Positions 1 through 64,000 of a stretch of 64,000 nucleotides of DNA are shown here, piece after piece. Position 1 is the first letter of the stretch. Every line of letters starts with the position of its first letter. This stretch comes from Eledone cirrhosa (lineage: Eukaryota). The translations under genes were made by a program, and so were the position numbers. The stretch spans positions 50,034,001-50,098,000 of the forward strand of contig OZ024740.1 of the NCBI GenBank assembly GCA_964016885.1. Direction: 5' to 3'. The notes beneath the pieces were generated by a model. It was given only the letters and a program-made list of their open reading frames with translations, did no database searches and was not told the DNA's origin.

Positions 1-1146
1 AGAGAGTGAGATTGGCTCAGTGCAGTCTTTCCTCACTTAAAAAAAAATGTTCACGCACAGGCACGATAGCATTAATTGATAAATATTAATAATGTTATAT
101 TGTGCAATGGCCATACTCGACAACGAGGTGGCAGCCATCATCATGTATGTATATGAACATGTTGACGAAATCTCAATGCCACGAGGTGTTTCATGCAATG
201 TATCGTACTGCAATATCACGCCAGTCACTGCCCTAGTCAATGCAACCTTGGGCTAAACAGATGCAGAGTTTATCGCTACGGATTTCGGTAGTGATGTGGC
301 AAAGTATGAACAACTTCGTCAGAGTAGTCAACAATAATTCAATATGATCATCCACTTAACGATCATTAAATCATGCAATAACGGCATCAAAATTATTGAT
401 ATATTCCCACAAATTAATTATGGTCATCAACAAAAATTAATACAGCTAACATTAAACAATTGATAATCAGGTTAGTCAGTAAAAAGACCAAAGAAAATCT
501 AAACTATAATAAAGAAAGGAATGCTGGACTGCGTATGGTTTATAATTTTTTATCCCCTTAGTAAAATAAGTTGGATTACTTTGAATAAATAATTGTTTCT
601 ACTTTTGGCACAAGGCCAGCAATTAATCAGTACTGTGCCGTTTGTTTGGTTATTTTTGTTATTTCTATTTACCTATATATATATATCTTATCATGCTTAT
701 TTTTATATTCAAACTTCTAATAAGGCTTAATTTGTGTAGTTGAACATAGATGTGCGTATTGTTATATATGTGTGTGTGTGTGTGTGCGCGCGCACATATA
801 TACATGTATATATTGTACCTTTTGATTTTTAATTGTAATTTTAATGTTGGTTAAGGTATATTATTATAATGTATTATGTTATATTACATTGTGTTATATA
901 TAATTCCTGCTCTATATAACCAAATTTGTTTAGATTTAGGTTAGTTGCTTTGGACTATATTTGTAACATGGTTCTTAATGTTATATACATCCTTAGTTAT
1001 TCTTATTATATATTTTTATTATTTTTATTTTTATTTCTATTTTTATTTTTATTATCATATATTTTTGCAAGACTTTAGTGTATGTACACTCCATATTCTT
1101 CGGAGCTTCCGGCTTGTATCTGCCGATATTACTTCTTGTTGTTTTG

Positions 1147-1192
1147 ATTGCCCTGATGAGTCCTTAATAGGACGAAACATTGTCGGCTAATA
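1147..1192 (+). ncRNA. Minimal type I hammerhead ribozyme motif
   Basis: ATTGCC-CTGATGA-GTCC(TTAATA)GGAC-GAAAC-ATT-GTC-GGCtAAT: complete catalytic core, 4-bp helix II, and helix I. Predicted cleavage after 1184. Confidence 0.8.
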
Positions 1193-1235
1193 AAAACTTT
1201 TGATGTATTAAAGGATTCTTTGTTTTACTCTCTTA

Positions 1236-1320
<85 letters not shown>

Positions 1321-1400
1321 GTAAACAGAAATAACAACACAATCGGCACAGTATATGGAAGGAATATATTAGGTTAACGCTTGATATAGCAGGAAGATGG

Positions 1401-1436
1401 TCTTAACGTTTCGGACGTTAGTCCTTCATCAGAAGA
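1401..1436 (-). ncRNA. Minimal hammerhead motif in a Penelope-like terminal repeat fragment (1317-1500)
   Basis: Minus strand: TCTT-CTGATGA-A-GGAC(TAAC)GTCC-GAAACGTT-AAGA; palindromic helix III (AACGTT). Confidence 0.65.
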
Positions 1437-1569
1437 AAGAATGACAAATAAGATAAATTGAAGGGACGGGCGAGGTGGAATTGGAAAAAATGTTTTTAGA
1501 GAAAAATAACAGATCCATTCATGTTGCTATATATATGTATATATATAGAGAGAGAGAAAAAAAAAAGAT

Positions 1570-1766
1570 AGGTAGAACACTGGAAGGTAATATCAGTAGT
1601 GGTAGAGCACTCAGTCCATGGGACGAGCTAGGTAGAAGTGGTAACACAACAGTTAGTTCACCATACCGAGAACAATTGTTTCACCTTAGCGAATCCTCAG
1701 CTCGTAATGAACATGGTCATACGGAACAATTGTTCTCGGTATGGTGAATTAACTGTTGTGTTACCA

Positions 1767-1769
<3 letters not shown>
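1570..1769 (-). mobile_element. Penelope-like terminal fragment with hammerhead motif (1662-1709) and short inverted extension
   Basis: Minus strand CGAG-CTGAGGA-...-GAAACAATTGTT-CTCG; 1718-1768 is an inverted copy of ~1638-1680; adjoins (TA)n. Confidence 0.6.
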
Positions 1770-1815
<46 letters not shown>

Positions 1816-2299
1816 TAATACAATAACAGAGAAAGCTTTAAGCTAAACTCCGACTGGTAACCATCTCACTCAACAAACATTAGGTCATACGTTAGTATAA
1901 TCCCAATTTAGTGTTTGGGGTGCTAACTATATGTATTTTGTGGAAAGCCAGTTGTATTATTTTATATGAGATAAATTAAAGTTAAAATATATATCTCTTT
2001 CCAAACAATTGTTTCATTATAAGTTTTCTACAAGTTGGGAGAATGTTTCCAGTTTATGTAGAAGCCTAACATATTTTCCTGTGAGAATATATGTAGGTGG
2101 GCACTTATAAATCATCAGTGGATGCCCATTAAACTTTGATATAAGAAAAAAATTCTTTACCGCAGTTATTTTTCGTGTCCGCTAAGTTCTTCCTTCACGC
2201 ATCGAATGACCGCCAAATTTGAAATTCCAGCAGTCTTTAGACTGAGGAAGTATCATAGCGTCACGAAGCGGAAAAGGGAGACAATCACGAGTCACGAGA

Positions 2300-2757
2300 A
2301 AAGTAAAATAATATACACGTGGGTTAACTAGTTTTTTCAAAAACATTATCAATCCTGCGTGTTAAGAACTCAATTAATTTTTTAAAAATAAATATATGCG
2401 TGTATTAATTACACACGCATATAGATATTTTCTTAGGCTAAAAACAGAGAAGTGGTACCTAAATAACAAACAATATCTCATAACTGTAATAAATACGGAA
2501 AGTCACGCTTAAAAGGCATCTGGGAACATAAATCTCTGGCCAAATTAAGAGTAAAATATTTAATACACGCGGGTTAATTAGTTATTTCAAAACCATTATC
2601 AATTCCGCGTGTTAAGAACTCAATTAATTTTAAAAAATAAATGTATGCATGTAATTATTTACACACGCATATAGATATTTCCTTAGGCTAAAAACAGAGA
2701 AGTGATACCTAAAAAAAAAAACAATATTTCATAACAGTAATAAATACGGAAAGTTAC
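2300..2757. repeat. Diverged direct duplication of ~210 bp (period ~250 bp)
   Basis: gcgtgttaagaactcaattaatttt...cttaggctaaaaacagagaagtg...aaatacggaaagt occurs twice. Confidence 0.8.
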
Positions 2758-3077
2758 ATATATATATAATATATATAAGAACAAATGGTAGAAAGGAAAA
2801 AGATTTTTTCAGTAGAAAATGCTGAAGAGATTCTTTCAGTATAATATCAAAACATTTATTTATAAAGTGGATATTTCCGCATAGTAATACCGGTTTCAGC
2901 ATTATATGCTTTTTCAACTGCGGATATGCATAATATAGTTATGTTGCATATTTATACGAATAATAAAAAGGGGAAGAAAAATTATTAGTTTTTATATACG
3001 TATTTAGAGAGGAGAGTTCATATCTTTGTCCCTGTTTGTCCTTCGTTCGCTGTTAGTTGGCTAACAGAAGTAGTAGT

Positions 3078-3108
<31 letters not shown>

Positions 3109-3574
3109 GTGTGTTCAGAGACAATGAGAGACAGAAAAGAAGATAGATAAATAAATTCGCAGATAGATAGGTGTGCATGTACAGAGAGAGGGGGGATAGA
3201 ATGATTGAGTGAGTTGGTGAGGGAGGGAGCAAAACAAAAAAAATGAAAGAGAGATTAGATAATTTTATATGGATAATGTTAGAAAGATTGAATCTCTTAA
3301 ATTGTAAATGCTGAAAGTTAAGAATAGTATAGTTAAACAGAGAGATTTCATGGTGAAAATAAGTCTAATGATTGAGATAAAATCTAAAGATAGAAACATT
3401 TCACCATTTCCCTGAAGTCAGGTGTCATTAGTGCCAAAGACTGCAGGACTTATAGTTTCCGTGATATCTTCAAAAAGAAACAATATATCATTTCAACCTA
3501 TTCCTATACAATCCTCATTATCACCAGCACCACCAACAGCGCAGGGTCACCAACAACCGTATTCTCATTACGAA

Positions 3575-3582
3575 TCATCATT

Positions 3583-3625
<43 letters not shown>

Positions 3626-3682
3626 CCATCACCATCATCACCATCATCACCATCATCACCATCATCATCATCATCAACATCA
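3575..3682. repeat. (CAT)n/(CAC) microsatellite
   Basis: Direct inspection. Confidence 0.95.
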
Positions 3683-4530
3683 TTGCACCTTCCACTACTT
3701 GATAATCTATCCTATGAATCTATCTTTAACGGATTCTCTCCTAAGAGATTGATAACATCTATTGATTACGCACCATTAACTCTTGATATCATTGAGTCCA
3801 GTTGGCAAACGAAGATACGCAGATGACATTATATCTACTGAGAATGTCATTCTTATCATGATATATGCCTGTGTGTATGTGAGTGAGTGTGTATATATCT
3901 GTAAGGGGGAGGTCATCAATTTATTCATCTGCGGCTAATTGCTTGCAGTGAAAGGAAATTACATATTTGGAAATATTCTACTAGTTCCATATCCTCTTGT
4001 ATAGTGTTCATTGCTTAACCATGTAGAGCGTTTTGTTTAAATGTATTTGCGCTGTCCTTATGTATTTTCTTCTATTCTACATTTTGTCAGAAAAGAATAT
4101 TGTTTATTTAAGTTATTTTATCCTTTTATTGTTATTATTTTGCCGCGATCGGTCATTGTGTTGGCGCTACCTTGGGGCATCATCTCCAAATAAAAGAGTA
4201 TCTGTGTAGTCGTTTGACCTGTTAGAAATAACAACCAAATTTCCCTTAGATTATGTTGTGCCAATTCTAAAATGATCTTAAGGACAACTTTCCCCGGATA
4301 AACTTACAAATGATCAAAAGCATTCCGTTTTTTCATATATCAGACCCTAAATTCTCCAGTGTGGTGATTATTCTTTTTGATTAAATAGGTTGTATTTGCA
4401 GGCATTTGAATGTTATTTTAACATGTCGAACGAGAAGAGATTTCCTTAATAGTTTGGTGATGCTCTCCAATGTCTTGCAGTAGGATTGAACTCTAAACCT
4501 CGGAGTTTCAAAATGAGTAATAGGATATAC

Positions 4531-4567
<37 letters not shown>

Positions 4568-4569
4568 TC

Positions 4570-6099
4570 TTTCTTTATTTGCCACAGGGTGTACAAAAAT
4601 GGGACATTACAAGACGTGACGGCGGGGGTTTTACATAAAAATCATATAACTTTAAAATTAATAAATAACAATAAACTATATATAATAAAATAACAATTGA
4701 AATCCTCAATAGAGGGGGAACGTTACTGCAGGATCGTTTTACACCCCGTGGATAGAACAACCCTCAACACCAGGAGCACGTTTTGTAGGTGTTCCCATCT
4801 TCCCTCTGTTTATCTTCCTCAACCTACAGGTTTATATACAGAGAAGGCCCATTCACTCGGGCCATTTTCGCCACAGCGAATTTACTGGGGTGTAGCACCT
4901 CTCTCTCCACTCTCACCTTCCTTCTGAAGTGGTATTTAAAGAAGGGGATAAGTTGTTGTCCGGAGAGAAAGGTGTTTGCCCTCAGTCCTTTTAACCTCGT
5001 CCACCATATTACCTCTTTCGCCATAGCCACCAGACAGAGGGAAACCGCCTCTCCTTCATTCTTAAATGAAGGCGGCGGGGTGATCCTCACGATGGACTCG
5101 GCTGACAACTGGATGCGTCCCACGCGTGACAGTAGCTGTTCGACATAATTCCACAGGTCGGTCACCCCTGGGCACTGAACAACTGCGTGCAGAACGGTTT
5201 CGATGTCCTGCTCGCATCTTGGACAGGTCCACTTGGCAGGATCTCTGCTGGGGCGTCCGTGCCTGTAGATTTTGTCTCGAACTGATAGAGCTCCTCTGTA
5301 GCACTGCCAATCCAGAGACCTCTGGAAGTTATCCATAGGCCCTGGATGGAAAGTCCTCCCTAACAGACTGGTCAGTTCGACCTCCTCGATGCCTAGAGCT
5401 TCCACGAGAACGTCGTCGCACATATCCTCCACTAATCCCCTATAGAATGTCGAAGTGGAGTCTCCGCTGATTGCTGTTTCCGCTTGGTAGAGGGCTGTGA
5501 GCGCCTGAAGGCACTCGAAGTGCCAGGCCCCCATTTTCGTCTTCGCTTGACCCAGGATTGCAGCTCTGTTAGTGAGACGAGTTGTGGAAGAACTTGTCTC
5601 ACATACGACAGCCACACCGGTTCACGGTCAGGAATACCTGGAGATGGCGTAGCCTCAGCGTGTGTTTGCGCATTATCAACCACGGCTTGCCAAGCCCTCC
5701 GTTAGAAGGGTATTGACAGCAGATGGATCTCTTCACCAAAGGAGCCTGTTTCTTCCAGAGGAACTTGAAGAGTAGGTGTTCCATTTTGGTGAGGTATTCG
5801 CGGAGACAAGGCACGACTGTCAAGCGGTAGTAGATGACGGACGCTATGTAAGTGTTCGCCACCTCCGCTCAACCTTTCAGTTCTTGCCACCTCCGCCGTG
5901 ACCTCGTTTCAGTTCTTGGCCACCTGGAGGTCTGGACCAAACCAGACCCCCCCCCCCCCCCGCCGAGTAATTTCACCGGTCCTTCCGTCCTGCGTCCAAC
6001 GACACTGTCGGAAGGGGCACGGGTTTGCCTCTCCATGTGCCGAGTTGCAAACCGACAGACTTGTTTGGTTTTAGTCTTGCTCCTGTCAACGTTTCGTAG
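4570..6099 (-). mobile_element. 5'-truncated Tx1-like copy A
   Basis: ORF2 C-terminus (CPRCEQDIETVLHAVVQCP...VNGPSLYINL*) homologous to copy C. Ends AATAAAGAAAGA plus (TCTA)n at 4531-4567; its 5' end abuts GATA repeats. Confidence 0.88.
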
Positions 6100-6109
6100 A
6101 TAGATAGAT

Positions 6110-6502
6110 TTCTTTATTAGCCACAGGGGCACAAAAGAAGGGGACAAATACAAAGGGGGAAGTTTACATACAATAAAAACGTGTAAAATTTTATCACAGA
6201 TGGAATTTAAAAGTTAGTCGATTTTCCCCAATAGAGGGAGACAGTTTATATGGGTAACACAGACCCCCGAAAAAAATGTGCAACCCTCATCTCCAGGAGT
6301 ACGAAGAGCTTGTACTCCTTTCCTCTCCTCCTCCTTTTCCTCAACCTACAGGCTGATATAGAGAGAAGGCCCATTCACTCGGGCCATTCTCGCCACTTTC
6401 ACCCACCTTTCATAAAACTTGCTGGGGTACAGCACCTCTCTCTCCATCCTGATTCTTCTTCCAAAGTGGTATTTGAAAAAAAGAATCAGTTGTTGGCCGG
6501 AG

Positions 6503-6507
<5 letters not shown>
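6110..6507 (-). mobile_element. Short 5'-truncated Tx1-like copy B (3' end only)
   Basis: Encodes ...FLSGQQLILFFKYHF...VNGPSLYISL*, then 3'UTR and AATAAAGAAA(TCTA)n; bounded by (GATA)n on both sides. Confidence 0.85.
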
Positions 6508-6582
<75 letters not shown>

Positions 6583-6815
6583 TTCTTTATTTGCCACAAG
6601 GGCGCACAAGAAAAGGGAACAATACAAAGACATGCCGGGGATTTTACATACAGTCGTGTAAAAAATATAAAAACAAACAATTACAACAATCGAAATCCCC
6701 AATAGGAGGGAAACGCCACAAATGGGTTGTTTAATACCCCGTCGATAGAACAACCCTCAACTCCAGGAGCGTGTTGTGCAAGTGCTCCTTTCTTCCTTTT
6801 GCTCTCTTCTTCAAC

Positions 6816-9800
6816 CTACAGGCTTATAAACAGAGACGGCCCAATCACTCGGGCCATTTTTGCTTCATTCACCCACCTTTCAGTAAATTTACTGGGGTGC
6901 AGTGCCTCTCTCCCCACTCTGATTCTCCTTCTAAAGTGATACTTAAAGAAGGGAATCAATTGTTAGCCGGAGAGAAAGGCATCTGTCTTCAGTCCTCTCA
7001 ATCTCGTCCACTATATAGCTTCTTTCACCATAGCCACCGTACAGAGGAAAACCGCCTCTCTTTCGTTTTTGAAAGAGGCTGGTGGTTTGATCCTTACTAT
7101 GGACTCGGCAGTCAACTGGATTTGTCCCATACGCGACAGCAGTTGTTCTGCATAGTTCCACAGGTCGGTTACGCCCGGGCAGTGTACAATTGCGTGCAGG
7201 ACTGTTTCAATGTCCTGCGCGCATCTTGGATACGTCCTCTTGGAAGGATCTCTGCCGGGGCGTCCGTGCCTATAGATCTTGTCACGAACCGGTAGAGCTC
7301 CTCGATAGCACTGCTAGGCCAGGGACCTCTGGAAGTGGTCCATAGGTCCCAGGCGGAAAGTCCTACCGAACAGACTGGTGAGCTCATCGTCGTCGACGCC
7401 CAGAGTCTCTCCGAGCACATCGTCGCCCTTGTAACGTACAATCCCTCTATAGAATGTCGAAGTTGAGTCTCCACTGATTGCTGTGTCCACTTGCCAGAGG
7501 ACTGTAAGCGCCTGAGCGCATTCAATGTGCCAGGCGCCCATCGTTTTCGGTCTTTTCTTCACCCAGGACTGCAGCCCCGTCAGCGAGACGAGCTGTGCGA
7601 AAGCCTGTTTCACAAACGGTGCCCACACCGGTTGAGGGTCGGTGAGGAATACCTGGAGATGCCGCAGTTTCAGCGCATGTTTGCGCATCATCAGCCACGG
7701 CATTCCCAGCCCTCCGTTGGAAGGGTGCTGACAGCAGACGGATCTCCTCACCAGCGGAGCCTGCTTCTTCCACAGAAACTGGAAGAGCATGCGTTCCATC
7801 TTGGCGAGGTGTTCACGGAGACAAGGCACGACAGTCAAGCGGTAGTAGATGACGGGCGCTATGAAAGTGTTCGCCACCTCCGCTCGACCTTTCAAGGACA
7901 GTTTGCACTCTGCCCACTTCTGGGTGAGTGCAAACACCTTGGCCGTGACCTCGTTCCAGTTTTTCTCCACCTGGAGGTCTGGACCGAACCAGACCCCGAG
8001 CAATTTCACCGGTCCGTCCGTCCAGCGTCCAACGACGCTGTCGGACGTCATCGTTTTGCCTCTCCACGTACCGAGTTGCAAACTGACAGACTTGTCCGGG
8101 TTTCGTATTCTTTCAGTAAGTTGCCGATCAGTAAGTGCTCGACACCATTACCGTCACGTCGTCAGCATAAGCCGACGCCGCTTTGCGCAGTCCCGGTTCT
8201 AGAGGGATGGCCTGCAACAGCTCCAATTTCCGCAGTAGTGGCTCTAGAGTCAATACATACAGAATGGAGGATAGAGGGCACCCCTGTCGAATGGAACGTC
8301 TGATTGCGAACGGCTCCGATAAGTAGCCGTTCACCTTGACCCTCGAACAGATGCTGGTGTGCATCCTCTCTGTCGATCCAGCCTCTGAAAACGGGACCGA
8401 AACCGGCCGCCTTGAGAACCGCTTCCAAGTATCGATGGTCGACCCTATCGAATGCCTTAGACTGATCCAAATTGATCAGAGCCCCACTGAAGCCGGGTTT
8501 ACTACCCACCCTCTCTATGATGTATCGCATGAGGTGGAGGTTGTCGTGTATGGACCTGGTCGGGATTGCACATGTTTGCTCTTTCCCTACCAGGTTCTCG
8601 ACGACAAGCTCCAACCTCGTCGCTAGCACCTTGGCCAAAATCTTTAACTCAGTGTGGAGCAGAGTTATGGGCCTGAAGTTGTTAATTTCGTCCCCCTTGT
8701 TCTCGTCTTTCCTGATCAGCGTTACTACGCCCTTGCCTGCAGAACTAGGAATTCTCCCGTTCTGCTGCCAATTGCAGTAGACGGCTTCGAGGACGCCAGA
8801 GAACAAGTCCGGCATGCCTATGTAAAACTCATAGGGTAGACCATCTAGACCGAGTGACTTGCGTTTCCCGCAGCGGCCCAGAGCGTCCCGTATCTCAGTG
8901 TTAGTGATCGGTCTTTCGCAGAACTCGGCGTCTGTGTTCGAGAGACGCGGCAGGCCGTCGAGGTATGAACTAAAGTCCATTGCCCCGTTCGGCTCACCGT
9001 CGTTCTGCTCAAACAGTCGCGCAAAGTGCTGCTAAAAGGCCGCGCACATTTTCTTGGGGTCAAGTAGCACGCGTCCGTTTGGTCTTTCAAAGACCGAATC
9101 GTGGACTTGTTGCCACTTTTCGCCTCCGACACTCGGGCCCAGCTGACAGCTTTCGTTCCTTCGTTTCCTAGAGCACGTGTTTTGCTTCTGACCACGCAGC
9201 CTTCGTGTTTTGCATCGAAGAACTAGTCCAGTGCCGTTCTCGACGCTAACACTCTAGCCGCGTTTCCACTTCTAAGTGCCTCCTCTACCTTGGCTACTAG
9301 TTCTCTTTCTATTTTGTTTTTCTCTGCTAAACCCTATCGATTCTATTCTAATTGCTTTCTTGAGAGAGTACCACCATTTATTGTTGACGATGGCTCCCGT
9401 TAACTGTTGCTTGACTAGTCTACTTATCCGTTCACTGTAAGCTTTACGTGCCGGCAACGACACGTTCAGCTTCCAGTATCCGGGTCCTTGTCTATGTATT
9501 CTATCTCGGTTGACTAAGCAGACGCCTAATTTGTGATCTGAATAGGCAACCATGTGCATTTGTGGACAGCTTAACATCTCCTTGTCCCTTTCTCTAATGA
9601 AGAACCTATCTAAATATGATCTAGATGTCCCGCTGCGGTTTGCCCCCGTCCACTGTGGTGCAGTCGGGAAATCCAGTCGATACCTATCGGCCAGTTGGAA
9701 TTGGCCGATTAAAGTTTTGAGGCTGTTGTACCCCCACCCCCACCCCACCCCACCCTTCTACCGGGACATGCTCCCACATAGTCCTATCGTGCATCTAGGT

Positions 9801-10231
9801 ACCATTCCAGTCCCCCCACTAAAAGTAAGGAGTGAGACGTTCCCAGAAAAGACTCTAGACGCTTAAAGAAGTCTGGCCGTGATTGCGATTGCCCGGTCGG
9901 GGCATAAACGGCCACCAGTCTGAAGGCTCCACATCCAATACTGTTCACGTCTAGGACTACCAGTCTACCCTCCGGGTCCAAGTGTACTTGCTGTACTTCG
10001 GCGTCCAGGTTCTTCCGAAACATGATAGCCACTCCCCCCTGGCGGACAGAGAGATGCGTAGATCTCAAAGTCGTCGAAGATGAGGGTTAGTTGCTGCCTG
10101 TTGTGGATCCTGTACTCGGTGATGGCTATCACATCCATACCGTGTGACCTAAGGTCGTTTAAAAGTTGCCCCTGTTTCCAAGGCATCCCTAGGCCACGCA
10201 TATTCACGCTTCCAACTCGTAAACTCGCCAT
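6816..10231 (-). pseudogene. Tx1-like ORF2 (AP endonuclease, reverse transcriptase, C-terminal Cys/His domain), multiple frameshifts
   Basis: Motifs are spread over ORF fragments 9965-10231, 9784-10068, 9272-9748, 8162-8980, 8128-8364 and 7314-8081. Stop position is homologous to that of copy A. Confidence 0.88.
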
Positions 10232-10249
10232 GTTGGTGAAGAAGATTTG

Positions 10250-12166
10250 GAGAAAAAGGACGAAAGGTGCACTTACCTTTTCGTTTCCTGGAGATCGGGT
10301 TGTTCAATCTCCATTTGGGTGCTGGATGGGGTGTTGGGTGGGGTGAGAAACCTTTCAACAGGACGCGGTTGATGGGTTTGTGGCAGGGGTTGCCCACGTC
10401 CTGTGAAAATTTAGTTTTCAGGTCATTATAGGTTTCCATAGAAACCCTTATAAGTTTAAGGTGTGGAGACGATTCTGCCTTGACGAAAGTTTTGCCCTCC
10501 GTCTCCACCTTCGGGTTTTGGGAGATGACCTCCATCAAACTCTTGTTGTTTGTGTTGATGTATGCGTATTGTTGTTTGTGTTTTTGTTGTGTTGTTTTAG
10601 TTTGTTGTTTGTCCGGGAGTTTTTTTTTATGGTGGGTGCTTGTGTTTGGGGTGGTGTTGGTGTTGGTTTCGCTGGTAGGAGGATGTTTGACTGTGGTGTT
10701 GTTTGTGTTGTTGTTTGTGTCTGTGGTTGTGTGTTGGTGTTGGTGATTGGAGTTTTGGGGTTTTGTGGTGTCTCGTTTTTTGTTTTTTAGATTTCCGCGG
10801 CTCTCCCTCTTCTTCATTTAAAGAAGGAGAAGCAACTTCATCCGTCGATGAATAATCATCGTCAGGGGTGTGGGGTAGGGGTATATTGTGTGGTGGTGGT
10901 GTTTCGGTGTGTGTGTTTGTGGTAGTGTTTGATGGAGTGGGATGGGGTGGGGCTGTGTTCTTCAGGGGGTGTTGTCTCTGTTTTTTCTGTTGTTATTGGT
11001 TGAGTGTCTGTTTGTTTTGGTGTGGTTGCTCGTTTCGTCTGTCGTTGTACTTGTGGTGGTGGTGGTTGTTTTGGTGTTGGTGTTGGTAATAATGTATTTT
11101 TAATGATGTTGTTGTTGTTGTGGGTTTGTGGACAAGAGGCTTTTAGGTGTGCTATGCTACCACAGCGAAAGCAATGAAATGTTCGTCCTTCTACCGAAAT
11201 GTTTATTTTGTTGTTATTATCGATAACGACTCTTTCGGGTATTTTGGAGATTCTCTCCGGTTTCATTTGCAACAGAATCTCCAAATCTGTACCCGCCCAC
11301 CTTTGTCGAATATATTTTCGTATCGAAAGAATCATATCAGTTTCTGGCTCTACAAAGCTAGCTAAGATCCACCAGATGTTAATGTTTGGTGGTATATTTT
11401 TTTTTGTGTCCTTTTTCCCATGTATGTCGGGAAAAAATGAATACTTTTGACACTATTGGTGTCACAGAATGTTTTGGGGCGAGTGCCTCGCTTTTAAACA
11501 GTACGGAAACACTTCTGTACTGTTTTCCTCGTTGGAGAAATTCGATATTTGCTACAATTTCTTTCAGGGTATTTTCTATATGTCCTTGACTAACAAATAT
11601 CGGCTTTCTCGTTGTATTGGACACAGTCCTAAAGATCACTGTCTTTCGCACTGTGTCTTCTTTTATTTCACGGGGTGAGTTAATTCTAAACCCACCCTTG
11701 TCTTCGAAAGTTACAAACTTTCTCCCCTTGCTGGAGCATATCTCTTGCATTGGAGATGTCAAGATTTATAAAATCTTGTTTTTTGTTCACTGTTTCAGCG
11801 AAAGACATTTTTTTGTGTGGTGTTGCTGTTGCTGTTGTTGTTGTTATCGTTGTTAGCCTCGGTGTTGGAAATCTCAGTTCCTTGACGAGGTGAAACTTTA
11901 TGTGTAAATGTATCTGTGGAGTTGTTGATGTTGTTTTTTTCCTGTGTATGTATATTAATGGGTTTAATTCCTGTGTTTTCATTTTTTTTTTTCTGCTTCG
12001 ACGGTAGAAATTGTACAATCTTCAAGTGGCAATATTTTTTCCCTTTGTTGACAGTCGTATCTATGGCGACGTCCATAGCAGCAGAAGCAGATATAATGTT
12101 AAAATCTGCCTCTTTCTCTCTCTTTTCTCTGTCGACGTTCTCCAGCGTTCCCTTCGTGTTATTCAT
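10250..12166 (-). pseudogene. Tx1-like ORF1 (gag-like, zinc knuckle HCFRCGSIAHLKASC), disrupted
   Basis: Consecutive ORF fragments 11795-12166, 11379-11762, 10862-11335 and 10149-10817; C-X2-C-X4-H-X4-C motif; T/P/N-rich linker. Confidence 0.75.
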
Positions 12167-12377
12167 GTTTTATAGTTGGCAAAATTTGATATTTTTAAAG
12201 AATTTTTAAATTAAATTTTCGCCCCTAAAGGGGCGAAAAATGGGATTACCACCCAGCTGACAATTCAGCTTTGGGGTTAATCTACAAAATAATATGTTTT
12301 TTCAAACAATTTGTTCTGTTTTTCGTATATAAATTTATAAAAAATCTTACCAGCGATGTTCCACGCGTCAGGCAGAG

Positions 12378-12458
<81 letters not shown>

Positions 12459-12459
12459 T

Positions 12460-12785
12460 GTTTCTTTATTAGCCAGAAGGGGACAAATACAAAGAGGGAA
12501 GTTTACATACAATAAAAACGTGTAAAATGTTATCACAAATGCAATTTAAAAAGTTAGTCGATTTTCCCCAATAGGGGGAGACAGTTCATATGGGTAACAC
12601 ATACCCCCGAAAAAATGTGCAACCCTCAACTCCAGGAGTACGAAGAGTTTGTACTCCTTTCCTCTCCTCCTCCTTTTCCTCAACCTACAGGCATTCTCGC
12701 CACTTTCACCCACCTTTCATAAAACTTGCTGGGGTGCAGCACCTCTCTCTCCATCCTGATTCTTCTTCCAAAGTGGTATTTGAAA
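12460..12785 (-). mobile_element. Short 5'-truncated Tx1-like copy D (close sibling of copy B)
   Basis: Nearly identical to 6110-6478 apart from a ~30-nt internal deletion; flanked by (GATA)n at 12378-12457 and by AGATAGACAGATAGAC. Confidence 0.85.
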
Positions 12786-12898
12786 TAGATAGACAGATAG
12801 ACATCGGCTGGAAATAAACGTTATTTGTACCAGGTATGCAACAGAAACAAATCCGATGATCCCGTCTTCAGCAATGAGATAGTGATATTAATTATAAT

Positions 12899-13091
12899 AA
12901 TAATTGTTTCTACTATTGGCACAAGGCCAGCAATTACCCAGTACATTACTGGTACTTTATGTTATCGATCCCGTAAGGATGAAAGGCAAAGTTAACCTTG
13001 GCGGGATTTGAACTCAGAATGGCAAGGGCCGTAACTCTATGCGTCAAAGCATGACGTCCGATCCTCTACCGATACTGCCAATCCACCGCCC
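12899..13091 (-). mobile_element. tRNA-derived SINE, family 1
   Basis: Reverse complement of the 17793 and 50020 copies; A box TGGCAGTATCGG, B box GAGTTCAAATCC, core GCCTTTCATCCTTACGGGGTCGATAAA. Confidence 0.8.
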
Positions 13092-13699
13092 TAATTATAA
13101 TAATAATGGTTTGTAACTTAGGCGCAAGGATAAATAGATGAGGCGGGAGTTTCGGTTAAATCAATTCCAGTACTTGGCTGGCACTTTATATTATAGACGG
13201 GTATGAGAGCTCAAGATGTTGAACAATGTCGAAATACAATGAGAAACACCAAACAAGTTACAGTATAATATTAACTTCGAGTAAACGTGAGAACTCCAAT
13301 AACAATAGAGAGACATTAATAAATATATAATATATAGAACAGTACAGACTAAGAATAAGAACAAGCATAGGAGCAACTATATAGAGTGATGTGGTGTACC
13401 CCATATATAATTCCTGACTCCCCTGACACACAAAAGACGAATACTTTGTCACACATCTTATGATCAGCCTACATCTGCACAGTTAATCGTTTAGTCACAA
13501 TTTTTCCGCTTTCACACACTTTTCATAACATTTACTGAATGGTAGTAACCTATAACTCTACATTTACCTCTCTTTTCAATGGAAACTTAAAGTTGATGAA
13601 GGAAAAGTCCTGCATCAAAACTTTTAGCTCTGTCCGCCATGTAACGTCATTCGCCATAATCTGAAATGCACTGATCACTCAGACCACGATCACTCCTCT

Positions 13700-13815
13700 G
13701 TTTTTTATCCACCTGGAGGTCTGGTCAGTACCAGACTTCTAGCCCATTAACCGGACTCTCAGTCAAAGGACATAATGAACTTTCCTCTCCAGGTACTGAG
13801 TAGCCAGTCGACCCA
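13700..13815 (-). mobile_element. Tiny decayed fragment of the Tx1-like RT region
   Basis: ccacctggaggtctggtcagtaccagac matches copy C at ~7967-7994 (GPDLQVE region). Confidence 0.45.
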
Positions 13816-13858
13816 TGGGGATGATAGTTATGTACATAATCTATTGTAATCAATATTA

Positions 13859-13942
<84 letters not shown>

Positions 13943-14129
13943 AGGGCTTTCCTGATGATTTCCTTCGTATGAAAAAGTTGTAGTCCTGTAGAAGCCTTTT
14001 CTATATTAACTGTTGTTGAATACATTCTACTAATGTGTTGAGTACCTTACTTACTGTGGTTACCCCCGATTAAACCCGAGAGACACACTCACACACACAC
14101 ATACACACACACCACACACGCACACACAC

Positions 14130-14202
<73 letters not shown>

Positions 14203-14810
14203 GAGAGGGGAAGATATATATATATATTAAAGTATATAATTATACATGGGTGGATTTACAGAGATTCTCATAAAAAGTAACATTGTCGTTGTTTGTTTTT
14301 TTTACTATTTCGTGATATTTTGAGTTGGCATTAAATAAATTTACCTTCATCTTTATGAGCTTTTTTACAGTTAATAACGATTAATAATCTAAAAAGATAT
14401 GTAGGATGATATTAATTCCAATTTGAAGTGTATTAAAGTAATAATATTAATATTTATCTTATTTAAAGAAGTGTTCATGTAATAGTGAAGATATATTTAC
14501 ATATAATAGTCATATGAGAATATGAGGCAACATATTACATTCCAGACAGAAATTGATAATATCAGAAGTATAAAATGTTATCACTACCTCAGAGTGCACA
14601 TAATTTTCAGCTTCAGTGATTTTAATTGCTTTTGACTAAGCACAAGTTTTAGTGTTCATAGAAAAAGAAAACTGGATTTTTTACATACTTGCATAGATAC
14701 CATAAGCAATGGCATCAATCAGGAATCAAAAACGATTCATAGGCTCGATTCGTGGTACCTGATTCACGGTCAGTTTAGTTAAGATTTCATTCATGGTACC
14801 TGATTCACTG

Positions 14811-15070
14811 GAGGTGCGTGGTCTAGTAGTAAGAGTGTTGAACTTATAATCATAATGTCATGGGTTCGATTTCTGGGCTGGGTTGCATGTTGTGTACTTG
14901 AGAAAAACACTTCATTTCAAGTTGCTCCATTATACTCAACTGAAAATAAGTGCCAGCAATAGCTGGCGTCCTGTCCAGAGAGGAGTCTTGTACTCTTAGT
15001 CACTTCACGCCACGAAACCAGGATAGGCACCGGTCTAACGAGCCTTCTGGCTTAAGACAGACTTTAGACT
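14811..15070 (+). mobile_element. tRNA-derived SINE, family 2 (V-SINE-like motif CTGGCGTCCTGTCCAG)
   Basis: A and B boxes (GTGGTCTAGTAGT, GGTTCGATTTC); homologous to 56460-56715. Confidence 0.6.
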
Positions 15071-15376
15071 AGACTTAGACCTGATTCGCGGTCAGTTTAA
15101 CTAAGACTCAATTTGTAGTACTTAATTCACGGTCTGTTTAGCCACAACACTTCTCCCTTAAAAGAAATTGGAAGTTGGTGATAAAGAGCGAAAACCATAC
15201 CAATGGTTAATCCTGCAATAGGTACAACCAGTATTGTTTCAATGATAGCAGTGTTCCTATTTCACATTTGAAAATTAGAACAGAGAACAATTTTAGAAGA
15301 TTTCAACTTGGAATACAGGGTAACTTAAAAGCAACTGACTCCGTGCAAGATGTGTCATTGTATATTCCTTGGAATA

Positions 15377-15929
15377 CAGGGTAACTTAAAAGCAACTGGC
15401 CCCGTGCAAGTTCTGTGTCATTATATATTCATTTCTAACCGATCAACGTTAAATTTCAGGACATGGCAGATACAACGGCTGAGAAAAAACATGACCCCAA
15501 TGGGTGCTCCAGCACTAGATTTTCCGTGTGAAACACTACTATGTGACTCGTACAAGAAGGTCCAGGAACAAGACAATGCATTTTTTCGGAACGGATAAAT
15601 CTCCCTTTAAAGCCAATATACAAAACTGGGGGAGAGGTTTGAGACCTATGGGACAATGGAGAACCTCAATACAATGTGTGAGGACATTTCCTGGACGACT
15701 CTAGGTCTGTTTGTAAAGGCGTTATACTAAACTTCACCATGCGCTTCAAAGAATGCATGGTTTCAAATGGTTATCACTAGGAACATGCGCTGTAGCTCTG
15801 GACAAAAACATCAGATGACAATGTGTTTTTGATATGTTGTTTTTGATTGTCTGAACTAAATATATTCGGAGTTACATGAATAATGTAAAAGAAATATATA
15901 AATGGGGCCAGTTGTTTTTAGTCACCCTA
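15377..15929 (+). mobile_element. Internally deleted Tc1/mariner-family DNA transposon
   Basis: TA-CAGGGTAACTTAAAAGCAACTGGCCCC ... GGGGCCAGTTGTTTTTAGTCACCCTA-TA imperfect TIRs with TA flanks. Decayed transposase C-terminus NFTMRFKECMVSNGYH*EHAL*. The left ~60 bp is tandemly duplicated at ~15307-15368. Confidence 0.7.
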
Positions 15930-16283
15930 TATAATTCAAAATAAAATAATGTATTCTTTATTGCTATGTATGGTTAAACTGAAACAGATGTATTCTTGGA
16001 TGTCTTTCATTACACCAAAATCGATAGAAGATCGATGATGGGTGGCGGAAACAACGTGAAGCTGTATAAAATGCCTTGCAGTGTTTAGTAACGATTTGTT
16101 GAGTTCTTAATTCAAATTACGCTGAGGTTGACATTGCTTTTTATTATGTCAGTGTTCAACAAAATAGGTACTAGTCAAGTACTTGGTTGATTTAATTGCC
16201 TACGTTCTCTCTAAAATATGTGGTGTTGATCTCATGTAAGAAATCAGTATAATACTAGAGTTTATGGCTGCTTTATAGAGTGA

Positions 16284-16405
16284 AGATAAAATTCCGCTGA
16301 TGGACAATTTAGGGCAGATATAAACTTCCGGTGATAGACAATTTAAAGGGACATAAACTTCCGATGATGGAAAATTTAGAGCCGATATAGATACACTTCC
16401 GGTGA
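16284..16405. repeat. Short ~33-bp tandem repeat, about 3.5 copies
   Basis: ataaacttccggtgatggacaattta-like unit repeated. Confidence 0.65.
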
Positions 16406-17792
16406 GCTGAATATGCGTTACAAACTTAATTCATGATTGATTCCGTTTCCTTTTAATTATCCATTTTATACCAATTCCCATCGGAAATACATGAATGTCA
16501 TAACATTAATTCCGCTTATCAAAAAATATGAATCTAGTCAAACTCATTTTCAATTCCTGCCAATAAAACAATTCTTTCTACAGTTGGTTGTTGTTTGTTC
16601 TTTGTCTTTTTGTGTAGCCCCAGTACAGATCTGATCGAGTAAACCTATTCAGCCGAACAACTTGATGCAACTCACAAATCAATCATCCTAGTTGCGCTAT
16701 ACCTCTGTTTAGTTAAGATTCCCACTTCATACTCCGACGTAAAGAGATAAATTATATGGACTGTTGTGTGACAGTCTAGACATGCTCTATTCTACAGTAT
16801 GTTTTCTTTTATGTCTCAAGACAAGAATTTCCCATCTATTACATTTATATTTTTTTTATATTTCTCCTTAGAACTTAACCAACTCACATACTTTTTCTCT
16901 TGTGTTTGTTATTGCGCTAACAATTATACATTACAATTCTCTTTTATTTAATTCCTTTAAAATATTACTCGGTATCGTTTTTTGTTGCTTTTCTCGTTTT
17001 GTTTGTTTGTTTTCTGTTATATCATATCCCAATAACTGTCAACATCTAAGGGTGGTGAATTGGCTGAATTGATAAAGCGTCAGATAAAATACCATTGCGT
17101 GGACACCTTTGCTTTTTATTCTTCCGTTGTCGATAAAATAAGGTACCATCCCGATGCTAGAGTTGATTTAATCAACTTTGTCCTTCCTACAAATTTATTG
17201 GTCTTGTACATAAATTAGAAATTAATACTTGGGGATCCGATTCTTATATAAAGCACATCAATTTGAAATAATCTTCATCTATTTCGTCATCCTGTAGCTT
17301 CATAGTTATTTTATATTTGTTTACAGTATTTGATTACTATTATCAATGATGTATCAGAAAATTGTACACTTTGAGCTTTGAAAACATTCAACGGTCTCTT
17401 TTTTAAATATATCACGTTTTCTTTCTGCTTAGTTCATAGATCTTTCTTATAACATTATATGTGAATACCTCCATCTTTGAATATTTTCTAATAAGTATTT
17501 TTCTCATTCACAGTTATTTATCAGTATTTATTCCATTAAAACATTCATTTTTGTTTGTTATTTTATTGTTTTGTTAACGTCTGACTTAAAAAGCTATCCC
17601 GTCTCAATTGATCGGTTCGCAATTAGTCGAGAGGTTTCCAATGATAATGCTTTATCGGTCGTTAAATCAATGAAATACACTTTCATTAGTTTATGCTACA
17701 CACACGAGCGCAGACATGGCTGTGCGTAGACATCCACGTGCAATGTTTTCATATTTTGACAATTAAAAAGCAACAACTGTTATTACCCTAAA

Positions 17793-17966
17793 GGGCGGTG
17801 GATTGGCAGTATCGGTAGAGGGTCGGACGCCATGCTTTGCAGCATAGTTACGTCCCTTTACGATCTGAGTTCAAATCCCGCCGAGGTTGACTTTGCCTTT
17901 CATCCTTACGGGGTCGATAAAATAAAGTACCAGTAATGCACTGTGCCTAAAGTAGAGACAGTTATT
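17793..17966 (+). mobile_element. tRNA-derived SINE, family 1 (partial copy follows at 18180-18330)
   Basis: A and B boxes plus the shared core. Confidence 0.8.
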
Positions 17967-18689
17967 ACCTTATGTTGCCTCAATGATGATAAATGGCGGC
18001 TAGAGATGGATGGAATTACAAGATGTTATTTGCTTAAAATTTAAGAAAAGGGAATGTAAAGGGCCAGTTCCTAGTGATGCAACAGTGCTAATAATAAAAT
18101 ATAAAAAATATCGAGCAAACATTTCCATTCCAGCTTTCTTTGTTACAAGATCTATGTATGAGATGTATTATTATATAAAGGTAGAGAGTCGGACACCATG
18201 CTTTGAAGCATAGAGTTACGTCCCTTTATGATCTGAGTTGCCTTTCATCCTTACGGAGTCGATAAAATAAAGTACCAGTAATGTACTGGTTAATTGCTGG
18301 CCTTGTGCCAAAAGTAGAAACAATTATTATATAAAGGTAATTTATCATAGTGCTTATCTTGGAAAGGAAGTTGATATAGACAAACCATTGACACTATCAG
18401 TTTATATAGTTTTTTACAACATATTATTATCAGATATGACTATATATCTCTTCTACATTACATCCTGATTTCTAGGATAGCGTGGAAAATACTTTAAATT
18501 CTTTATTAATAACATTAGAGTAAGCTTGCATCTAGTTTATACTACTTAATAAAGTACATATAACTTGATTGACCTTGGTGTGTCCAATGTTACTCACAAA
18601 TGTTGTACCCGGAGTAAGTTTGTATCCTAGCCAATTTCTTCATTCTTTCCCTCTCAGCAGGGTTCTATTCCGACTTTTGTAAATATGCT

Positions 18690-19590
18690 ATAGTTCATAC
18701 AATCGCTACGAAAGACAACATATTTTACTCTGCTAACTATCGAAGTGTCTTTCTGACTTCCAACATTTCATAAGTGAAAAACGCCATTAACAAAACTTCC
18801 ACAAACTCTTCTGTCTCTCTCCTTACTCAATTACTCTCTTCAGTCTCTCTCTTTACTCAATTACTCTCAGTACATATTCAGTAAAGCTAGATTTACAGTA
18901 GTCATCTATGTCACTTCTCAATAGTTCCTTGCTCTCTTTGGTTTAAACAAAGCTATTGCACCAAAATACCGTATCTAGCATGATAATCCGCAGGCGAAGC
19001 TAGCGGCCTATCTTTCTCTGATGCAATTCTCTATGCGCTACACTCTATCATCGTTGGTGTGTCCAATGTTAGGCTCTGTCCAAAGAAATTCTTTCTGTGT
19101 ATGAGCATTAATGACCTACTTTCAGTCATATGTAATAACACTTTCCTTTGCAGATGATATCTTCACTTATCTTTAACCTTCCAAAGACATGCAACTTAAA
19201 GCTCACATGAAATGTACTACCTTCATGAAAAGAGATTTAACAAACGTTCTCAGTTGGATACATAACAATCATGTCTCCTTCAACAGTATACATACATAAT
19301 GGCTGTGTATATCGGTGAATCAATCTTGTATCTAACCCCTCTGATCTTGGACTATACGCTATTATAATCTTTAAAGTAATTACAAATTTCTAGGACTCAC
19401 AATCTTTTATTATCGATCCTGATATGCAAAACAGCAAAAACAGTTGGAGACTCTTTACAAATCTCAAATGAAACCCTCATTTGAATACTGCTTCTATATA
19501 TGGGACGGTGTTGCCATTAATCTTACGAACGGTCTAGATCACATCCAAATGAGAGCCATCTGGCGTTTAATACATTCCGCTGCCTAATAC
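18690..19590 (+). mobile_element. Decayed CR1/Jockey-like LINE RT fragment
   Basis: FADD at ~19148; LYKSQMKPSFEYCFYIWDG at ~19454-19510. Confidence 0.5.
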
Positions 19591-20186
19591 GCTGCGCTAC
19601 AGATATTCGCTCAATATGAATAGTATGCATCTTAATTACATTATGTAAATACCATATAGCTGTTTCACACATATTAAATAAGAACAGTGGATTAAGTAAA
19701 AGGGAAAACAGAGGTGATAATAATATGAGAGAATATCGATGAGAAGTAGAGTAGTAAAACGCATTGATTCAACGCTGTTATGGTATCTGAGAAGATACGT
19801 TAGCTACATACAAGAGAAAGAAAGGGGGAGATGGAAGTGTGATGAGAATTAGGAAGAGAGGTTTAATGTATTACCGGGAAAATGGGACACAGATACATAA
19901 AAAGAGAGAGAGAGGATATAGAAAGAGAGAAACATTTAGATATTTGAAGAATAAACACTATTTCATACAATTTTCATGGCCGTTTTTCGGGAAACTAGTA
20001 ATGGCACATTGTTTGAGAATGACATCGTAAAAACATTTTTTTAGTTTAGTTTTCTGATGGTTAAGCAGTGCCTTCTTTCATCCTTTCAATATTTTCAAAA
20101 GAAAGAATATAAATCACTATTACCTTCTTACATATTCATAACTAGAAATGTGTTTTTGATGATCAGAGAGGAGATACAGTTATGTA

Positions 20187-20238
<52 letters not shown>

Positions 20239-20733
20239 GTGAGGTCGATGGCAGAATCGTTATAATGTCAGACAAAATGACTTGCGGTATTTATTCTGAC
20301 TCTTTACATTCTTCGTTCAAATTCTACCAGCAGGATTTCAACTCTGCTTTCCAGCCTTCCAGCTATTCAATGTTAATGTTATCAGCTATTTATTCTTTTA
20401 CCTAAATTCGTATGTTTTTGTGTCTGCTTCATTTTTCTGGCCAAAGATTTAAGCTCTGTTCGTGCTATGTCTTCATATTTAGACTATTCTAAAACACTCT
20501 AACATCACAGAGTTTGAGAGCTCTATAAGAAAAGATTATTAGTTCTTTTCAGAAATTATTTTGAAATAAATTCACAATTTTATATTTAATATAAGATATT
20601 TATTATTGTTAAAGTTACATCACCCCGATATACTTGTCATGAATCCATAAAATAGAGAAAATATATTTAAACCATTCTATATTACCAGTAAATAGTAGTG
20701 TTAGTTTATATTTGTTTGGGCTTAACTTTATAT

Positions 20734-20791
<58 letters not shown>

Positions 20792-20792
20792 C

Positions 20793-20824
<32 letters not shown>

Positions 20825-22739
20825 TTCGCACGCTATTTACACACACACACACACACACAACTTTATTAATGTATCCCTAGAAGTATGTGTATGTGTATGT
20901 TTCCGTGCATCAATATGTACATGAAGCTTTTTCAGAAAGCATGATTGCGGTTGTGTGTGTGTGGTGAAGGTATATTTAATTAATTTCATTCCCTTTAATT
21001 AACATCCATTGTAACCAGTTGACTTACTAAGTAGTAGTATTTTAACGACTGATCTGTCTTTTACTTTTTTTTTTTCTTTTTGGCAGCTTTCGTGCAAATA
21101 CTTTCGTGCAAATACTATTACTTTTCTGAATACTACAACGTTCACTTATACTATAAGCTCTTCTATACCGAAATATATTGGGTTTTGTCATTGAAATATA
21201 TTTTTGAAGCTGTCAGTATCAAACATACGTTTTAATTCAATCAGGTTTTCCGTTCTTTCTACGAATAAACAATTTTTTTTTTATAGAAACACAATGGCAG
21301 TTAACGATTTGCCATACGACTCCTAAGGCAAAATGAATATTTATTTTAAAATAAGCTTTGTTGTTTACAAACGTATAACATCTAAGCATATAAACAGTTT
21401 TGATCGAAACATAAACCTGTTTAAACCATCAATATGTATGGGAAGTTGAATATGCTTCCTTGGTTTATTTAATTTATTGATAGTTTTACTCGATAAATAT
21501 TATATTATAGTCTCTTAGGAGCATTCCAGTGAGTGCAAATGACAGTAATATTTCCTTAATTTGAAATATTGCCTTTGATATATGTATGAACGTAACATAA
21601 TCTTTTTACACTTAACTATATATATTTAGTCTTTCTTATAAGGAGATAACCTTTCCTAATTTCGACATATTAGGTATTTTGTGTTCAATATAATGATTAA
21701 ATGATAAAGCAAAGATGAATATGAAAAGGTTCCATCTTCAGAAACGGGTTTTGTTTCAGATCAAGTAAATGTTAAGTTGGTTTACTCTACTCTCAATTAA
21801 CAAAATTTGTTTTAATATTCCTTGATTGCTTGTATTTCATCCAAAATCATATCAAATTATGCTCTATAACATTGATATCAAACCAGGCGATTAGTTAGAT
21901 TTACTACTCTACAATTGACAGATACAGCCTCTCAAGTACAGACACAATCTATACAGAATAAGTATAGAACAGGTATAGACCTGGTAATTTCCCTCACAAA
22001 TCTTGGGTTAAACCAGAACTTTGACTAACCAGCAGTTATAGTAAATATCACTGACCCAAGATGCTGCACAGTGTTATGTCTACGCCATTTTTTTTTTTTT
22101 ACGTTTACCCATATTTGTTGCGTTGTTCGATTAACTTTTGAGATACGTTATTACTTGTACAATGCATTTCCATCGAGAGATTTGACTGTCGTTTCAGGCA
22201 TCTCTAGTTACTTGGAGGTGGCACTCTTCTTGACTCATTATTGAAAAGTGTTAGATTCATTGTGAAACAATGTTTACTTGACAAATGGAATCCGTAAATT
22301 GGTTTCTATTCTCTTTTGAGTTTTCTATTATATTGACGTTATAATTCTCTTGGGGAAAATTAAGAAACTTATAACTTCTTAAGTATCTCCCTTTCATGAA
22401 ACAAATTCGTTTTTTATTAAGAAATTCTTCTTGTATTGAATACATTTAATATAGATCCTGAAGTCATTTATCTTGTTATACAACGGTGACAATGACTCTG
22501 GTTTTAGACGTCATCTTGAACGAAAACGCAAACCTGTCTGCAATTTCCATGTCATATGTTGTTGCTGATTGTGATTTCTATAAAATAATCTAAAGACTTA
22601 ATTATTTCTTTTCATAAGAAGTGATGTATCATATGTGAAATGTTATAAAAACATGATTTCTGTGTCAAATACAAAATACCATTATTCTTTTTTCCTTCAG
22701 TAGTTATATTCTTATTGAGTGCTTTCACATTACGGATCA

Positions 22740-23795
22740 CAGCTTTTTGCGGCTTGAGTACATGCAATGTTTTATTTTTTAGTATTTTATATGATATGTA
22801 TGCAGTACCTTGTAGTCATATCTTCTGTATGCTCAGAATATTTGTAAGTCCTGGGATTTTGCTTATGTATTTCTCAGCGCTATTTAAAATGCTTTTCAAC
22901 ATTCTTTTTGTTTTCAACCCCCGCTTTCTCTGATTCCAGACTTTTACATTACTCTTAAAGATACGTTATCTTAACAACAATATCCGCCTGACTAGCTTTG
23001 ATCTTTGTTTGTTTGGATTGGTATATCCTAGATTATGGTCACTTTTTCATTCTTCGATAATTCTTCTAATACATGTTAATATCACCTCTTCTATGTTGGT
23101 ATTTCATAATGCTGGTATAATTTCCATTACATTAAGTTTACACCTCTATCACTTGCCTGTATTTTCTCTTGTCTGGCACATCTAGACACAATGTAGTTTA
23201 TTATTCCATGACAATCTTATCATAGGCTGGAGAACACTCTCTAATTCTTTTATCCTTTACCTACATTTGGTTTAATTCTGTTATCTGTTTCTTTATCTAA
23301 CATGTCATTTGTGTTTTTAATTAACTTTTCTCTCCTCAAAGTAGCTTTTCTGTACTTTTTCAATTCAAATTTAATAAATTCTTCTAGTAAATCAAGGTAC
23401 AATCTGTAGCATTTGTTTATCATCTGCAGCATATAACTTAAAGTCAATCATATACAAAATATGGTTTGTTGTCCTCCAATAGCATTTGTATCCAATATCA
23501 ATATGTTTATTAAAGGTTTTCAATATTTCTCGTATAACAGAGATGGGGTTGGTTCTTATAAAACCCTCTGTTGTCTGTGTTTCTCGATTCCTTTGCCATT
23601 TGCGCATGTATCTGCTTATTATAGATGTTGCTTTACACATAGCTGTTTCCATGGTCCACGTGTGATTAATAATATCAAAAGCATTTGCTAGTCTCTACAT
23701 TTCATGCCAGAATCCTTATTTATCTTCCTGTAGTCGGTTGTGGTTTTGTTGATCAGTAACTGATCTTTAACTCATGTGAACCTCTGCAACATCTT
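22740..23795 (-). mobile_element. Heavily decayed R4-clade-like (RT plus restriction-like endonuclease) non-LTR retrotransposon
   Basis: Remnants of KDQLLINKT, NHILYM.D.KLYA, I*DIPIQTNK..KASQADIVV and a terminal GTA motif. Confidence 0.6.
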
Positions 23796-23799
23796 TGGC

Positions 23800-25680
23800 G
23801 AACCGTGACGGGTCAGAGACGGCAGCAGTCTACCAGTTCCTAACTTAACGGCCTGTCGCGACTCTCCACGTTTGATGCGAAGCACTGACAAAAAGCCGAT
23901 ATACGTGAAGCCCTGGCCGACTATACGAGGTGCAAATCACTAGTAGACATGCCAGACCTGTTTTCCAATGCCCTCGAAGCTATCTAATGCAATTGGCAGC
24001 AGAATGGGAGAATTTCCAGTTTTGTGAGTCGAGGCGTAGTAATAGATAATTTCCGGTCAATAACTCTGCTTAACACTGAGTTGAAGATTTTACCAAGGTG
24101 CTAGCAATGAGGTTGGCGGTTGTCAAGAGTCTGATAGGGGAAGCACAGACGTGCGCAATTCCGATCAGGTCCATATACGACAACCTTCACCTAAAGCGAT
24201 ACATCATAGAGAGGACGGGGGAGTAAACCTGGTATCAGTGGGGCTCTGATCAATCTAGATCAATCGAAAGCTTTCAATCGGGTCGACCATCGATACCTAG
24301 ATGTTGTCCTCAAAGCGACAGACTTTGGTCTCGTCTTCTGAGGCTAGATCGCTGCAATGCACAGCAGCATCTACTCGGTGGTTAATGTCAACGGCCACCG
24401 ATCGGAACCGTTCCAGACCACGCACTTCATCTACCAAGGTCACCCTCCCTTCTGTACGTTCTGACTCTCAAGTCACTACTGCAGAAGCTGGAGCTGATGC
24501 AGGGCATCTCGCGCGAATCGTGACGTGGAAGGGCTGTGTTGGCATATGCAAACGTCATCACATTGGTGGTGTCGAACACTTCGGAAATATAGGTGGTCGA
24601 CAACTTAGAGGAATATGAAAAATTGATGGGAGCAAAGATCAAGCCGGAAAAGTCGGTGGGTTTGCAGTTCGGCACCTGGAGAGGCAAATTCCTGCCAGTT
24701 GATCGTGGTCTAGTTTTGTTCAAACCTTTTGGGACAAGGTAACATGGTGAACAGATGTGGTCACTGTTTGTGACACAGCTTGTCTCTTTGACTGAGCTAC
24801 AGTCATGAATCAAGCGAAGACCGCGACTGGTTGCTTGGCATCTGGAATGTGGTCAAGCGCTCACAGCTCTCTACCAGTTGGGCAAACCGGTCATTGGAAA
24901 TCCCACTCTAGTATTATCTATTGGACTAATGGTGTGAAAATGTAACGAAATTCTCCGAGAAACTCGGGGTGTCGACGACATCGAACTACCCAGTCTGTTG
25001 CGGAGAACTTTCGAGCCGGGGACTATGGAAATTTTCCAGAAGTACCTGTCTTGACAGTGTTACTGGGGGGAAGGGGCACTGCCGATTCGGGACAAATTCT
25101 ACAGGCAAGAAGTTGCTATCAGACAAAACTGTCCGAGGTACGCAGATCGATGAAACCGTTCTGCATGCACTCATCCAGTGTCCAAGCATTGCTGACGTGT
25201 GGAGTTTTATCGAACAGCTATTATTGCGTGTTGGGCGGATCCGGCTATCCGGCTGTCTTTTGGGCGGAAATGGATGACTGTAGTGAAAGACCTTGAGTGG
25301 TGAACGCAGCTGAAAGGGATGAAAACAGACATTTCCCTATTCAGTTCAGCTCTCCTTTTCAAGTTCCACCTGAAAAGGAAGGTGAGGGTGAAGAGCGAAG
25401 TGCTGCCCCCAGGTGGGTGAATGTAGCGAGGATGGCCTAAGTGAATGGGTCTACTCTGACCATGTGTCGGTAGGCTGGAGAGTTTAGAAAAGAGAGGGGT
25501 ACCTTCCAATGATGCTCTTGATCTGTGAGGTTCCTAAATTACCTCTGTGTGTGGTACTCTCCGCTATTGTGGAATTTTATTGTTAGTAATTTATTGTTAA
25601 TTGTTATCTTTTTTAGACGTTTTATGTAAATCGTCCCTGTCCCTGTTTTTGTTGTCTATTATATTTCGGCCTTTGAGGCA
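23800..25680 (+). mobile_element. Old, internally deleted Tx1-like copy related to copies A-D
   Basis: Remnants of INLDQSKAFNRVDHRYL (~24248-24300), KSVGLQFGTWRGK (~24650-24690), ETVLHALIQCP (~25150) and a 3'UTR resembling copy C. Confidence 0.75.
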
Positions 25681-26984
25681 GTATTAGTAGAACATCGAAC
25701 ATGTTCTATTGTTTGTAGTTGGACCGCATAGAGGCATCTCTATAAAACTTTCAACTTGTTTTTGTCTGGGTGAGAGGAAGCGATTAGGCATAAAATAATT
25801 GTTGTTTTCTTGAAAAATATATACATTCCAGGTCAGAGACTAGGCCGTATTAGCCACTTGGTATTTTTTTCAGATATTTCGGGCCTCCTTTTGGCCTTTT
25901 GGCACTTTAACCTTTCAACCCTCTAGAGCTGACAGGCTTGACGGAGCCCCTAAGAGTCAAATTTATGAATGATGGAAGTTTGATTATAGAGTTAATAAAA
26001 ATTGTTTTACTATTTGATATTGTGTTGAGATGAAAAGTTCTTTTTATTGAATTTGATACTCGAAGCTACATTAAAAAGGACGATTTGAATAAATTACCAT
26101 TAATAAGAAACACATCAAAACACACTGTCTGTAGTGTTTTTATTTTATTTTTGCTAACTGTTGATGTACTTAGTCATTTCCCTGTATTTGTTATGTTTCT
26201 TATGAGAGGTGAAATGTTTTAATATATTCAGTGTCCGTTTCTCAGCGTATTTCCACACTTATTAAAATGATCTCATTTTGGCGTCAAAATTATTATTATT
26301 CCTTTCGTGCCGGTCGGCGTCGAGACTTCCGGTTCGGGTCACCGAACTGCTAATTTCCTCTGCAAAATCAGGAGGAATGCATATCATCAGAGGAAGGAGC
26401 CCCGCAATTTGGGAAAGTGATGCAGTGAGCGTCGCTGGCTATTCTACGCAGCGGTGCTTTCTCTATCTTCTATTCATTGCGCTCCTAAGATCTACTGCCC
26501 AGTCAACATTGAAGAGTTTTCTCGTATCTTTCCCTCATTATTTCATGTTATCCTTACGGGGTCGATAAAACACCTACACTACAGGTGAAAACATTCCTCG
26601 TAATTAACCCACCAATCAAAACAACTTTTACTGACCAGCATATGAACATTAGACTTTTTCCTACGCCATGTATATTCATTCCGTCATTACTACCACAGAG
26701 GTCCGACGAGCCATTGATTACAGAGTCGGGCTAGATTGATACAGATCGAACTTTGAGCTGATCAATAGCGAAACGCGTGTCACCAACCAATAAACGTAAA
26801 CATAATGAAGGAGTAACCATTCGTCCTTGTTTTATTTTATTATATATATATATAGTCCAGTGGCGGAATATTTCCAAGTATTGTAAAAATGTCTTTCTTT
26901 ATATTTCAGTGTGGAAACCTTACAGATTCAGCTGTATTTTCTTTCTTGATGCAACAGTAAGCTTTCACATGCGACGAACACATC

Positions 26985-27301
26985 ATGGGATCCGATCAGC
27001 AAGAGAACAAAGACACAATTCCCGTGGATGCTGGCGGTAATCAGAACAGAAAAAACAACAATAGAAGCGGCTGTTTCTGCTGCTGTTGTAAGAGCACGCC
27101 TAAACCAGGACAGCAGATACCTCAAAAGAATTTTGGACAAAAATGTCGTAGCTGTGGACGAAAATTTGTTACTTTTCTTTTCTCTCATATTGGACTGACC
27201 TTTTTAGTGGCAGGTTATTCTATTTTGGGAGGTTATGTATTTATGAAAATTGAAAAACCTTATGAGATTACTCAGAGATCAAATGTCGGGAAAATTAGGC
27301 G
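26985..27301 (+). CDS. K2P (two-pore-domain, TWIK/KCNK-family) potassium channel, coding exon 1 (N-terminus and M1)
   Basis: ATG at 26985. Translation ends ...GRKFVTFLFSHIGLTFLVAGYSILGGYVFMKIEKPYE, a typical invertebrate K2P M1. GT donor at 27302 (CG|GTAATA, phase 2) matches exon 2. Confidence 0.9.
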
Positions 27302-27651
27302 GTAATAATTTGTTTTGTTCTGTTTTCTGTTTGCTAAAACTGTGGATCTCTCGCTGCCACCTACTTTCTTTCTCTTTTTCTTTCACTTTCCTTTTACTCT
27401 CTTTCCTTCTTTTTCCCTTTATCTCTCTGTCTCTCCCTGCCATTTTTCTATTGAAATGTAATTGTCCCAACGCAAATGACTATAATAGTCGATCGTTATA
27501 AATAATAGTTGAGAAAATCGTATAAAGTACCCTTGATGACGGAAATAAGTGGATACAGGCACCTACGAGGAATCGAAACCAGCATCTCTCGGATACCAGG
27601 CGTGTGCGTTATTTCAAATTTTGAATTTCCACAAAGGTTCTTAAGTCAACC

Positions 27652-27842
27652 GATTGGCAGTATCGGTAGAGCGGTATTAAGTTACGACTTTCTACGTTCT
27701 GAGTTCAAATCCCGCCGAGATCAACTTTGTCTTTTATCCTTCTGGGGTCTATAAAATAAAGTACCAGTAAGTACCGGGTCGATATAATTGACTTTTCCCT
27801 TCATCCAAATTGGTGGTCTGGTGAAAATGATAGAAAGAATTA
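27652..27842 (+). mobile_element. tRNA-derived SINE, family 1, diverged
   Basis: ATTGGCAGTATCGGTAGAG...GAGTTCAAATCCCGCCGAG...AAATAAAGTACCAG. Confidence 0.7.
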
Positions 27843-27957
27843 TTAATGAATTAAAGTCAGTCTAGTATAATTTCAATAATCAATAGGAAATAACACCCTG
27901 ATACGTGATAATCTAATAATAAACTGGACGATAGCATATTTGATATAGTGAGGCGGC

Positions 27958-28232
27958 GATCCTCTGTCGGTTTTGACAATAAGTGTTCCAGTTGATCAAT
28001 CAACGAAGTATCCTACTCCTGAAATTAACGTGTAAGCGGCTGAACATTCCACAGACGCGAATACCCTTAAAATGTGAGTAGACTGGCTTTTTGAATTACA
28101 GGATACAGTCTATCAGAAAGGCTTCCGAACAGTTTCCGTCTATTCAGTTTCATTCACAATATATAGGTCAATCCGAATCTACGCAGTAGAATCGAATCCG
28201 AGACCTAATGATTGTGAAGCGAACTTCTTCCA
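27958..28232 (-). mobile_element. Decayed SINE fragments resembling common octopus repeats
   Basis: Recalled similarity only, plus a reverse B-box-like gaatcgaatcc at ~28190. Confidence 0.4.
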
Positions 28233-28338
28233 CTGTTGATACAGTAAGCCAAGCATTTTAACCAAAATTATAATTTCAGTGGCCAGAATAATCGTTTCTA
28301 AACGATTCATTTAAGTCAATCAAAACTTTAATTAATTA

Positions 28339-28537
28339 CAGACCTGTCAATCTCAAAAACCCAAACGGAGAGTTCTATGGAAAAAAAGTGCCCCAAAACA
28401 GGAAGAAATGAGACAAAATGGGGAGATTTTACATAATGCATAATGAAAACTATACCCATTTTCACAAGAGAAGACATCTCTGACCCACCCCAAAGTTGGT
28501 AGGAGATCTCGTCGGGCGGAGAGAGTTGACAGTTCTG
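28339..28537. mobile_element. Putative MITE
   Basis: CAGACCTGTCAATCTC ... GAGAGTTGACAGTTCTG imperfect TIRs flanked by TA. Confidence 0.45.
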
Positions 28538-28979
28538 TAATTAAACTTAATTAAATAGGGAATTCAGTCAGTATTAAATGTGATATTTAGTAGTATGGTG
28601 ACAATTTCGGACATTCTTTAGTTTTAATGGACCGCCTCAGCGAAATAGTTTCAGCAGGTCGTGTATGACGACAGAACTATATAAGATTTCTGTAAAAACA
28701 CAGTGAGGTAATGAATTAAGATAATTACTTGTGGGAAATATCCAGGAGCACCAGATGCATGAAATTTGTTTACTTGATGTAGTATATCACAAAGTATTAA
28801 TTAATTCATTTTTTTTTTTACCATAATTATACATAAAATGATTTCCCCATCACTAAAAGTGTAATTTTAACTAAATAAATTTTATTGTCTTACTACACCA
28901 AATCTTTTCTGCACTCCGCCAATTCTTTTATGTATCTGCAGATATATAGGATTTGTTGACACTTGAATTGAATATATAT

Positions 28980-31900
28980 ATAGCATCTATATTGTATAAA
29001 ACTTAGCATTTATATTGTATAAGACTAGCATTTATATTGTATAAGACTGTAGCATTTATATTGTATAAGACTGTAGTATTTATATTGTATAAGACTGTAG
29101 TATTTATATTGTATAAGACTGTAGCATCTATATTGTATAAGACTTAGCATTTATATTGTATAAGACTAGCATTTATATTGTATAAGACTGTAGCATTTAT
29201 ATTGTATAAGACTTAGCATTTATATTGTATAAGACTGTAGTATTTATATTGTATAAGACTGTAGTATTTATATTATATAAGACTTAGCATTTATATTGTA
29301 TAAGACTGTAGCATTTATATTGTATAAGACTGTAGCATTTATATTATATAAGACTGTAGTATTTATATTATATAAGACTTAGCATTTATATTGTATAAGA
29401 CTGTAGCATTTATATTGTATAAGACTTAGCATTGATATTGTATAAGACTGTAGTATTTATATTGTATAAGACTAGCATTTATATTGTATAAGACTGTAGT
29501 ATTTATATTGTATAAGACTAGCATTTATATTTATAAGACTGTAGCATTTATATTGTATAAGACTGTAGCATTTATATTATATAAGACTGTAGCATTTATA
29601 TTGTATAAGACAGTAGCATTTATATTTATAAGACTGTAGTATTTATATTGTATAAGACTGTAGTATTTATATTTATAAGACTGTAGCATTTATATTGTAT
29701 AAGACTGTAGTATTTATATTTATAAGACTGTAGTATTTATATTGTATAAGACTGTAGTATTTATATTATATAAGACTGTAGTATTTATATTATATAAGAC
29801 TGTAGTATTTATATTATATAAGACTAGCATATATATTATATAAGACTGTAGTATTTATATTGTATAAGACTAGCATTTATATTGTATAAGACTGTAGCAT
29901 TTATATTGTATAAGACTAGCATTTATATTGTATAAGACTGTAGCATTTATATTGTATAAGACTAGCATTTATATTGTATAAGACTGTAGTATTTATATTG
30001 TATAAGACTAGCATTTATATTATATAAGACTGTAGTATTTATATTATATAAGACTGTAGTATTTATATTATATAAGACTAGCATTTATATTATATAAGAC
30101 TGTAGTATTTATATTGTATAAGACTAGCATTTATATTGTATAAGACTGTAGTATTTATATTGTATAAGACTAGCATTTATATTGTATAAGACTGTAGCAT
30201 TTATATTGTATAAGACTAGCATTTATATTGTATAAGACTGTAGTATTTATATTGTATAAGACTAGCATTTATATTATATAAGACTGTAGTATTTATATTG
30301 TATAAGACTAGCATTTATATTGTATAAGACTGTAGCATTTATATTATATAAGACTGTAGTATTTATATTGTATAAGACTGTAGTATTTATATTGTATAAG
30401 ACTGTAGCATTTATATTATATAAGACTGTAGTATTTATATTGTATAAGACTGTAGTATTTATATTATATAAGACTGTAGTATTTATATTGTATAAGACTG
30501 TAGCATTTATATTATATAAGACTGTAGCATTTATATTGTATAAGACTTAGCATTGATATTGTATAAGACTGTAGTATTTATATTGTATAAGACTAGCATT
30601 TATATTTATAAGACTGTAGCATTTATATTGTATAAGACTGTAGCATTTATATTGTATAAGACTGTAGTATTTATATTGTATAAGACTAGCATTTATATTT
30701 ATAAGACTGTAGCATTTATATTGTATAAGACAGTAGCATTTATATTTATAAGACTGTAGTATTTATATTGTATAAGACTGTAGTATTTATATTTATAAGA
30801 CTGTAGCATTTATATTGTATAAGACTGTAGTATTTATATTTATAAGACTGTAGTATTTATATTGTATAAGACTGTAGTATTTATATTATATAAGACTGTA
30901 GTATTTATATTATATAAGACTGTAGTATTTATATTGTATAAGACTGTAGTATTTATATTATATAAGACTGTAGTATTTATATTATATAAGACTAGCATTT
31001 ATATTATATAAGACTGTAGTATTTATATTGTATAAGACTAGCATTTATATTATATAAGACTGTAGTATTTATATTGTATAAGACTAGCATTTATATTGTA
31101 TAAGACTGTAGTATTTAGATTGTATAAGACTGTAGCATTTATATTATATAAGACTGTAGTATTTATATTATATAAGACTGTAGCATTTATATTGTATAAG
31201 ACTAGCATTTATATTGTATAAGACTGTAGCATTTATATTGTATAAGACTGTAGCATTTATATTATATAAGACTGTAGTATTTATATTATATAAGACTTAG
31301 CATTTATATTGTATAAGACTGTAGTATTTATATTGTATAAGACTTAGCATTTATATTATATAAGACTGTAGTATTTATATTGTATAAGACTTAGCATTTA
31401 TATTGTATAAGACTAGCATTTATATTGTATAAGACTGTAGCATTTATATTGTATAAGACTAGCATTTATATTGTATAAGACTGTAGTATTTATATTGTAT
31501 AAGACTGTAGTATTTATATTATATAAGACTGTAGTATTTATATTGTATAAGACTGTAGTATTTATATTGTATAAGACTGTAGCATTTATATTGTATAAGA
31601 CTGTAGCATTTATATTGTATAAGACTGTAGCATTTATATTGTATAAGACTGTAGCATTTATATTGTATAAGACTGTAGCATTTATATTATATAAGACTAG
31701 CATTTATATTGTATAATACTAGCATTTATATTGTATAAGACTATAGCATTTATATTGTATAAGACTAGCATTTATATTATATAAGACAGTAGTATTTATA
31801 TTGTATAAGACTGTAGCATTTATATTGTATAAGACTGTAGCATTTATATTGTATAAGACTGTAGCATTTATATTGTATAAGACTGTAGCATTTATATTAT

Positions 31901-34900
31901 ATAAGACTGTAGCATTTATATTGTATAAGACTGTAGCATTTATATTGTATAAGACTGTAGCATTTATATTGTATAAGACTGTAGCATTTATATTATATAA
32001 GACTGTAGCATTTATATTGTATAAGACTGTAGCATTTATATTGTATAAGACTGTAGCATTTATATTATATAAGACTGTAGTATTTATATTGTTTAAGACT
32101 TTAGCATTGATATTGTATAAGACTGTAGCATTTATATTGTATAAGATATAGCATTTATATTGTATAAGACTGTAGCATTTATATTGTATAAGACTGTAGC
32201 ATTTATATTGTATAAGACTGTAGCATTTATATTGTATAAGACTGTAGCATTTATATTGTATAAGACTGAAGCATTTATATTATATAAGACTGTAGTATTT
32301 ATATTGTATAAGACTGTAGCGTTTATATTGTATAAGACTGTAGCATTTATATTGTATAAGACTGTAGCATTTATATTGTATAAGACTGTAGCATTTATAT
32401 TGTATAAGACTGAAGCATTTATATTATATAAGACTGTAGTATTTATATTGTATAAGACTGTAGCATTTATATTGTATAAGACTGTAGTATTTATATTGTA
32501 TAAGACTTAGCATTTATATTGTATAAGACTAGCATTTATATTGTATAAGACTGTAGTATTTATATTATATAAGACTGTAGTATTTATATTATATAAGACT
32601 GTAGTATTTATATTGTATAAGACTGTAGCATTTATATTATATTAGACTGTAGCATTTATATTGTATAAGACTGTAGCATTTATATTATATAAGACTAGCA
32701 TTTATATTGTATAAGACTAGCATTTATATTGTATAAGACTGTAGCATTTATATTGTATAAGACTGTAGAATTTATATTGTATAAGACTGTAGCATTTATA
32801 TTATATAAGACTGTAATATTTATATTGTATAAGACTGTAGCATTTATATTGTATAAGACTGTAGTATTTATATTGTATAAGACTTACCGTTTATATTATA
32901 TAAGACTGTAGTATTTATATTGTATAAGACTGTAGTATTTATATTATATAAGACTGTAGTATTTATATTGTATAAGACTGTAGTATTTATATTGTATAAG
33001 ACTGTAGTATTTATATTATATAAGACTAGCATATATATTGTATAAGACTGTAGCATTTATATTATATAAGACTAGCATTTATATTGTATAAGACTGTAGC
33101 ATTTATATTGTATAAGACTGTAGCATTTATATTATATAAGACTGTAGTATTTATATTATATAAGACTTAGCATTTATATTGTATAAGACTGTAGTATTTA
33201 TATTGTATAAGACTTAGCATTTATATTATATAAGACTGTAGTATTTATATTGTATAAGACTTAGCATTTATATTGTATAAGACTAGCATTTATATTGTAT
33301 AAGACTGTAGCATTTATATTGTATAAGACTAGCATTTATATTGTATAAGACTGTAGTATTTATATTGTATAAGACTGTAGTATTTATATTATATAAGACT
33401 GTAGTATTTATATTGTATAAGACTGTAGTATTTATATTGTATAAGACTGTAGCATTTATATTGTATAAGACTGTAGCATTTATATTGTATAAGACTGTAG
33501 CATTTATATTGTATAAGACTGTAGCATTTATATTGTATAAGACTGTAGCATTTATATTATATAAGACTAGCATTTATATTGTATAATACTAGCATTTATA
33601 TTGTATAAGACTATAGCATTTATATTGTATAAGACTAGCATTTATATTATATAAGACTGTAGTATTTATATTGTATAAGACTGTAGCATTTATATTGTAT
33701 AAGACTGTAGCATTTATATTGTATAAGACTGTAGCATTTATATTGTATAAGACTGTAGCATTTATATTATATAAGACTGTAGCATTTATATTGTATAAGA
33801 CTGTAGCATTTATATTGTATAAGACTGTAGCATTTATATTGTATAAGACTGTAGCATTTATATTATATAAGACTGTAGCATTTATATTGTATAAGACTGT
33901 AGCATTTATATTGTATAAGACTGTAGCATTTATATTATATAAGACTGTAGTATTTATATTGTTTAAGACTTTAGCATTGATATTGTATAAGACTGTAGCA
34001 TTTATATTGTATAAGACTTTGCATTTATATTGTATAAGACTGTAGCATTTATTTTGTATAAGACTGTAGCATTTATATTGTATAAGACTGTAGCATTTAT
34101 ATTGTATAAGACTGTAGCATTTATATTGTATAAGACTGAAGCATTTATATTATATAAGACTGTAGTATTTATATTGTATAAGACTGTAGCGTTTATATTG
34201 TATAAGACTGTAGCATTTATATTGTATAAGACTGTAGCATTTATATTGTATAAGACTGTAGCATTTATATTGTATAAGACTGAAGCATTTATATTATATA
34301 AGACTGTAGTATTTATATTGTATAAGACTGTAGCATTTATATTGTATAAGACTGTAGTATTTATATTGTATAAGACTTAGCATTTATATTGTATAAGACT
34401 AGCATTTATATTGTATAAGACTGTAGTATTTATATTATATAAGACTGTAGTATTTATATTATATAAGACTGTAGTATTTATATTGTATAAGACTGTAGCA
34501 TTTATATTATATTAGACTGTAGCATTTATATTGTATAAGACTGTAGCATTTATATTATATAAGACTAGCATTTATATTGTATAAGACTAGCATTTATATT
34601 GTATAAGACTGTAGCATTTATATTGTATAAGACTGTAGAATTTATATTGTATAAGACTGTAGCATTTATATTATATAAGACTGTAATATTTATATTGTAT
34701 AAGACTGTAGCATTTATATTGTATAAGACTGTAGTATTTATATTGTATAAGACTTACCGTTTATATTATATAAGACTGTAGTATTTATATTGTATAAGAC
34801 TGTAGTATTTATATTATATAAGACTGTAGTATTTATATTGTATAAGACTGTAGTATATATATTGTATAAGACTGTAGTATTTATATTATATAAGACTAGC

Positions 34901-37900
34901 ATATATATTGTATAAGACTGTAGCATTTATATTATATAAGACTAGCATTTATATTGTATAAGACTGTAGCATTTATATTGTATAAGACTGTAGCATTTAT
35001 ATTGTATAAGACTGTAGCATTTATATTGTATAAGACTGTAGTATTTATATTATATAAGACTGTAGCATTTATATTGTATAAGACTGTAGTATTTATATTG
35101 TATAAGACTAGCATTTATATTGTATAAGACTGTAGTATTTACATTGTATAAGACTGTAGTATTTATATTATATAAGACTGTAGTATTTATATTGTATAAG
35201 ACTAGCATTTATATTGTATAAGACTAGTATTTATATTGTATCAGACTGTAGTATTTATATTATATAAGACTGTAGTATTTATATTGTATAAGACTGTAGC
35301 ATTTATATTGTATAAGACTGTAGTATTTATATTGTATAAGACTGTAGTATTTATATTGTATAAGACTAGCATTTATATTGTATAAGACTGTAGTATTTAT
35401 ATTGTATAAGACTTAGCATTTATATTGTATAAGACTAGCATTTATATTGTATAAGACTGTAGCATTTATATTGTATAAGACTAGCATTTATATTGTATAA
35501 GACTGTAGTATTTATATTGTATAAGACTGTAGTATTTATATTATATAAGACTGTAGTATTTATATTGTATAAGACTAGCATTTATATTGTATAAGACTGT
35601 AGCATTTATATTGTATAAGACTGTAGCATTTATATTATATAATACTAGCATTTATATTGTATAAGACTAGCATTTATATTGTATAAGACTATAGCATTTA
35701 TATTGTATAAGACTAGCATTTATATTATATAAGACTGTAGTATTTATATTGTATAAGACTGTAGCATTTATATTGTATAAGACTGTAGCATTTATATTGT
35801 ATAAGACTGTAGCATTTATATTGTATAAGACTGTAGCATTTACATTATATAAGACTGTAGCATTTATATTGTATAAGACTGTAGCATTTATATTGTATAA
35901 GACTGTAGCATTTATATTGTATAAGACTGTAGCATTTATATTATATAAGACTGTAGTATTTATATTGTATAAGACTGTAGCATTTATATTGTATAAGACT
36001 GTAGTATTTGTATTGTATAAGACTAGCATTTATATTGCATAAGACTGTAGCATTTATATTGTATAAGACTGTAGTATTTATATTATATAAGACTGTAGTA
36101 TTTATATTGTATAAGACTGTAGCATTTATATTGTATAAGACTGTAGTATTTATATTGTATAAGACTAGCATTTATATTGTATAAGACTGTAGCATTTATA
36201 TTGTATAAGACTAGCATTTATATTGTATAAGACTGTAGCATTTATATTGTATAAGACTGTAGTATTTATATTATATAAGACTGTAGCATTTATATTGTAT
36301 AAGACGGTAGTATTTATATTATATAAGACTGTAGTATTTATATTATATAAGACTAGCATTTATATTATATAAGACTGTAGCATTTATATTATATAAGACT
36401 GTAGCATTTATATTGTATAAGACTGTAGCATTTATATTGTATAAGACTAGCATTTATATTGTATAAGACTGTAGCATTTATATTATATAAGACTGTAGCA
36501 TTTATATTGTATAAGACTGTAGTATTTATATTATATAAGACTGTAGTATTTATATTATATAAGACTAGCATTTATATTATATAAGACTGTAGCATTTATA
36601 TTATATAAGACTGTAGCATTTATATTGTATAAGACTGTAGCATTTATATTGTATAAGACTGTAGCATTTATATTGTATAAGACTAGCATTTATATTGTAT
36701 AAGACTGTAGTATTTATATTGTATAAGACTTAGCATTTATATTGTATAAGACTGTAGCATTTATATTGTATAAGACTAGCATTTATATTGTATAAGACTG
36801 TAGCATTTATATTATATAAGACTGTAGTATTTATATTGTATAAGACTGTAGTATTTATATTGTATAAGACTCTAGTATTTATATTGTATAAGACTGTAGT
36901 ATTTATATTGTATAAGACTGTAGTATTTATATTGTATAAGACTAGCATTTATATTGTATAAGACTGTAGCATTTATATTGTATAAGACTAGCATTTATAT
37001 TGTATAAGACTGTAGTATTTATATTGTATAAGACTGTAGCATTTATATTATATAAGACTGTAGCATTTATATTGTATAAGACTGTAGCATTTATATTATA
37101 TAAGACTGTAGTATTTATATTATATAAGACTGTAGTATTTATATTGTATAAGACTCTAGTATTTATATTGTATAAGACTTAGCATTTATATTATATAAGA
37201 CTGTAGTATTTATATTGTATAAGACTGTAGTATTTATATTGTATAAGACTGTAGCATTTATATTGTATAAGACTGTAGCATTTATATTGTATAAGACTTA
37301 GAATTTATATTGTATAAGACTGTAGCATTTATATTGTATAAGACTGTAGCATGTATATTGTATAAGACTGTAGCATTTATATTGTATAAGACTGTAGCAT
37401 TTATATTGTATAAGACTAGCATTTATATTGTATAAGACTGTAGTATTTATATTGTATAAGACTGTAGCATTTATATTATATAAGACTGTAGCATTTATAT
37501 TGTATAAGACTGTAGTATTTATATTGTTTAAGACTGTAGTATTTATATTGTATAAGACTGTAGCATTTATATTGTATAAGACTGTAGCATTTATATTGTA
37601 TAAGACTTAGAATTTATATTGTATAAGACTGTAGCATTTATATTGTATAAGACTGTAGCATGTATATTGTATAAGACTGTAGCATTTATATTGTATAAGA
37701 CTGTAGCATTTATATTGTATAAGACTGTAGCACTTATATTGTATAAGACTGTAGTATTTATATTGTATAAGACTAGCATTTATATTATATAAGACTGTAG
37801 CATTTATATTGTATAAGACTGTAGCATTTATATTGTATAAGACTGTAGTATTTATATTGTATAAGACTGTAGCATTTATATTGTATAAGACTGTAGTATT

Positions 37901-40900
37901 TATATTGTATAAGACTGTAGTATTTATATTGTATAAGACTGTAGCATTTATATTGTATAAGACTGTAGCATTTATATTGTATAAGACTGTAGCATTTATA
38001 TTATATAAGACTGTAGCATTTATATTGTATAAGACTTAGCATTTATATTGTATAAGACTGTAGTATTTATATTGTATAAGACTGTAGTATTTATATTATA
38101 TAAGACTGTAGTATTTATATTGTATAAGACTGTAGTATTTATATTGTATAAGACTGTAGTATTTATATTGTATAAGACTAGCATTTATATTGTATAAGAC
38201 TGTAGCATTTATATTGTATAAGACTGTAGTATTTATATTGTATAAGACTGTAGCATTTATATTGTATAAGACTGTAGCATTTATATTGTATAAGACTGTA
38301 GTATTTATATTGTATAAGACTGTAGCATTTATATTGTATAAGACTGTAGCATTTATATTGTATAAGACTGTAGTATTTATATTGTATAAGACTGTAGCAT
38401 TTAAATTGTATAAGACTGTAGTATTTATATTGTATAAGACTGTAGTATTTATATCGTATAAGACTGTAGTATTTATATTGTATAAGACTGTAGTATTTAT
38501 ATTATATAAGACTGTAGCATTTATATTGTATAAGACTGTAGTATTTATATTGTATAAGACTGTAGCATTTATATTGTATAAGACTGTAGCATTTATATTG
38601 TATAAGACTGTAGTATTTATATTGTATAAGACTGTAGCATTTATATTGTATAAGACTGTAGCATTTATATTGTATAAGACTGTAGTATTTATATTGTATA
38701 AGACTGTAGCATTTATATTGTATAAGACTGTAGCATTTATATTGTATAAGACTGTAGTATTTATATTGTATAAGACTGTAGTATTTATATTGTATAAGAC
38801 TGTAGCATTTATATTGTATAAGACTGTAGCATTTATATTGTATAAGACTGTAGCATTTATATTGTATAAGACTGTAGCATTTATATTGTATAAGACTGTA
38901 GTATTTATATTGTATAAGACTGTAGCATTTATATTGTATAAGACTGTAGCATTTATATTGTATAAGACTGTAGTATTTATATTGTATAAGACTGTAGCAT
39001 TTATATTGTATAAGACTGTAGTATTTATATCGTATAAGACTGTAGTATTTATATTATATAAGACTGTAGTATTTATATTGTATAAGACTGTAGCATTTAT
39101 ATTATATAAGACTGTAGTATTTATATTGTATAAGACTGTAGTATTTATATTGTATAAGACTGTAGTATTTATATTGTATAAGACTGTAGCATTTATATTG
39201 TATAAGACTGTAGCATATATATTGTATAAGACGGTAGTATTTATATTGTATAAGACTGTAGCATCTATATTGTATAAGACTGTTGTATTTATATTGTATA
39301 AGACTGTAGTATTTATATTATATAAGACTGTAGTATTTATATTGTATAAGACTGTTGTATTTATATTGTATAAGACTAGCATTTATATTGTATAAGACTG
39401 TAGCATTTATATTGTATAAGACTAGCGTTTATATTATATAACACTAGCATTTATATTGTATAAGACTAGCATTTATATTGTATAAGACTTAGCATTTATA
39501 TTGTATAAGACTAGCATTTATATTGTATAAGACTGTAGCATTTATATTGTATAAGACTAGCGTTTATATTGTATAAGACTGTAGCATTTATATTGTATAA
39601 GACTAGCATTTATATTATATAAGACTGTAGCATTTATATTGTATAAGACTGTAGCATTTATATTATATAAGACTGTAGTATTTATATTGTATAAGACTGT
39701 AGTATTTATATTGTATAAGACTGTAGTATTTATATTGTATAAGACTGTAGCATTTATATGGTATAAGACTGTAGCATTTATATTGTATAAGACTGTAGCA
39801 TCTATATTGTATAAGACTAGCATTTATACTGTAATATTTATATAATATAAATGCTACAGTCTTATACAATATAAATGCTACAGTCTTATACAATATAAAT
39901 GCTAAGTCTTATACAATATAAATACTACAGTCTTATATAATATAAATGCTACAGTCTTATACAATATAAATGCTACAGTCTTATACAATATAAATACTAC
40001 AGTCTTATACAATATAAATACTACAGTCTTATACAATATAAATACTACAGTCTTATATAATATAAATGATAAGTCTTATATAATATAAATGCTAAGTCTT
40101 ATACAATATAAATACTATTTATATTGTATAAGACTGTAGCATTTATATTGTATAAGACTAGCGTTTATATTGTATAAGACTGTAGCATTTATATTGTATA
40201 ACACTGTAGTATTTATATTGTATAAGACTGTAGTATTTATATTATATAAGACTGTAGCATTTATATTGTATAAGACTGTAGCATTTATATTGTATAAGAC
40301 TGTAGCATTTATATTTTATAAGACTGTAGCATTTATATTGTATAAGACTGTAGTATTTATATTGTATAAGACTTATCATTTATATTATATAAGACTGTAG
40401 TATTTATATTGTATAAGACTGTAGTATTTATATTGTATAAGACTGTAGTATTTATATTGTATAAGACTGTAGCATTTATATTGTATAAGACTGTAGCATT
40501 TATATTATATAAGACTGTAGTATTTATATTGTATAAGACTTAGCATTTATATTGTATAAGACTGTAGCATTTATATTGTATAAGACTGTAGCATTTATAT
40601 TATATAAGACTGTAGTATTTATATTGTATAAGACTTAGCATTTATATTGTATAAGACTGTAGCATTTATATTGTATAAGACTGTAGCATTTATATTATAT
40701 AAGACTGTAGTATTTATATTGTATAAGACTTAGCATTTATATTGTATAAGACTGTAGCATTTATATTATATAAGACTGTAGTATTTATATTGTATAAGAC
40801 TGTAGCATTTATATTGTATAAGACTGTAGCATTTATATTGTATAAGACTTAGCATTTATATTATATAAGACTGTAGCATTTATATTGTATAAGACTAGCA

Positions 40901-43900
40901 TCTATATTGTATAAGACTGTAGTATTTATATTGTATAAGACTGTAGCATTTATATTGTATAAGACTGTAGCATTTATATTGTATAAGACTTAGAATTTAT
41001 ATTGTATAAGACTGTAGCATTTATATTGTATAAGACTGTAGCATGTATATTGTATAAGACTTAGAATTTATATTGTATAAGACTGTAGCATTTATATTGT
41101 ATAAGACTAGCATTTATATTGTATAAGACTGTAGTATTTATATTGTATAAGACTGTAGTATTTATATTGTATAAGACTGTAGTATTTATATTGTATAAGA
41201 CTGTAGCATTTATATTGTATAAGACTGTAGCATTTATATTGTATAAGACTGTAGCATTTATATTGTATAAGACTGTAGCATTTATATTGTATAAGACTGT
41301 AGTATTTATATTGTATAAGACTGTAGCATTTATATTGTATAAGACTGTAGCATTTATATTGTATAAGACTGTAGTATTTATATTGTATAAGACTCTAGTA
41401 TTTATATTGTATAAGACTTAGCATTTATATTATATAAGACTGTAGTATTTATATTGTATAAGACTGTAGTATTTATATTGTATAAGACTGTAGCATTTAT
41501 ATTGTATAAGACTGTAGCATTTATATTGTATAAGACTGTAGCATTTATATTATATAAGACTGTAGTATTTATATTGTATAAGACTTAGCATTTATATTGT
41601 ATAAGACTGTAGCATTTATATTACATAAGACTTAGCATTTATATTGTATAAGACTGTAGCATTTATATTGTATAAGACTGTAGCATTTATATTATATAAG
41701 ACTGTAGTATTTATATTGTATAAGACTTAGCATTTATATTGTATAAGACTGTAGCATTTATATTATATAAGACTGTAGTATTTATATTGTATAAGACTGT
41801 AGCATTTATATTGTATAAGACTGTAGCATTTATATTGTATAAGACTTAGCATTTATATTGTATAAGACTGTAGCATTTATATTGTATAAGACTGTAGCAT
41901 GTATATTGTATAAGACTAGCATTTATATTGTATAAGACTGTAGTATTTATATTATATAAGACTGTAGCATTTATATTGTATAAGACTGTAGTATTTATAT
42001 TATATAAGACTGTAGTATTTATATTGTATAAGACTGTAGCATTTATATTATATAAGACTGTAGTATTTATATTGTATAAGACTGTAGTATTTATATTATA
42101 TAAGACTGTAGCATTTATATTGTATAAGACTGTAGTATATATATTGTATAAGACTGTAGCATTTATATTGTATAAGACTGTAGCATTTATATTATATAAG
42201 ACTGTAGTATTTATATTGTATAAGACTGTAGCATTTATATTGTATAAGACTGTAGCATTTATATTGTATAAGACTTAGCATTTATATTATATAAGACTGT
42301 AGTATTTATATTGTATAAGACTGTAGTATTTATATTATATAAGACTGTAGCATTTATATTGTATAAGACTGTAGTATTTATATTGTATAAGACTTAGCAT
42401 CTATATTGTATAAGACTTAGCATTTATATTGTATAAGACTTAGCATTTATATTGTATAAGACTGTAGCATTTATATTGTATAAGACTGTAGCATTTATAT
42501 TGTATAAGACTGTAGCATTTATATTGTATAAGACTGTAGCATTTATATTGTATAAGACTGTAGCATTTATATTGTATAAGACTGTAGCATTTATATTGTA
42601 TAAGACTGTAGTATTTATATTGTATAAGACTTATCATTTATATTATATAAGACTGTAGTATTTATATTATATAAGACTGTAGTATTTATATTATATAAGA
42701 CTGTAGCATTTATATTGTATAAGACTGTAGTATTTATATTGTATAAGACTTAGCATTTATATTGTATAAGACTTAGCATTTATATTGTATAAGACTTTAG
42801 CATTTATATTGTATAAGACTGTATCATTTATATTGTATAAGACTGTAGCATTTATATTGTATAAGACTGTAGCATTTATATTGTATAAGACTGTAGCATT
42901 TATATTGTATAAGACTGTAGCATTTATATTGTATAAGACTGTAGCATTTATATTGTATAAGACTGTTGTATTTATATTGTATAAGACTGTAGTATTTATA
43001 TTATATAAGACTGTAGCATGTATATTGTATAAGACTGTAGTATTTATATTGTATAAGACTGTAGCATTTATATTGTATAAGACTAGCGTTTATATTGTAT
43101 AAGACTGTAGCATTTATATTGTATAACACTGTAGTATTTATATTGTATAAGACTGTAGTATTTATATTATATAAGACTGTAGCATTTATATTGTATAAGA
43201 CTGTAGCATTTATATTGTATAAGACTGTAGCATTTATATTTTATCAGACTGTAGCATTTATATTGTATAAGACTGTAGTATTTATATTGTATAAGACTTA
43301 TCATTTATATTATATAAGACTGTAGTATTTATATTGTATAAGACTGTAGTATTTATATTGTATAAGACTGTAGTATTTATATTGTATAAGACTGTAGCAT
43401 TTATATTGTATAAGACTAGCATTTATATTGTATAAGACTGTAGCATTTATATTATATAAGACTGTAGTATTTATGTTGTATAAGACTGTAGCATTTATAT
43501 TATATAAGACTGTAGCATTTATATTGTATTAGACTGTAGCATTTATATTGTATAAGACTGTAGCATTCATATTGTATAAGACTGTAGCATTTATATTATA
43601 TAAGACTGTAGTATTTATATTGTATAAGACTGTAGTATTTATATTGTATAAGACTGTAGTATTTATATTGTATAAGACTGTAGCATTTATATTGTATAAG
43701 ACTGTAGCATTTATATTGTATAAGACTGTAGCATCTATATTGTATAAGACTAGCATTTATATTGTATAAGACTGTAGTATTTATATTGTATAAGACTGTA
43801 GTATTTATATTGTATAAGACTGTAGCATTTATATTGTATAAGACTTAGCATTTATATTGTATAAGACTGTAGTATTTATGTTGTATAAGACTGTAGTATT

Positions 43901-46900
43901 TATATTGTATAAGACTAGCATTTATATTGTATAAGACTGTAGTATTTATATTGTATAAGACTGTAGTATTTATATTATATAAGACTGTAGTATTTATATT
44001 GTATAAGACTTAGCATTTATATTGTATAAGACTAGCATTTATATTGTATAAGACTGTAGTATTTATATTGTATAAGACTGTAGCATTTATATTGTATAAG
44101 ACTTAGCATTTATATTGTATAAGACTAGCATTTATATTGTATAAGACTATAGCATTTATATTGTATAAGACTGTAGCATCTATATTGTATAAGACTAGCA
44201 TTTATATTGTATAAGACTGTAGTATTTATATTGTATAAGACTAGCATCTATATTGTATAAGACTGTAGCATTTATATTGTATAAGACTTAGCATTTATAT
44301 TGTATAAGACTATAGCATTTATATTGTATAAGACTGTAGCATCTATATTGTATAAGACTAGCATTTATATTGTATAAGACTGTAGTATTTATATTGTATA
44401 AGACTAGCATCTATATTGTATAAGACTGTAGCATTTATATTGTATAAGACTGTAGTATTTATGTTATATAAGACTGTAGTATTTATATTGTATAAGACTG
44501 TAGAATTTATATTATATAAGACTGTAGTATTTATATTGTATAAGACTGTAGCATTTATATTATATAAGACTGTAGTATTTATATTATATAAGATTGTAGC
44601 ATTTATATTGTATAAGACTAGCATTTATATTATATAAGACTGTAGAAATTATATTGTATAAGTTTAGCATTTATATTATATAAGACTGTAGCATATATAT
44701 TGTATAAGACTGTAGTATTTATATTATATAAGACTAGCATTTATATTGTATAAGACTGTAGTATTTATATTGTATTAGACTGTAGTATTTATATTGTATA
44801 AGACTGTAGTATTTATATTGTATTAGACTGTAGTATTTATATTGTATAAGACTGTAGTATTTATATTATATAAGACTAGCATTTATATTGTATAAGACTA
44901 GCATCTATATTGTATAAGACTTAGCATTTATATTGTATAAGACTGTAGTATTTATATTGTATAAGACTGTAGTATTTATATTGTATTAGACTGTAATATT
45001 TATATTGTATAAGACTGTAGTATTTATATTATATAAGACTGTAGTATTTATATTGTATAAGACTGTAGCATTTATATTGTATAAGACTGTAGCATCTATA
45101 TTGTATAAGACTGTAGCATTTATATTGTATTAGACTGTAATATTTATATTGTATAAGACTGTAGTATTTATATTATATAAGACTGTAGTATTTATATTGT
45201 ATAAGACTGTAGCATTTATATTGTATAAGACTGTAGCATCTATATTGTATAAGACTAGCATTTATATTGTATAAGACTAGCATCTATATTGTATAAGACT
45301 GTAGTATTTATATTGTATAAGACTAGCATTTATATTGTATAAGACTAGCATTTATATTGTATAAGACTAGCATCTATATTGTATAAGACTGTAGTATTTA
45401 TATTGTCTAAGACTAGCATTTATATTATATAAGACTGTAGTATTTATATTGTATAAGACTGTAGTATTTATATTGTATAAGACTGTAGCATCTATATTGT
45501 ATAAGACTAGCATTTATATTATATAAGACTGTAGTATTTATATTGTATAAGACTAGCATTTATATTATATAAGACTGTAGTATTTATATTGTATAAGACT
45601 GTAGTATTTATATTGTATAAGACTGTAGTATTTATATTGTATAAGACTGTAGCATTTATATTGTATAAGACTGTAGTATTTGTATTGTATAAGACTGTAG
45701 TATTTATATTGTATAAGACTGTAGCATCTATATTGTATAAGACTGTAGTATTTATATTATATAAGACTTTAGCATCTATATTGTATAAGACTGTAGCATT
45801 TATATTGTATAAGACTGTAGTATTTATATTGTATAAGACTGTAGTATTTATATTATTTTATTGTAGTATTTATATATTTATACTGTAGTATTTATATTGT
45901 ATAAGACTGTAGCATTTATATTGTATAAGACTGTAGCATCTATATTGTATAAGACTAGCATTTATATTGTATAAGACTAGCATCTATATTGTATAAGACT
46001 GTAGTATTTATATTATATAAGACTGTAGCATCTATATTGTATAAGACTGTAGCATCTATATTGTATAAGACTGTAGTATTTATATTGTATAAGACTGTAG
46101 TATTTATATTGTATAAGACTGTAGTATTTATATTATTTTATTGTAGTATTTATATATTTATACTGTAGTATTTATATTATTTTATTATAGTATTTATATA
46201 TTTTATTGTATAAGACTGTAGTATTTATATTGTATAAGACTGTAGCATTTATATTATATAAGACTGTAGTATTTATATTGTATAAGACTAGCATTTATAT
46301 TATATAAGACTGTAGCATTTATATTGTATAAGACTGTAGTATTTATATTATATAAGACTGTAGTATTTATATTGTTTAAGACTGTAGTATTTATATTGTA
46401 TAAGACTTAGCATTTATATTGTATAAGACTGTAGTATTTATATTATATAAGACTGTAGCATTTATATTGTATAAGACTGTAGTATTTATATTGTATAAGA
46501 CTGTAGTATTTATATTATATAAGACTGTAGTATTTATATTGTATAAGACTGTAGTATTTATATTGTATAAGACTGTAGTATTTATATTATATAAGACTGT
46601 AGTATTTATATTGTATAAGACTGTAGTATTTATATTGTATAAGACTGTAGTATTTATATTATATAAGACTGTAGTATTTATATTATATAAGACTGTAGTA
46701 TTTATATTGTATAAGACTGTAGTATTTATATTGTATAAGACTGTAGTATTTATATTATATAAGACTGTAGTATTTATATTATATAAGACTGTAGTATTTA
46801 TATTGTATAAGACTGTAGTATTTATATTGTATAAGACTTAGCATTTATATTGTATAAGACTGTAGTATTTATATTATATAAGACTAGCATTTATATTATA

Positions 46901-47976
46901 TAAGACTGTAGTATTTATATTGTATAAGACTTAGCATTTATATTGTATAAGACTGTAGTATTTATATTATATAAGACTAGCATTTATATTGTATAAGACT
47001 GTAGTATTTATATTGTATAAGACTAGCGTTTATATTATATAAGACTGTAGTATTTATATTGTATAAGACTTAGCATTTATATTATATAAGACTGTAGCAT
47101 TTATATTGTATAAGACTGTAGTATTTATATTGTATAAGACTGTAGTATTTATATTGTATAAGACTAGCATTTATATTGTATAAGACTGTAGCATTTATAT
47201 TGTATAAGACTGTAGTATTTATATTATATAACACTAGCATTTATATTGTATAAGACTGTAGTATTTATATTATATAACACTAGCATTTATATTGTATAAG
47301 ACTGTAGTATTTATATTATATAACACTAGCATTTATATTGTATAAGACTGTAGTATTTATATTATATAAGACTGTAGCATTTATATTGTATAAGACTTAG
47401 CATTTATATTGTATAAGACTGTAGTATTTATATTATATAAGACTGTAGTATTTATATTATATAAGACTGTAGTATTTATATTATATAAGACTGTAGTATT
47501 TATATTGTATAAGACTGTAGTATTTATATTGTATAAGACTGTAGCATTTATATTGTATAAGACTGTAGTATTTATAGTATATAAGACTGTAGTATTTATA
47601 TTATATAAGACTGTAGTATTTATATTGTATAAGACTGTAGCATTTATATTGTATAAGACTGTAGTATTTATATTATATAAGACTGTAGTATTTATATTAT
47701 ATAAGACTGTAGTATTTATATTGTATAAGACTGTAGCATTTATATTGTATAAGACTAGCATTTATATTGTATAAGACTATTGTATAAGACTGTAGCATTT
47801 ATATTGTATAAGACTGTAGCATTTATATTATATAAGACTGTAGTATTTATATTGTATAAGACTGTAGCATTTATATTATATAAGACTGTAGCATTTATAT
47901 TATATAAGACTGTAGTATTTATATTGTATAAGACTGTAGCATTTATATTGTATAAGACTGTAGCATTTATATTGTA
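28980..47976 (+). repeat. Giant intronic minisatellite, 24-bp consensus ACTGTAGYATTTATATTRTATAAG with 22- and 23-bp variants (roughly 800 units, estimated from length)
   Basis: Tandem periodicity is directly visible. Variants ACTAG (22 bp) and ACTTAG (23 bp); C/T and G/A dimorphic positions. Confidence 0.98.
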
Positions 47977-48493
47977 CTAGCATTAAAGCCCGGCGTTGCT
48001 CGGGGTCGCTCAGTAGCTGTGTTAAAGTTACAATGTTAAATTTCTTTTTTGGCTTAAAAACTGTAGTGTCTACTGTGCAGACTTGCATGTGGTGTTTTTG
48101 ATTAATATTCCCTCAACCAACAATATGCCTTATGAAGTTAAGAAAACATAACGATAACCCGAATGTTATAACAAAAGAGGATGCTGGGGATAAAAACTGC
48201 ACTGGTTATTTATTAACAAAGACTGAGAAAGCCAGCGTAATTTTTTACGTAAGACGCTCAATGTAAACAGAACAAAGGGAAATAACTGATAACTTACGCT
48301 CAAAAATCGATACATTATATTCGATTTCGTCACATAGGGTGGGTCAATTTGAAATATTTTTTTTTCCGATGTCTTCGCTAGGGCTCAATGTACAAGTCTC
48401 GCAATTTCGGTGCAATTCCGTGAGAGATTCTAAGAGGAGATGTGTGCCAAAAATCGATAGACAGACAGACAACCACAGTTTTATATATATAGA
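47977..48493 (-). mobile_element. Non-autonomous Helitron, 517 bp
   Basis: Minus strand begins TCTATATATATAAA, has (CTGT)n near the 5' end, and ends with hairpin CCCGAGCAACGCCGGG 8 nt before CTAG. Inserted between A and T with no TSD; removing it restores ATTGTA|TAAGACT, an exact repeat unit. Confidence 0.9.
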
Positions 48494-49391
48494 TAAGACT
48501 TAGCATTTATATTGTATAAGACTTAGCATTTATATTGTATAAGACTGTAGCATTTATATTGTATAAGACTTAGCATTTATATTGTATAAGACTGTAGCAT
48601 TTATATTATATAAGACTGTAGTATTTATATTGTATAAGACTGTAGCATTTATATTGTATAAGACTGTAGCATTTATATTGTATAAGACTTAGCATTTATA
48701 TTGTATAAGACTTAGCATTTATTTTGTATAAGACTGTAGCATTTATATGGTATAAGACTGTAGTATTTATATTGTATAAGACTGTAGCATTTATATTATA
48801 TAAGACTGTAGTATTCATATTATATAAGACTGTAGCATTTATATTGTATAAGACTAGCATTTATATTATATAAGACTGTAGCATTTATATTATATAAGAC
48901 TAGCATTTATATTGTATAAGACTAGCATTCATATTATATAAGACTAGCATTTATATGGTATAAGACTTAGCATTTATATTATATAAGACTAGATTTATAT
49001 TATATAAGACTGTAGCATTTATATTATATAAGACTAGATTTATATTATATAAGACTGTAGCATTTATATTATATAAGACTAGATTAATATTATATAAGAC
49101 TGTAGCATTTATATTATATAAGACTAGATTTATATTATATAAGACTGTAGCATTTATATTGTATAAGACTGTAGTATTTATATTGTATAAGACTGTAGTA
49201 TTTATATTGTATAAGATTAGCATTTATATTATATAAGATTGTAGTATTTATATTGTATAAGACTTAGCATTTATATTATATAAGACTGTAGTATTTATAT
49301 TATATAAGACTGTAGCATTTATATTGTATAAGACTAGCATTTATATTATATAAGACTAGATTTGTATTATATAAGACTGTAGCATTTATAT
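48494..49391 (+). repeat. Continuation of the minisatellite after the Helitron insertion
   Basis: Same unit resumes in register; includes a 21-bp ACTAGATT variant. Confidence 0.97.
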
Positions 49392-50019
49392 CGTTCAGTG
49401 GATCTTTAGAATCTTCGGCAATATGTTACATAGTAATTTTATATCAAAGACAAAATGAAATCGTTATTTTCTGTAGCTAAACCCTGCACTGTTAGTAAAA
49501 TACCAAATTGATTTGTAGTCTCTAAGGGCTTAATTTATGTGGTATGTCTAATACGCTTCACGGTATAATATAGACCAGTGTTGCTTTTAGGGGAGTTAAC
49601 TCCTTCCTTGGCTAAGTTTTTCCTGTAGATATTCAGCTGTGCCACAAACAACATCACTCTCCTCACTAATGTAGGAGCACCTTCCTCTTTTGTATAACAT
49701 ATAAAAAAAATATTAGTTTGTAATAATGTCAACAAAGAAGTCTCTACGTGGTTACTTGCTTTGCTAGAATTAGCTGTTAAATCTCAGTCTTAAAAAGGAA
49801 TGAGACATGATAATGTACACCTAAATACACTATCGCTAAACAAATACGGTTAGGCTACAACTGAAAGGCCTTTGATTACATGCCTGCTCAATCTTTTCAC
49901 CGTTGACCTGAGACTACAGAAATAACAATTTAGTGAGAAACCTTTCTGAAATTACGTTTGTTTAGTGATTTGCAAAGTGTTTTCTAAGGGAGCAAGTTTA
50001 GCCGTATTATTGTGTCTTG

Positions 50020-50212
50020 GCAGTGGATTGGCAGTATCGGTAGAGGGTCTGACGCCATGCTTTGCAGCAAAGAGTTACGGCCCTTTATGGTCTGAGTTCA
50101 AATCCCGCCGAGGTTAACTTTGCCTTTCATCCTTACGGGGTCGATAAAATAAAGTACCAGTAATGCACTGAGGTAATTGCTGGCCTTGTGCCAAAAGTAG
50201 AAACAATTATTA
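50020..50212 (+). mobile_element. tRNA-derived SINE, family 1, ~70 bp upstream of exon 2
   Basis: Well-preserved A and B boxes, core and tail. Confidence 0.82.
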
Positions 50213-50285
50213 TGTCTATAAAACAAAGAAAGTAAATTGAAACTAAAATATTTGAAATCCTTAATACATTTTTTTATCGCTGCAG

Positions 50286-50512
50286 ATTAGCAGTAAGCCG
50301 ATTATGGAATTATACAGAGAACCTCAATATCCTCAAAGAAGAACACTGGAAACAAAAAGTCGACGAAAAATTAAAATATTTCCAGCTGGAAATCTTCAAA
50401 GCTGTCAAAAATGATGGATGGGATGGAAGCGACGAGGTTTCTACGGATTATGAAGGCCAGTGGTCATTTTCAGGAGCGTTGCTTTTCTCTGTAACGGTCA
50501 TCACAACAATAG
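50286..50512 (+). CDS. K2P channel coding exon 2 (cap domain and pore helix 1)
   Basis: Acceptor tttttatcgctgcAG ends at 50285. Reads (R)LAVSRLWNYTENLNILKEEHWKQKVDEKLKYFQLEIFKAVKNDGWDGSDEVSTDYEGQWSFSGALLFSVTVITTI(G). Donor G|GTAGGT at 50513, phase 1. Confidence 0.93.
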
Positions 50513-51042
50513 GTAGGTTAAAACATAAACTTGTGCAATACACATATTTACTTAGTTTCTGTTATCTTCCACTACGCTACCAAACAGAGGAAACAAAAAC
50601 GTCTTCTAAATACTTGGTTCAGTTAAGTATTGCAAATATGAACTTTATATTTCTTTATTTGACTTTCTTTGTCTTTATCACGAACATGAACAGAACAAGA
50701 TGCGATATTCTAGAACTTATAACATATATCCCAGGCTTCATATTCATTTGAAGGTAGCACGGTAATCTAAACACCAGTCAACTGTGTAATGTTGCTGTTG
50801 CTTATAACTGTCACCTGCAATTCGTCACAATAACGATATACAGAGGCAACGTGTGTCTCGAAGCAAATATCGTGTGTCACTGATAACCTGTTACAAATTT
50901 TCTACCTTAAGTAAATAAATTGGTGCCACTCTGTTTTATATGAACAATAATTCAATATAGAGGAATTTCAATTTATTAAAAATATCAGATTTTTTCAAAA
51001 AGAACTTTCTAGGTGCAAAAGCATGGACACACACACACACAC

Positions 51043-51094
<52 letters not shown>

Positions 51095-51357
51095 TTTGGC
51101 TGATAATACCTTACCGGCGCCACTCGAATAAGGTAATGGGGTCCTAACGGGTACTACCTCTCTGGGCCAGAGCAGACCTGGGAGTGATAACAACTAAGGG
51201 GCAACTCCACATTCCCCACAGCTTCTGAACTCCCGAACTGGAGCCTTTCCACTGGATGCAGTTTAATGTCATACCCGGACATGGCTTTAAAAATGAGGCT
51301 TGTTTGCATAATTGCAAACGAATCGAATATTATTAATATTCGAAAAACTCAGATTAC

Positions 51358-51430
<73 letters not shown>

Positions 51431-51447
51431 TATATATATATATAAAT

Positions 51448-51520
<73 letters not shown>

Positions 51521-51769
51521 TTAAGAAAGTACATTAACTGACCGTTCTGTACTGTATATTTTTACCAGCTCTGACAGTTAGCAGGTGAACAGTCAGCTGT
51601 ACTGTTGAAGGGTAATACCCAGAAACATTAGTGTCCGCATTTCTGTTTACATGCCAACACAAGAGCAAGTATGAGGGGCTCATTCTACTGACATGACTTT
51701 AAAAATGAGGCTTGCTTGCATAATTGCAAACGAATCGAATATTATTAATATTCGAAAAACTCAGATTAC

Positions 51770-51858
<89 letters not shown>

Positions 51859-51865
<7 letters not shown>

Positions 51866-52025
51866 TGTAAGCTATCGCCGTATTTTGACTAAAGAAATTA
51901 AAGAAATTATTTAGCCTGATAGTGGGATTAAGAACCATCGGAGAAATGGAAAAAGATGAGTATTGACGTATATGTACGTTAATACTCATCTTTAGTCAAA
52001 ATACGGCGATAGCTTACATTTCTAA
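51859..52025. repeat. Short foldback element with 37-bp terminal inverted repeats, between (TA)n tracts
   Basis: ttagaaatgtaagctatcgccgtattttgactaaaga and its exact reverse complement at ~51989-52025, plus an internal hairpin at ~51952-51993. Confidence 0.7.
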
Positions 52026-52061
52026 TAATTTCAAACCCACTCGCTGTTTCGAAAATATTCT

Positions 52062-52138
<77 letters not shown>

Positions 52139-52245
52139 TATTTTGCAATACACTGTATTTCGAAGCATTTCGAAGACCTTACGCTATTGTTTTAGAGTAG
52201 TGACAGTCTCACTTACTTTAAATTTTCAATAAACAGGGGATATAA

Positions 52246-52290
52246 AGCTGACAGAGCTCTGTTTCGTACTTTTTGGTACTTATCAAAGCT
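52246..52290 (-). ncRNA. Inverted copy of the U3-A8 hammerhead motif
   Basis: Exact reverse complement of 52533-52577. Confidence 0.7.
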
Positions 52291-52532
52291 AAGTACTCCA
52301 CCTGTTCGCTGAAAACAATAGCGTAAGGTCTTCGAAATGCTTTTAATTAAGCATACAGTGTATTGCAAAATACACTATATATACATTCATATATATTGCT
52401 ATTTCAGAGCACCAATTCTAATTTTCAATTTCTGCTTGACCGGCAACCGCTCTGTATAATCAGTTCCTGATTATTACTAGAATTCTATAAGAATCAAACA
52501 TTCGTGATTTTCAGCCAACAGATGGAATACTT

Positions 52533-52577
52533 AGCTTTGATAAGTACCAAAAAGTACGAAACAGAGCTCTGTCAGCT
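52533..52577 (+). ncRNA. Hammerhead ribozyme motif, U3-A8 covariant
   Basis: AGCT-TTGATAA-GTAC(CAAAAA)GTAC-GAA-ACAGAGCTCTGT-C-AGCT; all three helices pair. Confidence 0.7.
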
Positions 52578-52724
52578 TTATATCCCCTGCTTGCTGAAAA
52601 TTTAAAGTAAGTGAGACTGTCACTACTCTACGTAAGGTCTTCGAAATGCTTTTAATTAAGCATACAGTGTATTGCAAAATACACTATATATACATTCATA
52701 TATATCGCTATTTCAGAGCACCAA

Positions 52725-52802
<78 letters not shown>

Positions 52803-53024
52803 TTAAGAAAGTACATTAGCTGACCGTTCTGTACACTAAATACACACGTGGATCGTTGGCCTCGTAAAGATATTGTGCCGTAAATTGTGCAATTCGACAT
52901 CAACGTGAACATTTGACAAAAAAAAATGGTTACATAACAGATTTTATCTCTACGTGAACAGAAAAACTGATCAATCTGATTAGTTTCTTAGTTTTCAAAT
53001 GTAAATAATGAACAGGGTAGGTGA

Positions 53025-53800
53025 CAGTACGTACCCTTGGTGGATTGCGACTCCCACATTGAATGGTTTCGATTTAGTACCATTTATCCGAACACAAATA
53101 CTCGGACATTCCTATAAACACATCAGGGCATCAAGAAGCTGACCATTGATCCCATACTCCTGCAGAACCTTCCACAGTAGGTCCCGAGGAATGCGGTCAT
53201 ATGCCTTTTCAAGGTCTACAAAACCAGAATATACCTCTTGGCAATACTCCCACGATTTCTCGAATATCTGCCGCAGTGTAAATATTTAGTCGGCAGTGCT
53301 GCATTCGGGGCGAAAACCGCACTGTTCATCAGCTAGCTTGAACTCGACAATCTCGCTGCATCTCTGTGCCAGACACTTAGCATTGACTTTACCTGAGATG
53401 CTTAACAAGATCTCTATAATTGGAATAATTTCCCTTTTTGAAAATTGGGAGTATCACTCCTGATTGCCTTAGATACCTGTCCAAAGATCCAAACCACCTG
53501 ACACACACGAGTCAGTCAGAGAATACCTTTTATATTTAAGGCTTTTAACATCTTGGGCAGGATTTCATCTTCCTCAGCGGCCTTGCCACATTTGAGCGCT
53601 TTAACTGCTCGTGACCTCAGCCTCAGAGAGATTAGTCACTCCTTTCCATGTCACGTGGTCAGTGCCAACATGTGCATTGAAGTCTCCCACATATGACTGA
53701 GTCTTAACGACATCTAACACTGCAGCGACTTCATCAAGAAAGGATCTGTATTTGGACTCCTTGTTTGGTGCATAAACTTTCACCACCCACAGAGGCATGA
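53025..53800 (-). mobile_element. Decayed RTE-clade LINE (APE and RT fragments)
   Basis: VKVYAPN...VGDFNAHVG (APE) and GFVDLEKAYDRIPRDLLWKVLQEYGI (RT). Confidence 0.75.
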
Positions 53801-53914
53801 ACGCATCCGCGCAAAAGACGATGCAGTATGGTCCCTTTTTGATCCTATCACCATATTGCAGTTTTGGTGGTCTTATTCGCACCAGTCACCAGTCTGGTAC
53901 TTTCTCAAACTCGG

Positions 53915-54645
53915 GAATGTTTATTATTATTGATATTATTATACTACCCTTGCTGATATGTACATCCTGGAACAACTTGTCACTCACATATACATATATA
54001 CACCAGGTCCGAACACAAAAGAAACAAACTCCCAGTGTCCAGATCTCTCACTATTGTGAGCATGTGTGGACCCACGCGCTGGCCGCTATGCGGCCCAGGC
54101 GGACCGAATAGAGAAGGCGTTTCCTCGAAGGGTGGGGAGGTGGACGCACTGGAAGAGCCATTCCAGCTAGCGAGGATCACACCTATGGGTAGCCAACTCT
54201 GTGCCGATGGTGGTGATCCTGGAGGTGGCCCAAGGGCAAAGGACACCAGAAGTCTCCACAGCCACGACTTCGACCGCAAACCTGTCGGAGAGCGACCGAT
54301 ATTTGGAGTGTTTATCCTCCTCAGCCCAAAGTGAAGCAGAGCCTGGCTTAGTCGAAGACTGCCCAAGGTGGCCGCAGGAGAATGTGTCGCTGAATGTGGC
54401 ATCAAAGATAAAGGGTTTACCACCGTCGAACGAGAAGATGGTCAGACCGTCTTGCCTTTTCCCGTCCCCTCGGCTCAGCCCAACCGGCTTAAGCTGGGAA
54501 GGGAAGCCTGCAGCATCCAAGCCATGCTTAATGACCTCATTGAGAGCAGCATAGCGGCAGAACAGTGGGTGGAGGCCGAAAGAGTCTACGGTGGATCTGC
54601 AGCGGCATTTATGTGGTTCACAGATCCGGAGGTCGAGTCTCAAAT
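53915..54645 (-). mobile_element. 3' fragment of a CRE-clade-like non-LTR retrotransposon (zinc finger plus restriction-like endonuclease)
   Basis: CRC...GLHPLFC...ALNEVI...KRQDGLT...DAT...AEEDKHSKY...VAVETSG. Confidence 0.75.
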
Positions 54646-55010
54646 CCGCCAAGGTTAGCTTTGCTTTTCATACTTACGGGTTCGATAAAATAAAATACCA
54701 GTAAGCACTGGGGGCTATTTAATCGAGTTTCCTCTCCCATTCAAATTGCTGGCCTTGTGCCGAAAATAGAAACAATTACTATTATTATTATTGTTGTTAT
54801 ACTGGTTTGGCAGTATCGGTAGAGAGTCAGACACCATGCTTTGCAGCATAGAGTCATGGCCCTTTACGTTCTGAGTTCAAATCCGCCGAGGTTAACTTTG
54901 CCTTTCATCCTTACGGGGTCGATAAATGCTCTGTAATGCACTGGGGTCGATTTAATTGTTTCCGCTCCCCTTCAAATTGCTGGCCTTGTGCCTAAAATAG
55001 AAACAATTTA
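54640..55010 (+). mobile_element. Two tandem family-1 SINEs (a 3' part at 54640-54780 and a full copy at ~54805-55010)
   Basis: Shared core and tail TTGCTGGCCTTGTGCC..AAATAGAAACAATT. More decayed relatives at ~16040, 17050, 20240 and 55497. Confidence 0.75.
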
Positions 55011-56003
55011 TTAGGAAATATATAATTTGAGAGCCGGATTAGGAAATACATTAGAAATTGAAAGCGAATAAAAGAGGAGGCATATGCCAAATATCTCCAT
55101 ATCCGTTAGATATTGAGTGTTGATTAAACTCTTGCTTCCTTTATTGATCACGATAATTTAGTTTACACATATCTTAAATTGATATCATAAAAGTCAGATT
55201 AAATGTTTTTCTTTACAATGGCGTATCTTGAGAATTATCTCTATAGAGTGATAAACGTCTGAACTGATTATTCACTGTTGAATTATTATTTTGTTGATTT
55301 TATGCACTTATCACATTTGTCTTACATTATTCGGTTATTTTTAGTTCTTTTCATTTTATTTTTTTTCCTGGTGTCTGTCATTAGACTGCGGTCATGCTGG
55401 GCCAACGCCTTAAAAGAATTTAGCCAATTATATTGACCTCACTACATATTTTTCAAGCCTGATATATAATTTATCGATTTCTCACACAACTAATAGGGGC
55501 AGGGAATTGGCAGAGTCGTTAGAACATCGGATAGAGTGCTTTGTGGTATTCAATCCTGCCGAGGTCAACTTTACCTTTCATCCATTCGAGACCAATAAAA
55601 CAGTCCAGTACTGGAGTCGATTCTTTCTCTATATCTCTTTCTCACTTCCTTTCTCTCACTCTCTATCGTTCTCTGGAAGAAATCTGCTGTACTCAGGCTT
55701 GGAGAGGAGATGGGCGCCATGAGGTTTTAAAATGCCCTAGAAACACCGTATGTTAATATGACATCCCTACGACTCCCTGGGGTGTTACGCGTCCATACTA
55801 TAGCACACATCTAATATTGTGCTATTCTGCAGAAGTTTCATCGTCTATATCACTGAGTGATCCCGAGTAGTTCTGGTGTCGCGGTGGAATGAACCGAAAC
55901 ACTTACACAGTTACTTCTCCGACTGATGAACCATTTATTCCTGCATTCCGAGACAGAGTACAGCAACACCCTTAGCACACAGGTGTATTTACCAAGTATC
56001 ATA

Positions 56004-56064
<61 letters not shown>

Positions 56065-56459
56065 TGGTAAGAAACTCTCAGAAGAGCTGGACAGCAGAAG
56101 ATCTTCAGAGAAGAAACCTCCACTCAAGTGAGTGTTTTGGCCCTCGAAGCACAAATAAGATACTGTTTATCAATTGGGTCAAATTTCTAACACATTATTA
56201 ATAATCTAAACCTAGCGCTTTCATCTTTCACGAGACTAATCAAGTCCTTGATCAGTCTCGGAAAAGTGGAGCCGCTAGATTCGAATAATAAATAGCGTTT
56301 TATTATTATATTTTTTCACCCGAGTGGTAAATAGTGTTTTATTAATTCTGACAAGTATACCTTATTAATATATTATTCTGTACACTCAGCCATTTATATC
56401 TATACATACATATGTGTGAGTGAGTATGTGTGTGTTCGTGTGTGTGTGTTTGTTTGAGA

Positions 56460-56714
56460 TGGCACAAGGCATAGTGTTATAATGTTGTAGGTTCGATTCC
56501 AAGACTGGGTGGTGCGTTATGTTCCTGGGCAAAACATTTCATTTCACGTTGCTCTTGAATAATCAAGTGAAAATGAGTACCAGCAGTAACCGGGGGTTAA
56601 CCTAGCGATGGACTGGTATCCTGTCCAGGGAATTTTATACTCTCAGTCACCTAACGCCGATGAAACTGAGATAATCACCGGCCTGATGAGCCTCCAGGCT
56701 TGGGACAGACTTTA

Positions 56715-56715
<1 letters not shown>
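56460..56715 (+). mobile_element. tRNA-derived SINE, family 2
   Basis: GGTTCGATTCC B box and GATGGACTGGTATCCTGTCCAGGG; tail shared with 14811-15070. Confidence 0.6.
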
Positions 56716-56748
<33 letters not shown>

Positions 56749-56929
56749 ATATAACTATATATATATTTTATATCGCATTTTGTGATCAATAACGTCGTTG
56801 TTTACAGGCTTCCAACAGGTCAATCATTTATTTACTGTATTTACGATGATGACGTCGCCGTGCAACTCGAGCGTCGGTTTTCTTGTAGTTGTTTACAAAT
56901 TTTCGTTTATTACAAATGTGTTGCTTTGT

Positions 56930-57370
56930 ATCAATACTGATTTCACACGTCGCTTCCATTCGCCATTGCCATTCATAACAGTCTTGAGCTCCTCTGTTGT
57001 CTCCATCTCTGTGTCTTCTAGCAAAGTGTCCACCTAGGTGATTTTTCTCCTTCCTCTACAGGTTCTTCCCTCAGTAGGTCAGCAGAGCATTAACTTGATT
57101 TCCACTTCAAAGCTACGCAATTAAATATTCCAAGGTGTTTTTTCCATTACTTACCAATTCTGTTTATCCCGCATCCTAACCTTTCACCAATATTGGTTTA
57201 TATATACAGGTATAAGGGCAGATATTTTCATCCATTGTTTTCCAGCTGCGTTCTCATCCACAAGATCTTTCGCAAAACTTCGGAACCTAATGGGACCAAG
57301 GAACTCAAGTCAGCTCTGGCAGTCATGGTCGATGATAGCCTCATTGTCCCCCAGTATGCAGGTTACCAAT
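56930..57370 (-). mobile_element. Decayed RTE-like LINE 3' region
   Basis: PTEGRTCRGRRKIT*VDTLLEDT...ELKTVM...EWK resembles RTE/RTEX C-termini. Confidence 0.4.
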
Positions 57371-57399
57371 GCAACTGGATTGAATCATCCCTAGACTAA

Positions 57400-57815
57400 C
57401 ACCTCGTTGCCAGTCTTCGGTCTTCCTTTCAGTCAAAGAGCGGTGTGTGGCTTAAATTGGTGCCCTCTTTATCAACCGATACCCATCTTTTTTAATGAGC
57501 CCCCCCCCCCCACATCTGATTATTCCTGCACCTTGATCTCCACGTGTGTGATCCACACAAGTGACATTGTGAAGCCACGGTCGATGAGTTTGGACTGCAC
57601 CCGCTCTTTTGTTGCCAAAGTGCAGTTCCATTCCCTAGACACACCGCCTTGAACGACGTCATCAGAAGGAACCTTGAGGCGGTGGTTCCCCATTATAGCT
57701 GAAACATGTCGGCATCGATAGCAGTAACAGTAAGCGTTTAGATGGGATAACCCTTTTCCCTTTCGAGAGTGGTACATCATTAATATAGGGTGATTCATGT
57801 TATGACACGCTCTCC
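57400..57815 (+). mobile_element. Second, more decayed CRE-like fragment
   Basis: [22 protein letters not shown]...ALNDVIRR...KRLDGITLFPF, homologous to 54167-54645. Confidence 0.65.
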
Positions 57816-58178
57816 GGTTCCAACTTCAAGACCTCCGGTTTCCTCGCTCCCCACGCTACCGTTTTCCTCCGCAAAATCGGGATGAGTGTACCTCGCCTAA
57901 TAACGGGCCCCCTTTAGATAAAATGGCTGATGCAGTGAGTGACGCTGGCTGTTCTCCAATGCAATACTTTCTCTATGTTGCCTTTGGGGCGCATATTAGA
58001 TGTACCACCTATCCAAGGGTGAAGAGTTTGCCCCATTTCTTTCTCCTTTCCTCTTTTTTATATTTATTTTTTCCACCCTTCTTTTTCTCTTTTTCCCTTT
58101 TTGTTTATTATTTTATTTTTTAATACTTACATTATTGTATACCATAAACATGTTAATAAATTCATTAATCTATCTCTA

Positions 58179-58263
<85 letters not shown>

Positions 58264-58350
58264 TGTGTGTGTGAGAGTTGTTGATTTGCTTGATTCTTTG
58301 TTTTTAGATAACATTTTGTTTACTATTGTTGTTTCTCTCCTTCTCTTTAG

Positions 58351-59030
58351 GTTATGGAAATATTGCACCAAAAACAGTTTATGGTCGTCTAGCTACGATT
58401 GCATATGCGGTGTTCGGCATCCCACTAACGCTATTATGCCTCGCCAATCTGGGTAATCTACTTGCAAGTTGCTTTCGTGTCTTCTACTACCAAGTACTCT
58501 GCTGTCAATGGTGTAAGAAGAGTAAAACAAAAAATAGAACACCAGCAATTCGTTCTGAAGTGACTCCAACTTACGTACAATCAGGAAATCGAAACATGGA
58601 AAAAAGTGAATCTGTCAACAGTAACTTTATAGACGGCAGTAATGTAGCTCCTAGAGATACAGTAGTCTATTCCATTGATGATCATTCTGAAAACGTTACC
58701 AGAAATATACCAGTGATTGTGACCCTTTTAATAATGACTGGATATATATTCTGTGGCACTTTATTGTTTACAATGTGGGAGAAAGACTGGGATTATGTAG
58801 AAGGTACTTACTTTTGTTTCATAACTCTCAGTACCATAGGATTTGGTGATTTCGTGCCAGGCGCAAGTCTAGATAAGTGGCACAACCAAACTAAGCAGAT
58901 AATCTGTTCCCTTTACTTACTTTTTGGACTGGCTCTAGTTGCCATGTGTTTTGAACTGATGCAGAATCAAGTTCGTGAAACTTTCACAAAACTTGGAAAA
59001 AGGTTGGGTATTATAAAATCAAGATTGTAA
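58351..59030 (+). CDS. K2P channel coding exon 3 (GYG filter, M2, loop, M3, P2 with GFG, M4, stop)
   Basis: Polypyrimidine acceptor ctccttctctttAG. The splice completes TIG|YGNIAPKT; second pore is YFCFITLSTIGFGDFVPG; stop TAA ends at 59030. Spliced CDS is 1224 nt = 407 aa plus stop. Confidence 0.95.
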
Positions 59031-60052
59031 ACAAGTTAAATGAGAGAATAATGAAATAAGAGAATAAGTGTTTGATGTAGTCAGAATATTTATCCTCATT
59101 CCAGCTTACGATCTCGTAACTTCCACATAAAGTGTTATATTTTGAATTCTTATTGCTACATCACTTGGTACGGTCGTGGTGAATACTGATATAAATTGCA
59201 TGTTTTCAATAAATTTGAAAAAAAGATATGCTATGAATAGTAAATATTTATATTTTACAAAATGCATACATTCATCAAATCCAATCAGATTTTGTGTAAA
59301 ATCCAAGTCGGTTTCTCATTTTACATGTTCTGCTCGAGTGGCATTCGAGATCGATCGATTGCTTATTGAACCTTTAATGAAACTTTTCAAATTTATTAGT
59401 ATAGTGTGCCATAATACATTACATCATTCAGGCACTACAAGAAAAATACCTAGTGTAGGTTAGCCTATTGGAGATCAGCTCTCTCCTTCCACCAATCTCT
59501 CGCTCTCTAGCTATCTACCTATTTAGCTAGTTAGCTGTCTATCTCTACAAGTGGCATTCATAGAATGTCTTGAACTCAATATCCATAGTTAGCTAACGAA
59601 GCATTTCAACAAAAGATGCTGTGCTCTAGTTACTTAATGGAGGTAAGTTGTAGTTCTTGTCGAACTTATTTACAATTTGGTGAATGTGTCAGTGAAAGTT
59701 ACTTGTCTTTCTTAGAAATAATTTACAGTCTCAGTGTCGAGATACGACCCGTTGAAACCTCCTCTCTCAGTTGGTAATCAGACAGTCTCTAATTCAAATG
59801 GAAAAAATAATTAAACATCTACCAGTGACAATGCAAGCTATAATAATCATGCATTATGTAAATTGTAATAATCTAAACGATACTAAAACATTTTTTGTCG
59901 TTTCTTTTCAACCAAGTCTGGTGAAGTTATAGTGATAGATTAAAACATAGATCTTAAATACACATTTTGATTATATTTACAAACAAGAAAATATATCGAT
60001 TTTTTTTTATTAGAAGAGCTAGACAAGATGGTGACAACAATTGTGCGCGCGC

Positions 60053-60088
<36 letters not shown>

Positions 60089-60137
60089 TTGCGTGTAGAT
60101 AGCATCATATATACATATATATAGAGAGAGAGAAAGA

Positions 60138-60598
<461 letters not shown>

Positions 60599-61578
60599 AT
60601 ATATATATATATATATAGGGAGAGAGAGATTTGAAAAAAAGTAAAATTCAAAGAAAAGAATAATAATATGCTTTAATAATTTCGGATAGTACAACGGAGA
60701 AGTACACTAAGTAACATGATAAAGATAGAGTGTATATTATATCAATGAAATATGTTACAATATTCAATGTATTATCACATATAGAAATAAGAATTTAACT
60801 AATAGTTTCAGAGCTTTGTTTTAAAATGTTAATAGATTCATTTATGAGAAGAGGATTAGGTGATCAAGATAAAGATTTTAATAAAATTTCAATCGTTTAC
60901 TATATAGCTTCGACTTTGGAGACTATGTCAAAAATTTCTTCCATTAATGACAGCTCTAAATAGAGAATATTTAATGTCTTGTAATTGCTTAAAATGTTTC
61001 GATAACAAAATATATTCTCTGTAAAAACTATTTCAATCAAGGTAATTTTAACATGGATTCATATATAACCTGCATGTTAAGAATAAGGTATTACGTCCTC
61101 GTAATGGACTCCTCCTGAAAGTGTTACAGTTTAAAGATACAGAGGCCAACTTCTGTTGGAAGAAAACAGTTTTATTATTAGCCTGCATATTCTAAAAACA
61201 TTGATTCTAAAGTCTGTTATTTTTTATTTTGTTGTTGTCGTCGTTGTTGCTATTGTCCAACATATTGATTCGCCATTCCAAACACTATTGCTAATGTCTT
61301 CTTTTATTCAAGTCACTACTGTGACGTGTACAGAATTTTATAAAATGAAATATGTAAATGATTAAATCTGGATATAACATTGTTTTCTCTCTTTAATCAT
61401 TGAAAATAATTTAATAAAATACGTAAATGTATTTATTCTGTTCTATCATAACTGTCTCTTTACTGTTGGAATCAATGATATATATATATATGTAAAAGGT
61501 AAACAGAAATAACAACACAATCGGTACAGTATATAGAAGGAATATATTAGGTTAACGCTTGATATAGCAGGAAGAGGG

Positions 61579-61614
61579 TCTTAACGTTTCGGACGTTAGT
61601 CCTTCATCAGAAGA
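61579..61614 (-). ncRNA. Second copy of the same minimal hammerhead (repeat 61491-61672)
   Basis: Core identical to 1401-1436; the surrounding ~180 bp is nearly identical to 1317-1495. Confidence 0.65.
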
Positions 61615-61718
61615 AAGAATGAGAAATAAGATAGATTGAGGGGCGGGCGGGATGGAATTGGAAAAAAATGTCTTTTTACTTTTCTACATTCGATATATAT
61701 AGTTATATATATATATAT

Positions 61719-61927
61719 GAAAAGAGTTAGGACCCCGACGGCTGAGCTCCGGCCGTTTCGACAGCTAGATCCTAGTTCGGATCTGAGTTCGCATCTAGCT
61801 GTCGAAACGGCCGGAGCTCAGCCGTCGGGGTCCTGACTCTTTTCCTACTACCCACTCTACTACCCTAAGTATCGAGTACTCTGGTGCGTTATGGTCCACC
61901 TGCTTTATTACCACACTTTCTTTGTTA
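61719..61927 (+). mobile_element. Penelope-like terminal fragment with a 52-bp-arm hairpin; related partial copy at 62600-62707
   Basis: 61719-61770 is the reverse complement of 61793-61844 (one mismatch). Contains GAAAC-GGC..GCC-GTC, the 3' half of a hammerhead. Flanked by (TA)n. Confidence 0.55.
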
Positions 61928-61944
61928 TATATATATATATATAA

Positions 61945-62335
61945 GTGATGGACTCTCCTGTCGATTTCGATGTATGGGGATCAAAACAACCTATTCAGTT
62001 TATTCAGTTTGAATGTTTATGTCCAGTATGACATTTTAGTCCTGTCAAGGATTTACAAGCAAGTCCACAGATCATGCAAAGGTGAGAATTACTGCACAAT
62101 GTTGCTGGTATGTTTGTTAATACTTTTGTCCTCCTTCTTGCTTCTTATAGCCGATGGTTACAACTGGATTCCTGATCCCATTATAACATCCAGAACTCCA
62201 GTCCTTCCGTTCCAAGACCACTTCTTCAAATGTCTCATAAGGAGAAGTATATTGCTTGTTGAAAGATTATTCTTCAGCTTGTCTTCGTATCTGAACCATA
62301 GTCGTTCAACATTTCTATATCAAGCTGGCTGTATA
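61945..62335 (-). mobile_element. RTE (BovB-like) LINE 3' end
   Basis: [10 protein letters not shown]...ERKDW...CMICGLACKSLTGLKCH, the C-terminal C2H2-like pattern. Confidence 0.55.
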
Positions 62336-62344
62336 TGAGGACAA

Positions 62345-63427
<1,083 letters not shown>

Positions 63428-63858
63428 AGAGTCAATGGCCATCCAAAATCACCGGGAGAGATGACCCCTTAGCCTTTGTCAAGGCAGAATTCTAGGAGAA
63501 GGAAAACTCTGATATAACACCTGCATGATGTTGACTTGTTCTTCTTTTTGGTAAATATCATCTTGGTTAAAAGAGTGGGACTGGCTTTGTGCAGTGCCTT
63601 TGCTTACTATAAAAGCTTCACGGCACAGGCATTGCTTTATATCTGGAGATCTCTCTGCACTTGTCGTCACATGGTACCATGGGCCCAGCTCTATGTGTCA
63701 ATAATTGTCACAAGTGTTGTGTTTGTACCAGAGTTTTCGAGTCGCTGGTTGGTCTAAAAAGTCACACTCGTTCAGCGGATCGGTAGGGGTTCTCCTACAT
63801 GGATATAAAGTAATGGCTGTACTCGAAAACGACTTGGCAGCCACCATATATATATGTA

Positions 63859-63928
<70 letters not shown>

Positions 63929-64000
63929 TAAACGGAATAGAAAATGCTGACAAATTGTTCACAGTTGAAAAATATTTTAATTAGGAATAAAAGAGTATTA

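Follow-up and report, generated by a model that had tools for sequence, protein, structure and literature searches.

How four non-LTR retrotransposon copies came to stand one behind another in a single microsatellite is the question raised by a locus of Eledone cirrhosa. It lies in a window of 64,000 nucleotides (contig OZ024740.1, positions 50,034,001 to 50,098,000), and the copies, A to D, are all on the minus strand with (GATA)n between them. In window coordinates, the features are:

4532–4567, plus strand: (GATA)9, target tract next to copy A's 3′ end
4568–6098, minus strand: copy A, 5′-truncated, from about residue 709 of ORF2 to its end plus the 3′ UTR; ends in AATAAAGAA-AGA
6099–6106, plus strand: (GATA)2, separating A from B
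6107–6508, minus strand: copy B, 5′-truncated, about 400 bp
6508–6579, plus strand: (GATA)18, separating B from C
6580–12378, minus strand: copy C, full length, 5.8 kb, with broken ORFs
6819–10231, minus strand: ORF2 region of C, with APE endonuclease, reverse transcriptase (RT), and C-terminal zinc finger; frameshifts and stops
10276–12169, minus strand: ORF1 region of C, with a CX2CX4HX4C zinc knuckle and a T/N/Q-rich stretch; frameshifted; located with the intact L133 ORF1 as tblastn query
12379–12458, plus strand: (GATA)20, separating C from D
12459–12785, minus strand: copy D, 5′-truncated, 327 bp, of B's family, with small deletions
12786–12802, plus strand: degenerate GATA tract ATAGATAGACAGATAGAC at the 5′ junction of D

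This is the head-to-tail layout in one orientation that the initial annotation had described. Its account of the 3′ ends also stands: in every copy, AATAAAGAA is followed by three bases (AGA in A, ATC in B and C, ACA in D) and then by TATCT, with poly(A) absent at all four ends. The proposed grouping into A, B/D, and C agrees with pairwise identities of 77% (A and C), 72% (B and C), and 87% (B and D), and copy C, correctly called full length, carries frameshifts and stops in both ORF1 and ORF2. The spacer between A and B is formed by its two GATA units and a 2-base microhomology at the 5′ junction of A. Copy B shares 96% identity with a full-length relative in L122, copy C is 91%–93% identical to other full-length copies, and the family of copy A has 875 near-exact 3′ ends in the genome, with TATCT next in 24 of 30. 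An older relative, overlooked in the initial annotation, occupies about 23835–25690 on the plus strand of the same window and does not lie in GATA. The window holds no run of (GATA)3 or longer besides those of the array, and TATC-phase runs of 8 or more bases occur in 4 of 2,404 29-base windows in the rest of it; hence, the layout is not a product of chance.

Across the genome the element end is fixed and its insertion strand-biased: 13,032 ends have TATCT next and none has AGATA. A separate control with a reversed pattern tallied the opposite ends of these arrays and gives no measure of chance. Of about 5,460 C-type ends, 2,967 run directly into TATCTATCT, a share that background CTATCT sites would put at 19%. 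TATCT opens the 3′ flank in 71 of 93 sampled copies; AAT replaces TAT after eight ends (one minisatellite tract accounts for four), and TCTCT follows two, despite the abundance of (TC)n in the genome. Poly(A) was found at none of the 93 ends, with AATAAA lying six bases from the element end.

Target-site duplications containing three or more non-repeat bases were identified in 23 of 160 copies, compared with a mean of 1.83 and a maximum of 5 in 100 shuffles of the flank pairs. The number is small because most copies lie in pure repeat, where a duplication is unreadable. Eighteen of the 23 begin exactly three bases after AATAAAGAA, and their length is about 8–23 bases; a 33-base duplication at L028 may be a local tandem duplication. 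At non-repeat sites (e.g., L069, L083, L099, L118, and L153), no repeat units have been added between the element end and the duplication. In 21 of the 23, C immediately precedes the duplication; at the 11 sites without a preceding TATC, this base is C in nine and T in two (background C 15%, P = 1.6e-6). Where the element itself ends in a base other than C, as in six cases, C nonetheless precedes the duplication every time, and RNA pairing thus cannot account for it. Upstream of the nick, A recurs at −3 (19/23) and −7 (20/23), a periodicity that derives partly from the tracts of neighbouring elements. Two copies from different families, L061 and L137, interrupt the same base in two copies of one unrelated LINE, which itself supplies TATCTGT; the flanks are 87% and 85% alike. 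Single-unit or imperfect sites are also used (L069, L083, L099, L123, and L153). The core of the site is short, Y^TATCT with Y mostly C, and targeting is a preference, strong but not strict.

The repeat is enriched on the 5′ side as well. A TATC run of 8 or more bases adjoins the 5′ junction in 41 of 75 truncated copies, about 190-fold above the 39 of 13,760 windows (0.28%) in 20 random 10-kb genomic stretches, and in 17 of 18 full-length copies, where the TATC may be partly RNA-derived: at L115 and L117, CTATCT units extend beyond the duplication. Truncated copies without an upstream neighbour have an 8-base run in 23 of 55 cases and lack it in 32, with 25 lacking even 6 bases. In the sampled copies, the repeat was not confined to 3′ ends with random 5′ flanks, and (GATA)n is the insertion target rather than the tail of the element. 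The earlier claim of specific (TCTA)n targeting is thus upheld by the duplications and the 5′ enrichment, but not in its strict form, given the 32 lone copies without a run.

It is considered highly probable that the array records four separate insertions by a lineage likely belonging to the Tx1 clade, whose copies enter strand-specifically at Y^TATCT, mostly inside (TATC)n/(GATA)n and with duplications of about 8–23 bases, the APE endonuclease likely choosing the site by nicking the GATA strand, probably together with pairing of read-through (UAUC)n RNA. By analogy with target-primed reverse transcription, the nick would fall at 5′-AGATA^G-3′, and the (UAUC)n end of the transcript would pair with the target DNA, probably aiding insertion; the same pairing may explain the missing poly(A) despite the nearby AATAAA. 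Each insertion would duplicate TATC units on both of its sides, so that the tract remains a target and families can stack head-to-tail without interrupting one another. The components of such a scheme have precedents: the Tx1L endonuclease is reported to nick its own target specifically (PMC1950540), R2Ol to be aided by read-through pairing (PMC6530143), and L1 to combine nicking and pairing in target choice (PMC4014453).

A rather doubtful alternative, though one with several observations behind it, is that the endonuclease reads only Y^TAT, that the apparent specificity arises mostly from (UAUC)n RNA–DNA pairing and later slippage, and that many GATA arrays are consequently products of insertion rather than its targets. 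The use of single-unit and imperfect sites fits this reading, as do a 3′ tract longer than the 5′ tract in some copies (L148 and L129), an endonuclease loop almost identical to that of sister families lying in (ATT)n, and the finding that 24 of 40 sampled GATA arrays adjoin an element. The other 16 arrays are without a detected element, however, showing that free targets exist, and the C at −1 and the periodic A residues, partly contributed by neighbours' tracts, lie beyond the reach of RNA pairing.

Far less probable is a templated origin of the repeat as a 3′ tail, of the kind carried by L2, CR1, and RTE LINEs, on elements that insert at random. Such a tail would be compatible with the missing poly(A), with TATCT after most ends, and with the share of 5′ junctions that lack a repeat. 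It is largely refuted by the duplications, which begin three bases past AATAAAGAA with no added units and rule out membership of that LINE class; the upstream repeat in 23 of 55 lone truncated copies, against the 0.28% background, and the single site shared by L061 and L137 also oppose it. The poly(A)-tailed L1 clade, with its TT/AAAA target, is likewise excluded by the lack of poly(A) at the sampled ends.

An origin of the array by local tandem duplication, by recombination, or as an assembly artefact is extremely improbable: no public contig bridges it, but copies A, B, and C are just 72%–77% alike with different truncation points, and mixed-family arrays recur at 45 of the 93 sampled copies. 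The insertion reading is also favoured by orientation, since a same-strand neighbour accompanies 45 of the 93 copies and an opposite-strand neighbour 2, in keeping with the earlier proposal that insertions leave fresh target and arrays grow. Copies were mapped with single-element references. Contigs from four public runs were compared with positions 3500–14000; none bridged the array or revealed an empty allele. The best-matching run shows no mismatch in the unique flanks; it may be the source and is thus not independent. Element pieces at 90% or more identity are present in public runs of organisms B and C, and the public runs listed as matching include no RNA run.

The TATC families number at least six and form one RT clade (support 100/99), nested among the sister families sited in (ATT)n of the same genome, which suggests one target switch between (ATT)n and (TATC)n. 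ORF2 is 60%–67% identical between the two lineages; their endonucleases differ by 13 fixed residues and have nearly the same loop. It is put forward tentatively that an undescribed Tx1 lineage made a single (ATT)n-to-(TATC)n switch through few endonuclease changes, one of which put Ser in place of Ile at the apex of the DNA-probing hairpin loop, and then gave rise to at least six families that coexist and would now fill most GATA microsatellites of the 3-Gb genome.

An intact ORF2 (L138) begins with the APE endonuclease (Pfam Exo_endo_phos, E = 3e-14), which aligns to the L1 endonuclease and retains the catalytic motifs NVRG, ITES, YAP, GDWN, SYLD, and SDH. RVT_1 follows (E = 1e-26), and a C-terminal zf-RVT match (E = 8e-5) falls under the curated cut-off; Pfam gave no match to RNase H in this ORF2. 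The best PDB sequence match is 2V0R, the L1 endonuclease with the Tx1L loop (E = 4e-6), marginally ahead of the plain L1 endonuclease (2e-5); a single-sequence structure prediction for the endonuclease had low confidence (pLDDT 39). ORF1 proteins of the Tx1 clade, which belongs to the L1 group of non-LTR retrotransposons, have a CCHC zinc knuckle. In the intact ORF1 of L133, CX2CX4HX4C is present; Pfam gave no match for the whole ORF1, and zf-CCHC at E = 0.074 for a piece of the ORF1 region of C.

Placement relied on a quick RT tree of 119 rows, in which unnamed elements flanked by U2, U1, or 5S genes served as proxies. The lineage falls with these in a 64-row unresolved branch (SH-aLRT 90) and is likely a member of the Tx1 clade, as placed by proxies rather than Repbase references. 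It does not group with the Kibi-like, (TC)n-flanked proxies (L231, L237, and L238), which occupy a separate branch at modest deep support. Among protein homologues, none of 79 matches bears the name Tx1, and relatives P0002–P0028 are 40% identical; a metagenome scan (query P0007) and a viral scan gave no match.

Kibi in (TC)n, Koshi in (TTC)n, and the crocodilian Tx1 families in (TTCC)n and (TTTC)n are likewise described as APE-type non-LTR elements inserting in microsatellites (PMC4494074, PMC3812793); their stated targets are pyrimidine-only, unlike (TATC)n. Membership of the Kibi/Koshi lineage is ruled out by target, given the two TCTCT flanks, and by the separate branch of the proxies. Keno, a Tx1-clade element, targets U2 snRNA genes (PMC4494074, PMC4640811). 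Its U2-flanked proxies share the branch described above and a precise 3′ junction, past which the U2 sequence reads GTATCTGTT, but L223 and L225 combine an A-rich tail with a gene target, whereas the present lineage has no poly(A) and a microsatellite target. In Tx1L of Xenopus, too, ORF2 opens with the APE endonuclease (PMC1950540), but this element is reported to target a DNA transposon and has a loop of eleven residues, compared with nine here, as in L1. Waldo in (ACAY)n, which like the present target has a four-base unit, Mino in (AC)n, Dong in (TAA)n, and Togen in (TG)n are described as non-LTR elements that target microsatellites of other repeat units (PMC3812793, PMC4640811). These four belong to other clades (R1, R4, and NeSL-related). 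Linear, non-nested arrays of different families, formed via microsatellite targeting, are also reported for SaTar MULEs of guayule and rice (PMC5907723), which are, however, non-autonomous DNA transposons.

Target-specific Tx1 families have been recognised by a target present in over 20% of flanks (PMC4494074), and the corresponding values here are 71 of 93 for TATCT in 3′ flanks and 41 of 75 for runs in truncated 5′ flanks. The literature search, with the target records of Repbase and Dfam outside its reach, returned no paper on a GATA- or TATC-targeting Tx1 element. In their passages on microsatellite-targeting Tx1, PMC4494074 and PMC3812793 name only TC, TTC, TTCC, and TTTC, while the tree in the former lists further targets and the latter regards the mechanism of targeting as poorly understood. 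Thousands of copies with a fixed end and no poly(A) make the nick site, Y^TATCT, readable to the base, and because close families use two repeats in one genome, tests of what determines specificity need address few candidate residues, the 13 fixed endonuclease differences. If the proposed switch is correct, the TATC and ATT sisters are a natural pair for examining how the specificity of APE endonucleases changes. Should the share of GATA arrays in this genome that adjoin a multicopy element be about 60% (24/40), GATA markers here would often have repetitive flanks.

The lineage is real and probably targets GATA repeats. Its four copies in the window, A to D, lie within (GATA)n in the layout of copies and spacers that the initial annotation had described, in a single orientation, and A, B and D are each truncated at a different point, as it had also claimed:

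4568-6098, minus strand: copy A, 5'-truncated
6107-6508, minus strand: copy B, 5'-truncated
6580-12378, minus strand: copy C, full length, carrying frameshifts and stops
12459-12785, minus strand: copy D, 5'-truncated

A local duplication as the origin of the array is ruled out because identity is 77% between A and C, 72% between B and C, and 87% between B and D. Elsewhere in the window, a fifth relative (23835-25690, plus strand), older and decayed, sits outside any GATA tract, with an ORF2 amino-acid identity of 37%-58% and a 3' UTR resembling, by eye, that of ATT-type families. A 52-base piece at 13702-13754 is 79% alike to the elements' reverse transcriptase (RT) region, 53007-53390 (minus strand) holds a piece of a distant RT (30% identity), and 28981-49391 is a 20-kb satellite with about 862 copies of a 24-base unit (matches 90%).

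The 22-base C-type 3' end has 5,460 exact matches in the 3.0 Gb assembly, where the window occupies G000:C1:50034001-50098000. A near-identical pattern is followed by TATCTATCT in 2,967 matches and by eight bases of ATT repeat in 61; with all families pooled, TATCT follows 13,032 ends and AGATA follows none. Junctions were read from the first 100 C-type matches listed, all on contig 1, minus the window's own copy. Both ends were resolved in 93 of these 99, leaving out L077, L130, and L147 (another family or too short) and L132, L160, and L163 (unresolved 5' end). The three bases after AATAAAGAA, which are typical of the family, were ATC (36), ATA (25), ATT (20), ACA (5), ATG (5), and AGA (2), and past them came TAT in 77 copies and TATCT in 71. 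Four of the 93, L114-L117, sit in a single minisatellite tract and do not count as independent. These young copies (G000:C1:35249489-35265717), 98%-99% alike to other young copies, are distributed along a minisatellite of approximately 60 bases, each followed by AATATTAACC rather than TATCT, and arose either by several insertions into a variant site or by being duplicated along with the minisatellite.

At the 5' junction, a TATC-phase run of at least eight bases was present in 17 of 18 full-length copies and 41 of 75 truncated ones, compared with 39 of 13,760 background windows from 20 random 10-kb stretches. Among the 55 truncated copies without an element just upstream, however, the run is present in 23 and absent in 32, and these 32 count against TATC-repeat targeting.

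Loci L001-L220, when pooled, contained 207 distinct ends, and in 160 of these cases both ends of the copy could be resolved. Duplications of at least eight bases, at least three of them non-repeat, occurred in 23 of the 160 (100 shuffles: mean 1.83, maximum 5), with lengths of 8-33 bases (median 14), and 18 of the 23 started exactly three bases past AATAAAGAA. At non-repeat sites no repeat units intervene between the element and its duplication, which rules out a templated 3' tail; together with the TATC-enriched 5' junctions, this bears out the earlier reading of the repeat as target. The base preceding the duplication was C in 21 of 23, and of the 11 sites without a preceding TATC, nine had C there and two had T (C makes up 15% of background, P 1.6e-6). 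An unrelated LINE whose own sequence provides TATCTGT is split at the identical base in two of its copies, one by L061 and the other by L137, members of different families. This shared site stands in for an empty site; among contigs of four public runs, none bridged the window's array and no true empty allele turned up.

The constant 3' end, the target duplication, the strand bias, the enrichment for the repeat, and the arrays are directly observed; insertion itself would proceed by target-primed reverse transcription that begins at a nick in 5'-AGATA^G-3', with a second nick about 8-23 bases further on. C occupies position -1 in all six cases in which the family's own last base is not C; RNA pairing cannot choose it there, which points to the endonuclease as the putative chooser. 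AATAAA lies six bases from the element end and, as polyadenylation cleaves transcripts downstream of this signal, cleavage would land in the downstream repeat. UAUC units of the transcript could then pair with the nicked strand, which would yield the precise end and the absence of poly(A). The available text of PMC6530143 describes R2Ol as aided by read-through pairing, and the UAUC units may, by analogy, act similarly.

A same-strand family neighbour lay within 200 bases of 45 of the 93 copies, and an opposite-strand downstream neighbour was found for two. An element touched 24 of 40 (GATA)4+ arrays (the first matches listed, taken in order, near neighbours skipped), with none shown at 16, a share possibly biased by a search pattern that picks arrays by one end.

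ORF2 is intact in L138 (1,148 aa), with an APE endonuclease, RT, and C-terminal zinc finger, and ORF1 is intact in L133, with a CX2CX4HX4C knuckle; PDB matches of the endonuclease are L1-type endonucleases. Seven full-length copies are mutually 96%-99% alike, and one subfamily is therefore young; the fetched loci hold at least six families, 75%-83% alike in DNA. A quick tree built from 119 RT segments places the TATC families in a single clade (SH-aLRT 100) whose sister is the unnamed proteins P0002-P0013 (support 100). They share an unresolved 64-row branch (90) with U2-, U1-, or 5S-flanked elements, and (TC)n-flanked elements fall outside it. This supports, by proxy, the claimed Tx1-like identity, all comparison elements being unnamed. 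Two U2-flanked elements meet U2 at GTATCTGTT, matching expectation for Keno, in which downstream U2 begins at nucleotide 39 (available text of PMC4640811).

Metagenome elements L223, L225, L226, L228, and L229 are joined to U2 snRNA, which reads GTATCTGTT after the 3' junction; that this includes TATCT, the core of the target of the window's lineage, may be chance. Other metagenome relatives (L247, L251, L254, L273, L295; L235; L270) adjoin U1 snRNA, tRNA, or 5S rRNA (Rfam matches for L247, L254, L235, and L270; the others by eye) and are possibly further target-specific families.

The lineage works like Kibi and Koshi, yet differs from both in target and tree position. Tx1 microsatellite targets on record in the available text of PMC4494074 and PMC3812793 are TC, TTC, TTCC, and TTTC. 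That of PMC13282606 counts 80 L1-Tx1 families in Octopus vulgaris, of which 13 were active recently, without target information, and the available portions of PMC8967140, PMC9115989, PMC10294476, and PMC3747384 carry none either. Microsatellite-targeting Tx1 is already known, and a GATA target was not found in the searched literature, which covers few subscription papers. The families may well be catalogued in Repbase or Dfam, and their target may be recorded there.

L077 and L130 represent related families (ORF2 52%-67% identical) in which (ATT)n comes after the element end. For one of them there are 1,849 exact 3' ends, and among the first 30 matches listed, 22 flanks begin ATCATTATT or ACCATTATT. 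Copies of the ATT families (L077 and L300-L404, same assembly) are often embedded in (ATT)n, in many cases the tail of a common SINE, and build arrays of their own. Among 16 copies with the junction inside the locus, several being internal deletions, an ATT run of at least eight bases occurred in four and a TATC run in none (ATT run in background, 21 of 2,404; in TATC families, 0 of 130). One duplication passed the automatic test, two more were visible by eye, and several long copies are flanked at both ends by ATT tracts. With fewer repeat-run junctions and duplications, the case for ATT targeting is weaker than that for TATC targeting.

In a 24-row RT tree, nine TATC copies form one clade (100/99) that pairs with one ATT family (98/98), the second falling outside; in a 20-row endonuclease tree, each of the two groups forms a weakly supported clade (80/91 and 83/75). 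Thirteen endonuclease columns differ consistently between the groups, including Ser196 in TATC families versus Ile in ATT families, aligned to L1 Pro197 at the hairpin-loop tip. The available text of PMC1950540 reports that this loop influences nicking profiles and that H198A, at its tip, left specificity unchanged; residue 196 is therefore unlikely, by analogy, to be the whole explanation.

Follow-up and report, generated by a model that had tools for sequence, protein, structure and literature searches.

Tandem repeats are known to arise from Helitrons (PMC12628747, PMC12001565). In the Helitron-associated satellites DINE-TR1, oyster Cg170/HindIII and the 166-bp repeats of Xenopus Heli2Xen, a tandem repeat and a Helitron occupy one locus, as they do at the locus analysed here. 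However, in those systems the repeats lie inside the element or at its ends, whereas here the array surrounds the element, and the array unit does not match the Helitron interior (the best internal 40-mer scores 21). In plants and bats, tandem head-to-tail Helitron arrays contain in-phase CTAG/TC joints (the slash marks the junction), as do the 22-nt units described below, but they repeat hundreds to thousands of bases, while the unit here corresponds to the joint alone, is 22 nt long and lacks a hairpin. Minisatellites that were seeded inside transposons (Alu, B1, MaLR) likewise have a short unit and grow by slippage and unequal exchange (PMC6947457), as is probable here, but in those cases the parent element flanks the array, and the present array has no flanking parent.

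The stretch of DNA analysed (the window) is 64,000 nt long, and its main features are listed in Table 1. The array, 20.4 kb in length, takes up most of intron 1 (23 kb) of an octopod two-pore potassium (K2P) channel gene; a tandem-repeat call on the window gave a period of 24 and 862 copies. Cutting the array yielded 831 pieces, 814 of which are 21 to 24 nt long (24 nt, n = 628; 23 nt, n = 68; 22 nt, n = 110; 21 nt, n = 8). Reading the units bore out the earlier note's statement that the 22-mer starts with TC and ends with CTAG on the minus strand, and also its caveat that the dominant unit, the 24-mer, ends with CTACAG. The TC...CTAG form is present in 115 of the 814 units (about one in seven; the other 699 differ), and the exact variant of the 22-mer that matches best accounts for only 19 of 808 pieces. 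The 22-, 23- and 24-mers form a chain of single-base steps, whose direction cannot be set from the 64-kb window alone: the G at position 18, present in 109 of the 110 22-mers, is compatible with change in either direction, and the divergence per class (0.20, 0.20 and 0.15 extra changes per unit for the 22-, 23- and 24-mers, respectively) gives no polarity.

Table 1. Features of the array, the Helitron and the host gene, with positions in the window
Feature	Position	Strand
Minisatellite array, 21/22/23/24-nt variants of one unit, 78% A+T	28981..49391	-
Tandem block duplication, offset 1,870 bp, 39 matching units in each of two runs	31202..34987	.
Inverted array segment, ~280 bp, ends approximate	39838..40116	+
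Non-autonomous Helitron, 517 bp, 5' TC, 3' palindrome, CTAG	47977..48493	-
GC-rich subterminal palindrome, 12 nt from the Helitron 3' end	47989..48004	-
Right-hand edge segment, richer in CTAG-ending and T-at-position-8 units	48494..49391	-
Host K2P coding exon (matched part), upstream of the array	27081..27302	+
Next host K2P coding exon, after the array-bearing intron	50284..50514	+
Last matched host K2P coding exon, 89% identical to an Octopus sinensis K2P channel	58350..59021	+

The Helitron lies in the array, in the same orientation and with the ends that had been quoted for it. It resembles the canonical Helitrons of the Helitron1 type (Helraiser/Helibat1 and wheat Xuan1) in its terminal TC and CTAG, in the distance of its palindrome from the 3' end, and in having entered between an A and a T with no duplication of the target (PMC4778049, PMC13286980); it differs from them in having no coding capacity. 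It begins with TC and finishes in a CTRR sequence, and CTGT repeats are found close to its 5' end. The palindrome is predicted to fold weakly, at -5.7 kcal/mol (z -0.59), which is no improvement on shuffles, 51 of 200 of which fold as well, and its motif is common to 56 Helitron ends in metagenome contigs; a search of positions 47900-48600 against Rfam gave no match at E up to 1. Both ends of the element abut the satellite, its 3' end occurs once in the window, and its in-silico excision gives back an intact 24-mer. Because this single copy sits at the A/T step (nt 5/6) inside a 24-mer, the element is probably later than the array. The site used, A/T after TCTT, is one of the four AT sites in the unit, and A/T sites with AT-rich 3' flanks are described as the usual Helitron target (PMC4778049).

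The element belongs to a dispersed multicopy family, with 47, 3 and 48 matching contigs from three sequencing runs, whose species may differ from that of the window. The family contigs have different loose ends at both termini. The resident copy differs from them by three substitutions and one extra base, and since this amounts to only about four places, it is young. None of the 99 matching records ran past the ends of the compared stretch. The satellite is absent from the loose ends of the family copies shown, and no record joins the element ends to the satellite. One contig of the family contains a real CTAG/TC joint. A raw Hi-C run yielded one matching read of 12.8 million, less than 90% alike, which is silent on joints.

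The earlier note had also seen a likeness between the satellite junction and the Helitron's head-to-tail junction. The match to the joined ends holds, although the junction itself occurs nowhere in the window and the join is only a mental one. The 22-mer and the joined ends have an exact 11-mer in common (AATGCTAGTCT), in phase, and the T-variant of the 22-mer aligns with them, given two gaps, in 22 of 24 columns. The comparison with shuffled sequences, which had been proposed as a check, indicates that this likeness is rare: dinucleotide shuffles reached the score in 61 of 20,000 cases for the C-variant and 44 of 20,000 for the T-variant, as against 413 of 20,000 when the dominant 24-mer was scored. 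When the shuffles kept the variant structure, none of 20,000 reached 36 and 26 reached 31; with CTAG/TC held fixed, 7-37 of 10,000 reached the score; and none of 21,703 22-mers taken from the flanks and made tandem reached 31. It should be noted that the AT-rich 5' half carries little information, since shuffling its 12 AT-rich bases alone still gave the top score in 716 of 10,000 cases, and that the longest common string is by itself a weak test, 11 nt being reached by 166 and 630 of 20,000 dinucleotide shuffles. The unit matches the Helitron joint beyond chance, though largely to generic ends.

The motif matched by the 22-mer is indeed generic and common to unrelated Helitrons. Among the 56 foreign Helitron ends from metagenome contigs, 47 finish with GCTAG and 24 with TGCTAG, and on the common 22-mer, where the resident joint scores 31, eight foreign joints reach 21-32. 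Real CTAG/TC joints are present at three of the 56 foreign ends (L005, L007 and L030), and the TCTTATA start of the satellite is found in four foreign candidate 5' ends (L017, L024, L047 and L055). Pattern scans for the satellite dimer in metagenome contigs and prokaryote genomes gave no match, nor did the monomer in viral contigs; this is expected, as these collections are not octopus. The Helitron 3' pattern was likewise without a match in viral contigs.

We consider it probable that the locus represents an ordinary AT-rich intronic minisatellite with a later Helitron passenger, and that the likeness of the 22-mer reflects coincidence with a short generic motif. The array would have come first and grown by slippage and unequal exchange or recombination; the Helitron would have entered later, presumably mobilised by a RepHel encoded elsewhere, and the array, given its size and A+T content, may simply have offered a large preferred target. 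Read in this manner, the locus is a tidy but ordinary case of a long intronic minisatellite followed by a Helitron insertion. Coincidence is more likely than descent as the source of the resemblance. On the other side of that comparison, the likeness is rare in every null tried. The resident joint scores 36 on the T-variant, above all eight foreign joints (26-32), and the ATGCTAG finish, present in the satellite and the resident element, is found at none of the 56 foreign ends. Nor are real joints rare, and the right-hand edge is enriched in the variants that match best. The array's minus-strand 3' end reads GCTA and then a TA run, so that it narrowly misses CTAG/T, by one base.

As regards the origin of the array, the earlier proposal survives in part: because the likeness withstands shuffling and real CTAG/TC joints exist, a seed derived from a joint can still be entertained, whereas there is no support for a concatemer made by RepHel and linked to the resident Helitron, in view of the A/T insertion in a 24-mer, the youth of the element, the generic motif, the bare edges and the lack of an element-satellite join. 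That the seed was the CTAG/TC joint of an older Helitron tandem pair, followed by ordinary recombination, is a tentative alternative that we regard as rather unlikely. A short duplication across the joint, between flanking A runs, would have given a 20-22-nt unit; the 23- and 24-mers would be later, the parent bodies lost, and the resident copy a later cousin and not the parent. The in-phase 11-nt match, the 22 aligned columns and their rarity under the nulls are consistent with this scenario, as are the joints in a sibling of the resident element and at the three foreign ends, the foreign TCTTATA starts, and the described route by which slippage between short repeats seeds minisatellites (PMC6947457). 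The same applies to the right-hand edge segment, where CTAG-ending units number 10 of 35 (108 of 779 elsewhere in the array) and T-at-position-8 units 18 of 35 (170 of 779), with nominal p values of 0.025 and 0.0003 for units that are not independent. However, neither edge has a hairpin, a Helitron 5' motif or a blastn match to a Helitron body, and the array is neither enclosed by nor abutting Helitron terminal segments. Moreover, the 24-mers dominate, the G at position 18 fits either polarity, none of the 80 tandem-repeat rows across 55 Helitron loci has a CTAGTC unit, and the shared flanking repeat is 2-3 nt only, compared with 5-10 bp in the cited model (PMC6947457). Joints would also be a very small fraction of any genome, which implies a low prior. 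It is possible, if doubtful, that a 20-kb minisatellite was born from a joint alone, its 22-nt unit being a RepHel cleavage site later eroded to 23- and 24-mers and leaving more than 100 potential nick sites in the intron. If so, this would be a further route from transposon to tandem repeat, one in which the rolling-circle joint is all that the repeat consists of and of which no description was found in the portions of the literature searched, and arrays of this kind would be expected to show transposase-dependent instability.

A rolling-circle concatemer of a minimal end-to-end unit made by RepHel is very improbable. The 22-mers have the TC...CTAG phase, and in the published work Helraiser makes precise head-to-tail joints, with the hairpin being dispensable for circles (PMC4778049), and cleaves a single-stranded joint of 51 nt in vitro (PMC5876387); tandem Helitron arrays are also on record (PMC12628747, citing Xiong et al.). 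However, the array starts mid-unit and not with the A/TC of a Helitron concatemer, CTAG is missing from 86% of its units, the units contain no element body, and the variants are interleaved, block copies being present in place of long uniform stretches of 22-mers. A double-stranded circle of 22 bp is, moreover, implausible. Double-stranded circles are apparently needed in cells (PMC5876387), the arrays described in PMC12001565 consist of repeated elements, whole or truncated, or of internal units of at least 121 bp, and the unit has only ~14-16 nt of the 5' end, while 30 terminal bases are used to define families (PMC13286980). It is just as improbable that an independent array draws RepHel, or is nicked by it, through its likeness, leading to co-location and perhaps added instability: the orientation is the same and one of four AT sites per unit was used, but a single insertion in 20 kb of DNA rich in A+T calls for no particular explanation, the CTAG/TC joints are not the insertion site, and the satellite is missing from the loose ends shown.

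Block copies occur in the array at offsets of 1,870, 2,078 and 2,925 bp and, together with the inversion, are the traces of growth that favour the ordinary-minisatellite reading; the starts of the duplicated blocks, four only, show no pattern relative to the 22-mers. A simple assembly collapse fits poorly with so many interleaved variants, while the 1,870-bp duplication could be an assembly artefact. Both junctions of the inverted segment lie within the near-palindromic AT-rich part of the unit.

The minus strand of the array (28981-49391) was cut into 831 pieces, and the exclusion of 17 merged or irregular pieces left 814 units of 24 nt (628), 23 nt (68), 22 nt (110) and 21 nt (8). The tail alone (CTAG, CTAAG or CTACAG) separates the length classes; every class has either C or T at position 8, and position 18 is G in 109 of the 110 22-mers versus G or A in the 24-mers. 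The TC...CTAG form accounts for 115 of the 814 units. On the minus strand, the array begins partway through a unit, behind unique sequence, and its end passes from GCTA into a TA repeat. It contains block copies at offsets of 1,870, 2,078 and 2,925 bp, and ~280 bp near 39838-40116 are inverted. The junctions of this inversion lie at the near-palindromic portion of the unit, the pattern expected from template switching.

The 517-bp insert within this array (47977-48493, minus strand) starts with TC, has a GC-rich palindrome and CTAG at its 3' end, and separates the A (position 5) from the T (position 6) of a 24-mer without duplication; its excision in silico regenerates an intact unit. These features match the hallmarks of Helraiser (PMC4778049) and likewise those of wheat Xuan1 (PMC13286980), and the insert passes as a non-autonomous Helitron. 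Its 3' palindrome folds no better than shuffled sequences. The array, its TC...CTAG 22-mer and the enclosed Helitron described in the earlier note stand, but the head-to-tail junction quoted there is a virtual join, because the 3' end of the element occurs only once in the window.

Likeness was scored against a virtual joint built in silico from 20+20 nt of the ends of the resident element. The 22-mers with C or T at position 8 (C- and T-variant) score 31 and 36, respectively, and the dominant 24-mer scores 25. These scores were attained by 3, 0 and 79 of 20,000 mononucleotide shuffles and by 61, 44 and 413 of 20,000 dinucleotide shuffles, so that the end similarity proposed earlier exceeds chance for both 22-mers. 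With the arms shuffled and CTAG/TC held, a score of 36 was reached in 7-37 and a score of 31 in 66-333 of 10,000 trials; column permutation preserving the eight variant types gave 0 and 26 of 20,000, respectively. None of 21,703 overlapping, tandemised flank 22-mers scored at least 31, and 19 of 3,609 composition-matched 24-mers scored at least 25. Judged by these shuffle, permutation and flank nulls, the likeness is genuine; its chance frequency lies roughly between one in several hundred and one in a few thousand, the comparison having been picked post hoc.

A scan of metagenome contigs for the palindrome, CTAG and T, which fixed all three and left the letters preceding CTAG free, yielded 56 ends, 41 of them distinct, at 55 loci, from an estimated total of ~710; 47 ends terminate in GCTAG, 24 in TGCTAG and none in ATGCTAG. 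Eight loci with candidate 5' ends provided motif-paired foreign joints, a clear whole copy being present only at locus L007. They score 21-32 against the C-variant (resident joint 31), 26-32 against the T-variant (36) and 15-26 against the 24-mer (25). Since these scores are near those of the resident joint, what is matched is for the most part Helitron ends in general, to which the resident element adds about two A's. TC directly follows 5 of the 56 foreign ends, and three of these (L005, L007 and L030) resemble Helitron starts; Helitron joints are thus a common by-product. L007:250-1103 shows the classic arrangement: two copies of a non-autonomous Helitron in genuine tandem, joined CTAG/TC, with a GC-rich minisatellite of 22-bp units inside. 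None of the 80 tandem-repeat rows in the 55 loci has a joint-containing unit.

We consider coincidence the probable explanation of the likeness between unit and joint. The array would have grown by slippage and unequal exchange, with which the interleaved variants, block copies and inversion are consistent. The element splits a unit, stands close to the family majority and occurs singly in the window; it would have arrived after the array was built, presumably mobilised by RepHel from elsewhere into a target of the AT-rich kind favoured by Helraiser. It is possible, though distinctly less likely, that the array began at an old Helitron joint by duplication across it: this would yield nearly the T-variant 22-mer, and units near this variant are enriched at the right-hand edge. 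However, such an origin predicts an upstream hairpin or a downstream body, neither of which turned up in motif or blastn searches; the very small genome share of joints and the missing flanks would weigh against a likelihood ratio of some hundreds. The derivation from Helitron ends proposed in the earlier note thus survives only in this weak form, in which the array may be joint-seeded. Tested as a Helitron concatemer and as a Helitron-internal satellite, the array failed in both cases; an origin as a rolling-circle concatemer and target mimicry are both very improbable.

According to PMC4778049 and PMC5876387, Helraiser makes precise head-to-tail circles and cuts a single-stranded joint in vitro. 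Helitron-linked tandem repeats are well known, either as arrays within an element or as repeated elements, whole or truncated (PMC12628747, PMC12001565 and PMC11934779). Reviews further cite Xiong et al. 2016, Dias et al. 2015 and Haber and Louis 1998. Neither a joint-only minisatellite nor anything on this octopod repeat was found in the literature covered, namely listings, abstract openings and passages of text.

The element stretch is partly present in 11 of 17 listed sequencing runs, and half or more of it in 8, under several coded organism labels. Four of the 17, namely three contig sets and one raw Hi-C run, which may not be of the window's species, were aligned to the element. Of its 29 bins, the contig sets span 24-28, and three substitutions plus one extra base set them apart from the copy in the window. 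The ~99% likeness in X1, X6 and X7, which carry three different coded organism labels, points either to horizontal transfer or to recent activity among closely related organisms. Depth at the termini is far above internal depth, and therefore many families have these ends in common. Loose ends of the relatives varied at both termini, no record in the contig sets ran beyond the element stretch, and the array satellite was absent from the 14 loose ends displayed, of 27. A loose end at 48223 is common to all three sets: a sibling subfamily has the 5' 270 bp of the element and diverges thereafter. Record 7 of X1, a contig of a sibling with a different middle, runs on beyond the 5' TC for nine letters that correspond to a 3' end with TGCTAG last; this is a real CTAG/TC joint, present in this single record. 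The Hi-C run X12 (1.9 billion letters) gave one poor read, although X11, sharing its label, has 0.58 of the element's words.

The DNA is animal in character, with abundant microsatellites, and the array makes up ~20.4 kb of the 23-kb first matched intron of a two-pore potassium channel gene. The channel sequence encoded by the last exon tabulated has 89% identity to a protein of Octopus sinensis and 64% to one of Argonauta, which makes an octopod the likely source.

Matched parts of the host gene in the window
Feature	Positions	Extent
Coding exon, two-pore potassium channel gene	27081-27302	matched part
Coding exon, two-pore potassium channel gene	50284-50514	matched part
Coding exon, two-pore potassium channel gene	58350-59021	matched part

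Broken ORFs at 4824-11452 and 23944-25481, which by eye we take to resemble LINE reverse transcriptase and endonuclease, are accompanied by partial copies at 4.8-7.9 kb and, near 24-25 kb, by a relative in inverted orientation. A dispersed short repeat (16087, 17846, 18191, 27680, 50094, 54635, 54872 and 55545; copies 66-86% alike) looks SINE-like by eye. A degenerate TA repeat of 1.1 kb (62346-63427) is broken by 107 bp that duplicate sequence found at 61840.
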